A DNA stretch of 64,000 nucleotides from an uncultured Candidatus Rokubacteria bacterium (GCA_963708025.1 CAVPSB010000002.1:192001-256000); one strand, 5' to 3'; positions 1 through 64,000 are shown, numbered from the stretch's first letter. Program-made: numbers and translations. Notes: a model not told the origin generated them from the sequence alone.

Positions 1-976
1 CCGAGTCGGGCGTCAGGGGGTACAGGCCGGCCCACCCGCCCTGGACCGTGAAGCGGCCGGCGGCCGGATAGCGAGCGGACAGGAGCTCCGACACCCGGGC
101 GGCGTAGTCCCAGTCGGAATCCAGGCGGAAGGCGTCCGCGATCTCCGGGCGCTCCCAGTCGCCGTGCCCTTCCCAGTGGAGCCCCGCGATGAGGCGGCGC
201 GGGGTGTCGTCCCGGAAGTAGAGGCCCTCGCGCTCGATCCCCGGCACGTAGTCCATGGTCATGGGGACGGGCCGCGCGAAGGGCTCGGGGGGCTCGAAGA
301 TGACGATCTGCCGCCGGTACCCGTCCACGGGCAGCTCGACGTCGGCCAGCCGGCCGATCGACCGGGCCCACGCCCCCGCCGCGTTGACCACGGTCTCGCA
401 GGCGATCTCCTCGTCGCCACAGACCACGCCGGCGACCCGGCCGCTCCGGACCCGGATGCCGGTCACGCGGCGTCCCAGCCAGGCCTGGCCGCCGCCCTCC
501 CTGCCGAGCTGCACGAACAGCTCGCACAGCCGGACGGGGTCGATGTACCCGTCGGAGGGGCCGAACAGGGCGCCGGCGAGATCCTCGACATGGAGGTCCG
601 GCACCTGCCGCCGGACATCCGCGCGATCGAGGACGAGGGCATCGGCGACGCCGTACTCGCGCTGTATCTCGACGCTCCGCTGGAAGCGACCGAGGTCCTC
701 CGCCGAGTGGCCGAGCCGCATGTACCCGTGGTGCACGAACGGCAGGCCGTGGTCCCGCTCGAAGCGCCGGAACAGCGCCATCGACCGGCCGCACAGCGCG
801 ATCTTTTCCGGGGCGAGATACTGGGTCTCCGCGACCGCCGCCGAGCGGCCGGAGGACCCGGCGGCGAGCCCGGCCTGCTCCACGAGGACGACGTCCCGGA
901 GCCCCCGCTGAACCAGATGATAGAAGCAGCTCGTCCCGATGGCTCCGCCGCCGATCACGACCGCGCTGGCGTGCAT
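1..976 (-). CDS. FAD-dependent oxidoreductase, DAO/sarcosine oxidase-beta family (3' end runs off window)
   Basis: Not in ORF track; read manually on the minus strand from ATG at 976: MHASAVVIGGGAIGTSCFYHL (GxGxxG Rossmann motif). Later segments ...DGYIDP... and ...WAGLYPLTPD... fit the family. Confidence 0.85.
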   Translation of the reverse strand, partial: MHASAVVIGGGAIGTSCFYHLVQRGLRDVVLVEQAGLAAGSSGRSAAVAETQYLAPEKIALCGRSMALFRRFERDHGLPFVHHGYMRLGHSAEDLGRFQRSVEIQREYGVADALVLDRADVRRQVPDLHVEDLAGALFGPSDGYIDPVRLCELFVQLGREGGGQAWLGRRVTGIRVRSGRVAGVVCGDEEIACETVVNAAGAWARSIGRLADVELPVDGYRRQIVIFEPPEPFARPVPMTMDYVPGIEREGLYFRDDTPRRLIAGLHWEGHGDWERPEIADAFRLDSDWDYAARVSELLSARYPAAGRFTVQGGWAGLYPLTPDS

Positions 977-995
977 ACCTTCTCCCGGGCCCCGG

Positions 996-1832
996 CTAGG
1001 GCGATGCCGGCATGGTCAGGCCGTGCATCCCGCGGTAGTCGGAGGGCGACGGGGAGCGCCAGCCGTCCAGCAGGGTGGCGGCCGGCTGGTAGATCTCGAC
1101 GCCCAGCGGGCGGCAAACCGAGATGGGGTCTCCGGCATCCGGGCCCCAGATCGGAATGGAGAGATCGCCCCCCGGACAGGTCGAGATCGCGCAGAGCAGG
1201 TCGATCTCGGCGAAGAACTCGAAGAAGTCGCCTTTCCGCGCCGGACTGGCCTTCATGAAGTAGCGGTCGTCCACGAGGCCCGTGACCTGGAAGATGTTGA
1301 GGACGTCGTGGACGTCGAGCTCGGTGAGGCCGTAGGGGAGGATCGCGCGGGTCAGGTTCGAGTGGCAGTGGAGGTCGAAGTCCTGCCCGGTCAGGAGCTT
1401 GTTGACGTAGGGGTCGCAGCGGGTCCCCAGGAGATCGTGGCACCGCCCGCCGTCCGCATCGACCCCGTACTGGACGGTGTCGTTCGTGATCGTGAGCAGG
1501 GGACGCAGGTACGGGAGCGTCGACCACAATCGATCGAACGTCGTCACGTGGGCGCGGTGGAGCTGCTTGGTCCGGGCGGCCCAGAACCGCTCACGGGGGT
1601 TGTGGAGGCTCCAGCAGTTGAAGTCGGCGACCTGGGGGCCTTCCACCACGACGATCCGGCAGAGCTGGCCGGCCCTGACCGGCCACGCCCGGCCCGAGCG
1701 GATCGGCACGACGAACCGATCGACCGTCGTGCGCTGGTCGGTCTCCCGGGCCAGGCGTCCGTAGAACGCGCGGTCCGCTTCCAGGGGTCCACCCGGAGTC
1801 GTCGGCAGATAGGTCCAGAGGCTCGAGGACAT
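996..1832 (-). CDS. DUF1989 / urea carboxylase-associated family protein
   Basis: Motifs EGPQVADFN, HDLLGTRCDPY, HCHSNL, DVLNIFQ, STCPGGDLS. ATG 1832 has GAGGGAG upstream. Confidence 0.85.
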   Translation of the reverse strand: MSSSLWTYLPTTPGGPLEADRAFYGRLARETDQRTTVDRFVVPIRSGRAWPVRAGQLCRIVVVEGPQVADFNCWSLHNPRERFWAARTKQLHRAHVTTFDRLWSTLPYLRPLLTITNDTVQYGVDADGGRCHDLLGTRCDPYVNKLLTGQDFDLHCHSNLTRAILPYGLTELDVHDVLNIFQVTGLVDDRYFMKASPARKGDFFEFFAEIDLLCAISTCPGGDLSIPIWGPDAGDPISVCRPLGVEIYQPAATLLDGWRSPSPSDYRGMHGLTMPASP

Positions 1833-1914
1833 CGGTGGCTCCCTCATCTTCCGGCTCGCCCGGAGGTGGACTCAGCGTAGCCTCGGGGAACCAGAGGGTC
1901 AAGGCGTGGTCCGC

Positions 1915-1943
1915 TTGACCCGCGCTCTCCCGCTCACTATGCT
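1915..1943 (+). promoter_or_regulatory. sigma70-type promoter for DJ-1/PfpI gene
   Basis: TTGACC-17 nt-TATGCT. Confidence 0.55.
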
Positions 1944-1979
1944 GGCTTCCACGCGCGATCGATGCAGGAGGACAACGCC

Positions 1980-2711
1980 ATGGACAAGTGGAACGTCGGC
2001 ATCCTGATCTTCGACGACGTCGAGATCCTCGACTTCGCCGGCCCCTACGAGGTCTTCTCGCGGACCCGCCTCGTGGCCGGTCCGGAATCGCGGCGCTCGG
2101 AGGACAGCGCGCCGTTCCACGTCTTCACCGTGGCCCGGACGGCGGCGCCGATCGTCACGACCGGCGGCCTCCGGGTCGAGCCCCACCACGGGTTCGCCGA
2201 CGCGCCGCCGATCGACCTGCTCGTCGTTCCGGGCGGGTGGGGGACCCGCCGGCTGATGCAGGATGCCGAGATGCTGGGGTGGATCGACCGGGTGGCAGCC
2301 CGGGCCCGCAAGGTCACCTCCGTGTGCACCGGCTCGCTCCTCCTGGCCCGGACCGGTCGACTGCAGGGGCGGCACGCGACCACCCACTGGGGGGCGCTCG
2401 ACACCCTCGCCTCGCTCCAGGAGGGCGTGACCGTCGAGCGCGAGCATCGCGTGGTCGACGACGGCATCATCACCTCGGCCGGGGTGGCGTCGGGGATCGA
2501 CATGGCCTTCTACGTCGTCGAGAGTCTGTTCGGCCCCGACGTCGCCGACGACACCGCCCACTACATCGAGTATCGCCGCGACGCCAAGCCGGCCCTCCGC
2601 GTTGAGAGGTCGACCGGCCCAGGAAGCCGACACCGCGGCTGTGGCATCAACCAGGTCGCGCGCCAGAGCCCGGAGGCCATACGCGAGTTCGGGAGGTCGC
2701 GAGCCCGGTGA
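1980..2711 (+). CDS. DJ-1/PfpI family protein (InhA/ThiJ-like)
   Basis: VEILDFAGPYEVF, VVPGG, SVCTGS (catalytic Cys), ATTHW, TSAGVASGID; SD AGGAGG before ATG 1980; the C-terminal ~45 aa look non-conserved. Confidence 0.88.
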   Translation: MDKWNVGILIFDDVEILDFAGPYEVFSRTRLVAGPESRRSEDSAPFHVFTVARTAAPIVTTGGLRVEPHHGFADAPPIDLLVVPGGWGTRRLMQDAEMLGWIDRVAARARKVTSVCTGSLLLARTGRLQGRHATTHWGALDTLASLQEGVTVEREHRVVDDGIITSAGVASGIDMAFYVVESLFGPDVADDTAHYIEYRRDAKPALRVERSTGPGSRHRGCGINQVARQSPEAIREFGRSRAR

Positions 2712-2860
2712 TGCGGAATGGCGGACTCAAGGCTCGAGGCGTCGGCAAGGGCGGTGCGGGCGGTGGAACGTTGGAGGCTACGCCCTGCGGCTGTTTTATC
2801 GGTTCGTTGCGGCTGGTTTCGGCAGTCTTCGGCGCGGTGGGCACTCCTGCCTAGTTTTGG

Positions 2861-3279
2861 TTGTCGTTCTTCACGGTGTTCCTTACGAGCCTCGCGGTTG
2901 TCCCATCTCTCTGTTCGCTCTTCGCATCCGTCGGCGCTGTTTGGTTCCTTCGCAGATCGCCTGCCGTTGAATGGGACGAGGCGGGCCTGACCCTGGGGTT
3001 TCTGTTCCACACGGAAAGGGTGAGGTGGGACGAGATCGAGTCGTTTCAGCCGTCCGACGTGGATCCGGCAGGCGAGGATGGAGGGCCGACGCCGGAACGG
3101 TCTGGACCGTCATCACCTACACGCGCTCTGGCGATGCCCGGCGACCGCCGTATAAAGCGATCCTCGCGCTCCCCGGGGTAATCGAGAACTTTCTTCGTGT
3201 CCCGGACGAGTGGATCACCGTCTTGGATCGGCGGGTCCCACAGCGGAACCGAACACCTGGCAGAGCGAGGATGGAATAG
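2861..3279 (+). CDS. hypothetical small membrane protein, apparently split by frameshift(s)
   Basis: Hydrophobic segment followed by VEWDEAGLTLGFLFHTERVRWDEIESF (2861..3181 frame), continuing in the 2971..3279 frame; atypical lower-GC codon usage. Confidence 0.35.
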
Positions 3280-3690
3280 AGACGAGGCCCTGCGCAGGCG
3301 GAGGCGAGGCGCACGGCCGTGATGTCTCACGACTGGGCTGAGCCGGGCGCCGCTGGGCTAGCCCGCGCCCCGCCGCTTTCTGACCGCCGCCCGCTTCCGC
3401 TCGTCCAGCCGGGTGATGGCCGCCGCGGGCCGGGCGGGCGGCGGCTCCGCCCGCCTGGAGGGTGTCGGCGGGGATCCGGCACCCCCCACCTGTGCGAATC
3501 GAGATCTCCGCGCCCCCCCGAGAGAGGAGGGGCGGGCCACCCACGGCATTCCACATACCCCGAACCGCCTCGCCGGTTGACGGCCTCGCCGAACGTTGCT
3601 ACCGTTTGCGGCGCGGGCGGCGGGGGGGCTGTGGTCGCCTGGCAGCGCACGTCTTCGTTCTCGCCCATCCCTTTCTGAGGAGGACCAGTC

Positions 3691-4923
3691 ATGACGCGAG
3701 AAGCGTCCGATCCCGAGAACGGCCGCCACATGTCGCGGCGGGCAGTCATCACGGCCATGGGGGCGATCGCCGGCGCCGCGGTGCTCGCGCCCCGTATCGC
3801 CGCCGCCCAGCCCCCGGGCGGACCCGTCGCGCCGCCGAGCACCGTCACCAGCCCCCCGCGCGACTTCGGCCCCGGCGGGGCGCCCACCACCTACTTCTGG
3901 GACCCGGACATCATCGCCGTCGACCCGATGTTCGAGGGCCTGGCCCAGCCCAACAGCGCGATCAGGCGCCTGTGGACCGGCGCGCTCTGGTCGGAGGGGC
4001 CGGCCTGGAGCAGCCAGGGCCGCTACCTGGTGTGGAGCGACATCCCCAACAACCGGCAGCTCCGCTGGCTGGAAGACGACGGCGGCGTGAGCGTCTTCCG
4101 CATGCCGTCGAACAACAGCAACGGCAACACCTTCGACTTCCAGGGCCGTCAGCTCTCCTGCGAGCACCTCACCCGGCGCGTCGTCCGCTACGAGAACGAC
4201 GGCTCGATCACCGTCATCGCGGACGCCTACAACGGCAAGCGGCTCAACTCCCCGAACGACGTCGTCCCCCACCCGGACGGGAGCTACTGGTTCACCGACC
4301 CGCCCTACGGCGGGCAGCTCTACGAGGGGGCGCCGGACGCGGCCGGCGGGCCGAGCAACGCGGCGGGCCGGCTCAAGCCGCGGCTGGGCCAGGCCGCCGA
4401 GATCGGCGGCGCCAAGCGGGAGCTGCCGACGGCCGTGTATCGCGTGGATCCGAGTGGTCGCGTGGACATGGTCGCGGACGAGAGCCAGACCCCGGATCCG
4501 AACGGGCTCACGTTCTCGCCCGACTACAAGAAGCTGTACGTCGTCACCACCGGCAAGGGGCCGGGCGACACCGGGCCGGGCGGCAAGGGTGAGATGTTCG
4601 TCTTCGATGTCGGGTCCGACAACAAGCTCTCCGGCTACAAGCTCTTCAGCGACTTCATGGTCGACGGGGTGAAGTGCGGGCCGGACGGCGTGCGGAGCGA
4701 CGTCGACGGCAACCTGTGGTGCTCGAGCAACGCCGGCCGGGCCGTCGGCTACAGCGGCGTGACGGTGTGGACGCCGGAGGGCAAGCTCGTCGGGCGCATC
4801 CGGCTCCCGGAGATCTGCGGCAACGTCTGCTTCGGCGGCCCCAAGCGCAACCGCCTGTTCATGGCCGCCAGCCAGTCGCTGTACGCGGTGTACCTCAACA
4901 CCCAGGGAGCGGCCCCGGGCTAG
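3691..4923 (+). CDS. SMP-30/gluconolactonase/LRE family protein, Tat-exported
   Basis: SRRAVI twin-arginine leader; WSEGPAW, SDIPNNR, NSPNDVV, PNGLTFSPD, PDGVRSD motifs; SD GAGGAGG. Confidence 0.9.
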   Translation: MTREASDPENGRHMSRRAVITAMGAIAGAAVLAPRIAAAQPPGGPVAPPSTVTSPPRDFGPGGAPTTYFWDPDIIAVDPMFEGLAQPNSAIRRLWTGALWSEGPAWSSQGRYLVWSDIPNNRQLRWLEDDGGVSVFRMPSNNSNGNTFDFQGRQLSCEHLTRRVVRYENDGSITVIADAYNGKRLNSPNDVVPHPDGSYWFTDPPYGGQLYEGAPDAAGGPSNAAGRLKPRLGQAAEIGGAKRELPTAVYRVDPSGRVDMVADESQTPDPNGLTFSPDYKKLYVVTTGKGPGDTGPGGKGEMFVFDVGSDNKLSGYKLFSDFMVDGVKCGPDGVRSDVDGNLWCSSNAGRAVGYSGVTVWTPEGKLVGRIRLPEICGNVCFGGPKRNRLFMAASQSLYAVYLNTQGAAPG

Positions 4924-5044
4924 GCGCAGGTCCGCCCACGAGAGGTCCGGGAGGGGGCGTCGCCCCCCCCCCCGGGACTTCACCGACCGCCGGCGACGGC
5001 GCCCCGGCCGGGGCTCACCCGGGGAAGGGGCGGGAAGGAATCCC

Positions 5045-6505
5045 ATGGCCGACCAGCACCGCATGTTCATCGACGGGCAGTGGGTGGAAGGCCAGTCCGG
5101 CCGGACCTTCGCCGTGAGGGATCCGGCCACCGGCGAGGCGATCGCCGAGGTGGCCGACGGCGGCGCCGCCGAGGCGACCCGGGCGGTCGAGGCCGCCGCT
5201 CGGGCGCTCCCGGCCTGGGCGGCGACGCCGGCCCGCGAGCGCGCCCCCGTCCTCCACCGGATCCAGGCCCTCATGGAGGCGCGGCGGGACGACCTGGCCC
5301 GCCTGGTGACGCGCGAGAACGGCAAGCCCTTCGAGGAGGCGCGGCGGGAGGTCGCCTTCGCCCTGGGCTACTTCGGCTGGTTCGCCGAGGAGGCGCGGCG
5401 TGCGTACGGGGACCTCGTGCCCTCGCCGTTCCGGGACAAGCGGCTCTGGGTCGTCCACCAGCCGGTCGGCGTGGTGGCCGCCATCACGCCGTGGAACTTC
5501 CCGGCGACGATGGTGACCCGCAAGATCGCTCCCGCCCTCGCGGCGGGCTGCCCGGTGGTCCTCAAGCCGGCCTCGGCCACGCCGCTGACGGCCCTGGCCC
5601 TGGCCGAGATCACCGCCGAGGCGGGGCTCCCGGCCGGCGTCTTCAACGTCGTGACCGGCGCCAAGTCCCGTCCGATCGGCGACGCCCTGGTCGGTCACCC
5701 GCTGGTCCGGAAGATCGCCTTCACCGGCTCGACCGACGTCGGGAAGCAGCTCATGCAGGCGGCGGCGCGCTCCCTCAAGCGCGTGTCGTTCGAGCTGGGC
5801 GGCAACGCGCCGTTCGTCGTCTTCGACGACGCCGACCTGGACGCGGCCGTCGAGGGCGCGGTGGCCATCAAGTATCTGCGGGTCGGCGGCCAGTCGTGTA
5901 TCTGCGCGAACCGGATCTTCGTCCAGGACACCATCGCCGAGCGCTTCATCCCGCGCTTCGTGGAGGCGGTGCGGGCGCTCCGGGTGGGGCCGGGGTTCGA
6001 GCCCGGGGTGGTCGTTGGCCCCCTCATCAACGAAGAGACGCGCAAGCACGTCCACGGCCTCGTCGAGGACGCGGTGGCCCGGGGGGCGCGGGTGGCGCTG
6101 GGCGGCGGGGCGCTGAGCGAGGGGCCGCTGGCCCGGGGCTACTTTTACGCGCCCACCGTGCTCCTGGACGTCCGGGACGAGATGCGGGTCTGCCGGGAGG
6201 AGATCTTCGGCCCGGTGGCGCCGGTGCTGACGTTCGCGAGCGAGGCCGAGCTGATTGCCCGGGCCAACGACACCCAGTACGGGCTGGCGGCGTACCTCTA
6301 CGCCCGCGACCTCGGCCGGGTCACGCGCGTGGCCGAGGCCCTCCAGTACGGGCTGATCGGGGTCAATGACGCCGCCGGGTACACCCACGAGATCCCCTTC
6401 GGCGGGTTCAAGGAGTCCGGCATCGGCCGGGAAGGTGGGCGGGAGGGCATCCACGAGTACACGGAGGTCAAGTCGGTCGTGGTGAACCTGCCGGCGCCCC
6501 GGTAG
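5045..6505 (+). CDS. gabD: NAD(P)-dependent succinate-semialdehyde dehydrogenase family aldehyde dehydrogenase
   Basis: ITPWNFP, FTGSTDVG, ELGGNAP, GQSCICANR, EEIFGP, FGGFKESGIGREG. Confidence 0.85.
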   Translation: MADQHRMFIDGQWVEGQSGRTFAVRDPATGEAIAEVADGGAAEATRAVEAAARALPAWAATPARERAPVLHRIQALMEARRDDLARLVTRENGKPFEEARREVAFALGYFGWFAEEARRAYGDLVPSPFRDKRLWVVHQPVGVVAAITPWNFPATMVTRKIAPALAAGCPVVLKPASATPLTALALAEITAEAGLPAGVFNVVTGAKSRPIGDALVGHPLVRKIAFTGSTDVGKQLMQAAARSLKRVSFELGGNAPFVVFDDADLDAAVEGAVAIKYLRVGGQSCICANRIFVQDTIAERFIPRFVEAVRALRVGPGFEPGVVVGPLINEETRKHVHGLVEDAVARGARVALGGGALSEGPLARGYFYAPTVLLDVRDEMRVCREEIFGPVAPVLTFASEAELIARANDTQYGLAAYLYARDLGRVTRVAEALQYGLIGVNDAAGYTHEIPFGGFKESGIGREGGREGIHEYTEVKSVVVNLPAPR

Positions 6506-6510
6506 ATCCT

Positions 6511-6625
6511 TCGGGGGGGTCTCGGAAGACCCCCCCGATGCCCCCCCGTCGTGGCGGCGGCTGTTGGACGGCCTTCGGCCTTTGGGCCGCCGCCCGGACG
6601 CTCTTCGTGGCTCACGTCGCACTGC
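6511..6625 (+). repeat. intergenic palindromic repeat family R1 (copy with nested module)
   Basis: cgggggggtctcggaagacccccccgatgccccccc hairpin, then ggcggcggc[module]gccgccgcc, then ctcttcgtggctcacgtcgcac; shares blocks with 13863, 54319, 34668, 59123. Confidence 0.8.
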
Positions 6626-6671
6626 AGCGACACCACCTGCTCCGATGAGCTCCCAGGGCGGCTCGCGCGCC

Positions 6672-9131
6672 TCACCGCGCGACCGGGCGCACCTCGGCGG
6701 CGGCGGGGGTGAGGGCGTGGCGCAGGACCTCGGCGGCGTCGTCCACGAAGACGAAGGCGAGCTGCCGGCGCAGCTCCTCCGGGACGTCCTCGACGTCCCG
6801 CTCGTTCCGCCCCGGCAGGATCACGGCCCGGATACCGGCCCGGTGCGCGGCCAGGACCTTCTCCTTGATCCCCCCGACCGGCAGCACCTTGCCGCGGAGC
6901 GTGATCTCCCCGGTCATGGCCACGTCGCTCCGCACCGGCCGCCCGGTGGCGAGCGAGGCCAGCGCCGTCATGATGGTCACCCCGGCCGAGGGCCCGTCCT
7001 TGGGGATGGCTCCGGCCGGCACGTGCACGTGGATGGTCTTGCCCTCGAAGAGCTTGGGATCGATGTCGAGCGCCTCGGCGTTGGACCGGACGTAGGAGAC
7101 GGCGGCCTGCGCGCTCTCGCGCATGACGTCGCCGAGCATCCCGGTGAGGAGGAGCCGCTCCTCGGTGCTCGGCATCATGGTGACCTCGACGAACAGGACG
7201 TCGCCCGCCGGTGGGCGTCCAGGCCAGGCCGGTGGCGACACCCGGGCGGGTGGTCCGCTCGGCCACCTCGTCGAAGAACCGCGGCCGGCCGAGGTACTCG
7301 GCCAGGTTGTCGGCGGTGATCCGGACCGGCTCCGCGCTGGCCCTCGGCCAGCCGGCGGGCGACCTTCCGGGCGACGGCGGCGATCTCCCGCTCGAGGTTC
7401 CGCACGCCGGCCTCGCGGGTGTACCCCCGCACGATCTGGCGGAGGGCGTCGGGCTCGAAGGACAGCTCGTCCGTCGCCAGCCCGTGGGCGGCGAGCTGCT
7501 TGGGGATCAGGTACTCTCGCGCGATCCCGATCTTCTCCTCGTCGGTGTACCCGGACAGCGTCAGGATCTCCATCCGGTCACGCAGCGGCCCCGGGATGGT
7601 GTCGAGCGTGTTGGCGGTGGCGATGAACAGCACCTGCGACAGGTCGAAGGCCACCCCGAGGTAGTTGTCGACGAAGGTGTGGTTCTGGGCCGGATCCAGC
7701 ACCTCCAGGAGCGCGGAGGAGGGATCGCCCCGCCAGTCCGCCCCGATCTTGTCGATCTCGTCGAGCATGAAGACGGGATCCCGGGTCTCGGCCCGCCGGA
7801 GCCCCTGGACGATGCGGCCGGGCATCGCGCCGATGTAGGTCCGCCGGTGCCCCCGGATCTCGGCCTCGTCCCGCACACCGCCCAGCGACATGCGGACGAA
7901 CCGCCGGCCCAGGGCCCGGGCGATGCTCTGGCCGAGGCTGGTCTTGCCCACGCCGGGCGGGCCCACGAAGCACAGGATCGGCTCCCGGGCCGGCGTGTCG
8001 CCGGTCACGCGCGGCGGCTCGGCCGGCACCGGGGCCTGGCCGGCGGTGGACGGTTTCGCCTGGCCCGCGCGCTCCTGGCGGAGCTTCTTGACGGCCAGGT
8101 ACTCGAGGATGCGATCCTTGATCTTCTCCAGGTCGAAGTGGTCCTCGTCCAGCACCTGGCGGGCCCGGCGGATGTCGATGGTCCCGCCGCTCAGCCTGCT
8201 CCAGGGCAGGCTCGCCATCCACTCGAGATACGTGTGGATCATGCCGTGCTCCGGCGAGGACGGGGGGATGCCCGCCAGCCGGCTCAGCTCGCGCTCCGCC
8301 TCCCGCCGGGCCTCGTCGGGCAGGCCCGCCTCCTCGATCCGGCGCCGCAGCTCGGCGACGTCGCCCTCGCCCCCTCCGTCCTCCCCGAGCTCCTGCTGGA
8401 TGGAGCGGAGCTGCTCGCGCAGGTAGTACTCGCGCTGCTTCTTGGAGAGCCGCTCCTCGGTGTCGGTCGTGATCTTCCGGCCCAGCTCGCGCACGGCGAG
8501 CTCGCGCTGCAGCAGGTCGATCAGTCGGCGGAGCTTGGCCGGGACCGGGTCCAGCTCGAGGAGCTCCTGCCGCGCCGCCATGTCGAGGGGGACCACCGAG
8601 GCGACGAAGTAGACGACGTGGCGGGGATCGGTGACGTTCTCCACGGCGGCCGCCAGCTCGTCGGGCAGCTCCGGGGACACCGCCACCAGCCGGCGGAAGA
8701 TGTCCACCACCGCCCGCCGCAGCGCGTCCACTTCCGTCGCCGGGGCCGTCAGCTCCCGGGCCACCTCGACCCGCGCGACCAGGTACGGCTCCGTACCCGA
8801 CCAGGTCCAGCAGCCGGACCCGTTCGATGCCCTGGACCATCAGGCGCACGCTGCCGTCGGGAACCCGGGCGAGCTGGTGGATCATGCCCACGGTGCCCAC
8901 CCGGTGGAGCTCGGCCAGCGTGGCCGGCTCCGCCTTCGGGTCACGCTGCGCCACCAGCGCCAGGAGCCGGTTGCCGCGCATGACGTCGTCGACGAGCCGG
9001 ACGGAGCGCGGCTGTCCCACCGCGAGCGGGACGGCCGTCAGCGGGAAGACGACCGCGTCCCGGAGCGGCAGGATCGGGAGCGCATCGGGAACGACGAAGT
9101 CGCCGGAGCCCGCAGCCGGCTGGACGGCCAT
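6672..9131 (-). CDS. lon: Lon ATP-dependent protease (three apparent +1 frameshifts at ~8795, ~7335, ~7207)
   Basis: N-domain [13 protein letters not shown] (ATG 9131); Walker [42 protein letters not shown] (catalytic Ser); GGIKEK. These are spread over four consecutive frame segments. Confidence 0.92.
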
Positions 9132-9544
9132 CAGTCGGCCTCCCCCCGCTTCGGCAGCGTGATGCGGAGCAGGCCCCGCTCGTGGCGCACCTCGACCCGC
9201 TCGGGGTCCACGGACGCCCACAGGGGCACCTCGAGCTGGAAGGGCCCCTGGCGGATGCCGGCCTCCTGGTAGACGGTCCCGGCCTGGCAGGCGGGAAGCT
9301 GCCGGCGCCCCTCGACGACGAGCGCGTCGTCGAAGAGCTGGACCTCGAAGTCCTCCTCCCCGACCCCGGCCAGGTCCACGATGATCTCGATCGTGGTCGG
9401 GGTCTCGTACGCGTCCGCATCGGGCCGCCAGCGAGGCTGGACCAGGAGGCGCAGACGATCGCTCGACCAGACGTCGCCGAGCGGCCACGTGTGGCCGGAG
9501 CGCACCACCATCGCGTAGCGGTAACCCAAGCGTCGGTAGCGCAT
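9131..9544 (-). CDS. Hsp20/alpha-crystallin small heat-shock protein
   Basis: WRPDADAYET, VDLAGV, LVVEGRR, GLLRITLPK; stop overlaps the lon start. Confidence 0.85.
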   Translation of the reverse strand: MRYRRLGYRYAMVVRSGHTWPLGDVWSSDRLRLLVQPRWRPDADAYETPTTIEIIVDLAGVGEEDFEVQLFDDALVVEGRRQLPACQAGTVYQEAGIRQGPFQLEVPLWASVDPERVEVRHERGLLRITLPKRGEAD

Positions 9545-9721
9545 GGCCGGTGCCTCTCATTGTGCGCATCGAACGCCGTCGGGTCAATCCGGCGCGGGCG
9601 GCGGTCGTGGGTGGCCCGACGGGTCCCCCCTCGCGAGGGACCCCGCGGTGAGTTATCCTTGCGTCGGGCGCCCGGCCGGCGCGAACCCATCCGATGCGCC
9701 GCGGGCAGAAGGAGGCGAATC

Positions 9722-10201
9722 ATGGGTCTGCTCGATGAGCTTCTCGGCGGTCTGGCCCGAGGGGGCCTCGGTCAAGGGGTGGAACGGTCGCCGTCGCCGG
9801 CGGGCGGCGGAACGGCCACCGTGCTGATGGCGCTGCTGCCGGTCGTGCTGTCGATGCTCGCCAGCCGGCAGGGTGGCGGGTCGCCCGGCGCGGGAGCGGG
9901 CGGGCTCGGCGGACTGGGCGGGCTGCTCGATCAGCTCCGGCGCACGGGGTACGCGGAGCAGGCCGATTCGTGGGTCGGCACCGGCGACAATCTGCCGATT
10001 TCCCCCGACGTCATCTCGCAGGTGTTCGGCCGGGACGGCCTGTCGCGGATCGCCGCGCAGGCCGGGGTCACCGAGGACGAGGCCTCGGCGGGCCTGTCAC
10101 AGCTGCTGCCGAACGTCGTGGACCGGGTGACGCCACAGGGCCGGATGCCCGACTTCGATTCGCTCGTCGCCAGCGTCGACGACCTGCAGCGTCGGCTCTA
10201 G
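9722..10201 (+). CDS. YidB/DUF937 family protein
   Basis: MGLLDELLGG...GGLGGLLDQL...DSWVGTGDNLPISPD...LSQLLPNVVDRVTPQG; SD AAGGAGG. Confidence 0.85.
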   Translation: MGLLDELLGGLARGGLGQGVERSPSPAGGGTATVLMALLPVVLSMLASRQGGGSPGAGAGGLGGLGGLLDQLRRTGYAEQADSWVGTGDNLPISPDVISQVFGRDGLSRIAAQAGVTEDEASAGLSQLLPNVVDRVTPQGRMPDFDSLVASVDDLQRRL

Positions 10202-10269
10202 GCGCAGGAGGCGGCGGCCCGGGGATTCCGCCGCCACGGTCGGCACGAAGGCCGGGAAGGAGGAGAACA

Positions 10270-10368
10270 ATGGCCGAGGAGCCGAAGGATCAGTGGGACG
10301 CCACGCAGTGGCACGAGGTGAAGAAGGGCGAGACCCCCGCCCCCGGGAACTTGACACATCTGCCATGA
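10270..10368 (+). pseudogene. truncated LysM-domain protein (5' fragment)
   Basis: SD AGGAG then MAEEPKDQWDATQWHEVKKGET, which matches the start of a LysM motif (xVxxGD/ET-L) and then breaks off just before an R1 repeat. Confidence 0.55.
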
Positions 10369-10398
10369 CTTTGGCGCGCCGAGGAACCTCGGGCCGTT

Positions 10399-10465
10399 TC
10401 GGGGGGGTCTCGGGAGACGCCCCAAAGCCCCCATCGGAGGCTGCGGCAAGGTCGCGAGAAGCCAG
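10399..10465 (+). repeat. R1 repeat, internally shortened copy
   Basis: cgggggggtctcgggagacgcccc...tcggaggctgcggc...gcgagaagcc; both ends are shared with the 34668 and 59123 copies. Confidence 0.65.
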
Positions 10466-10489
10466 CCGGCGACAGGAGGTCCCGAACCA

Positions 10490-10918
10490 ATGCGCATCGT
10501 TGCGGTGGTCGTCGCGATCGCGCTGATCGTCGCCGGCTACTTCTGGGCCGTCCTGAAGTGGAGCTACTCGAGCGGCGAGCGCGCCGGCTGGGTCCAGAAG
10601 TTCTCGCGGAAGGGCTGGGTCTGCAAGACGTGGGAGGGCGAGCTGGCGATGGTGTCGATGCCGGGCGCGATCCCGGAGAAGTTCTACTTCACGGTGAGGG
10701 ACGACGCGGTGGCCGAGCGGATCAACCGGGTGATGGGCAAGCGGGTGACGCTCCACTACGAGGAGAAGGTGGGGCTCCCGAGCTCCTGCTTCGGCGAGAC
10801 CCGACACTTCGTCAGCAGGGTGACCGTCGTCGACGAGATGCCGCTCGGGCCCGGCGGCCCCGGGCTCGCCCCGGCCACTCCGATCCCGCCGCCGGGCACC
10901 GCCGCGCCGAAGGGCTGA
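10490..10918 (+). CDS. conserved hypothetical membrane-anchored protein
   Basis: N-terminal TM helix; YSSGERAGWVQKFSRKGWVCKTWEGEL motif; SD AGGAGG. Confidence 0.8.
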   Translation: MRIVAVVVAIALIVAGYFWAVLKWSYSSGERAGWVQKFSRKGWVCKTWEGELAMVSMPGAIPEKFYFTVRDDAVAERINRVMGKRVTLHYEEKVGLPSSCFGETRHFVSRVTVVDEMPLGPGGPGLAPATPIPPPGTAAPKG

Positions 10919-11041
10919 TCCGGGGACTCGACGGCGCGCATCCCGGCCTCCCGGCGCGGGCGTGACCGGCCGTCAGTCGACGCCGCCGTAGCCGCCGAAC
11001 CGGGACTGGTGCTCGCCCCGGGTCGGAGTAGAAGATTTGTA

Positions 11042-11084
11042 TTGATGATCAGGTCTTGACAAGAAAATGGGAATCCCCTAGGGT
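11042..11084 (+). promoter_or_regulatory. sigma70 promoter with overlapping putative GntR operator
   Basis: TTGACA(11056)-17 nt-TAGGGT; 24/29 nt identical to 31802-31830. Confidence 0.65.
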
Positions 11085-11091
11085 CCGGGAG

Positions 11092-11916
11092 GTGGCAACC
11101 GACCCTCCCGATCCCCGCGCCCGGCGGACGCCGCGCTATCTCGCGGTCACCGAGGCGCTCCGCGCGCAGATCGCCGCCGCCGCGCCCAACACGCTCCTGC
11201 CCACCGAGCAGGAGCTGGCCCGCCACTTCGGTGTGAGCCGGCTGACGCTGCGGCGGTCGCTCGGGTTGCTGGAGCGGAGCGGGCTCGTGTCGCGCCAGCG
11301 AGGTCGGGGCACCATCGTCAGTCCGCCCAAGGTGACCCGATTGCTCGCGCCACTGTACACGCTCGAGGAGGATTTCCGGCGGCAGGGCCTCAAGCTCGAG
11401 ACTCGAGTCTTGAATTACGAGCGGGCGGTCGAGGCGCCGGGCCCCATCCGGGAGCGGCTCCGGCTGGGCCGCCGGCGACAGGCGGCGGTGCTGGCGCTGG
11501 TCCGGCTCGTCGAGGGCCGGATCATCGCGTACGACCGCGCGTACATCCCGACGTCCCTGGTCGGCCGCTTCCAGCCCGAGGAGGTCGGCGAGCACCCCCT
11601 GCTGGAGGTGCTGCGCGAGCATGCGGGGATCCGCATCGGGCGGCTGGACTGGGAGATCGAGATCCTGCCGGCGGGGCCGGACGCGGCGAGCGCGCTGGGA
11701 ATCACGCCGGGGGTCCTGGTGGTGGCCAGCCGGACGACGGCGTACGCGGACGACGGGTCGCCCGTCTCCAGAAGTGAGCGCTGCTACCGGATCGACCGGG
11801 TGAAGTTCCATTTCGCCACCGAGTACGCGCCTGACGCCGCGCCGGCGGAGCTGAGGCTGGCGACCGGGAAGCGACGGCCCGGGGCCGGGCGCCCGGCCCG
11901 GCCGAAGCGCAAGTGA
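11092..11916 (+). CDS. GntR family transcriptional regulator, HutC/UTRA subfamily
   Basis: LPTEQELARHFGVSRLTLRRSL...RGRGT wHTH plus C-terminal UTRA-type domain. Confidence 0.9.
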   Translation: MATDPPDPRARRTPRYLAVTEALRAQIAAAAPNTLLPTEQELARHFGVSRLTLRRSLGLLERSGLVSRQRGRGTIVSPPKVTRLLAPLYTLEEDFRRQGLKLETRVLNYERAVEAPGPIRERLRLGRRRQAAVLALVRLVEGRIIAYDRAYIPTSLVGRFQPEEVGEHPLLEVLREHAGIRIGRLDWEIEILPAGPDAASALGITPGVLVVASRTTAYADDGSPVSRSERCYRIDRVKFHFATEYAPDAAPAELRLATGKRRPGAGRPARPKRK

Positions 11917-11979
11917 GCCGAGGCCGCCGCCGACGGCGGCCGGATTCCCTGGAACGCGCAGGCACGTGAGGGCGTCTCG

Positions 11980-12966
11980 ATGATCCGTCGGGTGCTGACG
12001 CTGGCAGTGGCGGTCCTGGTCGGAAGCCTGATGATCGCGGGTGGCGCGCACGCGCAGCCCCGGGCCGGCGACTTCCCCGCCGGCAAGCCGATCACGCTGA
12101 TCGTGCCGTACGCGGCGGGGGGCACCACCGACGCCGGCGCGCGCTTGCTGGCCGCCCGTCTGGAGGAGGAGCTGGCGACGAGGGTCCAGGTCGTCAACCG
12201 GCCCGGAGCGGCGTCCCAGGTGGGGATCTCGTCCCTGCTCAACGCGCCACCGAACGGGTACACGCTGTCGTACGCGGTGATCCCGACGATCATCACCCAC
12301 TACTCGGATCCGGGGCGCGAGGCCCCCTACGGGCGCAAGGATTTCCAGCCAGTGGCCCACCACCACCTCATCCCGGCCATGGTCGCGGTGCCGGCGGACA
12401 GCCCCTACAAGACGCTGGCGGAGTTCGTCGAGGCGGCGCGGGCCAATCCGGGCAAGATCAGCATCAGCGACAGCGCCCTGATGGGCAACCCTCACCTGGC
12501 CGTCCTGATGCTGCAGAAAGCGGCCGGGGTCCGGTTCGCCTCCGTGCACTTCGACGGCGGCGCCCCGTCGGTCACCGCGCTGCTCGGCGGGCACGTGAAC
12601 GGGCTGGCCGGTGGGATCTCGGACGCCGTGCCCCACGTCAGGTCCGGGAAGTTCCGGGTCCTGGGCATCGCCGCCGACCAGGAGAACGAGTTCCTGCCGG
12701 GAGTGCCCACGATGAAGTCGCAGGGCTTCAACGTGGTGTCGGTCTCGGCGACCGGCATCCTGGCGCGCGCCGGCACCCCCCGGGACGTGGTGGAGACCCT
12801 GGCCCGGGCCATCAAGAAGATCGTGGAGAGCGACGACCACCGGAAGAAGCTGAACGCCCTGGGTGTCTCGCCGCACTACCTCGATCCGGACGAGTACGCG
12901 GCGTTCTGGGCAAGCTCCGAGGCGCGGGTCGCCCCGATCGTGAAGGAGCTCAGGGCGTCTCAGTAG
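11980..12966 (+). CDS. tctC: tripartite tricarboxylate transporter substrate-binding protein (Bug/TctC)
   Basis: Signal peptide; FPAGKPITLIVPYAAGGTTD; NRPGA; GYTL; FDGGA. Confidence 0.9.
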   Translation: MIRRVLTLAVAVLVGSLMIAGGAHAQPRAGDFPAGKPITLIVPYAAGGTTDAGARLLAARLEEELATRVQVVNRPGAASQVGISSLLNAPPNGYTLSYAVIPTIITHYSDPGREAPYGRKDFQPVAHHHLIPAMVAVPADSPYKTLAEFVEAARANPGKISISDSALMGNPHLAVLMLQKAAGVRFASVHFDGGAPSVTALLGGHVNGLAGGISDAVPHVRSGKFRVLGIAADQENEFLPGVPTMKSQGFNVVSVSATGILARAGTPRDVVETLARAIKKIVESDDHRKKLNALGVSPHYLDPDEYAAFWASSEARVAPIVKELRASQ

Positions 12967-13066
12967 GGACGAAGCCCGCCGGATGCCGGGGCGGGACCGG
13001 ATCGCTTGCCGCCGGATGTCGACGGAACCCCGAGCCAACACGCGACAAGAGGAGGCACGGTCGGAC

Positions 13067-13858
13067 ATGGCCAGCGACACGCTGAAATACTTCCGGATGG
13101 AGACGGACAGTCAGGGCATCACCGTCGTGACCTTCGACCGGCCGCCGGTCAACGCCGTCTCCTTCGACGTCTACCCCGAGATCCGGGCGGTGTGCGAGAT
13201 CATCGAGGCGACGGACCAGACCCGCGTGGTCGTGCTGACCGCTCCCCCGGGGAACCGGGCGTGGTGCGGCGGGGCGGACGTGCGGAACTTCCTCCCGCTC
13301 GACTACGAGAGCCGACTGGAGCGGTACGAGCTCATCAACCAGTGCATGCCCCGCTTCTACAACCTGGACCGGCCGGTGGTTGGCGCCATCAACGGTCATT
13401 CGGTGGGGGTGGGACTGGTGCTGGCGAGCTTCTGCGACATCCGGGTCGCCTGGAGCGACGCCTTCTTCGCCTGTCCGGAGATCGACCGGGGCGTGCTGGC
13501 GGGTGGGGGCGCCTTCCTCTCGCGGATCGGCGTGCCGCCCGGGATCATCCGGGAAATGATGTACACCGGCGGGAGGTTCACGGCCGAGCAGCTCCGCCAT
13601 ACCGGGATGTTCAACTACATCGTGCCCCGGGACCAGGTGCTGCCGAAGGCGATGGAGATCGCCCGGACCATCGCCAAGAAGAGCCTGCCGGCGCTGAAGG
13701 CGAACAAGCTCTGCACCAACGCCACGGAGTCCCTGTCCTGGAACGACGGCTACAAGATGACCCAGCAGTACAGCGCGAAGCTGACGGTCACCAAGGACGC
13801 CAAGGAGGGCATCCGGGCCTTCCTCGAGAAGCGGGAAGCGAAGTACACGGACCGCTAG
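13067..13858 (+). CDS. enoyl-CoA hydratase/isomerase (crotonase superfamily)
   Basis: DRPPVNA, WCGGAD, AINGHSVGVG, CDIR, PEIDRG, DAKEGIRAFLEKR; SD GAGGAGG. Confidence 0.9.
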   Translation: MASDTLKYFRMETDSQGITVVTFDRPPVNAVSFDVYPEIRAVCEIIEATDQTRVVVLTAPPGNRAWCGGADVRNFLPLDYESRLERYELINQCMPRFYNLDRPVVGAINGHSVGVGLVLASFCDIRVAWSDAFFACPEIDRGVLAGGGAFLSRIGVPPGIIREMMYTGGRFTAEQLRHTGMFNYIVPRDQVLPKAMEIARTIAKKSLPALKANKLCTNATESLSWNDGYKMTQQYSAKLTVTKDAKEGIRAFLEKREAKYTDR

Positions 13859-13862
13859 GATA

Positions 13863-13960
13863 TCGGGGGGTCTGGGAAGACCCCCTCCGAGACCTCCAGG
13901 AGAGGGTTGCGGCGGCAAAGCCGCCGCTCGGCGGCTCTTCATGGCTCACGTCGCACGGCT
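13863..13960 (+). repeat. R1 repeat copy
   Basis: ggggggtctgggaagaccccc hairpin; gcggcggc-aaa-gccgccgc; ctcttcatggctcacgtcgcac (shared with 6601-6623). Confidence 0.7.
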
Positions 13961-14032
13961 CACTACACGACGTGCTTCGACGGGCTCCTACGACAGGGAC
14001 GGCGGCACCGCCTGCCAGACGACGCGCTCGCC

Positions 14033-16156
14033 GTGAGCTCCTTCGCGGACGTGTCCGGTCTTCTCGAGCCGAGATCGATCGCGGTGATCGGCGCCTCGGA
14101 TCAGCCGGGGAACCTCGGCGGGACCGCGGTCCGGTACCTGCAAAAGTTCGCCTACCCCGGTCCCGTCTGGCCCGTGAACCCGAGGCGGCAGACGGTGGCC
14201 GGGCTGCCGTGCTTCCCGAAGGTCGCGAGTCTCCCGGGCCCCGCCGACCTGGCCATCCTGGCCATCTCGGCCGACGCGATCGTGGACATGGTGCGCGAGT
14301 GCGCCGAGGCCGGGATCGCGCACGGCATCGTGTGGGCGGGCGGCTTCGCCGAGGTCGGCGGGGAAGGGGTCCGGCGCCAGCAGGCGCTCGTCGAGATGTG
14401 CCGCCGGACCGGCTTCAAGCTGTGCGGGCCCAACTGCATCGGCATCGTCAACACGCGGCTGCCGATGACCGCCAGCTTCGCCTCGTCGCTCCTCGAGGCG
14501 GAGCGGATGCTCCCGGGCAACATCTCCATGATCAGCCAGAGCGGCGGGATGGCCACGGTCGCCCAGGCCCTCGCCCAGCGGGCCGGCTTCGGGTTCCGGT
14601 ACGTCGTCAGCACCGGCAACGAGGCGGTGCTGACCACGGCCGACTTCATCCACGGGCTCGTCAAGGATCCGGAGACCCGGGTCATCGCCACGTACCTGGA
14701 GGGCGTCGACGACGGCGCGAAGTTCGTGACCGCGCTGGAGGAGGCTCGCCGGGCCCGCAAGCCGGTCATCGTCCTCAAGGGCGGCGTCACCGCGGCCAGC
14801 GCCCGGGCCGCGGTCGCCCACACCGGGGCGCTGGCGGGGGAAGACCGGGTCTGGAGCGCCCTGCTCCGGGAGCACGCCGTGATCCGGGTGCACTCCCAGG
14901 AGGAGCTCCTGGACGTGGCGATGCTCCTGAGCGGCACCGACCCCGACAAGCTGCCGGCGGGGAACGGCGTGGCGGCGGTGACGTTCGGGGGCGGCAGCGG
15001 CGTACTCTCGGCCGACCAGTGCGTGCAGCACGGCCTGACCACGCCGCCGCTGGCGGCCGCCACCGCGGAGCGCCTGAAGACCCTGGTCACGCCGCTCGCC
15101 TCCATCGCCAATCCCATCGACCTGACGCCCGACACCTACAACCAGCCGGACTGGCTCGCGCGGCTTCCGCAGGCGCTGGACGTCATCGCGGCCGACCCCA
15201 GCATCCACACGGTGTTCTTCCAGTTCGGGGCGATGGCTCACCGGGCGACGGAGATGATGGACACCGTCGGCGCCCTCCGGAGCCGGACCGCCCGGACCGT
15301 CTGCGTGGCGTGGCCGATGGCGTCGCGGGCGGTGCTGGAGCGGCTGCCGGCCGAGGGGGTCTATCCGTTCCCGGAGATCGCCCGCGGCCTCCGGGCCATC
15401 GGCCAGGTGGCCCGCTACCGGGCCGCGCTCGCGGAGCCGCCCCGGCTCGACGACGGCGAGGTGCCGGCGTTCGACTGGTCCGCCTTTCTGTCGGCACCAC
15501 CGGCGGCCGGCACGGTGGTCTCCGAGCCGCAGTGCCACCGCATCCTGGCCACCGCCGGTCTGCCGACGGCGGCCGGCCGGCTCGCCGGCTCTCCGGACGA
15601 GGCGATCCGGGCGGCGGCCGCGGTGGGCTATCCGGTGGCCCTCAAGGGCATCTCGCCGGCGGTGACGCATCGGGCGGCGGCGGGTCTCGTGGCCCTCGGG
15701 GTCCGCTCCGACGGGGAGACGCGTGAGGCCTTCGAGCGGCTCACCGCCCGGGCGACCGCGATGGGGTTGCGCCTGGAGGGGATCTACGTCCAGCACATGG
15801 TGGCCGGCGGGCTGGAGCTGCTGGTGTCGGCCTTCCGCGATCCGCTGTTCGGCGTGATGGTCTCCTGCGGCGCCGGCGGCAACCTGACCGAGGTGATCGA
15901 CGACGTGGTTTTGGAGCGCGCGCCCGTCGGTGAGGCCGCCGCGCTCCGCATGGTGGAGCGACTCCGGGTCGTCCGGCACGCGCGCCGGCTGAACCCGGAG
16001 CTGGACGGGGGCGCGGCGGCGCGATTCGTCGCGCGGTTCTCGCGCCTGGCGGCCACGGCGCCGTGGCGGCGGTTCGTCCTGGAGGTGAACCCCATCCGGG
16101 CGGGCCGGGACGCCGCGGTGGCGGTCGACGGGCTCCTGGTCGTGGAGGAGCCGTGA
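14033..16156 (+). CDS. acetate-CoA ligase (NDP-forming) family acyl-CoA synthetase, paralog 1
   Basis: PRSIAVIGAS, GPNCIG, SQSGG, STGNEA, AHTGALAG (phospho-His), NPIDL, C-terminal ATP-grasp with EVNP. Confidence 0.88.
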   Translation: MSSFADVSGLLEPRSIAVIGASDQPGNLGGTAVRYLQKFAYPGPVWPVNPRRQTVAGLPCFPKVASLPGPADLAILAISADAIVDMVRECAEAGIAHGIVWAGGFAEVGGEGVRRQQALVEMCRRTGFKLCGPNCIGIVNTRLPMTASFASSLLEAERMLPGNISMISQSGGMATVAQALAQRAGFGFRYVVSTGNEAVLTTADFIHGLVKDPETRVIATYLEGVDDGAKFVTALEEARRARKPVIVLKGGVTAASARAAVAHTGALAGEDRVWSALLREHAVIRVHSQEELLDVAMLLSGTDPDKLPAGNGVAAVTFGGGSGVLSADQCVQHGLTTPPLAAATAERLKTLVTPLASIANPIDLTPDTYNQPDWLARLPQALDVIAADPSIHTVFFQFGAMAHRATEMMDTVGALRSRTARTVCVAWPMASRAVLERLPAEGVYPFPEIARGLRAIGQVARYRAALAEPPRLDDGEVPAFDWSAFLSAPPAAGTVVSEPQCHRILATAGLPTAAGRLAGSPDEAIRAAAAVGYPVALKGISPAVTHRAAAGLVALGVRSDGETREAFERLTARATAMGLRLEGIYVQHMVAGGLELLVSAFRDPLFGVMVSCGAGGNLTEVIDDVVLERAPVGEAAALRMVERLRVVRHARRLNPELDGGAAARFVARFSRLAATAPWRRFVLEVNPIRAGRDAAVAVDGLLVVEEP

Positions 16157-16162
16157 GGTCGT

Positions 16163-16265
16163 GTGAAGGAATGGATCCTCCGACTCCCCCCTCCCCCCGG
16201 CCAAAGGCCGAAGGCCGTCCATGGGTGGGGGAGGGGGGTTGGGGGGGTGGGCGGGCGGTCCCGAA
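16163..16265 (+). repeat. purine/pyrimidine-asymmetric repeat family R2 (with nested module), ending at tctB ATG
   Basis: gtgaaggaa...ccccctcccccc[ggccaaaggccgaaggccgtcca]tgggtgggggagggggg..ggggggtgggcgggcggtcccgaa-ATG. Confidence 0.8.
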
Positions 16266-16724
16266 ATGAAGCGGCCTTACCAGGTCACCGCGGTGCTCTG
16301 CCTCCTGTTCGCGGCGTTCGTCCTGCGGCAGTCGCTCGCCTTGAAGCTCTACACCTCGATGGGGCCCGGCCCCGGCTTCTTCCCGTTCTGGCTCGCCATC
16401 CTCTTCGCCGGCCTCGCGCTGATCATGCTCGGGCAGGCCACCCTCGCGCCCTCCACCCCGAGGCCGGCGGATTTCTTCGCCACCCGGACCGGCTACCTCC
16501 GCATCGCGACCATCGTCGGCTCGCTGGTCGGTACCGTCCTCCTGCTCGACCCGCTGGGATTCCGCCTCACCACGCTGGCGTTCTACCTCGTCCTGCTGAA
16601 CGTCCTCAGCCGGCAGAGCTGGCTGGTGACCCTCGTGATCGCTGTCGCGGGGAGCTTCGGCGTCTACTACGTCTTCGCCGAAGTCCTGAGGATCCCGCTG
16701 CCCGTGGGCCTGCTCGGAGTGTAG
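16266..16724 (+). CDS. tctB: TTT small membrane subunit TctB
   Basis: GPGPGFFPFW motif, 4-5 TM segments, ends LPVG. Confidence 0.85.
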   Translation: MKRPYQVTAVLCLLFAAFVLRQSLALKLYTSMGPGPGFFPFWLAILFAGLALIMLGQATLAPSTPRPADFFATRTGYLRIATIVGSLVGTVLLLDPLGFRLTTLAFYLVLLNVLSRQSWLVTLVIAVAGSFGVYYVFAEVLRIPLPVGLLGV

Positions 16725-16748
16725 GTCCGGAGCTGGTGAGGGACCGGC

Positions 16749-18245
16749 GTGGAGAGTCTCCACTTCCTGCTGGGCGGCTTCGCGACCGCGCTCGAGCCCA
16801 CCAACCTGCTCTTTGCGCTCATCGGCTGCGTGCTGGGAACGCTGGTCGGGATCCTGCCGGGCATCGGACCGGTGGCGGGCACGGCCATGTTGATCCCCGT
16901 CACCTTCGCGCTCAAGCCGACGCCGGCCATCATCATGCTGGCCGCGATCTACTACGGCGCCATGTACGGCGGCTCGACGACGTCGATCCTGGTCAACGTG
17001 CCGGGCGAGGCCGCCTCGGCCATCACCTGCCTGGACGGGTACGAGATGGCCAAGCAGGGCCGGGCGGGGCCGGCGCTGGCCGTCGCCGCCCTCGGGTCGT
17101 TCTTCGGGGGGACGGTCGCCACCCTGGGCCTGGTCCTGCTGGCGTTGCCGCTCACCGAGTTCGCGCTCCGGTTCGGTCCGCCGGAGTTCTTCTCGCTGAT
17201 GGTGCTGGGGTTGTCGCTGGTCACCGGGCTGGCCGGCCGGTCGCTGGTGCGGGCGCTGATGTCGGCGGTCTTCGGCCTCTTGATCGCCATGATCGGGATC
17301 GATCCCGTGATGGGCGCCCCCCGCTTCACGTTCGGGCGGACCGAGCTGCAGGACGGCCTGGGGGTGGTGCCGGTAGCGATGGGACTGTTCGGCATCGGCG
17401 AGATCCTGCTCAACGCCGAGCGCGGGGTGGGCCGGGTCTTCGAGACGACGCTCAGATCGCTGATCCCGTCGGCCCGGGATCTCCGCGACTCGTGGCGGCC
17501 CATCCTGCGGGGCACCGGGATCGGCTTCTTCATCGGCCTCATCCCGGGCATCGGGGCGGTAGTGCCGACCATGATCTCCTACGTCGCCGAGAAGCGTCTG
17601 TCCCGGACGCCCGAGCGCTTCGGGACCGGGATGATCCAGGGGGTGGCCGGCCCCGAGTCGGCCAACAACGCCTACGCCAACGCCGCGCTCATCCCGCTCT
17701 TCACGCTGGGGATCCCCGGCTCGCCCACCGTGGCCGTCATCATGGGGGCCTTCATGATGAACGGCCTGATCCCGGGTCCGTTCCTGTTCCGGGACCATCC
17801 CGACTTCGTGTGGGCGGTGATCGCCAGCCTGTACATCGGCAACCTGATGCTGGTGATCCTCAACCTGCCGTTCATCCCGCTCTGGGTGGCCGTCCTGAAG
17901 GTCCCCTACTCGATCCTCTTCACGGCCATCCTCGGCTTCTGCGTCCTGGGGGCGTACAGCCTCAGCGGCAGCGTCTTCGACGTCGGCGTGATGACCGTGT
18001 TCGGGGTGTTCGGCTATCTCCTGAACAAGCTGGACGTGCCGGCGGCGCCCATGATCCTGACGATGGTGCTGGGGCCGCTGATGGAGCGCGCTCTCCGGCA
18101 GTCGCTCGACCTCTCGCAGGGCGACATGACGATCTTCGTCACCCGGCCCATCTCGGCGGTGACGCTGGCCGTCGCCGCCCTGTTCGTGACCACGTCGCTG
18201 ATGCAGGTGGCCGCCCGTGTGAAGGGACAGGATTCTCAGGTGTGA
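16749..18245 (+). CDS. tctA: TTT large permease TctA
   Basis: GILPGIGP, YYGAMYGGSTTSILVNVPG, FGPPEFF, GPESANNA, GIPGS. Confidence 0.92.
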   Translation: MESLHFLLGGFATALEPTNLLFALIGCVLGTLVGILPGIGPVAGTAMLIPVTFALKPTPAIIMLAAIYYGAMYGGSTTSILVNVPGEAASAITCLDGYEMAKQGRAGPALAVAALGSFFGGTVATLGLVLLALPLTEFALRFGPPEFFSLMVLGLSLVTGLAGRSLVRALMSAVFGLLIAMIGIDPVMGAPRFTFGRTELQDGLGVVPVAMGLFGIGEILLNAERGVGRVFETTLRSLIPSARDLRDSWRPILRGTGIGFFIGLIPGIGAVVPTMISYVAEKRLSRTPERFGTGMIQGVAGPESANNAYANAALIPLFTLGIPGSPTVAVIMGAFMMNGLIPGPFLFRDHPDFVWAVIASLYIGNLMLVILNLPFIPLWVAVLKVPYSILFTAILGFCVLGAYSLSGSVFDVGVMTVFGVFGYLLNKLDVPAAPMILTMVLGPLMERALRQSLDLSQGDMTIFVTRPISAVTLAVAALFVTTSLMQVAARVKGQDSQV

Positions 18246-18409
18246 GCGGACCGGGCCGATACGCGTCGCGCCGGGTCGTCGGTCGGACGGCCTTCAGCCT
18301 GGGGGGCGCTCGCGTCTCGGCCCGGTCCGATGCTGGTATATCCCAGTGTGTTGAAGAGGGTGGGGCAATGAGGTGCACGTTCCACGCGCGAAACGGCAGG
18401 AGGTGCTGC

Positions 18410-19996
18410 ATGAGACGGATTCGAATTCTCGCGGTCTTGGCGTTGGTCGCCGCCCTGGTGGCTCCGGTGTCGGCGCAGGAGACGCCGAAGGCGGGAGGCG
18501 AGCTGGTGTATTCGGTCCTGGCCGAGCCGCCGTCGTTCGATGCCCACCAGGAGGCGACGTTCGCGGTGCCCCACACCACCGCGCCGTTCTACAGCCTGCT
18601 GGTGAAGATCGACCCGGTGGAGTATCCCAAGGTCGTGCCCGACCTGGCCGAGTCGTGGACCATCTCGGCGGACGGCCGGGTGTACGAGTTCAAGCTCCGT
18701 GACGGGGTGAAGTTCCACGACGGGGCCCTCCTCACCGCCCGGGACGTCAAGGCGAGCCTGGACCACGTCGTCTCCCCGCCGGCGGGGGTCACCAGCCCGC
18801 GGAAGGCGGTGTACTCGCAGATCGAGGCGATCGAGGCGCCCAACCCCCGGACGGTGCGCGTCCGGCTGAAGCGCGCCCAGCCGGGGATGCTCACGTTCCT
18901 CGCCTCGCCGTGGAACTACATCTACAAGGCCGAGCTGCTCGAGAAGGATCCGAGCTGGCACAAGAAGAACGTCATGGGGACCGGCCCCTTCAAGCTGGGT
19001 GAGTACGTGCCGGGCTCGCACGTCACCGGCAAGAAGAACCCCGACTACTTCGTCAAGGGGCTGCCGTATCTCGACGGCTTCCGGGCGCTGTTCATCGTGG
19101 ACGGCGCCGCGCGGGTGGCGGCGTTCCGGGGCGGGCGCGTCGCCGCCGACTTCGTTGGCGCCACCCCGCTCCTCGACCAGGCCAGCCTGAAGCAGGCGCT
19201 GGGAGACAAGCTGGTCATCCAGCGGAGCCCGTGGTCGTGCGTCCTGACCATCGCGTTCCACCACGAGAAGAAGCCGTTCGACGACCCCCGGGTGCGCCGC
19301 GCCCTCAGCCTGGCCCTCGACCGCCGGGAGGCCGCCCGCGTGCTGAACGAGTTCAGCGAGTACGGCACGGTGGCCGGGATCAGCCAGCCCGGGGCGCCGT
19401 ACGCCATGCCCGAGGCGGAGCTGGAGAAGGTGCCCGGCTACTGGCGGGACATCGAGCGGAGCCGCACCGAGGCGCGCCGCCTGCTGAAGGAGGCGGGGCT
19501 CCCCGACAACTTCTCGTTCGCCTTCAGCAACCGCGGCCTCACCGGCGCCCAGCGGGTCGGGGTGTACGTGATCGACCAGTGGCGGAAGATCGGGGTTCAG
19601 GCGACCCACCGGGTGCTCGAGACCGGGCCGTACTTCACGGCGCTGCGCTCCGGGGACTACGAGGTGTCGGTCGACTTCTCCTGCGACTTCGCCGACGAGC
19701 CGGACCTGCAGCTGACCAAGTACATCTCTTCGGACAAGAGCCCCATCAACTACGCCCGGTACTCGGACCCGGTCATCGACGAGCTGTTCGAGCGCCAGAG
19801 CCGGGAGCAGAACCCCGACCGGCGCAAGCAGCTCGTGTGGGAGTTCGAGCGGCGGATCCTGGGCGAGATGGCCCACCAGGTGATCATCCTCGGGCAGGTG
19901 CGGGCGGTGACGCTCTGGGACTACGTGAAGGGCTGGAAGGTGACGCCGTCCCACTACCTGAACCAGGACCTGGGAACGGTCTGGCTGGCGAAGTAA
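18410..19996 (+). CDS. ABC transporter substrate-binding protein, family 5 (peptide/nickel-type)
   Basis: Signal peptide; VPDLAESWTIS, FKLRDGVKFHDG, GTGPFKL, KPFDDPRVRRAL; SD AGGAGG. Confidence 0.9.
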   Translation: MRRIRILAVLALVAALVAPVSAQETPKAGGELVYSVLAEPPSFDAHQEATFAVPHTTAPFYSLLVKIDPVEYPKVVPDLAESWTISADGRVYEFKLRDGVKFHDGALLTARDVKASLDHVVSPPAGVTSPRKAVYSQIEAIEAPNPRTVRVRLKRAQPGMLTFLASPWNYIYKAELLEKDPSWHKKNVMGTGPFKLGEYVPGSHVTGKKNPDYFVKGLPYLDGFRALFIVDGAARVAAFRGGRVAADFVGATPLLDQASLKQALGDKLVIQRSPWSCVLTIAFHHEKKPFDDPRVRRALSLALDRREAARVLNEFSEYGTVAGISQPGAPYAMPEAELEKVPGYWRDIERSRTEARRLLKEAGLPDNFSFAFSNRGLTGAQRVGVYVIDQWRKIGVQATHRVLETGPYFTALRSGDYEVSVDFSCDFADEPDLQLTKYISSDKSPINYARYSDPVIDELFERQSREQNPDRRKQLVWEFERRILGEMAHQVIILGQVRAVTLWDYVKGWKVTPSHYLNQDLGTVWLAK

Positions 19997-20004
19997 CTTT
20001 CTGC

Positions 20005-20093
20005 TCCCTCTTCCAGGGAGAGGGTCGGGGTGAGGGTTCATGGCGGCGCCGGTCGCCCCTCATCCTGGCCCTCTCCCCCGGTGGGGGAGAGGG
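20005..20093. repeat. BoxC-like repeat family R3, inverted pair
   Basis: ccctc..gggagagggtcggggtgaggg and ccctcatcctggccctctcccccggtgggggagaggg. Confidence 0.65.
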
Positions 20094-20105
20094 AACTGGT
20101 ACTGG

Positions 20106-21059
20106 ATGCGCACGTACGTGCTCAAGCGCCTGCTGCTGGTGGTGCCGACGCTGCTGGGCGTCGCCACGATCGTGTTCGTGCTGCTCCGGGTGGTTCCCGG
20201 CGACGTCGTGCTGCTGCGCCTCGCCGGCGAAGGGGGGAAGGTGGCCGACGAGGTGCTGCGCGCGGAGCGAGCCCGCCTCGGGCTGGACCAGCCCCTCTGG
20301 CGGCAGTACGTGGGCTGGATCTGGGGCCTCGGTCACGGCGAGCTCGGGCTCTCGATGTGGACCGGCCGCCCCGTCACGCAGGAGATCCGGATCCGGCTGC
20401 CGCTGAGCCTCGAGCTGACGCTCCTGGCCACGCTGGTGGCCGTCCTGGTGGCGATCCCTCTCGGCACCCTGGCCGCGCTCCACCGCGCGACCTGGATCGA
20501 CTACCTGCTGCGCGTGCTCACGCTCGCCGGCCTGTCCATGCCGTCGTTCTGGGTCGGGGTCATGCTCGTCCTGGCGCTCCTGCTCCTGTTTCGCTGGAGC
20601 CCCCCGGTCACGTTCACCTCCTTCTGGGACGATCCGGTGGCCAACCTGGCCCAGCTGGTGTGGCCGGCCCTCGTGGTCGGATTGCGGAGCGTGGCCCTCA
20701 CCGCGCGGATGATGCGGTCGGCGCTGCTCGAGGTGCTGGGGGACGACTACGTCCGGACGGCGCGGGCCAAGGGGCTCCCCGAGCGCGCGGTCGTGCGGCG
20801 GCACGCCGTCCGGAACGCGCTGCTGCCGGTGATCACCGTGATCGGCCTGGAGTCGGCCGTGATCCTGGGGGGGCTGGTGGTCACGGAGCAGGTCTTCAAC
20901 CTGAACGGCCTCGGCAAGCTCCTGCTGGAGGCCGTCACCCGGCGCGACTACACGCTGACCCAGGCGCTGATCATGCTCTCCGCCTCCGCCTTCGTGGTCA
21001 TGAACCTCCTCGTCGACCTCTGCTACGCATGGCTGGATCCGCGTATCCGATACCAGTAG
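20106..21059 (+). CDS. ABC permease (OppB/DppB-like)
   Basis: YVLKRLL, PGD, GLDQPL, DYVRTARAKGL, RNALLPV, LDPRIRY. Confidence 0.9.
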   Translation: MRTYVLKRLLLVVPTLLGVATIVFVLLRVVPGDVVLLRLAGEGGKVADEVLRAERARLGLDQPLWRQYVGWIWGLGHGELGLSMWTGRPVTQEIRIRLPLSLELTLLATLVAVLVAIPLGTLAALHRATWIDYLLRVLTLAGLSMPSFWVGVMLVLALLLLFRWSPPVTFTSFWDDPVANLAQLVWPALVVGLRSVALTARMMRSALLEVLGDDYVRTARAKGLPERAVVRRHAVRNALLPVITVIGLESAVILGGLVVTEQVFNLNGLGKLLLEAVTRRDYTLTQALIMLSASAFVVMNLLVDLCYAWLDPRIRYQ

Positions 21060-21913
21060 CGCTTCCGGCGGGTCTCGGTCGGCGGCGGGTCGGGCGGCTG
21101 CTCCGAGCGTATCCGCTGGGCGTGTTCGGGGCGGTGGTCCTCGTCACGATGACGCTAGCCGCGGTCTTCGCGACCTGGCTCGCGCCCTACGATCCGCTGG
21201 AGACCAACTATGCCATGGTGGTCCGGCCCCCGAGCGCGAGCCACTGGCTGGGGACCGATCACTTCGGGCGGGACGTGCTGAGCCGCCTGATCTTCGGCGC
21301 CCGGACGGCGTTGCTGGTCGGCCTCGTCTCGTCGTTCGTCAGCGCGACGCTCGGCTCCCTGGTCGGGGCGACGACGGCGTACTTCGGCGGGAGGGTGGAC
21401 CTGATCGTCCAGCGGTTCACCGACATCCTCCTCTCCTTCCCGCTGGTGATCCTGGCCATCGCCGTGGTCGCCGCGCTCGGGGCCGGGACCGCCCAGGTCA
21501 TCGCGGCCATCGTCGTCCCCATGGTGCCCCGAGCCACGCGGGTGGTGCGGGCGAGCGCGCTGGCGATCCGGCAGATGCCGTACATCGAGGCCGCCCACGG
21601 CACGGGCGTGGGCGACCTGCGGGTCATCTTTCGCCATCTCCTGCCGAACGTGGTCGCCCCGTACCTCGTCCTGCTGACCGCGTTCCTGGCCGAGGTGATC
21701 GTGCTGGAGGCCAGCCTGAGCTTCCTGGGGCTGGGCGTCGTCGAGCCGACCCCGGCGTGGGGGCTGATGCTGCGGGATTTCGCGGGGTCCTACGCCGAGA
21801 GCGCGCCCTGGCTGCCGCTCGCCCCCGGCGTGGCGATCAGCCTGGGGGTCTTCGGCTTCAACCTCCTGGGGGACGCCGTGCGCGACGCCCTCGATCCTCG
21901 CCTGCGGGGCTGA
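21029..21913 (+). CDS. ABC permease (OppC/DppC-like)
   Basis: HWLGTDHFGRDVLSR, YIEAA, HLLPN, LSFLGLG, GDAVRDALDPR; start approximate. Confidence 0.88.
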   Translation: MAGSAYPIPVALPAGLGRRRVGRLLRAYPLGVFGAVVLVTMTLAAVFATWLAPYDPLETNYAMVVRPPSASHWLGTDHFGRDVLSRLIFGARTALLVGLVSSFVSATLGSLVGATTAYFGGRVDLIVQRFTDILLSFPLVILAIAVVAALGAGTAQVIAAIVVPMVPRATRVVRASALAIRQMPYIEAAHGTGVGDLRVIFRHLLPNVVAPYLVLLTAFLAEVIVLEASLSFLGLGVVEPTPAWGLMLRDFAGSYAESAPWLPLAPGVAISLGVFGFNLLGDAVRDALDPRLRG

Positions 21914-22668
21914 TGGGACGCCTCGACGGCAAGGTGGTGCTGATCAGCGGCGGCGCCCGGGGCCAGGGCGCGGTCGAGGTCCGGCTCTTCGCCCGCGAGG
22001 GGGCCCGGGTGGTCTTCGGCGACCTCCTGGACACCGAGGGACGGCAGCTCGAGGCCGAGATTCGCGGCGCCGGTGGCGAGGCGACGTACCTCCACCTCGA
22101 CGTCACCCGCGAGGACGACTGGCGGGCCGCGGTGGGCGCGGCGGTGAATCGATACGGGCGCCTGGACGTCTTGGTCAATAACGCCGGCATTCTCCTGCGC
22201 AAGCGCACCGAGGACACCACCGCCGAGGAGTGGGACCGCGTTCTCGCCGTCAACGTCACCGGCGTGTTCTTCGGGACCAAGCACGCGCTCCCCGCCCTGC
22301 GACAGGCCGGCGGTGGCTCGATCGTCAACATCTCGTCCATCGCCGGCCTGGTGGGAAGCGTGTACGGCTCCTCGGCCTACACCGCGACGAAGGGCGCGGT
22401 GCGGCTCTTCACCAAGTCGATCGCGATCCAGCACGCCGGCGAGAACATCCGGTGCAACTCGATCCATCCGGGCCCGATCGACACCGAGATGATGCGCGAC
22501 GTGTTCGGGGATCCGGCGACGCGGGAGGAGCGGCGCAACCGGATCCCGCTGCGACGGATCGGGCGGGCCGAGGACGTCGCGTACGGGGCCCTCTATCTCG
22601 CCTCCGACGAGGCGTCGTTCGTCACGGGGGCCGAGCTGGTCATCGACGGCGGCATCACCGCGCAGTGA
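21913..22668 (+). CDS. classical SDR oxidoreductase (3alpha,20beta-HSD/cyclopentanol dehydrogenase-like)
   Basis: SGGARGQG, NNAG, NISS, YTATK, IHPGPIDT, DGG. Confidence 0.9.
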   Translation: MGRLDGKVVLISGGARGQGAVEVRLFAREGARVVFGDLLDTEGRQLEAEIRGAGGEATYLHLDVTREDDWRAAVGAAVNRYGRLDVLVNNAGILLRKRTEDTTAEEWDRVLAVNVTGVFFGTKHALPALRQAGGGSIVNISSIAGLVGSVYGSSAYTATKGAVRLFTKSIAIQHAGENIRCNSIHPGPIDTEMMRDVFGDPATREERRNRIPLRRIGRAEDVAYGALYLASDEASFVTGAELVIDGGITAQ

Positions 22669-22683
22669 AGGAACGGAGAGCGT

Positions 22684-22765
22684 GTGAAGGAACGGGGCCG
22701 TCCGGCCCCCCCCTCCCCCCAGTGGGTGGGGGAGGGGGGCTGGGGGGGTAGGCGGGAGGTCGCGA
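22684..22765 (+). repeat. R2 repeat ending at start codon
   Basis: gtgaaggaa...ccctccccccagtgggtgggggaggggggctgggggggtaggcgggaggtcgcga-ATG. Confidence 0.8.
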
Positions 22766-23905
22766 ATGAAGCGGAGCACGGATCGGATCCTGACGACGCA
22801 CACCGGCAGCCTGCCTCGGCCAGCCGAGCTGGTGGACATGCTGCGACGGGCCGAGGCGGGCGAGCCTGGGGACCGGGCGGCGTTCGACGCCGCGGTCCGG
22901 GCGGCCGTGGACGACACCGTCCGCAAGCAGGTCGGGGCCGGCGTGGACGTCGTCAACGACGGTGAGCAGGGAAAGCCGGGGTACGCCACGTACGTCAAGG
23001 ACCGCGTGACCGGCTTCGGGGGGCAGAGCCGGGTGACGACCGTGTGGGCCGAGGGGCGCGACTTCCCCGAGTACGTGGCGCGGCGGACCGGGAACACCCG
23101 GTCGAGCTTCCCGCGGCCCTACTGCGATGGCCCCATCGCCTGGCGGGACTTCGCCGCCGTCCAGCGGGACATCGACACCCTGAAGGCCGCCGTGAAGGGC
23201 GTCGAGGCCGCCGAGGTGTTCATGACCGCCGCCTCGCCGGGCGTGGTCTCGATCTTCCTGGCCAACGAGTACTACCCGAGCCGGGAGAAGTACCTGGAGG
23301 CCATCGCCCGCGTGATGAAGGACGAGTACGAGGCGATCCACGCCGCCGGGTTCGTGCTCCAGCTCGACTGCCCCGACCTGGCGATGAGCCGGCACAACCG
23401 GTTTCCGGACCTGAGCCTCCCGGAGTTCCGCAAGCTCGTCGGGCTCCACGTCGAGGTGCTCAACGAGGCCACCAGGGCGATCCCGCCGGACCGCATGCGG
23501 CTCCACCTCTGCTGGGGGAACTACGAGGGACCGCACCACCTGGACGTGCCGCTCCGGGACATCATCGACCTCGTCCTCCAGGCCCGGCCGGCCGGGATCT
23601 CGTTCGAGGGCGCCAACCCGCGGCACGAGCACGAGTGGAAGATCTGGAAAGAGGTCGAGCTGCCGCCCGGCAAGGTGCTGATTCCCGGCGTCATCGACTC
23701 GACGACCAACTTCATCGAGCACCCGGAGCTGGTGGCGGAGCGGATCGCCCGCTACGCGAGCGCGGTCGGCCGGGAGAACGTCATCGCGGGGACCGACTGC
23801 GGGTTCGGCACGTTCGCCGACAACGACAGCGTGGACGCCCGGATCGCCTGGGCGAAGCTGCGGGCCCTGGCCGAAGGCGCCCGCCTCGCTGGGAGAATGC
23901 CCTGA
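22766..23905 (+). CDS. cobalamin-independent methionine synthase II (MetE C-terminal core) family protein, XecA/epoxyalkane:CoM transferase-like group
   Basis: TTHTGSLPRP, NDGE, LQLDCPDL, HLCWGNY, FEGANPRH, GTDCGF (Zn ligands H-x-C...E...C); no N-terminal MetE half. Confidence 0.88.
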   Translation: MKRSTDRILTTHTGSLPRPAELVDMLRRAEAGEPGDRAAFDAAVRAAVDDTVRKQVGAGVDVVNDGEQGKPGYATYVKDRVTGFGGQSRVTTVWAEGRDFPEYVARRTGNTRSSFPRPYCDGPIAWRDFAAVQRDIDTLKAAVKGVEAAEVFMTAASPGVVSIFLANEYYPSREKYLEAIARVMKDEYEAIHAAGFVLQLDCPDLAMSRHNRFPDLSLPEFRKLVGLHVEVLNEATRAIPPDRMRLHLCWGNYEGPHHLDVPLRDIIDLVLQARPAGISFEGANPRHEHEWKIWKEVELPPGKVLIPGVIDSTTNFIEHPELVAERIARYASAVGRENVIAGTDCGFGTFADNDSVDARIAWAKLRALAEGARLAGRMP

Positions 23906-24020
23906 GCAATCGGATCCTCCGGCCCCCCCCTCCCCCCAGTGGCCACCGGAGGGGCGGGACGCCGCGAGGGCCGAAGGCCTGAGCCGTCCCGGCGATCCGA
24001 TCAAATGAGGGGGGCTGGGG

Positions 24021-24638
24021 GGGAGGAGGGAGGTCCCGAATGACGGGCAAGGTGGCGGGGCGCGGGGGTCCGTTCCCTCCGGCTCCCCCTCCCCCCAGTG
24101 GGTGGGGGAGGGGGTTGGGGGGGAGGAGGGAGGTCCCGAATGACGGGCAAGGTGGCGGGGCGCGGGGGTCCGTTCCCTCCGGCTCCCCCTCCCCCCAGTG
24201 GGTGGGGGAGGGGGTTGGGGGGGAGGAGGGAGGTCCCGAATGACGGGCAAGGTGGCGGGGCGCGGGGGTCCGTTCCCTCCGGCTCCCCCTCCCCCCAGTG
24301 GGTGGGGGAGGGGGTTGGGGGGGAGGAGGGAGGTCCCGAATGACGGGCAAGGTGGCGGGGCGCGGGGGTCCGTTCCCTCCGGCTCCCCCTCCCCCCAGTG
24401 GGTGGGGGAGGGGGTTGGGGGGAGGAGGGAGGTCCCGAATGACGGGCAAGGTGGCGGGGCGCGGGGGTCCGTTCCCTCCGGCTCCCCCTCCCCCCAGTGG
24501 GTGGGGGAGGGGGTTGGGGGGGAGGAGGGAGGTCCCGAATGACGGGCAAGGTGGCGGGGCGCGGGGGTCCGTTCCCTCCGGCTCCCCCTCCCCCCAGTGG
24601 GTGGGGGAGGGGGTTGGGGGGTAGGAGGGAGGTCCCAA
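24021..24638 (+). repeat. tandem array of six ~100-bp units (R2 + SD + ATG)
   Basis: Units start at 24021, 24121, 24221, 24321, 24420, 24520 and are essentially identical apart from G-run length; a partial seventh unit carries the real adh start. Confidence 0.95.
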
Positions 24639-25763
24639 ATGACCACGGCTAAGGCGGCGGTGCTCGATCGCCCGCTGGGGACGTTCCGCGTCCAGGAATT
24701 CCGCGTGCCGGAGCCCGAGGCGGGGACGGTGCTGCTGCGCCAGGAGCTGGCGGGCTGCTGCGCCACCGATGCCCACACCTACCTGGGACAGTGGAAGGCC
24801 GAGTTCCCCGTCCTGCTCGGCCACGAGAACGTCGGGATCGTCGAGGCGATCGGCTCGGGCGGCGCGACGGATCTCCTCGGCCGGGAGCTTCGGGTCGGGG
24901 ACCGCATCGTGGCCCGGACCGGCTCCTGCGGCGCCTGCTACGAGTGCCGCGTGGCCCGGCTGCCCCGCCGCTGCCGGAACCTGGGGGTCCGCTACGGCTT
25001 CTCGAACCCCGAGCGGGCCCCGTTCGGCGGGGGCTTCGCCGAGTATCTCTACCTCGGCTCGCCCCGGACGACCTTCATGGTGAAGATCGACATGCGCCCC
25101 TCGATCGCGGCGCTGCACGAGCCGCTGGGCGTCGCGGCGCACGCCATCCGGCGGGCCCCGCCCCGCCTGGGCCACACGGTGGTGGTGCAGGGGAGCGGGA
25201 CGATCGGGCTGCTGACGCTCGGCCTGGCGCGGCGGGCCGGGGCGACGCGGGCCATCGTCGTCGGCGGCCCGGCGGAGCGCCTCGCCCTGGCCCGGGCGCT
25301 CGGCGCCCACGTCACGATCGACATCGGGGAGATCCGGGCCCCCGAGGATCGGATTCGCGCGGTCGTGGGCGAGACGCCGGGTGGGCTCGGCGCCGACGTC
25401 GTCTACGGCTGCGCCGGCAAGGCCGCCGCCTGGACCGAAGGCCTCCACTACCTGCGCGACGGCGAGGGACGCTTCGTCGAGGTGGGGCTCGCCGGCGACG
25501 ACGGGCCGGTGTCGTTCAACCCGGCCACGCAGCTCGTGGCCAGGAACCTGACGCTGATCGGCGCGCTCGGGGCGCTCGACGAGGATTCGGTCACCGCGCT
25601 GCGCGTGATGGAGGCCGGCGAGCTGCCGCTGGAGGGCATGGTGACGCACCAGCTCCCGCTGGAGCGGGTCGGCGACGCCATGGCGGCGCTGAACGGCGAC
25701 TACCGGCTCGACGGCCGCGCGGCCGTGAAGATCGCGATCGCCCCCAACGGTCCCGTCGCGTGA
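24639..25763 (+). CDS. zinc-binding alcohol dehydrogenase (MDR)
   Basis: GCCATD, GHE, CGACYEC...C, EPL, GSGTIG. Confidence 0.9.
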   Translation: MTTAKAAVLDRPLGTFRVQEFRVPEPEAGTVLLRQELAGCCATDAHTYLGQWKAEFPVLLGHENVGIVEAIGSGGATDLLGRELRVGDRIVARTGSCGACYECRVARLPRRCRNLGVRYGFSNPERAPFGGGFAEYLYLGSPRTTFMVKIDMRPSIAALHEPLGVAAHAIRRAPPRLGHTVVVQGSGTIGLLTLGLARRAGATRAIVVGGPAERLALARALGAHVTIDIGEIRAPEDRIRAVVGETPGGLGADVVYGCAGKAAAWTEGLHYLRDGEGRFVEVGLAGDDGPVSFNPATQLVARNLTLIGALGALDEDSVTALRVMEAGELPLEGMVTHQLPLERVGDAMAALNGDYRLDGRAAVKIAIAPNGPVA

Positions 25764-25876
25764 TCGCGGGGCACGGCGTCGCGTCGGTGTTCGACCGCAA
25801 CGGAGGCCCGGCCGCTGTCCGGGCCGTGCGAGGTGACGCTCGAAGCGGGGCGCATCCGCCCCGGGGAGGCAGAGCC

Positions 25877-26925
25877 ATGGAACAGTCGCGCGAGCGGACG
25901 GCGTCGCCGATGCGTCGGCGGACATTCCTCCAGACGATCGGGCTGGTCGGTGGGGCGGGGGTCCTGGCCGTGCTCGGGGCCGCCGGGGCCGCCGCCCAGC
26001 CGGCCCGCCCCGAGGTGACGATCAGGTTCGCGAGCCTCTTCAACCCGGATCACTCCGCCTCGCGGGCCGCCGATCGCTTCGCCGAGCTGGTCGCCCGGAA
26101 GACGGCGGGAAGGTGAAGGTCGAGGTCTTCCACAGCGCGTCCCTCGGCAGCGAGCGGGAGGTCGCCGAGGGTGTCCGGTCGGGGAGCATCGACATGGGCT
26201 ATTCCGGGCTGCCCGGCTACGGGAGCTTCGTGCCGGAGCTCCAGATCCTGGAGATGCCCTACCTGTACGAGGACCTGGACGAGGTCCGGTCCGTCGCCGA
26301 GAAGCTGTCGCCCGACCTGGAGCAGCTCCTGGCCGGGGGCGGGCTGCGGCTCGTCGGCTACGTGTTCGACGGCCCGCGGATGACGCTGGCGACCCGGCCG
26401 CTGCGCTCGATCGACGACTTCCGGGGGTTGAAGTTCCGGGTGCCGCAATCCCCGCTCTACGTGACGATGGCGAAAGCGTTCGGGGCCATCCCGACCCCGG
26501 TCGCGTTCCCGGAGGTCTACACGGCGCTCCAGACGAAGATCGCCGAGGCGCTGGAGGGCTCTCCGACCACCCTCTACACCGGCAAGTACTACGAGGTGGC
26601 GAAGAACCTGGTCCGGACGGACCACATCTTCTACGTCGCCTACGTGGCGATGAACCCCGAGCTCTTCAAGAAGCTCCCGGCCGATCACCAGCGGGCGATT
26701 CTCGAGGCGGGCCGCGAGAGCAGCGCGTACAACCTGGAGCTGGCCAAGAAAGGGATCCAGGAGGACCTCGACCGGCTCAAGGCCTCGGGGGTCCAGACCT
26801 TCACGCCGGACAAGGCGCCCTTCCGGATGGCGGTGAAGGACGCCAACGAGAAGTTCGCCGAGAGCCGGGGCGCGCGGGCGCTGCAGCTCTACCAGCGCGT
26901 GAAGGAGTTCACGAAGCGCCCGTGA
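25877..26925 (+). CDS. dctP: TRAP substrate-binding protein DctP, Tat-type leader (frameshift ~26110)
   Basis: RRRTFL leader; LGSERE, FRGLKFRVP, PVAFPEVYTALQT; the N-terminus is in a different frame from the 26113..26925 ORF. Confidence 0.85.
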
Positions 26926-26941
26926 CCCAACATCGCGCTCT

Positions 26942-27049
26942 TCCGGCCCCCCCCTCCCCCCGGCCAAAGGCCGCAGGCCGTCCAACGATGGGGGAGGGGG
27001 GCCAAAGGCCGAAGGCCATCGAAGAATCGGGTAGGAGGGAGGTCCCAAA
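26942..27049 (+). repeat. R2 repeat with two nested modules
   Basis: ccctcccccc-ggccaaaggccgcaggccgtcca...ggggaggggg-gccaaaggccgaaggcc...gtaggagggaggtcccaaa. Confidence 0.75.
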
Positions 27050-27541
27050 CTGCGCATCTACGACGAGGTGGTCCGGACCGCCGCCTTCGTGACCTTCAGC
27101 GTCATGCTCGGCGCCGCGCTGGTCGGCACCGTGACCCGCTACCTCACCTTTCTCCCCGTCGTCTCGTGGGGCGAGGAGGTCACGCGGTACGCGGGGATCT
27201 GGTCGGTGTTCCTCGTCGCGGGCCTCGGTCTCCGACACGGCGCCCACCTGGGCGTGGACCTCGTGACCAGCCGTCTCCCGCCCCGCGTCCGGCGGGGTGT
27301 CTATGTGCTCGTCTACGCCCTCGTCCTCGCCTTCGCCGGGCTCCTGCTGGTGGCGGGAGCCCGGCTGGCCCGCGAGAACATGGGACAGGTTTCACCGACG
27401 CTCGAGTGGCCGATGGGGGCCGTCTATCTCTGCATCCCGATCGGCGCCGGCCTGATGATCGTCGAGACCCTCCGGCTCCTGGGCCGGGCGCTCCGCGGCT
27501 TGCCGCCGCCGCGGCCACCGGTGGACGAGGTCGTCGAGTGA
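27050..27541 (+). CDS. dctQ: TRAP small permease DctQ
   Basis: TRY, WGEEVTRY, HLGVD, SPTLEWP; start is CTG 27050 or GTG 27068. Confidence 0.85.
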   Translation: MRIYDEVVRTAAFVTFSVMLGAALVGTVTRYLTFLPVVSWGEEVTRYAGIWSVFLVAGLGLRHGAHLGVDLVTSRLPPRVRRGVYVLVYALVLAFAGLLLVAGARLARENMGQVSPTLEWPMGAVYLCIPIGAGLMIVETLRLLGRALRGLPPPRPPVDEVVE

Positions 27542-28819
27542 TCCTGCTCCTCTTCGGGCTCTTCCTCGTGCTCCTGGCGCTCGAGATGCCGATCGCCTTC
27601 GCGATCGGGGTGTCGTCGAGCGCCGTCGTCTTCCTGAGCGAGCGGCTGCCGCCCACCTTCATCGTCTCGAAGATCTTCGCCGGCCTGGACTCCTTCCCGC
27701 TGATGGCCATCCCGTTCTACGTCCTGGCCGGCAACCTGATGAGCGAGGGCGGGCTCACGCTGAAGATCGTCAACTTCGCGAACGCCCTGGTCGGCCACGT
27801 GCGGGGCGGGCTGGCCCACGTGTCCATCGTGGCCGCGGCCATCTTCTCGGGGGTCTCGGGGTCGGCCGCCGCCGACACGGCGGCGATCGGGTCCATCATG
27901 ATCCCTTCCATGAAGAAGCGCGGCTTCCACGCCGACTTCGCCGTCGCGCTGGTGGCCTCGGCCTGCACCATGGGCCCGATCATCCCCCCCAGCATCCTGT
28001 TCATCGTCTACGGCTCGCTGGCCCAGGTGTCGGTCGGGCAGCTGTTCCTGGCCGGCTTCCTTCCCGGCGTGCTCATGGCGCTGATGCTGATGGCCTTCGT
28101 CTACGTCATCGCGCGGCGGCGGGGGTACGCGCCGGCCCACGCCGCAGTTCTCGGGCGAGCGGGCGCTCCAGACCCTCGGCGGCGCCGGCTGGGCGCTGCT
28201 CGTCCCGGTGATCATCATCGGCGGCATCGTGGGTGGCTTCTTCACGCCCACCGAAGCCGGGGTGATCGCGGTCGTCTACGCGCTCTTCGTGGCGATGGTG
28301 ATCCAGCGCACGGTCCGGCCGCGGGACCTGCGGCGCATCTTCCTCGACTCGGCGATCGTGACGAGCATCGTCATGCTCATCCTTGGTCCGGCGACCGTGT
28401 TCGGCTCGCTGCTGATCCGGGCCCACTTCCCCGAGCAGGTCCTGGCCGTGCTCACCCGGCTCACCAGCGACGCGACGCTGTCGATCTTCCTCATGATGGG
28501 CTTCATCCTCGCCCTCGGCTTCTTCGTCAACGTCATGGTCATGATCATCATGTTCGCCCAGCCGTTCGCCGAGGTGGCGGCGCGCCTGGGCTACGACCCG
28601 ATTCACTTCGGCGTCGTGTTCACGCTGGCGGCCACGATCGGCGGGATCACCCCACCGGTCGGCTCGCTCCTCTTCGTCGCGTGCAGCATCGGGCGGATCG
28701 GGCTGGCCGAGGCGTCGCGGGCCATCTGGCCCTTCGTCCTGGCCCTGGTGCTGGTGACGGCCGTGCTGATCCTCTTCCCCTCGGTGAGCACGATCGTGCC
28801 CCGGCTGGTGTTCCAGTGA
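27538..28819 (+). CDS. dctM: TRAP large permease DctM (frameshift ~28145)
   Basis: MPIAFAIG, AIPFYVLAG, SGSAAAD, IIPPS, FTPTEAG, ITPPVG. Confidence 0.88.
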
Positions 28820-30969
28820 GAAAGGGCAAGTCGGGGCCGGGGCCGGCGGCGCCCCCGCGGGTCTCGTTCGCCGACGTGTCCGGCATCCTGCAGCCGGCCT
28901 CGATCGCGGTCGTCGGCGCGTCCGACCGGCCGGGCAACCTGGGCGGCGATACCGTTCGCCACCTGGTGCGGTTCGGGTACCCGGGGCCGGTGTGGCCGGT
29001 CAACCCGCAGCACGAGCGGGTCGGCGGGCTGCCCTGTTACCCGAGCCCCGCGCGGCTGCCGGGGGTGGCCGAACTGGTGGTGCTGGCCGTTCCCGCCGGC
29101 GCTGTCCTCGACGCCATCGCCGAGTGCGCCGCCGCCGGGACCCGGAACGGCATCGTTTACGCGGGGGGCTTCGCCGAGGCCGGCGGCGCCGGCGTCGGCC
29201 TCCAGGACGCGCTGGTGGACCTCTGCCGCCGGACCGACTTCCGGCTGTGCGGGCCCAACTGCGTGGGCGTGATCAACGCCGCCATGCCGATGACGGCGAC
29301 GTTCGCCACGGCGCTCCAGGAAGTCGACCGGCTCCTGCCCGGCGCGATCTCGATGGTGAGCCAGAGCGGCGGGATCGCCACCAGCACCCTGGCCCTCGCC
29401 CACCAGGCGGGATTCGGCTTCCGCCATCTGATCAGCACCGGCAACGAGGCCCGGCTCGACTTCGCCGACTACCTCCACGCGCTGGCCCACGACGAGGGCA
29501 CGCGCGTCATCGCGGGGTACCTGGAAGGGGTCGCCGACGGCGAGAAGCTGCTGGCGGCGCTGGCGGAGGCGCGCGACCGACGGAAGCCGGTGGTCCTGAT
29601 GAAGGCCGGCACCACCCGGGCCAGCGCCCAGGCCGCCCAGGCCCACACCGGCGCGCTGGTCGGGGAAGACCGGGTGTACGACGCCGTCTTCCGCGAGCTG
29701 GCGGTCATCCGCGTGTACTCGATCGAGGAGCTGGTGGACGTCGCCCTGATGGCCAGCGGGATCGATGACGGCCGGCTGCCGAGCGGCCCCGGAGTCGGCA
29801 TCGTGACGTTCGGCGGCGGCAACGGGGTCCTCGCCGCGGATCAGTGCGCCCAGCACGGGCTATCCACCCCCACCCTCCGGGGCCGATCGGTCAGGCGCCT
29901 GAAGCAGCTGCTCGTCCCCGTCGCCTCGGCCGCGAACCCCATGGACCTCACGCCCCAGACCGCGTTCCGGCCCGAGTGGATGGCCCGGCTGCCGGAGGCC
30001 CTCGACGTCGTGGCCGCCGAGCGGGACATCCAGGCGCTGCTGGTCATCGTGGGATCGCTGGCTTCCCGCGCCACCGAGATCTCGGACGTCATCGTCGGGC
30101 TCCGGAAGCGCGCGCCCAAGCCGGTCTGCGTGAGCTGGCCGAGCGCTCCCCGGGGCGTGACCGAGCGGCTGGCGGGCGAGGGGATCTACGCCTTCGCCGA
30201 GCCCGCGCGCGGCGTGCGCGCGCTCAGCCGGCTGGTCCGGTACCGGACGAACCTGGCGCGGCCCCGCCATCCGGCGCGGGTCCGGCTGCCGAGCCTCGAC
30301 TGGTCCGCCTTCGTCCCGACCGGGAGCACCCCGACGGTCGTCCCGGAGCCGCAGTGCCACCGGATCCTCGCGGCGGGCGGGCTGGCGGTGGCGCCGGGGC
30401 GGGCGGTGACCTCGGCGGCGGGCGCCGCCCGCGCGGCGGCCGCCCTGGGCTTTCCGGTGGCCCTCAAGGCCGTCTCCTCCGCCGTCACCCATCGCGCCGC
30501 CGCCGGGCTCGTCGCGCTCGACGTCCGCACCGGCGCGGAGCTGGCCGCGGCCTACCGGCGGCTGATGGCGCGCGCGCGCACGCTGCGCCAGGAGGTGGAC
30601 GGCGTCTACGTCCAGCGCATGGTGCCCGGCGGGGTGGAGCTCCTGGTGTCGGCCTTTCGCGACCCGCTGTTCGGGACCATGGTCACCTGCGGCGCCGGGG
30701 GGATCCTGACGGAGGTCCTCGACGACGTGATCGTGGAGCGGGCGCCGGTCGACGGCCGTCTCGCGCGCGATCTACTGGGCCGCCTGCGCGTGACGCGCCG
30801 GCCCGACGCGCGACTGGACCCCCGGGCGGCGGCGGAGTTCGTCGCGCGCTTCTCCCGGCTGGCCTCGGCCGCACCGTGGCGCCGGTTCGTCCTGGAAGTG
30901 AACCCCGTCAAGTGGACGCCGGAGGGCGCGACCGCTGTCGACGGCCTCCTGGTGATCGAGGAGTTCTGA
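28816..30969 (+). CDS. acetate-CoA ligase (NDP-forming) family acyl-CoA synthetase, paralog 2
   Basis: Collinear with 14033..16156 (SFADVSG, GPNCVG, SQSGG, AHTGAL, PWRRFVLEVNP). Confidence 0.88.
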   Translation: MRKGKSGPGPAAPPRVSFADVSGILQPASIAVVGASDRPGNLGGDTVRHLVRFGYPGPVWPVNPQHERVGGLPCYPSPARLPGVAELVVLAVPAGAVLDAIAECAAAGTRNGIVYAGGFAEAGGAGVGLQDALVDLCRRTDFRLCGPNCVGVINAAMPMTATFATALQEVDRLLPGAISMVSQSGGIATSTLALAHQAGFGFRHLISTGNEARLDFADYLHALAHDEGTRVIAGYLEGVADGEKLLAALAEARDRRKPVVLMKAGTTRASAQAAQAHTGALVGEDRVYDAVFRELAVIRVYSIEELVDVALMASGIDDGRLPSGPGVGIVTFGGGNGVLAADQCAQHGLSTPTLRGRSVRRLKQLLVPVASAANPMDLTPQTAFRPEWMARLPEALDVVAAERDIQALLVIVGSLASRATEISDVIVGLRKRAPKPVCVSWPSAPRGVTERLAGEGIYAFAEPARGVRALSRLVRYRTNLARPRHPARVRLPSLDWSAFVPTGSTPTVVPEPQCHRILAAGGLAVAPGRAVTSAAGAARAAAALGFPVALKAVSSAVTHRAAAGLVALDVRTGAELAAAYRRLMARARTLRQEVDGVYVQRMVPGGVELLVSAFRDPLFGTMVTCGAGGILTEVLDDVIVERAPVDGRLARDLLGRLRVTRRPDARLDPRAAAEFVARFSRLASAAPWRRFVLEVNPVKWTPEGATAVDGLLVIEEF

Positions 30970-30971
30970 GC

Positions 30972-31805
30972 GTGCGCGGATCGCTCGCCGCCGACTGCCA
31001 TGCCCACGCCTTCTGCGGCGCGGAGTACGCCTACTCGGCGGACACGGTGTACGTGCCGCACCCGAGCCAGGCGGGCACGACGGAGAAGTTCCTGGCCGTG
31101 CTCGACGCGCACGGCTTCACGCACGGCCTGCTGGTGGGCGCCGGGCCCTACGGGCCCGACAACCGGTGCTTGCTCCGCGGCCTGGCCACCGCGCCGGGAC
31201 GCCTGAAAGGCATCGCGCTGGTCCGGGCCGACATCGGCGACCGGGAGCTGGCGTCCCTGGCCGAGGGAGGCGTGGTGGGCATCCGGATCAACCTGTCCAC
31301 GCACGGCCTCTCCCAGCTCACGGAGCCGGGGGCCGATCGACTGCTCGCCCGGATGCGGGAGATGAAGTGGCTCGTCCAGGTCCACTGCGAGCGGGACGAG
31401 CTGGTCGAGGCGGCGCCCATCCTGTGCCGGGCCGGGGTGCGCGTGATGATCGATCACTTCGGCCGGCCGGACGTCGCGCGGGGCCCCGGCCAGCCGGGGT
31501 TCCGGACGCTGCTCGAGCTCGGCCGGTCGGGGGACGCGGTGGTGAAGCTCTCGGGGCCGTTCCGGTCGTCGGTGGAGGGCTACCCGTACCGGGACGTGGA
31601 TCCTTTCGTGGCGGCGGCGATCGAGGCGTTCACGCTGGACCGCTGCGTGTGGGGCTCCGACTGGCCCTTCGTCCGCCTGGACGAGCGCATGGACTACGGT
31701 CCGGGGCTCGCCTGCCTGCGGCGCTGGCTGCCGGATCCGGGGGACCGGGAGGTGGTGCTGTGGGACACCCCGGCGCGCCTCTTCGGATTCCGTGGCTCAT
31801 CTTGA
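30972..31805 (+). CDS. amidohydrolase family protein (LigI/lactonase-like)
   Basis: DCHAH, YGPDN, GIRINL, IDHFGRP, VKLSG, WGSDWP. Confidence 0.85.
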   Translation: MRGSLAADCHAHAFCGAEYAYSADTVYVPHPSQAGTTEKFLAVLDAHGFTHGLLVGAGPYGPDNRCLLRGLATAPGRLKGIALVRADIGDRELASLAEGGVVGIRINLSTHGLSQLTEPGADRLLARMREMKWLVQVHCERDELVEAAPILCRAGVRVMIDHFGRPDVARGPGQPGFRTLLELGRSGDAVVKLSGPFRSSVEGYPYRDVDPFVAAAIEAFTLDRCVWGSDWPFVRLDERMDYGPGLACLRRWLPDPGDREVVLWDTPARLFGFRGSS

Positions 31806-31844
31806 TGTACAGGTATTGACATGAAAGTGGCAACCAAGTAGCGT
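31802..31844 (+). promoter_or_regulatory. sigma70 promoter with putative GntR operator
   Basis: TTGACA(31816)-17 nt-TAGCGT; near-identical to 11042-11084. Confidence 0.65.
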
Positions 31845-31951
31845 CGCCGGCAGGCGGCCGGCGGTCGGCTGCGCGCCGTCGCGACACCCCGGCCCGCCCG
31901 CGCCGCGCGACCTCCGGTCAACCGAAACCGATCGACGAGGGGGACAGACGC

Positions 31952-32419
31952 ATGCTTGGCGGGTACATCAGCGATCTGGAGGCGGGGGACGTCTTCGAGC
32001 CGGTCGAGTACGTCGTGACGCCGTACATGGCCAGCGAGTACGCCCACGGCGTCGAGGAGAACTGCGAGTGGTTCCACTCGCCGGAGTCCCCATCCGGGCG
32101 GCAGATCCGGCCGCCGACCATGATCCACGTGGACAAGATGCGATTGCTCGAGAAGAACTGCCTCAAGGAGCAGCGCATCGCGGGGGCCAAGGGGCCGCAC
32201 GCCCGCATCCACTACGAGTACCACGCGCGTCACCACAGTCCGGCGTTCGTCGGGGAGCGCCTGATCGTCAGCGGTCGCATCGCCGACCGATACGTGAAGC
32301 GCGGCCGGACCTACCTCTGGTACGAGATGGAGGTGCGCACCGGTGACGGCCGGCTCGTCACCACGTACTCGGACCGCACGCTGCTCAGCTACGTGCCGGC
32401 TCAGGAGGCGACGCGATGA
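31952..32419 (+). CDS. MaoC-like hot-dog fold protein
   Basis: GDVFEPVEYVVT, PSGRQIRPPT, HSPAFVGERL, YVKRGR. Confidence 0.7.
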   Translation: MLGGYISDLEAGDVFEPVEYVVTPYMASEYAHGVEENCEWFHSPESPSGRQIRPPTMIHVDKMRLLEKNCLKEQRIAGAKGPHARIHYEYHARHHSPAFVGERLIVSGRIADRYVKRGRTYLWYEMEVRTGDGRLVTTYSDRTLLSYVPAQEATR

Positions 32420-32880
32420 CCAAGGCGGGCGCCGCCGGCGACCTCGAGGTGGGGGCCGAGCTGACCGGACCGGTCCGGGTCATGACCCGCGAGCGGATCC
32501 GCTGGTACGACGACGCCATGCTGTCGGCAGCCAGCGGTCAGTCCGTCCGCGCCGGAGCCAACATCCACACCGACGACGACTACGCGCGCTCTCAGGGCCT
32601 GCCGGCGGTGATCGCCGACGGGATGATCACGACGAACTGGATGTCGGAGATGCTCGTCGCGCGCTTCGGCATGGGCTACCTCGAGCGAGGGGAGCTCCGC
32701 ACCAAGTTCATCAAGCCGATCTACCTCGGCGCGGTCGTCTCGGTCCGGGGACGGGTGCGCTCGGTGGAGCGGACGGCGGGCGGCGCCACCCAGTACGTCC
32801 TCGACGTCTGGTGCGAGGACCAGCACGGGGTGAAGGTGACGGACGGGGACGCCCGGGTGGAAGCGAGCGCCCGGCGGTGA
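32416..32880 (+). CDS. MaoC family (R)-hydratase/dehydratase
   Basis: ANIHTDDDYARSQGLPAVIADGM, KFIKPIYLG. Confidence 0.82.
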   Translation: MTKAGAAGDLEVGAELTGPVRVMTRERIRWYDDAMLSAASGQSVRAGANIHTDDDYARSQGLPAVIADGMITTNWMSEMLVARFGMGYLERGELRTKFIKPIYLGAVVSVRGRVRSVERTAGGATQYVLDVWCEDQHGVKVTDGDARVEASARR

Positions 32881-33812
32881 AGCCGGCGGGCGGGGCCGGG
32901 GACCGGGCGACGCCCGGCGGAGCGGGGAGGGTCGGCCGGCGGCGGCGGGTCGATCTGCTGCCCTACGCGCTCATCGCGCCGATCCTCGTGCTGCTGCTGG
33001 CCGTCAGCCTCTATCCCGGCCTGTACGCCATCCGGCTCGCCCTGACCGACGCCTCGCTGCTGAGGCCGGCCCAGGCCCGGTTCGTCGGGCTCCAGAACTT
33101 CGCGCGCATGGCCGGCGACCCGGTCTTCCTCCAGGGTCTCTGGCGCACGGCGCGGTGGGACGCGGCGGTCGTCCTGACCCAGCTGGCCATCGCGCTGCCG
33201 GTCGCGCTGTTCCTCAACCTCGGCTTCCGGGGGCGGGGGGTGGTGCGGGCGGCGGTGGTGGTCCCCTACGTCATCCCGCCGGCGGTGACGGCGCTCCTGT
33301 GGGTGTACATGTTCGACGGGACCTTCGGCGTCGCCAACGACCTCATGGTGCGACTGGGCCTCCTCGGGCAGTACGTGTCGTGGCTGAGCGATCCCGGCGG
33401 CAGCTTCGCCGTGCTGGTGGCGGCGATGGTCTGGTCCGGCCAGCCGCTGATGGTCATCATCCTGCTGGCGGTGCTGCAGACCATCCCCCGGGAGCTGTAC
33501 GAGGCGGCCAGCGTGGACGGCGCCAACCCCTGGCAGCGCTTCCGGCACGTCACGCTGCCCCGGCTGGTCCCGACCATGCTGTTCCTCCTGCTCATCCGGG
33601 CGATCTGGATGTCCAACCACATCGACCTGATCTTCATCATGACCCGCGGGGGCCCGGGCTTCAGCAACTACACCGAGGCGGTCTACAGCTTCATGCTGAC
33701 GAACCAGTTCGAGATCGGCTACTCGTCGGCGGTGGCGGTGGTGCTGGCCCTCATCCTCGTGGCCAGCTCCGCCCTGTACGTCCGGCGCCTGACCCGCACC
33801 GTCCTGGCATGA
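32877..33812 (+). CDS. carbohydrate ABC permease (MalF-like)
   Basis: FVGLQNF, IPRELYEAASVDGA, TRGGP. Confidence 0.88.
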   Translation: MKPAGGAGDRATPGGAGRVGRRRRVDLLPYALIAPILVLLLAVSLYPGLYAIRLALTDASLLRPAQARFVGLQNFARMAGDPVFLQGLWRTARWDAAVVLTQLAIALPVALFLNLGFRGRGVVRAAVVVPYVIPPAVTALLWVYMFDGTFGVANDLMVRLGLLGQYVSWLSDPGGSFAVLVAAMVWSGQPLMVIILLAVLQTIPRELYEAASVDGANPWQRFRHVTLPRLVPTMLFLLLIRAIWMSNHIDLIFIMTRGGPGFSNYTEAVYSFMLTNQFEIGYSSAVAVVLALILVASSALYVRRLTRTVLA

Positions 33813-34663
33813 CGCGATGTCGGGTGGTGGCGCGCGCGTCGGTGGCGCTCGGCTCCACGGCCATCCTGGTGTTCTCCCTGGCGCCGTTTCTGTGGATCTT
33901 CATCGCGTCCATCACGCCGGAGGTGAGGGCGGACCTCTCGAAGCCGTGGCTCAGCGTCCGGCACGTGGAGTACTTCCCGGCCCAGCCGACGCTGCAGAAC
34001 TACCGCGACCTGTTCGGGAGCGTGCCCTTCGCCGTCTACTTCCGGAACAGCGCCATCGTGGCCAGCGGCACCATGGTCCTGGCCCTGACGGTCGCCAGCC
34101 TGGGGGCCTACGGCTTCGTGCGGTTCCGGTTCCGGTTCCGGGGCCCGCTGCTGGCGGCCGCCTTGCTGACGTACATGATCCCGAGCGTGGTCCTGCTGGT
34201 GCCGCTCCTGGTGATCTTCCGGGGCTACGGCCTGATCAACACCTACCAGGGGCTGATCCTGGCCGAGGCGACCAACACGGCGCCGTTCGCGCTGCTCTTG
34301 ATGATCAACTACTTCGCCACCCTGCCGCGGGACCTGGAGGAGGCGGCGCAGGTGGACGGGTGCGGCCGGCTGGGGACCCTGGTCCGGATCGTCATCCCGT
34401 TGTCGGTCCCCGGCCTGGTGGCCGGGGGCGCGTTCGCCTTCATCGCGACCTGGAACAACTTCCTGTTCGCCTTTCTCTTCACGACCACGGACCGTGTGAA
34501 GACGCTGCCGGTGATCATGCGGCTCTTCGCCCTGGGCGAGCCGGCCGTCTGGGGCATCAGCGCGGCGGGAGCGATCCTGACCACGCTGCCGGTGGTGCTG
34601 CTGTTCCTGCTCTTCCAGCGCATGCTGATCAGCGGGCTGGCCGCGGGCGCGGTCAAGGGCTGA
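33809..34663 (+). CDS. carbohydrate ABC permease (MalG-like)
   Basis: LPRDLEEAAQVDG, WNNFL, KTLPV, GLAAGAVKG. Confidence 0.88.
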   Translation: MTRCRVVARASVALGSTAILVFSLAPFLWIFIASITPEVRADLSKPWLSVRHVEYFPAQPTLQNYRDLFGSVPFAVYFRNSAIVASGTMVLALTVASLGAYGFVRFRFRFRGPLLAAALLTYMIPSVVLLVPLLVIFRGYGLINTYQGLILAEATNTAPFALLLMINYFATLPRDLEEAAQVDGCGRLGTLVRIVIPLSVPGLVAGGAFAFIATWNNFLFAFLFTTTDRVKTLPVIMRLFALGEPAVWGISAAGAILTTLPVVLLFLLFQRMLISGLAAGAVKG

Positions 34664-34667
34664 AGAT

Positions 34668-34803
34668 CGGGGGGGCCTCGGAAGGCCCCCCGAGGCCCCC
34701 CCTCGGAGGCCGCGACTGCTGGACGGCCTTCGGCCTGTGGGCCGCGGCTCGGAGCGGAACGCCAGGGCCGCGCGGCCGGGACCTGGGGGTTGCGAGAAGC
34801 CGG
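34668..34803 (+). repeat. R1 repeat, long (~135 bp) copy
   Basis: Collinear with 59123-59259 from the G/C hairpin to ttgcgagaagcc. Confidence 0.85.
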
Positions 34804-34876
34804 TGGGCGGCAGGACTGGGAGCGACCGGTGTTGACGGACGCTGAGGGGACAGCCTCGGCTCGGAGGAGGTGCTCG

Positions 34877-36178
34877 GTGAAGGCAAACGCGATCTCGCGA
34901 CGTGATGCCCTTCGTGTCATCGGCGGTGCCGGTCTGGTGGCGAACGGGGGGGCGTCACTCCTGGCGCGGCCGCGACCGGCCGCGGCCCAGGCGGCGGCGC
35001 CGGCCGTCCGCAAGAAGGTGAAGCTCGCGTACTGGACGTGGGCCGACAACCCGGTGCATCAGAAGATGATCGTGGACTCGGTCGACTCGTTCAACAAGGC
35101 CCAGGGCTTCGTCACGGTCGAGCTGGACGCCACCGCGGCGGTGATGGAGGTGCGCAAGAAGATCGTCGTCGCCGCCGCCGCCGGGTCGGCGCCGGACGTG
35201 GGGGGCACGGTCCAGACCCACGTCCAGGACTGGTACGACAACGGCATCCTCCACCCGGCCGACGAGTTCTTCGGGAAGTGGGCCGAGCGGGCCGACTACT
35301 TCCCGAACGTGGTCGACGCGATGCGATCGAAGCCGGGCCAGCCGGTGCTGTACATGCCCAACGCGATCCTCCCCTACGTCCTGTACTACCGGGCGGACTG
35401 GTTCCAGGAGGCGAAGGTCAGCCCGCCGGTGACGTATCCCGAGTTCATCGAGGCCGCGCGGAAGCTGAGCAAGCCGCCGGAGCGGGCCGGCTACGCCATC
35501 CGGGGGGGCGACTATTTCGGGCTCCAGGTGATCGAGCCCATCTGGGCGAGCGCCGGGGTGAAGTTCGTCGACGAGAGCGGGAAGGTGGACTTCGACTCGC
35601 CCGATGCGATCGCGGTCACCGAGAAGTGGGTCGGGATGTACACCACGGACAAGTCGGCCCAGGCGACCGCCGTCAACGACCGCTATCCGCAGCTGTTCGC
35701 GCTCATGGAGGGCAGCCGGGCGGCCATGTGGATCTACGGCACCCACGCCAATCCCCAGCTCGACGCCGCGCTGGGGGCCCGGATCCAGGCGGTCCCGACC
35801 CCGCGGGTGAAGGACCGGCCCTACATGCTGGCGAACCCGGAAGGCCTCATGATCCTCAGCGCCTGCAAGGAGAAGGAGGCCGCCTGGGAGTTCGTCGTCC
35901 ACATGTCGTCCGGCCAGCCGGCCCGGGTCTTCACCCAGGGCCGTGGCCTCCTGCCGGTCCGGAAGTCGATTGCGGCCGAGCCCGTCTTCCAGCAGAACCG
36001 CTTCTTCAAAGTGGCGGCGGCCTCGGCCGCCACCTGGTGGAGGCCGCCCTTCTCCCACAAGCACTGGGCCAACTACCAGGACAAGATCGCGCCCTACTGG
36101 CAGCAGGCCCTGCGCCAGGAGATCTCGGTGAAGGACTTCCACGTCCAGGCGGCGAAGTTCCTGCGCGGCGAGGCGTGA
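34877..36178 (+). CDS. ABC extracellular solute-binding protein (CUT1), Tat leader
   Basis: SRRDAL leader; APDV; LYYRADW; KEAAWEF; SD GGAGGAGG. Confidence 0.88.
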   Translation: MKANAISRRDALRVIGGAGLVANGGASLLARPRPAAAQAAAPAVRKKVKLAYWTWADNPVHQKMIVDSVDSFNKAQGFVTVELDATAAVMEVRKKIVVAAAAGSAPDVGGTVQTHVQDWYDNGILHPADEFFGKWAERADYFPNVVDAMRSKPGQPVLYMPNAILPYVLYYRADWFQEAKVSPPVTYPEFIEAARKLSKPPERAGYAIRGGDYFGLQVIEPIWASAGVKFVDESGKVDFDSPDAIAVTEKWVGMYTTDKSAQATAVNDRYPQLFALMEGSRAAMWIYGTHANPQLDAALGARIQAVPTPRVKDRPYMLANPEGLMILSACKEKEAAWEFVVHMSSGQPARVFTQGRGLLPVRKSIAAEPVFQQNRFFKVAAASAATWWRPPFSHKHWANYQDKIAPYWQQALRQEISVKDFHVQAAKFLRGEA

Positions 36179-36235
36179 GCCGGCGCCGCCGTCCATCCGG
36201 ACGGCCCGGCGGCGCCCCCCCGACGGCGAGGGTTC

Positions 36236-37738
36236 GTGGAGGCCTTTCACAGCCTGATCAGCGGCTTCGCGGTCGCCTTGCGACCGGAGAACCTCCTGTT
36301 CGCGCTGGCCGGCTGCGTCATCGGGACGGTGGTCGGCGTGCTGCCGGGGATCGGCCCGATCGCCGGCATGGCGATCCTGCTCCCGCTCACGTTCAAGCTG
36401 GACGCGACCGGCGCCATCATCATGCTGTCGGCGATCTACTACGGCGCGATGTACGGGGGGACGATCACCAGCGTCCTCCTGAACGTGCCGGGCGAGGGCG
36501 CCTCCGCCGTCACCGCCATCGACGGCTACCAGATGGCCCGGCAGGGGCGGGCGGGGGCGGCGCTGGCCGTCGCCGCCATCGGCTCCTTCGTGGGGGGGAC
36601 GCTGGCCACGGTGGCGCTGGTCGTGGCGGCGCCCCCCCTGGCCACCGTCGCGCTGCGCTTCGGGCCGCCGGAGTTCTTCGGCCTCATGGTCCTCGGGCTG
36701 TGCCTGCTGGTGGGACTGTCGGGACGGTCGCTGCTCATGGGGCTGATCAGCGCGTTGTTCGGGCTGGCCCTCTCGGTCCCCGGGACCGACGTCGTCGAGG
36801 GCACCCCGCGCCTGACCTTCGGCGTCCTCGACCTTCTCGACGGGATCAACTTCGTGCCGGTGATCATGGGGCTGTTCGGCATCGGTGAGATCCTGTTCAA
36901 CGCGGAGGGGACGGCGCCCCGGGTCTTCGAGGCCCGGGTGACCTCCCGGATGCTCACGGCCGGCGAGCTGAGGGAGTCGGTGGGACCCATCCTCCGGGGG
37001 ACGGGGATCGGGCTCTTCCTGGGCCTGGTGCCCGGCATCGGGACGATCATCCCCACGCTGGCGTCGTACGCCGTGGAGCGGAAGCTCTCGCGGCACCCGG
37101 AGCGGTTCGGGCACGGCGCGATCGCGGGGGTGGCGGGACCGGAGACGGCGAACAACGCCTACGCGAACGGGGCCATGATCCCGCTGTTCACGCTGGGCGT
37201 GCCCGCCTCGCCCACGATCGCCGTCCTGCTCGGCGCCTTCATGATGAACGGGCTGACCCCCGGCCCCTTCCTCTTCAAGGAGCGGCCGGACTTCGTGTGG
37301 GCGGTCATCGCCAGCCTCTACGTCGGCAACGTGATCCTGCTGGTGCTGAACCTGCCGCTGGTGGGCCTGTGGGTGAGCGTTTTGAAGGTCCCGTACTCGA
37401 TCCTCTTCCCGCTGATCCTGAGCTTCACGCTGGTCGGCTCGTACAGCGTCAGCCACAGCCTGTTCGACGTCGGGACGCTGATCGTCTTCGGCGTGCTGGG
37501 CTACCTGTTCAAGAAGCTCGACTTCCCGGTGACGCCCATGGCCTTCACCCTGATCCTCGGTCCGCTGACCGAGAAGGCGCTGCGGCAGTCCCTGTCGATG
37601 TCCGGCGGCGACCCGGCGATCCTCCTGCGGAGCGCCGTCGCGACCGGACTGCTGGTGGTGTCCGCGATCGCCCTGGCCGTCCCGCTCTGGTCGTGGCTCC
37701 GGCGGGCCGGCGCCCGGTACCGGAGCGCCTCGGCGTAG
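36236..37738 (+). CDS. tctA: TTT large permease TctA, paralog 2
   Basis: GVLPGIGP, YYGAMYGG, GPETANNA. Confidence 0.92.
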   Translation: MEAFHSLISGFAVALRPENLLFALAGCVIGTVVGVLPGIGPIAGMAILLPLTFKLDATGAIIMLSAIYYGAMYGGTITSVLLNVPGEGASAVTAIDGYQMARQGRAGAALAVAAIGSFVGGTLATVALVVAAPPLATVALRFGPPEFFGLMVLGLCLLVGLSGRSLLMGLISALFGLALSVPGTDVVEGTPRLTFGVLDLLDGINFVPVIMGLFGIGEILFNAEGTAPRVFEARVTSRMLTAGELRESVGPILRGTGIGLFLGLVPGIGTIIPTLASYAVERKLSRHPERFGHGAIAGVAGPETANNAYANGAMIPLFTLGVPASPTIAVLLGAFMMNGLTPGPFLFKERPDFVWAVIASLYVGNVILLVLNLPLVGLWVSVLKVPYSILFPLILSFTLVGSYSVSHSLFDVGTLIVFGVLGYLFKKLDFPVTPMAFTLILGPLTEKALRQSLSMSGGDPAILLRSAVATGLLVVSAIALAVPLWSWLRRAGARYRSASA

Positions 37739-37765
37739 CCGGGCGGGAGACACGAAGGAGGAGCG

Positions 37766-38731
37766 ATGGAGCATCTGAAGCTGGCTCTGGCGCTGACCGT
37801 GCTGCTCGGGCTGGCCGGCGGGACCGAGGCCGCCGAGAAGTACCCGACCCGGCCGATCCGGGTGATCGTGGGCTACTCGCCCGGCGGGTCGACCGACCTG
37901 GCGGCCCGGACCGTCGCCGCCCACATGGAGAAGACCCTCGGTCAGCCGATGACCGTCGAGAACCGACCGGGCGGGAACGGCGCGGTCGGCACCGGGGCGG
38001 TGGCCAAGGCGACCCCCGACGGGTACACGCTGGTGATGACGTCGGGCTCGATCCTCACCATCATGCCGTGGGTGGTGGACCTCGGCTTCGATCCGCTGGA
38101 GCTCGCCTTCATCGGCGCCACCCACGAGTCGCTGCACGCGCAGCTGGTCCGCGCCGACAGCCCGTGGAAGACCGTCCAGGAGCTGGCCGCCTGGGCGAAG
38201 GCGAACTCCGGCAAGCTGGTTCACGCCACCTCGGGCGGCTTCGGCATCAACGACATCGGGATGGCCCAGCTGGCCCGGGCCGCCGGCGGCTTCGAGTACC
38301 GGACCCTGCCGACCGGCGGGGGCTCGGAACAGATCCTGAAGCTGCTGGCCGGCGACGCCCAGACGGAGCAGAACTCGGCGGCGCCGTCGCTGCCCCACAT
38401 CCGGTCCGGCGCCGTGCGGGCCCTGCTCGTCCTCAGCCCGTCGTGGCCCGAGCTGGAGCGGATGGGCGTGCCGCTGAGCAAGGACGTGTACGGCTTCACC
38501 GTCCGGAACCTGTCGTCGATGGCCGGACCGCCCGGGCTGCCCGAGGAGATCCGGCAGACCCTCGAGGACGCGCTGCGGAAGGCCATGGAGGACCGGGGCG
38601 TGATGGAGCAGATGCAGAAGATCGGGGAGCTGGTGGGCTTCAAGACCGGCGCCCAGATCCGGGAGGCGGTCAAGCAGGTGCAGGCCGAGCACCGCGCCAT
38701 GGTCGAGCAGCTCGGCCGCCGCAAGAAGTGA
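37766..38731 (+). CDS. tctC: TTT substrate-binding protein (Bug/TctC)
   Basis: YPTRPIRVIVGYSPGGSTD, ENRPGG, PDGYTL. Confidence 0.9.
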   Translation: MEHLKLALALTVLLGLAGGTEAAEKYPTRPIRVIVGYSPGGSTDLAARTVAAHMEKTLGQPMTVENRPGGNGAVGTGAVAKATPDGYTLVMTSGSILTIMPWVVDLGFDPLELAFIGATHESLHAQLVRADSPWKTVQELAAWAKANSGKLVHATSGGFGINDIGMAQLARAAGGFEYRTLPTGGGSEQILKLLAGDAQTEQNSAAPSLPHIRSGAVRALLVLSPSWPELERMGVPLSKDVYGFTVRNLSSMAGPPGLPEEIRQTLEDALRKAMEDRGVMEQMQKIGELVGFKTGAQIREAVKQVQAEHRAMVEQLGRRKK

Positions 38732-38744
38732 ATGTCCTGTCCGC

Positions 38745-38790
38745 TCCCTCTCCCTCCCGCGGGAGGGAGAGGGTCGGGGTGAGGGAGGGG
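38745..38790. repeat. BoxC-like R3 repeat
   Basis: ccctctccctcccgcgggagggagagggtcggggtgaggg. Confidence 0.7.
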
Positions 38791-38813
38791 CCGACTCTTT
38801 CGGCTCCGGGCCA

Positions 38814-39290
38814 ATGCGGCGCATCCACCAGGTCGTCAGCCTGAGCTTCCTGGGCCTCGGGGTCTTCCTGGTCCTCCAGGGCCGGGCCCTGGGCCTGGCC
38901 GGGCAGTTCGGCCCGGGGCCGGGATTCTTCGCGTTCTGGGTGGGCATCGGGCTGGCGGGCCTGAGCCTGGTGTGGCTCGGCCGGGCGACGCTGGGACCGG
39001 CGGAGGCGATGCCGCCGGACTTCGTGCCGCCACGGAGCGGGCTGCTGCGCGTCGTCTCGGTCGTGCTCGCGCTGGTCGCCTTCGCGGCGGTGCTGACGCC
39101 GCTCGGCTTCAACCTGGCCATGTTCGGGTTCCTCGTCTTTCTCTTGCTGGCCTTCGGCCGGGAGTACGCGGGCCTGAAGCTCGTCGTCGCCGTCGCCGGG
39201 AGCTTCGGGATCCACTACGTGTTCGAGCGGCTGCTCAGGGTGCCGCTGCCGTACGCGTCGGTGAGCCTGCTCCGGGACCTGGGCCTGTGA
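38814..39290 (+). CDS. tctB: TTT small subunit TctB
   Basis: GPGPGFFAFW, TM-rich, VPLP. Confidence 0.85.
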   Translation: MRRIHQVVSLSFLGLGVFLVLQGRALGLAGQFGPGPGFFAFWVGIGLAGLSLVWLGRATLGPAEAMPPDFVPPRSGLLRVVSVVLALVAFAAVLTPLGFNLAMFGFLVFLLLAFGREYAGLKLVVAVAGSFGIHYVFERLLRVPLPYASVSLLRDLGL

Positions 39291-39311
39291 GGATCCCTGG
39301 CGCTGGGGGGT

Positions 39312-39338
39312 ATCGGGGGGGCTTCCGAGACCCCCCGA
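39312..39338 (+). repeat. R1 core hairpin
   Basis: tcggggggcttccgagaccccccga-type inverted repeat. Confidence 0.6.
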
Positions 39339-39410
39339 ATCATCTAGAGTAGCCGTCGCGAGCGTGGCCACCGACCAAGGGGCGGAGGTGGGCCCCGACT
39401 GGAGATCCCG

Positions 39411-40640
39411 ATGACGGCCGTGGCATCCCGCAACATCCGGTTCGTGGGCCATTCGGACCAGGGCGGCCGGAGCGACGGCGTCCAGGTCATGGTGCACCGG
39501 GGCTACGCCTACGTCGGCCACGGCTTCAGCAACGGCATCACGGTCGTGGACGTGCGGGACCCGAAGCACCCGCGGGTGGTCGACTTCATCGCCTGTCCGC
39601 CCAACACCCGCGCCATCCACCTCCAGACGCACGAGGATCTGCTGCTGGCGGTCAACGGGCCGAGCGTCTGGCACATGCAGGAGTTCCAGAACCTCCAGAG
39701 CTACTTCGCCGCGTCGCCGGCCGACGTGCTGAAGGACCGGGCGGGCAGCTTCGCCGCGGGGATCCGGGTCTACGACATCTCCCGGCCCGAGAAGCCGGCC
39801 GAGATCGGGTTCATGCCGGTGGAGGGCATCGGACCGCACCGGATCTGGTACACGGGCGGCCGGTACGCCTACGCCTCGATCCACTTCGCGGACTTCACCG
39901 ACCACATCCTCGCGGTCGTGGACGTGTCCAACCCCCGGAAGCCCGAGGTCGCCGGCCGCTGGTGGATCCCCGGCATGTGGCGCGGCGGGTCCGAGACGCC
40001 GACCTGGCGCACGGGGCGGCGCTATGCCCTCCACCACGCCCTGGTGGCCGGCAACCTCGCCTATGGCGCCTGGCGCGACGGCGGCCTCACCGTGCTCGAC
40101 GTCGCCGACCCGACCCGACCCCGGCTGATCGTGCATCGCAACTGGGACCCGCCGTTCGGCGGTGGGACCCACTCGCCGCTGCCCCTGCCCGATCGCAACC
40201 TGCTCGTCGTCGGCGACGAGCCCACCAGCGCCAACTGCAGCCAGGGCCTGCGCTACGTCTGGGTCTTCGACGTCCGCGAGCCGGCCAACCCCGTCAGCAT
40301 CGCCACCTGTCCCACGCCGGCCGAGGCGGACTACTGCGCCAAGGGCGGCAACTTCGGCCCGCACAACCTCCACGAGAACCGGCCGGGGGCGCTCCAGAGC
40401 TCGCGTCTGATCTTCGCCACCTACTACAACGCGGGGGTGCGCGTCTACGACATCGAGAACCCGTTCCAGCCGCGCGAGGTCGGCTTCTACGTGCCGGCCG
40501 ATCCCGAGCGGATGGTCGACCCGCGGCCGAACCGGCCCCGGGTGATCCAGTCCTGCGATTGCTACGTGGACCCCAGCGGGCTCATGTACGTGACCGACAG
40601 CAACGCCGGCCTCAACATCCTGCAATTCGAGGGTCCCTGA
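39411..40640 (+). CDS. LVIVD-repeat beta-propeller protein
   Basis: Repeated GITVVDVRDP / GIRVYDISRP / LAVVDVSNP / GLTVLDVADP / VFDVREP / GVRVYDIENP; no signal peptide. Confidence 0.82.
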   Translation: MTAVASRNIRFVGHSDQGGRSDGVQVMVHRGYAYVGHGFSNGITVVDVRDPKHPRVVDFIACPPNTRAIHLQTHEDLLLAVNGPSVWHMQEFQNLQSYFAASPADVLKDRAGSFAAGIRVYDISRPEKPAEIGFMPVEGIGPHRIWYTGGRYAYASIHFADFTDHILAVVDVSNPRKPEVAGRWWIPGMWRGGSETPTWRTGRRYALHHALVAGNLAYGAWRDGGLTVLDVADPTRPRLIVHRNWDPPFGGGTHSPLPLPDRNLLVVGDEPTSANCSQGLRYVWVFDVREPANPVSIATCPTPAEADYCAKGGNFGPHNLHENRPGALQSSRLIFATYYNAGVRVYDIENPFQPREVGFYVPADPERMVDPRPNRPRVIQSCDCYVDPSGLMYVTDSNAGLNILQFEGP

Positions 40641-40660
40641 CCGGGACCGGGAGGGATACG

Positions 40661-41834
40661 ATGCGACGACAACGGATCCGGCTCGCGCTCGCGGTGGTGC
40701 TGCTCGTCCTGGGGGCGGCGGCGGTCCCGGCATCGGCCCAGGACGTCGTCAGGCTCGCCATCGTCGCCGAGATCACCGGGGGCGGCGCCCCCTCGGGGAC
40801 CATGTGGCGCGACGGGGTGATCCTGGCGGCCGAGGACCTCAACAAGAAGGGCGGGATCATGGGACGCCGCCTGGAGACGTCCGTCATGGACACCCAGTCG
40901 GACCCCCCGACCTCCGTCGCGGTGATGCGGCGGGCGGTCAACGAGCGCCCGTTCGCCGTCATGGGGACGGTGTACAGCTCCAGCACCGTGGCCAACATGG
41001 ACATCGCCCGGCAGGCCGGCATCCCCCAGATCAGCGGCTCCGAGTCGGTGCTGGTCGTCCAGAAGGGGAACCCCAACATCTTCCTGACGTCCTTCAGCCA
41101 GCAGGTCGGGTTCGCCAAGCTGGTCCGCTGGCTGGTGGAGGACCTCAAGGCCGAGAAGATCGCCCTGATCTACGTGAACAACGCCTTCGGCAAGGGCGGG
41201 CGGGAGATGTTCCTGAAGTTCCTCAAGGACCGCGGCAAGTCGGTGGTGGCCGACATCTCCACCGAGGTGCAGCAGGCCGACTTCACGCCGGAGCTGACCC
41301 AGGTGCGGGCCGCCGGGGCCACCCACCTCATGGTCTACAACCACGAGGAGGAGAACGCGCGGATCATGATCCAGGTGCGCAAGATGGGGCTCGGTGTGGA
41401 GACGGTGGGGGACAACCTGTGCGCCCAGACCACCGTGGAAGCCGGCGGCGACGCGGTGAACGGCTCGAAGTGCCACGTCCCGATGACGGCGCTCTCGCCG
41501 ATCCCGAGCATGATGGAGGTGGGCAAGCGCCTGCAGGAGCGGTTCGGGCGGGTGCCGGATCACAACGCCTTCAAGGGGTACATCGGCGTGCACCTCCTGA
41601 AGGCGGCCGTCGAGCGGGTCGGGGCCTTCGACCAGGCCAAGATCCGCGACTGCCTCCACAACAACTTCTTCACCGACGGCCGACGAGCCCGGGCTCCTCA
41701 TGGACACCTACGTGGACGACAAGGGCGACGCCGACCGGCCCAGCTTCATCGTGGAGGTGAAGAACAAGCGGTCGGAGGTGACCAAGGTCCTGCCCTTGCT
41801 GGGCGGCCCGTACACCAAGCGCGCTTGTCGGTAG
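40661..41834 (+). CDS. branched-chain amino acid-type ABC substrate-binding protein (frameshift ~41678)
   Basis: Signal peptide; LNKKGGIMGRRLE, DTQSDP, QADFTPEL; the C-terminus DEPGLLMDTYVDDKGD...RACR* lies in a shifted frame. Confidence 0.85.
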
Positions 41835-41840
41835 CGTTCC

Positions 41841-41870
41841 CGGGGGGGTCGTCCGAGACCCCCCCGACGC
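41841..41870 (+). repeat. R1 core hairpin
   Basis: cgggggggtcgtccgagacccccccg. Confidence 0.65.
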
Positions 41871-41901
41871 CTTCCCCTCCGAGTCAGGCGAGGACGACGC
41901 C

Positions 41902-42776
<875 letters not shown>

Positions 42777-42780
<4 letters not shown>

Positions 42781-43754
42781 ATGTCCTCGGCTGGCGGAGG
42801 TGGCCGGTCGGGAGGCTCCTGCCGCTGGTGGCGCTCGCGCTCGGCGCGCTGCTGCCCCTGGCGTTCGAGCAGTACAAGCTCTACGTGGCGAGCCTGACGC
42901 TCGTGTACCTGATCATGGCCATCGGGCTCAACCTCACCCTGGGCTACGCCGGTCAGATCTCGCTCGCGCACGCCGCGTTCATGTCCTTCGGGGCCTACCC
43001 GGTCGCGATCCTCGGCCAGCGGGGGCTGCCGATCGAGCTGGGCCTCCTCATCGGGGCCGGGCTCGGGTTCGGCTGGGGCCTCGTCGTCGGCTTCCCGGCG
43101 CTGAAGGTCAAGCATCACTACCTGGCCATGGTCACGCTCGGGTTCAACATCATCGTCTTCCTCGTGCTCCGGAACTGGGAGTCGCTGACCGGCGGCTCCT
43201 TCGGGATCTCGGGGATCGCCCGGCCGGCCTGGGGTCCGATCAGCTTCACATCCGACCGCGCCTATTACGTCTACATCCTGGGCTGGGCGGCGGTCGTGGT
43301 GGCCTCGGCGTACTGGATCCTGACCTCCCGGTGGGGGCGCGCCTTCCGGGCGATCCGGGAGAACGAGATGCGTGCCGAGGTGGTCGGGGTGAGCCTGCGG
43401 AACTACAAGCTGATGGCCTTCGCCATCGGCGCCGCCTACGCGGGGATCGGCGGGGCGCTCTTCGCGCCCCTGCTCGGCTACATCGATCCCGGCGCCTTCA
43501 CGCTCGACCGCTCGATCCAGTTCCTGATGATGGTCGTGATCGGCGGGCTGGGGCGGTTCGAGGGTCCCTTCATCGGGGCGGTGCTGGTGACGGTCCTGCC
43601 CGAGGTGCTGCGGGCCTCGGAGGGGCTGTACCTGGTCATCTACGCGGCGGCGGTCATGCTCCTGATGCTGTTCATGCCCAAGGGGCTGGTCGGGCTGTGG
43701 GATCGCGCGGTGGCCCTGCTGGGAGCACGCCCATCCTCGAAATTCGGGACCTGA
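42777..43754 (+). CDS. livM: branched-chain amino acid ABC permease LivM
   Basis: GYAGQISLAHAAF, YLAMVTL, GRAFRAIRENE, PKGLVG. Confidence 0.88.
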
Positions 43755-44464
43755 CGAAGAACTTCTTCCGGATGTCGGCCCTGAGCGCGGTGAGCCTCGC
43801 CGTGGAGCCCGGCGAGCTCCTGGGCATCATCGGGCCGAACGGCTCCGGCAAGACGACGCTGTTCAACTGCGTCACCGGCGTCCTGCGGCCGTCGAGCGGG
43901 CAGGTCCGATTCAAGGGCCAGGACATCACGGGGCTCACCGCCGACCAGGTCTACCGCCGGGGCATCGCCCGGACGTTCCAGCTCATCCAGATCTTTCCCG
44001 AGATGACCGTGCTCGAGAACATGCTGATGGCGGCCCAGGAGCGGAAGGGCAGTCTGCTCGGGCGGCTGCTGCGGCGGGAAGAGACCGCGGAGACCGATCG
44101 GGCGAGGGGGCTACTGGAGTACCTCAACATCGCGGCGGTGAAGGACAACCTCGCCTCGAACCTGTCCTACGGGCAGCAGAAGCTCCTCGACTTCGGCATG
44201 GCGCTCATGCCCGAGCCCGAGGTGGTCCTGCTCGACGAGCCGCTGGCCGGCGTGAACCCGACGATGATCAACACCCTGGTGGGCCACATCCGGGAGCTGA
44301 ACGCCCGGGGGCACACGTTCGTCGTCATCGAGCACAACATGGAGGTCGTCATGTCGCTCTGCCGGCGCATCGTCGTCCTCAGCCAGGGCGAGCGCATCGC
44401 GGAGGGCACGCCGGCCGAGGTCGCCGACAACCCCCTGGTGCTCGACGCGTACTTCGGGAGGTGA
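43697..44464 (+). CDS. livG: ABC ATP-binding protein LivG
   Basis: GPNGSGKTT, ARTFQ, LSYGQQK, LLDEP, IEHNM; start uncertain. Confidence 0.88.
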   Translation: MGSRGGPAGSTPILEIRDLTKNFFRMSALSAVSLAVEPGELLGIIGPNGSGKTTLFNCVTGVLRPSSGQVRFKGQDITGLTADQVYRRGIARTFQLIQIFPEMTVLENMLMAAQERKGSLLGRLLRREETAETDRARGLLEYLNIAAVKDNLASNLSYGQQKLLDFGMALMPEPEVVLLDEPLAGVNPTMINTLVGHIRELNARGHTFVVIEHNMEVVMSLCRRIVVLSQGERIAEGTPAEVADNPLVLDAYFGR

Positions 44465-44467
44465 GCG

Positions 44468-45178
44468 GTGGCCCTGCTCGAGGTCCGGGACCTCCACGCC
44501 GGGTACGGGAAGATCGAGATCCTGAAGGGCGTGTCGCTCTCGGTCGAGGCCGGGCAGGTCGTCTCGATCATCGGCCCCAACGGGGCGGGCAAGTCCACGG
44601 TCTTCAAGACGCTCTTCGGGCTCCTGCCGGTCCGCCAGGGGCGCGTCCGCTTCGACGGCGAGGACGTCACCAGCCGCCCCCCGGCCGAGCTGCTGCGCCG
44701 CGGGATCGCCTACGTCCCCCAGGGGCGGAACGTCTTCCCCCTGATGTCGGTCGAGGAGAACCTGCGGCTGGGGGCCTACACCCGGCCGCGCTCGCGGGAG
44801 CTCGAGGGCGAGGTCGAGCGCGTGTACGAGACCTTCCCGGCGCTCCGCGAGGCCCGCCGGAAGCGGGCCGCCGACCTCTCGGGTGGCCAGCAGCAGATGC
44901 TGGAGATGGGCCGCGCCCTGCTGCTCCGGCCGCGGCTGATGCTGCTCGACGAGCCGACCCTCGGGCTGGCGCCGCTCGTCTTCCGGGAGATCTTCCGGAT
45001 CATCGGGGAGCTGCGGCGGCTCGGGCAGACCATCCTCATGGTCGAGCAGAACGCGGCCAAGGCCCTCGAGATCTCCGACTACGCCTACGTGCTCGAGCTG
45101 GGGCTGAACCGCTTCGAGGGCACCGGCGAGCAGATCCGGAACGACGAGCGCATCCGCCGTCTGTACCTCGGGCGATAG
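44468..45178 (+). CDS. livF: ABC ATP-binding protein LivF
   Basis: GPNGAGKST, LSGGQQQM, LDEPTLGLAP, VEQNA, YLG. Confidence 0.9.
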   Translation: MALLEVRDLHAGYGKIEILKGVSLSVEAGQVVSIIGPNGAGKSTVFKTLFGLLPVRQGRVRFDGEDVTSRPPAELLRRGIAYVPQGRNVFPLMSVEENLRLGAYTRPRSRELEGEVERVYETFPALREARRKRAADLSGGQQQMLEMGRALLLRPRLMLLDEPTLGLAPLVFREIFRIIGELRRLGQTILMVEQNAAKALEISDYAYVLELGLNRFEGTGEQIRNDERIRRLYLGR

Positions 45179-45201
45179 TCAGTCGAAGACGACCACGCCG
45201 C
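45166..45201 (+). repeat. left copy of 36-bp direct repeat (livF end + adh end)
   Basis: cctcgggcgatagtcagtcgaagacgaccacgccgc; 32/36 identical to 48969-49004. Confidence 0.85.
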
Positions 45202-45303
45202 CATCGAGCCGATCCTGGACATCTTCAAGACGCTTCTCAACGTGATCGCGGACCTCAGGGCGGCGACGATTCTCTCCGCTCGATCCGCTCCGGCTGCCGC
45301 CGG

Positions 45304-46413
45304 GTGATTCACTTCATCGTTCCCGGCGCGCAGGAATGGGGGATCCGCGACTACCTCAACCTCTACGCTCCGGCGCTCGCCCCACGGGTCAACGTGCTCC
45401 ACTACGAGGATCTACCGGAGCGGACCAGCGCAGCCTCGGGCACCTACATCTTCTCGGCGCTGGATCAGCTGAGTGTCGGGGGGAGGCGCCTGGCCGCGGA
45501 GCTGGCCGATCAGCTCGAGCAGCCGGGCGCCGGCTGTCGGGTGATCAATCATCCCGCCCGGGCGCTGCTTCGACTCGAGCTGCTCGAGACGCTCCACCGC
45601 GAGGGGCTCAACCAGCATCGGGCCGCCCGCGCCAACGGAGATCTCTCGACCCTCCGGTTCCCGGTCTTCCTCCGTGAGGAGTTCCAACACAGCGGGACGC
45701 TCACCCCGCTGCTCCAGACCCGCGCCGAGCTGGACCGGGCGCTGGGCCGCGCGGTGCTGCAAGGATTTCGGCTCCCGGAGCTCCTGGTGGTCGAGTTCTG
45801 CGAGACCGCCGATGCCGAAGGACGATACTGCAAGTACGCCGCATTCAAGATCGGCTCGGAGATCTTCGCGGACGGTTGGGAGCGGGGGCGGGAGTGGATG
45901 CTCAAGGCTGAGCAGAGCGAGCAGAGCGAGGCCAGGCTTCTGGAGGAACGAGTCTACGTTTTGGGCAATCCCCACGAACAGAGCCTTCGCCGGATCTTCG
46001 AGCTGGCCGGGGTCGAGTATGGCCGGATCGACTATGCGATCAAGGATGGGCGGGTGGAAACGTGGGAGATCAATCTGAATCCCACCATCCGACGAGGACG
46101 GCGTCCCGACTTCCGCCCCCTTCCCGAGGCGCTGGACCGGATCAAGGACGTGGCACGACAGCACTTCCTGGACCGGTTCGAGGCCGCGCTGGGGGGCCTG
46201 GACCCCGGCGGGCCGCCGGTCCAACTTCGACTTGCCTACGGTGAAGGATGTCGGGAAGAAGCGAAGCCGATGATCCGACCCGGCGGGCCGCGCGGATGGC
46301 TGGTACCGGTGGCAAGGGTGTTCCGGCCGATCGTGCCGTTCCTGGACCGGATGAGCCGGGCGTTCACTCCGCTCGTGGCTCGGGCGGCTCGGAGGCGGCG
46401 TAAGAGTCGCTAG
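45304..46413 (+). CDS. hypothetical protein with ATP-grasp-like motifs
   Basis: VINHP, FPVFLR, LVVEF, YGRIDY, WEINLNP; atypical codon usage. Confidence 0.65.
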   Translation: MIHFIVPGAQEWGIRDYLNLYAPALAPRVNVLHYEDLPERTSAASGTYIFSALDQLSVGGRRLAAELADQLEQPGAGCRVINHPARALLRLELLETLHREGLNQHRAARANGDLSTLRFPVFLREEFQHSGTLTPLLQTRAELDRALGRAVLQGFRLPELLVVEFCETADAEGRYCKYAAFKIGSEIFADGWERGREWMLKAEQSEQSEARLLEERVYVLGNPHEQSLRRIFELAGVEYGRIDYAIKDGRVETWEINLNPTIRRGRRPDFRPLPEALDRIKDVARQHFLDRFEAALGGLDPGGPPVQLRLAYGEGCREEAKPMIRPGGPRGWLVPVARVFRPIVPFLDRMSRAFTPLVARAARRRRKSR

Positions 46414-46810
46414 GGCCGTTCTCACGGCGCGACGGGTTGCCGCGGTTCGGGGTGGTCGGGATTCCACCCCCTACACTCGGATACGTTTATCTACGCCTCG
46501 TGGCCAGCGGGCAGATCCGCCTGCGGGGAGCGCTGGCAAACTCGGCGGTGGCGCTATATCCCGGCGGTGCTCAGTCAGCGAGGGCGAAGTGCGGCATGAC
46601 GCGCCGCGCACTGGCGCCAGAAGAATCGTCTTCGAGGGGCGTGCCTAATGCCGGGGTACGCCAGAAATCGCGTCTTCCTGGCAGTCACACCGCGAGCTAT
46701 GCTGAGCCACCTCAATTTCGACTGGACGATCTCACCCGCCACTCGCCCGGGGCCCGAACCGCGGGCTGGCGCAGGCGTGGAGCAGGAGGTACATTGACTC
46801 GGAGATCCCC

Positions 46811-47596
46811 ATGGCGAAGGCCGAAACGCCGCCGAGGCCGCCGCTCACCGCCTACCACGCGAGCGAAGAGGAGCGGGCCGGCTTCCTGCGCCGGATGTTC
46901 GACGGGGTCGCGCCGGACTACGACCGCATGGAGCAGCTGTTCACGATCGGGACCGGCTCCTGGTACCGCCGGCAGGCGCTGGCGCGGGCGGGCCTGACGC
47001 CCGGGATGCGGGTGGTCGACGTTGGCGCCGGCACGGGCCTGGTGGCGCGCGAAGCCGCGCGGCTGGTCGCCGATCCGGTGCTGGTCACCGGGGTCGATCC
47101 GAGCATCGGGATGCTGGCCTGTGCCAGGCTGCCCGCCGGGGTGCGGCGACTGGGCGGGCGGGCGGAGGCGATTCCCCTGGCGGACGGGAGCTGTGACTTC
47201 TTGAGCATGGGCTACGCATTGCGCCACGTCAGCGACCTCGCGACGGCCTTCCGCGAATTCCGGCGCGTCCTCAAGCCGGGCGGCCGGCTCTGTCTGCTGG
47301 AGATCACGAGGCCCGAGGGGCGTCTCAGCCGGGCCCTGCTCCGGGGCTACATGCGCCGGGTGATGCCGGCCGTCGTCCGGCTGGTCACGCGCTCGTCGGC
47401 CACGAGCGAGATGTGGCACTACTACTGGGACACCATGGAAGCCGCCGCGCCGCCGGCGCAGGTGATCGGCGCGCTCGAGGCCGCCGGCTTCACCGGGGTA
47501 CGGCGGCACATCGAAACGCCGCTCCTGAGCCTCTTCGCCGAGTACCAGGCGGTGAAGCCCGGGGCCGCGGCCGGCTCGGGCCCCGGCGGGTCCTGA
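46811..47596 (+). CDS. class I SAM-dependent methyltransferase (UbiE/MenG-like)
   Basis: MFDGVAPDYD, VDVGAGTG, GVDPS, GYALRHV, RVLKPGG. Confidence 0.85.
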   Translation: MAKAETPPRPPLTAYHASEEERAGFLRRMFDGVAPDYDRMEQLFTIGTGSWYRRQALARAGLTPGMRVVDVGAGTGLVAREAARLVADPVLVTGVDPSIGMLACARLPAGVRRLGGRAEAIPLADGSCDFLSMGYALRHVSDLATAFREFRRVLKPGGRLCLLEITRPEGRLSRALLRGYMRRVMPAVVRLVTRSSATSEMWHYYWDTMEAAAPPAQVIGALEAAGFTGVRRHIETPLLSLFAEYQAVKPGAAAGSGPGGS

Positions 47597-47656
47597 GCGG
47601 GCGGAGGAGCGGAACGGAATCCCCCCAGGGTGGCCGAGAATGGGCATTGTGTTGAC

Positions 47657-47732
47657 TCCCCCCCCCTCACCCTGCCCTCTCCCCGGTGGGGAGAGGGAGG
47701 TTCGAGGCCTGTTCCCTCTCCCCTGTGGAGAG
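47657..47732. repeat. BoxC-like R3 repeat(s)
   Basis: cccctcaccctgccctctccccggtggggagaggg plus a second ccctctcccc..ggagag. Confidence 0.7.
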
Positions 47733-47773
47733 ATGGAATATTCACCCATACTGGAAAACACTCGCGTGCGTTC

Positions 47774-47802
47774 TTGACAGAGGTGGAAAACGCCCGTAGC
47801 CT
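47774..47802 (+). promoter_or_regulatory. sigma70 promoter, probably leaderless transcript
   Basis: TTGACA-17 nt-TAGCCT; ATG 7 nt downstream of the -10; no SD. Confidence 0.6.
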
Positions 47803-47808
47803 GGGCGC

Positions 47809-48928
47809 ATGCGTGCCCGGGCTCGCTATCTCGAGGCGCAGGTCCGCCGGGACCTCGGGCGCAAGATGGTCTTCGTGGCGGGGCCACGCCAGGTCGGCAA
47901 GACCACCCTCGCCCGCCGGCTGCTTGGCGCGCGCCCCGGCTACCTCAACTGGGACGTGGCCGCAGATCGCGAGCGCATCCTCCGGGGCGAGCTGCCGCCC
48001 TCGGACTTCTGGGTCTTCGACGAGATCCACAAGTACCGGCTGTGGCGCGGCTTCCTCAAGGGGCTGTACGACGCCCGCCGCGCCCGGCAGCGCATCCTGG
48101 TCACCGGCAGCGCCCGGCTGGACTTCTACCGCCACGGGGGCGACTCGCTCCAGGGCCGCTATCACCTGCTCCGCCTGCATCCCCTCTCGGCGGGCGAGCT
48201 GGGGCTGCGCCGGCCGGGTGAGCTGGCGGACCTGCTCACCCTCGGCGGCTTCCCCGAGCCCTACTTCGGCGGCGACCGAGCGGGAGGCCCGGCGCTGGTC
48301 GCGCGAGTACCGCGTGCGCCTCGTGCGCGAGGAGCTGGCCAGCCTGGAGCGGGTGACGGACCTCGGGCGGATCGAGCTGCTGATGGTGCGCCTGCCCGAG
48401 CTGGTCGGCTCCCCGCTGTCGCTGAACGCGCTCCGGGAGGACCTCCAGGTCAGCCACGAGACGGTGGCCAACTGGGTGGCCATCCTGGAGCGCCTCTACG
48501 CCGTCTTCCGCGTGGCCCCGTTCGGGGCGCCGCGCCTCCGGGCGGTGCGAAAGGAGCAGAAGCACTACCACCTCGACTGGACGCTGGTGCCCGGCGACCC
48601 ACAGCGCTTCGAGAACCTGGTCGGGGCGCACCTCCTCAAGTGGGTGCACTTCCGGGAGGACACGGAGGGCCGCGACGTGGAGCTGCGCTACTTCCGCGAC
48701 GTGGACGGGCGCGAGGTGGACTTCGTGGTCGTCGAGGGCCGCCGGCCGACCCACCTCGTCGAGTGCAAGTGGGCGGACGCGCCCGTGGACCGCGGCCTGC
48801 GCTACCTCAAGGCGCGCTTCCCCTCGTGCGAGGCGTGGCAGGTCTCCGCCGTGGGGACGAAAGACTTCGTGAGCCCCGAGGGCATCCGCGTCGCGCCGGC
48901 GCTCGAGTTGCTGCGCGGGCTGCCCTGA
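47809..48928 (+). CDS. AAA+ ATPase (AAA_14) with DUF4143 domain (frameshift ~48275)
   Basis: GPRQVGKTT, FDEIHK, VTGSA, GDSLQGRY, GGFPE, FENLV, YFRD..GREVDFV, ECK. Confidence 0.88.
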
Positions 48929-48942
48929 CGCTCGGCGGCGGC

Positions 48943-48968
48943 CCCCTCACCCCGACCCTCTCCCCGGG
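48943..48968. repeat. BoxC-like R3 repeat (partial)
   Basis: cccctcaccccgaccctctccccgg. Confidence 0.65.
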
Positions 48969-49004
48969 CCTGGGGCGATAGTCAGTCGAACACCACGACG
49001 CCGC
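48969..49004 (+). repeat. right copy of 36-bp direct repeat
   Basis: cctggggcgatagtcagtcgaacaccacgacgccgc. Confidence 0.85.
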
Positions 49005-50076
49005 GGGCGACCTGGCCGCCGCGCATGGCGGCGAAGCCCTCGTTGATGTCGTCGATCGGGTAGGTGCGGCTGACCAGGGGATCGAGCTTGAGGCGCCCGT
49101 CGAGGTAGAGGTCCACCAGGATCGGGAAGTCGAGGTTGGGGCGGACGGAGCCGTACATGGTGCCCTTGAGCACCTTCTCCTGCACCGCCATCCAGTACGG
49201 CGCGATGGGGGCGGTGACCGCCTGGGGCGCCATCCCGACGACCACGGCGGTGCCCCCGGGGCGGACGGCCTCGAGGATCTGGAGGGTCGTTTTCTCGCTG
49301 CCGATGGCGTCGAAGGCGTAGTCCGCGCCCCGGCCGCCGGTGAGCGCCCGCACCCGCTCGACGACATTCTCGCGCTGCGCGTTGACGGTGTGGGTGGCCC
49401 CGAACTCGCGCGCGAACTCGAGCTTGTTGGGCAGCAGGTCGCACGCGATGATCCGGCCCGCGCCGGCCAGGCGCGCGCCCTGGACGACGTTCAGGCCGAC
49501 GCCGCCGCAGCCGATCACGACCACCGAGGCCCCCGCCTCCACCTGGGCGCAGCGGTTGACCGCGCCCCAGCCGGTGGGCACGCAGCAGCCGATCAGCGCG
49601 GCCTGGGGCCACGGCATCTCCTTGCGGATCGGCACCAGCATCTCGGCCGGACACACCACCGATTCCGAGAAGGTGCCGATGCGGGCCATCTGGCTGATGC
49701 CCTGGCCCTTCCACCACACGCGGTAGGTCCCGTCCAGCATGAGCCCCCGCGTCGCGGTGTGACCGTCGCAGAGGATCGAGCGCCCCATCGAGCAGTAGAG
49801 GCAGCGCCCGCAGTGGGGGCGGAACGAGAAGATCACGTGATCGCCCGGTCCCACACCGGACACCCCGGCCCCGACCTCCTCCACGACGCCGGCCGCCTCG
49901 TGGCCGAGCACCATGGGCAGCGGGGTCGGCCAGTCGCCGTTCATGATGTGCCAGTCGCTGTGGCAGATCCCGGCCCCCCTGACCTTGACCCGGGCCTCGC
50001 CCGACCGCGGGCCCTCCTGCTCCACCTCGACCACGTCCAGACGGCTGTTCGGCTCGAAGCACACGGCGGCCTTCAT
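48982..50076 (-). CDS. Zn-dependent alcohol dehydrogenase (class III-like MDR)
   Basis: GICHSD, LGHEAAG, CGRCLYC...C, GCGGVG, ARGVVVFD. Confidence 0.9.
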   Translation of the reverse strand: MKAAVCFEPNSRLDVVEVEQEGPRSGEARVKVRGAGICHSDWHIMNGDWPTPLPMVLGHEAAGVVEEVGAGVSGVGPGDHVIFSFRPHCGRCLYCSMGRSILCDGHTATRGLMLDGTYRVWWKGQGISQMARIGTFSESVVCPAEMLVPIRKEMPWPQAALIGCCVPTGWGAVNRCAQVEAGASVVVIGCGGVGLNVVQGARLAGAGRIIACDLLPNKLEFAREFGATHTVNAQRENVVERVRALTGGRGADYAFDAIGSEKTTLQILEAVRPGGTAVVVGMAPQAVTAPIAPYWMAVQEKVLKGTMYGSVRPNLDFPILVDLYLDGRLKLDPLVSRTYPIDDINEGFAAMRGGQVARGVVVFD

Positions 50077-50172
50077 CCTCGGTCTCTCCCTGTGGGCGCC
50101 GGGCGATCGTCGGCCGGCGCGGGTCCGCGTCTCGTCCTTCGTCCTTGGGCGTCCTTGGGCGTCCTTGGGGGA

Positions 50173-51168
50173 TCAGAGCCTCAGCAGCCGGCGGGCGTTG
50201 CCTTCCAGGATCAGCGCCTTGTCCTCGACGGTCCAGGCCGGGTGGCCGGTGACGACCTCGACCGGCCGCTCGTAGGCGATGGGGAAGCAGTAGTCGCTCC
50301 CCATCATGACGCGGTCGGCCCCCACCAGCCGCTCGAGATAGTCGAGGGGCTGCTCGGCGTAGCCGATGGTGTCGTAGTAGAAGCGCCGAAGATAGTCCAT
50401 GGGCCCGCGCTCGCGCCCCCGCAGCTCGGGACGCTTCTGCCAGCCGCGCTGGAGCCGCCCGACCAGGTAGGGGAAGGCGCCGCCCGCGTGGGGCAGCACC
50501 ACCACCAGGTTCGGGAAGCGGTCGAGCACCCCGCCGAAGACGAGGTGAGCGGCGGCGATCGCCGACTCGAACGGGTTGCCGAGCAGGTTGGTGAGGTAGT
50601 ACTTCGTCAGTCGCTGGTGGCCGATGACGCTCACCGGATGCAGGAAGATCGGCAGCCCCAGCGCGTCGAGGCGCTCGTAGACCGGGAAGAAGCCCTCGTC
50701 GGACAGCTCCTTGTCGCGCACCGCGGTGGCCATGTACACGCCCCGGATCCCCGGCAGCCGGGCCGCCCGCTCGAGCTCCCGGGCGGCCAGGTCCGGCTCG
50801 CTCATCGGCAGCATGGCCAGGCCGTAGAGCCGCTGCGGGTGCTTGCCGTGTGCCTCGGCCAGCGCGTCGTTGAACGCCTCGGCCAGCCCGTGGGCGAGGG
50901 CGCGCCCGGCCCAGTAGACCATGGGCTGGGTGAGCGAGAGCACGTGGACGGCCACGCCCTGCTCGTCCATCGCCGCCAGGCGGGCGTCGAGATCGATGAA
51001 GCGCGGTCCGAGCGGTCCGGCCACCACCTCGCGCACCTTCACGAACGGCTGGCCCTCGACCAGTGAGTACTCGGCGCCGAACTCGGCGCCCTGGTCCCGG
51101 ATGAGCCCCAGGTAGCGCTCCGGGTAGTAGTGGGCGTGGACGTCGATCGGGTGGTGGGGCTGGGTCAC
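50173..51168 (-). CDS. amidohydrolase family (ACMSD/LigW-type decarboxylase-like)
   Basis: DVHAH, LAAMDEQGV, FLHP, PHAGG, FYYDT, GSDY, GNARRLL. Confidence 0.88.
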   Translation of the reverse strand: MTQPHHPIDVHAHYYPERYLGLIRDQGAEFGAEYSLVEGQPFVKVREVVAGPLGPRFIDLDARLAAMDEQGVAVHVLSLTQPMVYWAGRALAHGLAEAFNDALAEAHGKHPQRLYGLAMLPMSEPDLAARELERAARLPGIRGVYMATAVRDKELSDEGFFPVYERLDALGLPIFLHPVSVIGHQRLTKYYLTNLLGNPFESAIAAAHLVFGGVLDRFPNLVVVLPHAGGAFPYLVGRLQRGWQKRPELRGRERGPMDYLRRFYYDTIGYAEQPLDYLERLVGADRVMMGSDYCFPIAYERPVEVVTGHPAWTVEDKALILEGNARRLLRL

Positions 51169-51376
51169 GGGTTCCTCCGGCTCTTCGGCGCGGGCCTCGT
51201 GCGACGGCCTAGTATGCCACAATCCTGCGGGCGAGTTCCCGGCCGCCCGACGATTGACAGCGATTCTCCGGCAGCGCTGGAGTCGGATCCGCAGCGACGG
51301 CCTGACCGGTGTCGCGTGGTCGCATCACGACCGAGTCCGTCCTGACATCGGCGACGCCCGGCCGTCGGAGGATGAC

Positions 51377-51678
51377 ATGAGGATGCTGGGACCACTCCTG
51401 GCGCTGGCCCTGGTCGGGGCGCCGGTCGCGACCGGCGCCGGCGACGTCGCCTTGACGATCGACGGCCGCAAGTTCGGCGCCGGAAGGAGAAGGGATGGGG
51501 CACGACCCATCCCGAGGCGATCCGCAACGGCGAGTGGGAGTACGGTCTGTTCACGGCCGACGGCAAGCCGATCCCGATCAACACGGAGCAGGCGTGCATG
51601 CCCTGCCACAAGCGCTTCGAGGCCACCGACTACACCTTCCTCGTCCACAACTACTTCGCCGATCAGGTCAAGAAGTAG
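51377..51678 (+). pseudogene. cytochrome P460/c'-beta family remnant (signal peptide + heme-binding C-terminus, out of frame)
   Basis: MRMLGPLLALALVGAPVA at 51377; the frame from 51481 reads KEKGWGTTHPEAIRNGEWEYGLFTADGKP...ACMPCHKRFEATDYTF* (CxxCH). Confidence 0.7.
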
Positions 51679-51690
51679 CGCTGAGCGGGG

Positions 51691-52728
51691 CTAACCGGGG
51701 GCGGGAGGACGCCCGTGGAGCCCGGCGGCCCAGTAGGCGTGCTCCACGAGGCGCAGCGTCTCGAGGTTGTCCGTCGGGTCGGTCTCGAATGGCGTGCCGG
51801 TCTCGAGACAGTCCACGAAGTGCGCGATCACGCCGTCGAAGCTGGCCTGGTAGCCCTGGTCGCCGTCGTAGCGGATGCGGCGCGGCTCCGGCCCGAGTAG
51901 CGTGAGCTCCCAGTCGGCGAACACGGCACTCGCCCGGCTGCCGATCAGCTCGAGCCGGTCCGAGGACCGGGACGGGTAACCGGGGGCGGCCATGGTGCCG
52001 GTCACGGTGACTGGCACCCCGGCGGCGGTCTCCAGGAAGATGGCGGCGAGCGTCTCCCCCACCACGTCCGGGAGCGTGCGGCTGGCGCGGGCGCTCACGA
52101 CGCGGAGCGGGCCGCACAGGAAGCGCACGACGTCGAGCTGGTGGATCAGGGACTCGGAGATCATGAGCCGCCGCTCGCGGGCCATGAACGGCTGGCGCTC
52201 GAGCGCGGGCCGGCGGCCGGCGGCGTCGGGCAGGAGGCCCGAGGAGCTCGCCGAGAGCTGCGCGAGCGCGAGGTCTCCCAGCTCGCCGGCGGCGATCCAG
52301 CGCGCGAGCTCGCGATACCAGGGCCGGAAGCGCCAGTTCTCGTGCACCATGAGGCGCATCCGCCCCTCGACGCGCCGGACCAGGGCCTCGGCCTCGGCGA
52401 GGGTCGGCGTGAGCGGCTTCTGGCAGAGCACGTCGATCCCGCGGGCGGCGGCCGCCTGGACCCAGGCCGCGTGGGTCTCCCGGGGCGAGGCCACGTCGAG
52501 GGCGTCGATGGTCTCGGCCGCGAACATGGAGGCGGCGTCCCGATAGACGGCGGGGATCCCGAACTCTTCCGCGCGGGCGCCGGCTCGCCGCGGATCGGGG
52601 TCGCACACCGCCACCACCCGGACCCGGGGCGCGAGGGCTCGCCAGGCGACGAGGTGGTACCAGCTGATCATGCCGGCCCCGGCCAGGGCCACCCGGATCG
52701 GAGCCACTCGCGACGTGGGCACGGCCAT
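51691..52728 (-). CDS. Gfo/Idh/MocA family oxidoreductase
   Basis: GAGMISWYHL, VCDPD, VLCQKP, HENWRFRP, IHQLDV. Confidence 0.88.
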   Translation of the reverse strand: MAVPTSRVAPIRVALAGAGMISWYHLVAWRALAPRVRVVAVCDPDPRRAGARAEEFGIPAVYRDAASMFAAETIDALDVASPRETHAAWVQAAAARGIDVLCQKPLTPTLAEAEALVRRVEGRMRLMVHENWRFRPWYRELARWIAAGELGDLALAQLSASSSGLLPDAAGRRPALERQPFMARERRLMISESLIHQLDVVRFLCGPLRVVSARASRTLPDVVGETLAAIFLETAAGVPVTVTGTMAAPGYPSRSSDRLELIGSRASAVFADWELTLLGPEPRRIRYDGDQGYQASFDGVIAHFVDCLETGTPFETDPTDNLETLRLVEHAYWAAGLHGRPPAPG

Positions 52729-52984
52729 CGATGATCCCCCGGGGTTCGAGGACGAGTTGGTCTTCGCCGCCGCCCGTCGGCCGACGCCGCCGGCTGGCGC
52801 GCAGTCGTACGATACGTGGAGGCCCCGGGCCGACGCAATCGCGTCTCGCCGGGCTGGTGGCGCCGCCGGAGACCCGGGAGGAGGCACCTTGACGCTTCCT
52901 CGGGTCCCGTTCTAGTGTGGGCCCCGACGAGCTCTTTTACCTTCGACGACCTCCGGAATCACCGACCTCGGAAGGGAGGACACC

Positions 52985-54313
52985 ATGGAGACCAGCGGCG
53001 TTCATGCCGGCCAGCCTTCACCGGGAGAGCCGAGCCGGCGACGGTGGCTCGGGAGCGCGGCCCTGGCTGTCGCGATCGGGCTCCTCACCGTGGTGCCGGC
53101 GGCTGCCGAGACGGTCATCACGATGTGGAGCCACGAGGCCGACCAGCCGTCCAAGGTGGCCTGGCGGGAGGCGGCCGCCCGGGCCCTCGAGAAGAAGAAC
53201 CCGGACGTCAAGGTCAAGATCACGTGGTACGACAAGCCCGCCCTGTACGCCGCGCTGAAGACGGCCCTTCGGGCCGGGCAAGCGCCCGACATCTTCTACG
53301 ACGAGCCGGACCAGACCGAGTACATCACCAACGGATTCCTGCTCCCGCTCGACGAGCTGGTCAACTGGGGCAACATTCACGAGTGGGCCCGGCAGGTCTG
53401 GACCCACGGCGGCAAGACGTACGCGTTGCCCCAGGAGGTCTACACGGTCGAGCTCTACTACAACAAGGAGCTCATGAAGAAGGTGGGCGTGGACCTGCCC
53501 CCCAGCGGCCAGGTCAGCCAGAGCCAGTTCCTCGACATCGTGAAGAAGTCGGCGGCCGCCGGCATCACACCGATCGTTCAGGGCGTCGGCGATCGGCCGT
53601 ACCCCGGCGCCTACATGCTGGAGGAGCTCCTTCTCAAGAAGCTCGGCCGGGACGACTACGGGAAGCTGCTGGCCGGGAAGCTCTCCTACAAGGACCCCCG
53701 GGTCGTGCAGGTCTTCACGTACGTCAAGACCCTGGTCGACGCCGGCGCCTACCCGAAGAGCTTCGCGACGCTGAAGCTGGGCGAGTCCCACTACTACTTC
53801 CACACGAAGCCCGCCGGGTTGATGTTCCCCATGGGGAGCTGGTACACGGCACGCGCCTTCGTGCCGCCCGACAAGGGCGGCCAGCCGGACAACTTCCCGC
53901 TCGGGATCATGAGCGTGCCGGCCGTGGACGGCGCCGCATGCAACCAGTGCAAGACGCTCGCCGTCGGCGCCAGCTTCTCGATCAACGCGGCCACCAAGCA
54001 CCCGAAGCTCGCCGCCGGGATGCTGAACGAGATGGCGACCCCCGAGATGGGCGCATCCTGGCTGAGCACGATCCTGCTCCAGACGGCGATCAAGACCGAC
54101 ATGAGCAAGATCAGCGGAAAGTACGCCTCCTACTTCCAGGAGCTGGGCGAGCGCAACAAGGGGGCCGAGTACTTCATCGGGATCCCGATCGACCATCTGA
54201 AGGGGCAGTGCCGTGACACGTTCGTGCAGGTCATGAACACCGCCTTCCCGGGCGGCCTCCTCGCCGTCGACAAGGCCGTGGACATGATGAATCAGGCCTG
54301 CTTCGCCGGCTAG
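52985..54313 (+). CDS. ABC extracellular solute-binding protein (CUT1)
   Basis: RRRWL leader; APDIF; YALP; YYNKELM; upstream TTGACG-18 nt-TAGTGT promoter candidate at 52889. Confidence 0.88.
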   Translation: METSGVHAGQPSPGEPSRRRWLGSAALAVAIGLLTVVPAAAETVITMWSHEADQPSKVAWREAAARALEKKNPDVKVKITWYDKPALYAALKTALRAGQAPDIFYDEPDQTEYITNGFLLPLDELVNWGNIHEWARQVWTHGGKTYALPQEVYTVELYYNKELMKKVGVDLPPSGQVSQSQFLDIVKKSAAAGITPIVQGVGDRPYPGAYMLEELLLKKLGRDDYGKLLAGKLSYKDPRVVQVFTYVKTLVDAGAYPKSFATLKLGESHYYFHTKPAGLMFPMGSWYTARAFVPPDKGGQPDNFPLGIMSVPAVDGAACNQCKTLAVGASFSINAATKHPKLAAGMLNEMATPEMGASWLSTILLQTAIKTDMSKISGKYASYFQELGERNKGAEYFIGIPIDHLKGQCRDTFVQVMNTAFPGGLLAVDKAVDMMNQACFAG

Positions 54314-54318
54314 GTCAC

Positions 54319-54382
54319 TCGGGGGGGTTCCGGAAGCCCCCCCGATGCCCCCCGTCGCGGCGGCGGCGAAGCCGCCGTCCGG
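54319..54382 (+). repeat. R1 repeat without nested module
   Basis: cgggggggttccggaagccccccgatgcccccc-like hairpin + gtcgcggcggcggc-gaa-gccgccg. Confidence 0.75.
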
Positions 54383-54453
54383 AGCGCGGCCCACCGCGGT
54401 GCCCGACCGGCCGCGGAGGGCGGGGCTCGCCGGCGGGCCCCCGGGTGCCCCTG

Positions 54454-55398
54454 ATGGCCGTCCTCGCCCCGGTCCGAGTGGACCGCCGGACGGTCCCGCG
54501 CTTCGGGCGAATCGTCCACGCGCGCGGGGTCGTCATCCCGGTCTTCCTGGCGCCGGCCCTGCTCCTGTTCCTGGGCTTCACGGTGTATCCGGCCGCCCGG
54601 ACGTTCTACAACAGCGTCCACACCATCAAGCCCCGTGGCGTGGTGGAGTTCGTCGGGCTCGACAACGTCACCACGCTGCTGACCCGGGACCCGGTGTTCT
54701 GGAAGGCGGTCGGCAACACCATGATCTGGGCCGGGATCGCGCCGATCGTGGACGTGGTGACGGGCCTGCTGCTGGCCCTCTGTCTCTACGCGCGGGTGCC
54801 CCTGGCGCGGTTCTTCCGCGTGACGTGGTTCACGCCGGTGCTGCTGTCGTACGTCGTGGTCGGCATCCTGTGGACGTGGATCTACAACTTCGACTGGGGC
54901 GCGGTGAATCTCGGGCTCCGCGCGCTGGGGCTCGGGCAGTGGGCCCACTCCTGGCTCGGGGATCCCTCGACCGCGCTGTGGGCGGTCATGGCCACCCATG
55001 CCTGGAAGTGGGCGGGCTTCAGCATGGTCGTGTGCCTGGCCGCGCTCTACGCGCTCCCGCTCGAGGTGCTGGAGGCGGCCGAGCTGGACCACTGCGGCTG
55101 GGGGCGGAAGCTCTTCTTCGTCATGATCCCGATGATCTGGCCGACCCTGCTGAACCTCCTGATCCTCTCCTTCATCGGCAAGATGAAGGTCTTCGACCTC
55201 GTGTGGATCATGACCCAGGGAGGGCCGCTGTGGTCGACGGAGACCGTCTCGACGTACGTCTACAAGCGGGCCTTCGAGTGGAACACGTTCGACCTCGGCT
55301 ACCCGTCGGCGGTCGCCGCCCTCTGGTTCCTGGTGGTGCTGACGTCCGTCCTGGGGTTGACGTGGCTCTTCCGCCGGCGCGACCGGTTGGAGTACTGA
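54454..55398 (+). CDS. carbohydrate ABC permease (MalF-like)
   Basis: FVGLDN, EVLEAAELD, TQGGP. Confidence 0.88.
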   Translation: MAVLAPVRVDRRTVPRFGRIVHARGVVIPVFLAPALLLFLGFTVYPAARTFYNSVHTIKPRGVVEFVGLDNVTTLLTRDPVFWKAVGNTMIWAGIAPIVDVVTGLLLALCLYARVPLARFFRVTWFTPVLLSYVVVGILWTWIYNFDWGAVNLGLRALGLGQWAHSWLGDPSTALWAVMATHAWKWAGFSMVVCLAALYALPLEVLEAAELDHCGWGRKLFFVMIPMIWPTLLNLLILSFIGKMKVFDLVWIMTQGGPLWSTETVSTYVYKRAFEWNTFDLGYPSAVAALWFLVVLTSVLGLTWLFRRRDRLEY

Positions 55399-55402
55399 GG
55401 CG

Positions 55403-56230
55403 GTGCGCCGACCCGGCCTCCTCGGTCGCCTGCTGCTCCTGGTCGCCGTGTCCCTGTACACGACGCTGGCGGGGGGTCCGGTCCTGTGGCTCGGGATGAT
55501 GTCGCTGCGGACGACGTCCGAGATCAGCGCGAACCCGTACGCGCTCCCGGTCCCGATCCACCCCGAGAAGTACGTGGCGGCCTGGACCACCTCGAACTAC
55601 GGCACCTACTTCTGGAACAGCGCGGTGGTCGTCCTGACCGCGGTCGCTCTGGTGACGCTGGTGGGGGCGATGGCCGCCCACTGCCTGGCCCGCTATCGGT
55701 TCCGGGGGAACCGGCTCGTCTACTTCGGTCTCTTCAGCGCGATCATCTTCCCGCCGCAGCTGACGATCATCTCCCTCTTCCAGGTCCTGGTGGACTACCA
55801 CCTCTTCAACACGCATGCCGGCCTCGTCCTGGTCTACGCCGCGATCCAGCTGCCGCTGACGTTCTACGTCCTGGAGAGCTTCTTCGCGCAGATCCCCCAG
55901 GACTACTTCGACGCCGCCCGGATCGACGGGTGCTCGGACTACGGGATCTTCTGGCGCTTGACCATGCCGATCGGCCTGCCGGCCGTCGCGACCACGGTGG
56001 TGCTGAACCTGATCGAGCTGTGGAACGAGTTCCTGTACGCGGTGGTGCTGCTCACCGAGGACGAGAAGCGCACGCTGCCGCTCGGCATCATGAAGTTCAT
56101 GGGCGACCAGCTCCAGGACATCGGGATGATCGCGACCGGCATGATGATCTCCATCCTCCCGATCATCGGGATCTACGTCCTGTTCTCCGAGAAGCTGATC
56201 CGCGGCATGACCGCGGGCGTGCTGAAGTAG
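55403..56230 (+). CDS. carbohydrate ABC permease (MalG-like)
   Basis: DAARIDG, WNEFL, TLPLG, GMTAG. Confidence 0.88.
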   Translation: MRRPGLLGRLLLLVAVSLYTTLAGGPVLWLGMMSLRTTSEISANPYALPVPIHPEKYVAAWTTSNYGTYFWNSAVVVLTAVALVTLVGAMAAHCLARYRFRGNRLVYFGLFSAIIFPPQLTIISLFQVLVDYHLFNTHAGLVLVYAAIQLPLTFYVLESFFAQIPQDYFDAARIDGCSDYGIFWRLTMPIGLPAVATTVVLNLIELWNEFLYAVVLLTEDEKRTLPLGIMKFMGDQLQDIGMIATGMMISILPIIGIYVLFSEKLIRGMTAGVLK

Positions 56231-56266
56231 GGCAGCCGTGACGCGCGGGACGCGGGAGGGCCGGGC

Positions 56267-57374
56267 GTGACGGGGCCGGCCGGAGCGGGGCGGCCGGTGG
56301 CGGACCTCGACACGCCGGCCTTGCTCGTGGACCTCGACAAGCTCGCGCGCAACATCGCCACGATGCGCCGGATCATCGTGAGCGAGGCCGGCGTCGGGTG
56401 GCGCCCCCACACCAAGGCGATCAAGACGCCGGCGCTGGCCCGGCGACTCCTCGACGCCGGCGCCTTCGGGGTCACCTGCGCCAAGCTCGGGGAAGCGGAG
56501 GTGCTGGCGGCCGCCGGCATCCGGGACATCCTCATCGCCAACGAGATCGTGGGGCCGGCGAAGATGCGGCGGCTGGCGGCCCTCCGGGAGTTGGCGGACC
56601 CCATCGTGGCCGTGGACTGCGACGCGCATCTGGAGGCCCTGGAGGCGGCGACCCGGTTCGACCGGGGTCACCCTGCGGGTAGTGATCGAGGTCAACATCG
56701 CCATGAACCGGGCCGGCGTGGAGCCCGGCGAGCCCGTCGTCGAGCTGGGCCGCCGGGTCATGGACCGGAAAGGCTTGCGGTTCGCCGGGCTGATGGGGTG
56801 GGAAGGCGGGCGACTGGCCGGTATCGCCGACCCGGGCCAGAAGCGACAGGCGATCGAGGCGGCAGTCGGGCGACTCACGGCCAGCGCGGCGTCGTGCCGG
56901 GCCGCCGGGCTCCCGGTCGACATCGTCAGCTGCGGGGGGACCGGGACCTACTGGATCACGGCCCGCCTGCCGGGGGTCACCGAGGTCCAGGCGGGGGGCG
57001 GGATCTTCGGCGATATCCACTACCGGAAGGACTACGGCGTCGAGCACGAGTACGCCCTGACGATCCTGACCACGGTCGTGAGCCGGCCCACCCCGACGCG
57101 CCTCGTGTGTGACGCCGGATGGAAGAGCATGTCGGTCTACCCGACGATGCCCGAGCCCCTGAACATGGGCGCGGTCACCCGCGTGGCCCTCTCGGCCGAG
57201 CACGCGACGGTCGAGCTGGCGGAGCAGGCCGAGGTCCCCCGGGTGGGCGACCGGGTCGAGTTCGTCCCCGGGTACACCGACTCGACCATCTTCCTGAACG
57301 ACGAGCTCCACGGCGTGCGCGCCGGCCGGGTCGAGGCGACCTGGCCGATCTCGGGGCGGGGGAAGACCCAGTGA
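56267..57374 (+). CDS. DSD1/D-threonine aldolase family PLP enzyme (frameshift ~56660)
   Basis: DTPALLVDL, WRPHTK (PLP Lys), TCAKLGEAE, RAGV, GGTGT, EVQAG, DAGWK, SAEH. Confidence 0.85.
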
Positions 57375-58471
57375 CAGCCACGCCTCCCTTCCGAGCCGAG
57401 CACATCGGGAGCCTCCTGCGCCCACCGGCGCTGCTGGCGGCCCGGCAAGCGGCGGCGGAGGGCCGGCTGCCCGCGGAGGCGCTCCGGGCCGAGGAGGACG
57501 CGTGCATCCGGGAGGCCGTCCGCCTCCAGGAGGACGTGGGCCTCCAGGCCATCACCGACGGCGAGTACCGGCGCGGCATCTACTTCGGCCACTTCCCGGC
57601 GGCCGTGAGCGGGTTCACGGAGATGGACGCCGAGCTCGACTTCCGCGGCGCCGGGGGCGACACGCTTCGCTACCGGACGCCCGTCGTGACCGGCCGGCTC
57701 GTCCGCCACCGCGGCATCGCCACCGACGAGCTCCGCTTCGTCCGGGAGCTCACGCGCCGCACGCCGAAGGTCACGCTGCCCAGCCCGTGCTCGCAGCACT
57801 TCTTCCGCTGGCGCCCCGGGGTCTCCGACCGGGCGTACCCGGACCTCGACGAGTTCTTCGCCGACGTGGCCGCGATCTACCGGGCCGAACTGCGCGACCT
57901 GGCGGGGCTCGGCGCGACGTACGTCCAGCTCGACGACGTGTCGCTCCCGCTCCTGTGCGACCCGCGCCACCGGGAGGGGTTCACGGCGAAGGGCTACGAC
58001 CCCGCCCGGATGGTCGACCGCTACGTCTCCCTCGTGAACGCGGCGCTGGACGGCCGCCCGGCCGGACTGACCGTCGGCCTCCACCTCTGCCGGGGCAACA
58101 ACCAGGGGAAATGGCTCGGGGAAGGGGACTACGGGTACGTGGCCGCCAGTGGCTTCGCCCAACTCGGAGTGGATGCCTTCTTCCTCGAGTACGATTCGCC
58201 CCGGGCCGGGGGCTTCGAGGCCCTCCGCCACGTGCCCCCGGGGCGGTGGGTGGTCCTCGGCCTGGTGTCGACCAAGGGGCCCGAGATCGAGGATCCCGAC
58301 GACCTCGCCCGGCGGATCGACGCGGCGGCCAGGTTCGTGCCCCTCGAGCGACTGGCGCTCAGCCCGCAGTGCGGCTTCGCGAGCACGGCCCCCGGCAACC
58401 CGCTGACCGGGGCCGACCAGCGGCGCAAGCTCGAGCTGGTCGTCGAGGTCGCCCGCCGGGTCTGGACCTGA
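57371..58471 (+). CDS. MetE C-terminal core-like methyltransferase (methionine synthase II family)
   Basis: PFRAEHIGSLLRP, TDGEYRR, YVQLDD, HLCRGN, FLEYD, LGLVSTK, SPQCGFAS. Confidence 0.88.
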   Translation: MTATPPFRAEHIGSLLRPPALLAARQAAAEGRLPAEALRAEEDACIREAVRLQEDVGLQAITDGEYRRGIYFGHFPAAVSGFTEMDAELDFRGAGGDTLRYRTPVVTGRLVRHRGIATDELRFVRELTRRTPKVTLPSPCSQHFFRWRPGVSDRAYPDLDEFFADVAAIYRAELRDLAGLGATYVQLDDVSLPLLCDPRHREGFTAKGYDPARMVDRYVSLVNAALDGRPAGLTVGLHLCRGNNQGKWLGEGDYGYVAASGFAQLGVDAFFLEYDSPRAGGFEALRHVPPGRWVVLGLVSTKGPEIEDPDDLARRIDAAARFVPLERLALSPQCGFASTAPGNPLTGADQRRKLELVVEVARRVWT

Positions 58472-58514
58472 GAGCGCGGAAGGAAGGTTCCGATCTTGAG
58501 AAGGCAAGCGGGTC

Positions 58515-58581
58515 GTCCGGCTCCCCCCTCCCCCCCGGTGGGTGGGGGAGGGGGGCTGGGGGGGTAGGCGGGAGGTTACGG
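58515..58581 (+). repeat. R2 repeat ending at start codon
   Basis: ccggctcccccctccccccc..tgggtgggggaggggggctgggggggtaggcgggagg then ttacgg-ATG. Confidence 0.8.
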
Positions 58582-59001
58582 ATGAAAGTCTGGGTTTCCC
58601 GGTTCTCGGTGGAGTGGGCGCACTGCGACGCCGCCGGGATCGTCTTCTACCCGTACTTCTACGGCTGGTTCGACCAGGGGACCGAGCGGCTGTTCAAGGC
58701 GAACCATCTCTCCTATCTCGAGCTGAGGCGCGACTTCGGGGTCGCCGGGATGCCGCTCCTGGAGACGGGGGCCCGCTACGAGAACGCCTGCAAGCTGGGC
58801 GACGAGCTCGAGCTGCAGAGCTGGGTGGACGAGTGGGCGGGCCGGAGCTTCGTCGTCAAGCACCGGGTCCGGCACGCCGACGGGCGTCCCGCGCTCGAGG
58901 GCTTCGAGCGGCGGGTGTGGGCGGTTCCCGATCCGCAGGCGCCCAAGGGCCTGCGGGCGATCCCGATCCCGCCGGAGGTGATCGCCCGCTTCGTCGACTG
59001 A
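58582..59001 (+). CDS. acyl-CoA thioesterase (4-hydroxybenzoyl-CoA thioesterase/YbgC family)
   Basis: VEWAHCDAAGIVFYPYFYGWFD motif. Confidence 0.85.
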   Translation: MKVWVSRFSVEWAHCDAAGIVFYPYFYGWFDQGTERLFKANHLSYLELRRDFGVAGMPLLETGARYENACKLGDELELQSWVDEWAGRSFVVKHRVRHADGRPALEGFERRVWAVPDPQAPKGLRAIPIPPEVIARFVD

Positions 59002-59006
59002 GATTT

Positions 59007-59109
59007 TCGGGAACTTCCTCCACCCCCCCAGCCCCCCTCCCCCACCCATGGACGGCCTTCGGCCTGTGGCCGGGGGGAGGGGGGAGCCGGAGGCCCCGAT
59101 TCCTTCACA
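59007..59109 (-). repeat. R2 repeat (reverse orientation, with nested module)
   Basis: Reverse complement is collinear with 16163-16265. Confidence 0.8.
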
Positions 59110-59122
59110 GGCTTTGAGAACA

Positions 59123-59259
59123 TCGGGAGGGTCTTCCGAGACCCCCCCGATGCCCCCCCTCGGAGGCCGCGGCTGTTGGACGGCCTTCGGCCTTTGGGCC
59201 GCGGCTCGGAGTGGAACGCCACGGCCGCGCGGCCGAAGCTAAGGGGTTGCGAGAAGCCG
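59123..59259 (+). repeat. R1 repeat, long copy
   Basis: Collinear with 34668-34803. Confidence 0.85.
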
Positions 59260-59288
59260 ACGGGTGATCGGAATGGGGCCGCGTGCGG

Positions 59289-60175
59289 TCAGGAGCGCGG
59301 GGCGGGCGTAGGCTGCTCGACGTCGAGGGTCGTCACCCGACGGAGCTCGCGCCGGTACGTCGCGTCGTCGAAGGGTCGGGCGCGGTGCATGGTGGCGCGA
59401 TTGTCCCAGATCACCAGGTCGCCGACGCGCCACGAGTGGCGGTAGACGAACTCCGGCTGGGTCGCGTGCTCGATCAGGTCGCGGAGGAGGAGCCGCCCCT
59501 CGGGGACCGGCCAGTCGATGATCCGGGACGCGTGCGACGCGACGTAGAGCGACTTGCGATTGGAGCGCGGGATCGTCCGGACGAGCGGGTGGACCGCGCC
59601 CTTTCAGGGCGTCCGCCTCGTCCGGGGAGAACTCGAACCCGAGCGTCTGGCGCGAGTGCGCGATCGAGTGATGGACGCGCAGCCCCTCCAGCCGGGCTTT
59701 CGTCTCGGAGGGGAGCGCGTCGTAGGCGGCCCGCATGTCGGCATACTCGGTGTCGGCGGCGACGGGCGGGACGACCTTCGCCGAGAGCATCGAGTAGCGA
59801 CCCGGCGGATCCTGGAACGACGCGTCGGTGTGCCACAGGCGATTGCCGAGGCCGTACATGCGACGGCGATTGTCGGCTGGTCAGGATCTCGCCGTCCGCA
59901 TCGACGTTCGAGACGTCGGCCAGGGCCTCGTTCCCCAGGCGACTCTTGTAGAGGGCGCTGCTGCCCGTCTTCGTGTGGAGCTGGCCGTCGAGTCGCTGGG
60001 CGAACGCCAGGTGCTCGTCGTCGGTGAAGGGCTGGTCGCGGAACACCAGCACCGCGTACTCGTCCATCCCCGCCCGGATCTCGGCCAGCGTCTCCCGATC
60101 GTGAACCTGGCGCAGATCCACCCGGCTCACCTCGGCGACGAAGTGCGGATGGAGCTTGCGGAAGGTCAGGGCCAT
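59289..60175 (-). CDS. TauD/TfdA family Fe(II)/2-oxoglutarate dioxygenase (frameshifts ~59875 and ~59603)
   Basis: VLVFRDQ, WHTDASF (HxD), TEYADMRAAYDAL, HPLVR, WDNRATMHR; promoter candidate TTGACA-17 nt-TACCCT at 60238-60210. Confidence 0.88.
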
Positions 60176-60373
60176 GTGAGCACCGTCGTGCCTCGAACTG
60201 CCGCTGACGAGGGTAGGGTCTTTCCCGAAGCCTGTCAATCGACCCCCCGCGACACTGCGACGCGTCTCACCGACCCGGGCCCGCCACGTTCGGATCACAC
60301 AGACCGGTCGGAGCACGGCCCGGCCGGATCAGTTGCAGGGGTCGGGACTGTCAGGCCGCGGATCGATGAAGGA

Positions 60374-62917
60374 TCAGACCCAGAGCACCCGGCGACGCAG
60401 ATCGAGGTCCTCGAGCAGCGGGCGGGCCGGCCCCTGGTGAACGACACGCCCGCGGTCCAGCACGACGACGCGGTCGGCCAGGGCGAGGACGAGATCGAGG
60501 TTGTGGTCGACGATGATCACCGCGATATCGCGCCGGAGCCGCTCGACCGCCGCGAACACCTCCTCGATGACGGTCGGCGCCAGCCCCTCGAATGGCTCGT
60601 CCAGGAGCAGCAGGCGCACGTCGCCCGCGAGCGCGCGGGCGATCGCGACCATCTGCTGCTCCCCCCCGGACAGGAGATCGGCCGCCACCGAAAGTCGCTC
60701 GCGGATGCGGGGGAAGTACTGGAAGATGCGCTCGTCGTCCCAGTGGGTGCCGTCCGTCATGGTCCCCCGCCGCCGGAGCCGACCGAGCCCCAGGTTGTCC
60801 GCCACCGTGAGGCCGGGAAAGAGCCGCCGTCCCTGGGGCACGTAGCCGATCCCGGCCTGGGCGATGGCCTCGGGAGACTGCCGGGCCAGCTCCATCCCCG
60901 AGAGCCGCACCGTGCCGGACCGCGGCGGGACGAGGCCGATGAGGCTCTTGAGCAGCGTCGACTTGCCAGCCCCGTTGCGGCCGAGCACCGCGACCACCTC
61001 GCGCTCGCGCAGGTCGAGCGTGACGTCGGTCAGGATGTGGCTCTTGCCGTAGTAGCTGTTGAGCCCTTCGGCGGCGAGCACCGGCGCCCCGGGCGTGACG
61101 GCGGCCCGCGGGCGTGCGGCGAGGGCGGCGGCGCCGGAGCCGATGTACACCTCGTGCACCCGCGGGTCGCTCCTGACCATGTCGACCGGGCCCTCGACCA
61201 GGATGCGGCCCTGGTTCATGACCGTGACCCGGTCGGCGATCTCGAAGACGCGGTCGATATCGTGCTCGACCAGCAGCACTCCGATGGCGTCGCCCAGCCG
61301 CCGCACCAGCCGGCCGACGCGGTCCCGCTCGGCGGCGGCGAGGCCGGCGAGCGGTTCGTCGAGGAGCACGAGGGCCGGCCTTCCGGCGAGCGCGATGCCG
61401 AGGTCGAGGAGACGTTGCCCGCCGTAGGAGAGGTTCTCGGCCGGCACCTCCTCGAGTCCGCCGAGCCCCAGGAACCCGATGAGCGCGGCTGTCTCGCGCT
61501 CGACGTCGGCGAGCCGGTCCGCGCGTAGGAGAAGCGCGAAGCGCCGGGGATGACGCGCCTGCACGCCGAGGCGGAGGTTTTCGGCCACCGTGAGGCCCAT
61601 GAACAGGTTGGTGATCTGGAACGACCGCGTCAGCCCGGCCCGCGCGACGACATGCGGCGACCGCCCCTCGATGCGGGTCCCGCGATAGGCGATCTGGCCG
61701 CGATCGGGCGAGAACAGGCCGGAGACCAGGTTGAACAGCGTCGTCTTGCCGGCGCCGTTCGGTCCGATCAGGGCGTGGACGCCGCGGCCACGCACGGCGA
61801 GATCGGCGTCGGCCACGGCCACGATGCCGCCGAAGGTCCTGACCACCCCCCGGCACTCGAGCACCGACGCGTCCCCGATGGCAGCGCCGGCGAGGAACCC
61901 GGGCACCGGCGCCGCCCCCGCCGGCGTCACCCGGCCGGCCATGGCCGCCGCCGTCGCCGGCCCCGGCCGCAGGAGCTCGAGGAGCCGGCGGGCGACACCG
62001 ACGAGCCCGGTCGGCGAGAAGAGCACGAAGACGACGAAGAGGAGGCCGAAGTAGAGGAGCCAATAGCCCGTCCAGATCGACAGGAACTCGCGAAAGAGGA
62101 TGAAGAACAGAGCTCCCAGCACGGGGCCGAGGAAGCTCCGGGCCCCGCCGATGATGACCATCGCCACGAGCTCACCGGAGAAGGCCACCGCCAGGGGGTC
62201 AGCCGAAGCGAAGCGGTGGTTGAAGACGAGGAGCGCCCCCGCCAGCCCGGGCACGGTGGCGGAGATGACGAAGGCGATCAGCTTGTACCGGCTCGTTGGA
62301 TAGCCCTGGAAGGCGGCGCGCTGCTCGTTCTCCCGGATGGCCACCAGCACCCGGCCGAACGGCGAGCCCGTGACACTCCAGAGGAACCAGACGGTCGCGA
62401 AGGCGAGGCCGGCGACGACCATGTAATAGGCGCCGGGCCGGCCCAGGTCGACGCCGAGGACGATCGGGCGCGTGATGCCGCCGAGCCCGCTCTCCCCCCC
62501 GGTGAGCGCGGTCCACCGGTAGGCGACCGAGAACAGGAGCGCGGTCAGAGCGAGCGTCAGCAGCGAAAAGTACACCCCGCGGCGGCGGAGGATCAGGGCG
62601 CCGAACACGAAGGCGGCGACGGCGACGAGAGCGGTGGCGAGCAGCACGGGGAGGACGAACCGGTCGGGCCAGAGGCGCAGCTGGATCAGCCCGGCGGCGT
62701 AAGCGCCGACACCGAACCAGGCGCCGTGCCCGAACGAGACGAGGCCGGTGTAGCCGAGCAGGAGGTTGAGGCCGAGCCCGACCAGCCCGTAGAGCACGCA
62801 GTCGGTGGCCGAGATCAGGGTCAAGCCCATGGCCAAGAGCGCATACGGCAGGACGACGAGGCCGACCCCGATCACGAGGAGTGGCCGCCAGGCGGCGATC
62901 GACGGCGGTCCGGTCAC
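60374..62917 (-). CDS. fused branched-chain amino acid ABC permease + two ATP-binding domains (LivM-LivG-LivF)
   Basis: GYTGLVSFGH and AIRENE (LivM); GPNGAGKTT..LSYGGQR (LivG); GRNGAGKST..LSGGEQQM (LivF); one uninterrupted frame. Confidence 0.88.
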   Translation of the reverse strand: MTGPPSIAAWRPLLVIGVGLVVLPYALLAMGLTLISATDCVLYGLVGLGLNLLLGYTGLVSFGHGAWFGVGAYAAGLIQLRLWPDRFVLPVLLATALVAVAAFVFGALILRRRGVYFSLLTLALTALLFSVAYRWTALTGGESGLGGITRPIVLGVDLGRPGAYYMVVAGLAFATVWFLWSVTGSPFGRVLVAIRENEQRAAFQGYPTSRYKLIAFVISATVPGLAGALLVFNHRFASADPLAVAFSGELVAMVIIGGARSFLGPVLGALFFILFREFLSIWTGYWLLYFGLLFVVFVLFSPTGLVGVARRLLELLRPGPATAAAMAGRVTPAGAAPVPGFLAGAAIGDASVLECRGVVRTFGGIVAVADADLAVRGRGVHALIGPNGAGKTTLFNLVSGLFSPDRGQIAYRGTRIEGRSPHVVARAGLTRSFQITNLFMGLTVAENLRLGVQARHPRRFALLLRADRLADVERETAALIGFLGLGGLEEVPAENLSYGGQRLLDLGIALAGRPALVLLDEPLAGLAAAERDRVGRLVRRLGDAIGVLLVEHDIDRVFEIADRVTVMNQGRILVEGPVDMVRSDPRVHEVYIGSGAAALAARPRAAVTPGAPVLAAEGLNSYYGKSHILTDVTLDLREREVVAVLGRNGAGKSTLLKSLIGLVPPRSGTVRLSGMELARQSPEAIAQAGIGYVPQGRRLFPGLTVADNLGLGRLRRRGTMTDGTHWDDERIFQYFPRIRERLSVAADLLSGGEQQMVAIARALAGDVRLLLLDEPFEGLAPTVIEEVFAAVERLRRDIAVIIVDHNLDLVLALADRVVVLDRGRVVHQGPARPLLEDLDLRRRVLWV

Positions 62918-63789
62918 TCCAGCCGCTCCATGCGCTCGCCCATCAAGCCCCGGGGCCGGACGAGCAGGACCAGCAGCATCAGGAGATACATGGAGGCCTC
63001 GGAGGCGGGCGGGATGAAGTAGACGGTGAGACCCCGCACGACCCCGACCAGGAGGGCGGCGTAGACCACGCCCCAGAAGCTCCCGAGCCCGCCGATCACC
63101 ACGACGACGAAGGCAGCGGTCATGATCTCGCTCCCCATCGCCGGATGGACACCCGAGATGGGCGCCAGCAGCACCCCCGCGAGTCCGGCTAACCCGATGC
63201 CGAGGGCGCTGACCGCGGTCAGGACGGGCGCCAGCGGGATGCCAACGGCACGCACCATGTCGGGATCGGCGATGCCCGCGCGCACGATCTTGCCGAACCA
63301 GGTCCGGTTGAGGAGATACCACGTCCCGCCGACCGCCACGACGGCGACGGCGAGCATCCCGAGCCGGTAGTAGGGGTAGATGAAGTCGCCGAGCAGGAGC
63401 TGGCCGCGCAGGAAGGGGGGGATCGAGTAGGCGATGGGGGCCGCCCCCCAGATCATGCGCAGGGTCTGCTCGACGATCATCGAGAGGCCGAAGGTGAAGA
63501 GCAGGCTCAGCGTGGGGTCCGCCCGGTAGAAGCGACGCAGGAACAACCGCTCGATCGCCACGCCGAGCAGGGCCACCAGGAGGGGCGAGGCGACGAAGGC
63601 GACGCCGAAGCCAGCCACCCGGCTGAGCTCGACGGTCAGGTAGGCCCCGATCGCGTAGAAGGCGCCGTGGGCCAGGTTGACGACCCCGCCGAGGCTGAAG
63701 ATCAGCGACAGGCCGAGCGCGATGAGGAGGTAGTAGACGCCCAGGAGCAAGCCGTTGACGACCTGCTCGAGGACGAAGACCCACGCCAT
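62914..63789 (-). CDS. livH: branched-chain amino acid ABC permease LivH
   Basis: VVNLAHGAFY, AFVVVVIGGLGS, RPRGLMG. Confidence 0.9.
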   Translation of the reverse strand: MAWVFVLEQVVNGLLLGVYYLLIALGLSLIFSLGGVVNLAHGAFYAIGAYLTVELSRVAGFGVAFVASPLLVALLGVAIERLFLRRFYRADPTLSLLFTFGLSMIVEQTLRMIWGAAPIAYSIPPFLRGQLLLGDFIYPYYRLGMLAVAVVAVGGTWYLLNRTWFGKIVRAGIADPDMVRAVGIPLAPVLTAVSALGIGLAGLAGVLLAPISGVHPAMGSEIMTAAFVVVVIGGLGSFWGVVYAALLVGVVRGLTVYFIPPASEASMYLLMLLVLLVRPRGLMGERMERLE

Positions 63790-63824
63790 CGCCGGCGCGG
63801 CTCAGGCGAGCGCGGGACGGAGAC

Positions 63825-63855
63825 CACCGGTCGGACCGTCGGGGTCCGACCGGTG
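63825..63855. other. perfect 13-bp stem-loop between SBP and permease genes
   Basis: caccggtcggacc-gtcgg-ggtccgaccggtg. Confidence 0.55.
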
Positions 63856-63863
63856 CCGGCAGC

Positions 63864-64000
63864 TCAGGCGAAGCTGCAAGGATTCTCTTGGCGGGTGGGG
63901 GCGATGACCTCCAGCGGCTCGGTCGAGGCGGGTACGGGCGAGCTCACCTCCGCCATGTCCCACTTGTCGATCATCTTGTCTTTGGGCTTGGGCGTCAGCG
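63864..64000 (-). CDS. 3' end of ABC substrate-binding protein (partial)
   Basis: ...KDKMIDKWDMAEVSSPVPASTEPLEVIAPTRQENPCSFA*; lies directly upstream of livH. Confidence 0.6.
   Translation of the reverse strand, partial: LTPKPKDKMIDKWDMAEVSSPVPASTEPLEVIAPTRQENPCSFA

What the first reader, a model, noticed from the sequence alone, without database searches (positions are those of the whole stretch)
45166..49004. 3.8-kb integrase-free insert bounded by a duplicated livF/adh gene junction (att-like)
Seen: 45166-45201 and 48969-49004 are 32/36 identical, with an 18-bp perfect core gggcgatagtcagtcgaa. Each copy contains the livF end (L-G-R-stop, + strand) abutting the adh end (RGVVVFD-stop, - strand). 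All four mismatches are synonymous in the relevant frame. The functional livF end is in the left copy and the functional adh end is in the right copy. Right after the left copy is an orphan coding tail (IEPILDIFKTLL...AAG*, 45203-45307) whose TGA overlaps the ATP-grasp GTG. Inference: livF and adh were once directly convergent, and the ATP-grasp, methyltransferase and AAA+/DUF4143 genes were inserted with the gene ends regenerated, as in site-specific integration. No recombinase is encoded here.
Basis: partly seen in the sequence, partly recalled or inferred. Interest (0 to 1): 0.72.

Follow-up and report, generated by a model that had tools for sequence, protein, structure and literature searches.

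The report
Patchwork insert between livF and adh
A 3.8-kb patchwork of foreign and decaying genes sits between two tail-to-tail genes and is flanked by a short duplicated copy of their junction; its cut-off edges look like accidental DNA joining, not the work of a dedicated integration enzyme.

Summary
The repeat is real. 45166-45201 and 48969-49004 match at 32/36, and the 18-bp core occurs only at these two places in the 8.17-Mb genome. Each copy holds the livF end abutting the adh end, so a direct livF/adh junction existed and was duplicated around 3.8 kb.

The insert is not a discrete att-bounded element. It is a mosaic:
- The "orphan tail" is the last ~35 codons of a sodium:dicarboxylate symporter (SDF) gene. 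In Gemmatimonadota and Acidobacteriota that gene sits directly upstream of homologues of the ATP-grasp-fold gene. This block has a lower GC3 (0.81 against 0.97-0.99).
- A 232-bp IS256-family remnant.
- A UbiE-like methyltransferase.
- A frameshifted AAA_14/DUF4143 gene that matches the PADLOC candidate PDC-S01 and is patchily spread.
- A REP-like hairpin cut through at the right junction.

The left junction lies inside the SDF gene, at a likely 5-nt microhomology. I favour illegitimate recombination with target duplication (0.55) over site-specific integration (0.12). No empty site was found in relatives. One metagenome contig carries an adh allele with the left-copy 3' end, and its meaning is unresolved. 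Interest is low to moderate.

The parts
44468..45178 (+). livF-type ABC ATPase, intact; ends ...LYLGR-TAG inside the left repeat copy
   Evidence: Pfam ABC_tran E 2.4e-34. NCBIfam UrtE/LivF-like, below the curated cut-offs. Orthologues at 78-90% identity in 20 relatives, full length.
45166..45201 (.). Left copy of the duplicated junction: functional livF end plus a 23-nt relic of an adh 3' end (45179-45201, minus strand, GGVVVFD-stop)
   Evidence: In run X20 a contig matches up to 45201 and then continues as an adh allele (table 5c).
45170..45187 (.). Perfect 18-bp core, left copy
   Evidence: only two copies in the whole assembly.
45197..45307 (+). Relic of the 3' end (about 35 codons) of a sodium:dicarboxylate symporter (SDF) gene; its TGA overlaps the next gene's GTG
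   Evidence: tblastn matches the C-terminus of the gene directly upstream of ATP-grasp homologues (L094, 72% over 32 aa, E 1e-9, plus at least 14 more loci). Those genes are PF00375 SDF. Nucleotide similarity to L094 starts at GCCGCC, 45197. GC3 0.82.
45304..46413 (+). 369-aa conserved hypothetical protein with an ATP-grasp fold (LysX/ArgX/RimK/Ddl-like); intact
   Evidence: No hit in Pfam, NCBIfam or PADLOC. 333 homologues of about 365 aa. AlphaFold pLDDT 87.9. Foldseek PDB top hits ArgX, LysX, Ddl, RimK, E 2.5e-10 to 3e-8. GC3 0.81.
46495..46726 (+). Remnant of the right end of an IS256-family (Mutator-type) insertion sequence: last codons of the transposase plus the IS end
   Evidence: 79% identity over 232 nt to G000 C25:9484-9701, and 82% over 68 nt to C37:3279-3345. 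The C25 copy ends a truncated ORF that hits PF00872 Transposase_mut, E 4.6e-18.
46811..47596 (+). UbiE/COQ5-like SAM-dependent methyltransferase; intact
   Evidence: Pfam Ubie_methyltran E 2.2e-27. NCBIfam UbiE/MenG models below the cut-offs. Best relatives in the order reach only 42-50% identity.
47661..47737 (.). Two REP-like hairpins (CCCTCTCCCC-loop-GGGGAGAGGG type)
   Evidence: D11, I10. Same family as the genome-wide motif, 143 hits.
47809..48928 (+). AAA_14 / DUF4143 ATPase gene, a PADLOC PDC-S01-like candidate defence gene, broken by a +1 frameshift at 48277/48278
   Evidence: AAA_14 E 5.4e-21 in one frame and DUF4143 E 6.6e-22 in another. PDC-S01 E 1.3e-21 and 2.2e-19. Contigs of X1, X4 and X6 lack one base at 48277/8, while X20 reads like the window (table 4).
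48942..48972 (.). REP-like element that keeps its leader, first arm and loop but lacks the second arm; it abuts the right repeat copy
   Evidence: (D7), by comparison with full copies such as the one on C9.
48969..49004 (.). Right copy of the duplicated junction: 9-13-nt relic of the livF end plus the functional adh end
48982..50076 (-). Zn-dependent alcohol dehydrogenase (adh); intact
   Evidence: Pfam ADH_N and ADH_zinc_N. NCBIfam TIGR03989, below the cut-off. Orthologues at 73-81% identity in 22 relatives, all ending RGV[VI]VF.

Best explanation
Mechanism. livF and adh once lay tail to tail with their stop codons abutting. DNA from elsewhere was joined into that junction by illegitimate, microhomology-guided recombination, not by a site-specific recombinase, and about 27-36 bp of the target was duplicated. 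The process could have been double illegitimate recombination, homology-facilitated illegitimate recombination, or template switching during replication.

Contents. The insert is a junkyard-type islet that was either built in several steps or imported as an already mosaic piece. It holds:
- a 5'-truncated SDF transporter gene with its intact ATP-grasp partner, acquired from outside the lineage;
- an IS256-family stump;
- a UbiE-like methyltransferase;
- REP-like hairpins;
- a horizontally spreading AAA_14/DUF4143 (PDC-S01-like) gene that is now frameshifted.

The two copies. They differ only by C/G wobble changes. The likely reason is that the flanking functional genes, or one copy of the junction, come from a different allele of the same locus, exchanged by homologous recombination between strains. 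In-place neutral decay is less likely.

Shown: the repeat, the gene identities, the truncations, the mosaic structure, and the patchy or foreign distribution.

Inferred: the microhomology lengths, the order of events, and the allelic origin of the mismatches.
For: 1. The left junction lies inside a gene. The tail is the C-terminus of an SDF transporter. In 29 of 76 genome loci with enough upstream sequence, an SDF gene ends within 200 nt of the ATP-grasp homologue's start; for L094 the script scored a second pair in that locus, and the pair nearest the window's gene (SDF 3769-5004, homologue from 5001) is shown. The GTGA stop/start overlap is the same in L094 and in the window.

2. Similarity to L094 starts at GCCGCC (45197), while the adh-derived stretch runs to 45201. 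That gives an overlap of up to 5 nt (GCCGC) at the join.

3. The right junction cuts a REP-like hairpin. The leader, first arm and loop are present, and the second arm is replaced by the livF end from GGGG onward.

4. The insert is made of blocks with separate histories.
- Tail plus ATP-grasp has GC3 0.81-0.82, against 0.93-0.99 for every other gene listed.
- Homologues occur in only 7 of 183 genomes of the order, at no more than 44% identity. They reach 76% in a Gemmatimonadales MAG and 96% or 91% in metagenome proteins.
- Metagenome contigs at 95-98% identity leave the window's sequence at 45204 and at 46428 (table 8, records 3, 5, 28).
- The AAA block (47751-48937) occurs in 10 of 183 genomes of the order, in 0 of 20 of the window's own family, yet at up to 92% aa identity in the other family.

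5. An IS256-family stump lies in the middle.

6. No Pfam recombinase was found in any frame of the insert, or among the screened ORFs of the window that I scanned.

7. The 23-nt adh relic in the left copy reads the same as the 3' end of a natural adh allele in run X20. That contig continues to encode ...TGQVARGVVVFD (my translation, table 5c). This fits two alleles rather than drift.
Against: - A perfect core flanked by imperfect arms that regenerate both gene ends is also what attL/attR look like.
- The microhomology rests on a relative that is only 76% identical at the protein level (L094). The 95%-identical contig in X1 aligns only from 45204, so the donor's bases at 45197-45203 are unknown.
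- A target duplication of 27-36 bp is longer than those usually reported for illegitimate insertions (recalled, not checked).
- The four wobble-only differences need an extra step: allelic exchange, or a donor that carried the same junction.
- No empty site and no donor locus were recovered, so neither the order nor the number of events has been observed.
- Assembly correctness at the two junctions was not checked with reads.
Confidence: 0.55

Rival explanations
1. Site-specific integration. The 3.8-kb segment is an integrase-less, cis-mobilisable cassette. Its attP mimics the livF/adh junction, a recombinase encoded elsewhere acted within the 18-bp core, and the two copies are attL and attR.
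For: A perfect 18-bp core sits inside a 36-bp imperfect repeat, and both gene ends are regenerated. The differences are confined to wobble positions, as expected if the element's copy came from another strain's junction. The left-type adh end exists as a real allele in X20.
Against: - The similarity stops exactly where a truncated transporter gene begins on the left and inside a REP hairpin on the right. There are no element-specific arms.
- The cargo blocks occur separately and in other contexts.
- The livF/adh adjacency was not seen in 22 adh-orthologue loci or 20 livF-orthologue loci, so a dedicated site is unlikely.
- The core is absent elsewhere in the genome. All 6 exact matches in the metagenome collection lack livF and adh.
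- No joint skipping 3803 bases is among the 15 joints displayed, although 105 further joints were not shown.
Confidence: 0.12
2. Two-lineage mosaic or segmental duplication. Two full copies of the livF-junction-adh region, from two strains or from a duplication, once lay in one genome with other DNA between them. Later deletions removed most of adh-1 and most of livF-2, leaving the two short relics.
For: The copies differ like alleles: C/G wobble changes only. The left relic equals a natural adh allele. In G155 the same AAA gene block is flanked by 105-nt direct repeats at 89% identity that are pieces of a host gene, a comparable layout.
Against: It needs more events: one acquisition or duplication plus two independent deletions. 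No second copy of this liv operon or of adh orthologous sequence remains (own-genome paralogues reach only 61% for livF and 48% for adh). 5 of the 6 other AAA loci examined show no flanking repeat of 18 nt or more beyond apparent chance matches.
Confidence: 0.2
3. Assembly artefact. Contigs of two strains were joined at the repeat, so the arrangement does not exist in any one cell.
For: The assembly scores 8.18% contamination. The runs hold several strains at 90-99% identity.
Against: The exact repeat is only 18 bp, shorter than usual assembly words (my general knowledge). All 30 depth bins have cover in all four runs (table 2). X20 holds contigs identical or nearly identical to the window inside the insert and in adh (records 12 and 15). 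The truncations at both junctions are biological signatures that a mis-join would not create. No displayed contig was shown to bridge either junction.
Confidence: 0.05

Closest known systems
Illegitimate integration of foreign DNA at microhomologies (homology-facilitated and double illegitimate recombination described for Acinetobacter baylyi; short-patch double illegitimate recombination)
   Same: Foreign DNA is joined without a recombinase at short GC-rich microhomologies. Genes at the ends of the fragment are truncated. Target bases can be lost or duplicated.
   Different: This case is inferred from one natural genome, not observed experimentally. The duplication (27-36 bp) and the insert (3.8 kb, mosaic) are large, and the two copies are not identical. 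The older Acinetobacter papers are recalled and were not read. For SPDIR I saw only the search listing and the start of the abstract of bioRxiv 10.1101/2023.11.22.568220.
Integrase-less att-flanked elements (cis-mobilisable elements, CIMEs, of streptococci; recalled, not read)
   Same: Direct repeats flank cargo that lacks its own recombinase, and the gene end at the target is regenerated.
   Different: CIMEs derive from integrative elements and keep true att sites recognised by a related element's integrase. Here the repeat is bounded by a truncated gene and a truncated REP, and no cognate element or second site was found.
Genomic islets between convergent genes (accretion of IS stumps, REPs, defence genes and other accessory genes)
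   Same: The location is between two 3' ends, where insertions do little harm. The content is an IS256 remnant, REP-like hairpins, a patchy PDC-S01-like gene and a foreign metabolic gene.
   Different: Such islets are not usually flanked by a recognisable duplication of the ancestral gene junction.
SDF transporter + ATP-grasp gene pair of Gemmatimonadota/Acidobacteriota
   Same: The gene order and the overlapping GTGA stop/start are the same as in L094. The ATP-grasp protein is 76% identical over the best segment.
   Different: In the window the transporter is reduced to about 35 codons, and the conserved NVTGD stretch reads NVIAD. The function of the pair is uncharacterised: the ATP-grasp member hits no Pfam, NCBIfam or PADLOC model.

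Membership tests
Site-specific integrated element (attL/attR) | Flanking direct repeats with an identical core | tested here: met
   32/36 repeat with an 18-bp perfect core.
Site-specific integrated element (attL/attR) | A recombinase in the element or a cognate one acting in trans | tested here: not met
   No integrase or resolvase Pfam hit in any frame of the insert, or in the other window ORFs scanned. Only a transposase stump is present. A trans-acting enzyme cannot be tested with these tools.
Site-specific integrated element (attL/attR) | A discrete unit with fixed ends that recurs as a whole | tested here: not met
   The blocks occur separately. The ATP-grasp block leaves the window's sequence at 45204 and 46428 in metagenome contigs. 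The AAA block spans 47751-48937 in 9 other genomes with other flanks. No second copy exists in the genome.
Site-specific integrated element (attL/attR) | Empty site or excised form in relatives or in the population | tested here: inconclusive
   No livF/adh adjacency in 22 adh and 20 livF orthologue loci. The metagenome core scan gave 6 matches, none near livF or adh. One X20 contig joins 45201 to adh, but the extent of its left side is unknown.
Illegitimate-recombination insertion | Junctions at arbitrary points that truncate genes or elements | tested here: met
   Left: the SDF gene is cut to its last ~35 codons. Right: the REP-like hairpin lacks its second arm.
Illegitimate-recombination insertion | Short microhomology at the joins | tested here: inconclusive
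   Up to 5 nt (GCCGC) on the left, judged against L094, and GGG(G) on the right, judged against the REP consensus. The true donor sequences are not in hand.
ATP-grasp superfamily (45304-46413) | ATP-grasp fold | tested here: met
   Model pLDDT 87.9, pTM 0.84. Foldseek PDB hits ArgX, LysX, Ddl, RimK, probability 1.00, TM 0.39-0.58.
ATP-grasp superfamily (45304-46413) | Match to a curated sequence family | tested here: not met
   No Pfam, NCBIfam or PADLOC hit.
IS256 family (46495-46726) | Mutator-type transposase | tested here: met
   The window holds only the 3' stump. Its 79%-identical copy on C25 ends an ORF that hits PF00872, E 4.6e-18. Terminal inverted repeats and target duplication were not examined.
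PADLOC PDC-S01 candidate defence gene (47809-48928) | HMM match over both halves | tested here: met
   PDLC04790: E 1.3e-21 for the N part (profile 12-156 of 422) and 2.2e-19 for the C part (193-385 of 422).
PADLOC PDC-S01 candidate defence gene (47809-48928) | Intact reading frame | tested here: not met
   The two domains are in different frames. There is one extra base at 48277/8 relative to contigs of X1, X4 and X6.
SDF (PF00375) transporter (45197-45307) | Homology to the family | tested here: met
   The tail aligns to the C-termini of the upstream genes of the ATP-grasp homologues. Three of those genes (L094, L106, L109) were tested, and all three hit PF00375. Only about 35 of about 411 codons remain.

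The most novel reading that the evidence does not exclude
The AAA_14/DUF4143 (PDC-S01-like, ATPase plus nuclease-like domain) gene could itself be the mobile agent. In this reading it enters new genomes together with neighbouring DNA and leaves imperfect duplications of the target: 36 nt at 89% here, and 105 nt at 89% around the same gene in G155. Alternatively, the whole segment is a recombinase-less cassette moved in trans through the 18-bp core. Either would be an undescribed route of gene insertion that regenerates the ends of host genes.
Probability: 0.08. Interest if true: 0.7.

Novelty: new member of a known kind. Interest (0 to 1): 0.3.

Why it matters
This is a clean natural example, in an uncultured high-GC soil bacterium, of how accessory DNA settles between convergent genes without harming them. 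The duplicated junction preserves both gene ends and records the ancestral state. The truncated SDF gene and the cut REP hairpin record the breakpoints. Footprints like these are rarely readable in metagenome-assembled genomes.

It also flags two things worth knowing:
- a widespread, unannotated ATP-grasp family paired with SDF transporters;
- a patchily distributed, often broken PDC-S01-like gene that appears to move between families of this order.

It does not reveal a new integration system.

Tried and rejected
- Empty site in relatives. 22 adh-orthologue loci, 20 livF-orthologue loci and 18 loci with up to 10 kb downstream of livF showed no livF/adh adjacency and no cargo. Synteny around both genes is poor, and adh's upstream neighbour is not conserved either. 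The test therefore has no power.\n- Exact-core scan of metagenome contigs. It gave 6 matches, none beside livF or adh, with GC 0.40-0.71. That used the only metagenome scan, so I could not fetch the JGI contigs behind P0001 and P0002 (96% and 91% identical ATP-grasp proteins).\n- Tail searched against 5.8 billion proteins with lengths 'longer'. 39 candidates, none at E <= 0.01. The tail was identified only through genome loci.\n- Rfam on 44000-50500. Only two sub-threshold chance hits. No tRNA in 40000-54000.\n- The 232-bp conserved non-coding piece was first considered as a regulatory RNA. It proved to be an IS256-family end.\n- Runs. 20 rows hold parts of the stretch, none holds half of its words. 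Four were laid as contigs only. No excision joint skipping 3803 is among the 15 joints shown, but 105 were not shown, so this says nothing either way. Parts without cover are not interpreted.\n- Genome-wide scan for similar isolated unique direct repeats. About 70 pairs, many of them tRNA ends or bits of paralogous coding sequence. No recurrent class like this one stood out, but I did not examine each pair.\n- The earlier-findings look-up returned nothing.\n- The literature search on DUF4143/AAA_14 gave no useful paper.

Full report
**The observation**

The two 36-nt stretches at 45166-45201 and 48969-49004 are identical at 32 positions and share a perfect 18-nt core (family D2). With up to two mismatches the core occurs twice in the window, and none of 100 shuffles gives two matches. 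It occurs at no third place in the 49 contigs (8.17 Mb) of the assembly. The window is C2:192001-256000 of that assembly.

livF (44468-45178, +; ABC_tran) ends L-G-R-TAG in the left copy. adh (48982-50076, -; ADH_N and ADH_zinc_N) ends RGVVVFD-TGA in the right copy. Each copy also carries the end of the other gene.

The four mismatches are all C/G transversions at third codon positions: one Leu codon in the livF frame and three Val codons in the adh frame. By my own rough count, four random differences would all fall on third positions about once in 80 trials.

**What lies between the copies**

The segment is a mosaic, not one unit.

- **45197/45203-45307, the "orphan tail".** It is the C-terminus of a sodium:dicarboxylate symporter (SDF).
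  - It aligns to the end of the gene directly upstream of homologues of the next gene. The best match is the Gemmatimonadales locus L094 (72% over 32 aa, E 1e-9), and at least 14 further loci match.
  - The upstream genes of L094, L106 and L109 hit PF00375 (E 4e-55 to 2e-71).
  - An SDF gene ends within 200 nt upstream in 29 of 76 loci that have enough upstream sequence; for L094 the script scored a second pair in that locus, and the pair nearest the window's gene (SDF 3769-5004, homologue from 5001) is shown.
  - The GTGA stop/start overlap is shared by L094 and the window.
  - About 35 of roughly 411 codons remain. The conserved NVTGD stretch reads NVIAD.
- **45304-46413, an intact 369-aa protein.**
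  - It has no Pfam, NCBIfam or PADLOC hit.
  - It has 333 homologues of about 365 aa.
  - It has a confident ATP-grasp fold: pLDDT 87.9, and Foldseek top hits ArgX, LysX, Ddl and RimK at E about 1e-10 to 3e-8.
- **Origin of tail plus ATP-grasp gene.**
  - Their GC3 is 0.81-0.82, against 0.99 for livF, 0.97 for adh, 0.93 for the methyltransferase and 0.94/0.98 for the two AAA gene parts.
  - In the organism's own order only 7 of 183 genomes have a homologue, at no more than 44% identity.
  - The best genome hits are Gemmatimonadales (76%), other Gemmatimonadota, Acidobacteriota and Thermoanaerobaculia.
  - Metagenome proteins reach 96% and 91% identity.
- **46495-46726, an IS256-family stump.** It is 79% identical over 232 nt to C25:9484-9701 of the same genome, and 82% identical over 68 nt to a site on C37. 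On C25 this stretch ends a truncated ORF that hits PF00872, the Mutator-family transposase, at E 4.6e-18.
- **46811-47596, a UbiE/COQ5-like methyltransferase**. Homologues in the order reach only 42-50% identity.
- **47661-47737, two REP-like hairpins.** The family is abundant in this genome: 143 hits of the arm motif.
- **47809-48928, an AAA_14 / DUF4143 gene in two frames**.
  - Contigs of runs X1, X4 and X6 lack one base at 48277/48278, while X20 reads like the window (table 4).
  - Removing one C restores ...FGGDEREARRW... (my reading).
  - Both halves match the PADLOC candidate PDC-S01 (E 1e-21 and 2e-19).
  - The gene block (47751-48937 at nucleotide level) occurs in 10 of 183 genomes of the order and in 0 of 20 of the window's own family. 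In the other family it reaches 92% aa identity, and several copies are split or carry stop codons. That pattern points to recent horizontal spread followed by decay.
- **48942-48972, a REP-like element missing its second arm.** The leader, first arm and loop are present. Where GGGGAGAGGG should follow, the sequence reads GGGGCGATAG, which is the livF end of the right copy.

**The junctions**

On the left, the adh-derived stretch runs to 45201 (...CACGCCGC). Nucleotide similarity to the L094 SDF gene starts at 45197 (GCCGCCATCGAGCCGATC). The join therefore lies inside a gene, within up to 5 shared bases.

On the right, the join lies within the run of G's between a REP loop and the livF end. The first mismatch of the repeat (cctC/cctG) may belong to the REP loop rather than to livF. 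In that case the true duplication begins with the core.

Contigs of related strains agree that these are breakpoints (table 8):
- A 603-nt contig of X1 matches 45204-45560 at 95% identity and then continues for 246 nt to the left with sequence unlike the window.
- Contigs of X1 and X6 leave the window's sequence at 46428.
- An X20 contig continues for 129 nt unlike the window to the right of 48929.

Truncated genes and elements at both ends, short shared bases, and blocks that live in other contexts are the marks of illegitimate recombination. They are not the marks of an element with defined att sites.

**Why the copies differ only at wobble positions**

In-place neutral decay should hit all codon positions of the non-functional relics and should favour transitions. 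It did neither.

In one search (table 5c) a contig of X20 matches up to 45201. It then carries 17 letters that are 12/17 like 49005-49021, and it continues in adh from 49022. Translated by me, it reads ...TGQVARGVVVFD-stop. An adh allele with exactly the left-copy 3' end therefore exists in nature.

The simplest reading is that the two junction copies stem from two alleles of the same locus. There are two ways this could have happened:
- the functional adh (and livF) end was later exchanged by homologous recombination between strains;
- one junction copy arrived with donor DNA from a strain that had the same junction.

I could not see how far that contig reaches to the left, so it may or may not be an empty site.

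**Tests of the att model**

- No recombinase domain was found in any long frame of the insert, or in the other window ORFs that I scanned. The neighbours are transport and metabolic genes.
- The core has no further copy in the genome.
- The six exact matches in the metagenome collection are unrelated to livF and adh.
- None of 22 adh-orthologue loci (73-81% aa) has livF or cargo within about 1.5 kb.
- None of 20 livF-orthologue loci (78-90%) has adh or cargo above 50% identity.
- None of 18 loci with up to 10 kb downstream of livF has any homologue of window ORFs from 30-64 kb, apart from the liv genes and one neighbouring gene.
- In 18 of 19 relatives livF ends CG[CGT]-TGA, while here it ends CGA-TAG directly against the adh stop. 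The junction itself is therefore a derived feature of this lineage, which makes an element adapted to it unlikely.

Because synteny is poor throughout, the lack of an empty site carries no weight either way.

**A parallel case**

In G155 (locus L196) the same AAA gene block (976-2159) is flanked by 105-nt direct repeats (787-891 and 2166-2270) at 89% identity (93/105). These repeats are the 5' part of a minus-strand host gene. The other five AAA loci examined show only short, low-identity matches. One parallel is not a pattern, but it keeps open the idea that this gene travels with neighbouring DNA and leaves target duplications.

**Verdict**

The site-specific reading is not supported.

The most likely history is illegitimate, microhomology-guided joining with duplication of about 27-36 bp of the target, plus allelic exchange in the flanks. 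The joined DNA was an accreting or pre-assembled mosaic of foreign and decaying DNA (confidence 0.55).

Rivals:
- a trans-mobilised att cassette (0.12);
- a two-lineage or duplicated locus trimmed by deletions (0.20);
- an assembly artefact (0.05).

This is a nicely legible but ordinary kind of genome change.

Unpublished genomes G038, G055 and G064 enter only the tallies and the genome sets searched. No specific claim rests on them.

Noticed in passing
window 46495-46726: 232-bp remnant of an IS256-family element (last transposase codons plus the IS end). It is 79% identical to a truncated copy on contig C25 and 82% identical to a 68-nt end fragment on C37. No full-length copy appeared in the assembly by blastn.
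   Followed up: yes
window 48277-48278: One extra base splits the AAA_14/DUF4143 gene into two frames. Contigs of three other runs lack it, while X20 has it. It could be a real mutation or a consensus error.
   Followed up: partly
L196 (G155:C82) 787-891 and 2166-2270: The orthologous AAA_14/DUF4143 block is flanked by 105-nt direct repeats at 89% identity that are the 5' part of a host gene. A second 33-nt repeat (917-949 / 2583-2615) covers that gene's start.
   Followed up: partly
window 47661-47737, 48942-48972, and genome-wide: An abundant REP-like family: leader CCCCTCACCC[TC]G[AC], then a CCCTCTCCCC-loop-GGGGAGAGGG hairpin. The arm motif has 143 hits in the assembly. Other G/C-rich repeat families are also very common.
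   Followed up: partly
window 45170-45184 against relatives L034-L053: livF ends CGA-TAG here, with the adh stop directly abutting, but TGA in 18 of 19 relatives. The livF stop seems to have been supplied by the rearrangement that brought adh next to it.
   Followed up: partly
G028:C97, G035:C102, G052:C17 (relatives): Homologues of the methyltransferase (42-48%) lie divergently next to adh paralogues (44-46%). A methyltransferase/adh pairing may therefore be older than this locus.
   Followed up: no
own genome, outside the window: C25:26008-26058, C49:1266-1307, C18:60616-60657, C44:24909-24940, C2:13744-13773: Isolated direct repeats of 30-51 nt at 98-100% identity that I read by eye as tRNA 3' halves (not checked with a tRNA finder), 1.9-11.7 kb apart. 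They are candidate classical integrated elements or duplicated tRNA genes.
   Followed up: no
L094 (Gemmatimonadales MAG) 3769-6119 and 8262-~10900: Two SDF-transporter/ATP-grasp-homologue pairs lie within 7 kb of each other, so the pair is duplicated in that genome.
   Followed up: no
window 39348-40637 and L078, L079: The LVIVD-repeat protein encoded upstream of the liv permease genes here lies downstream of livF in two relatives (G006, G001; 78-80% identity). The gene order around the liv operon is fluid.
   Followed up: no
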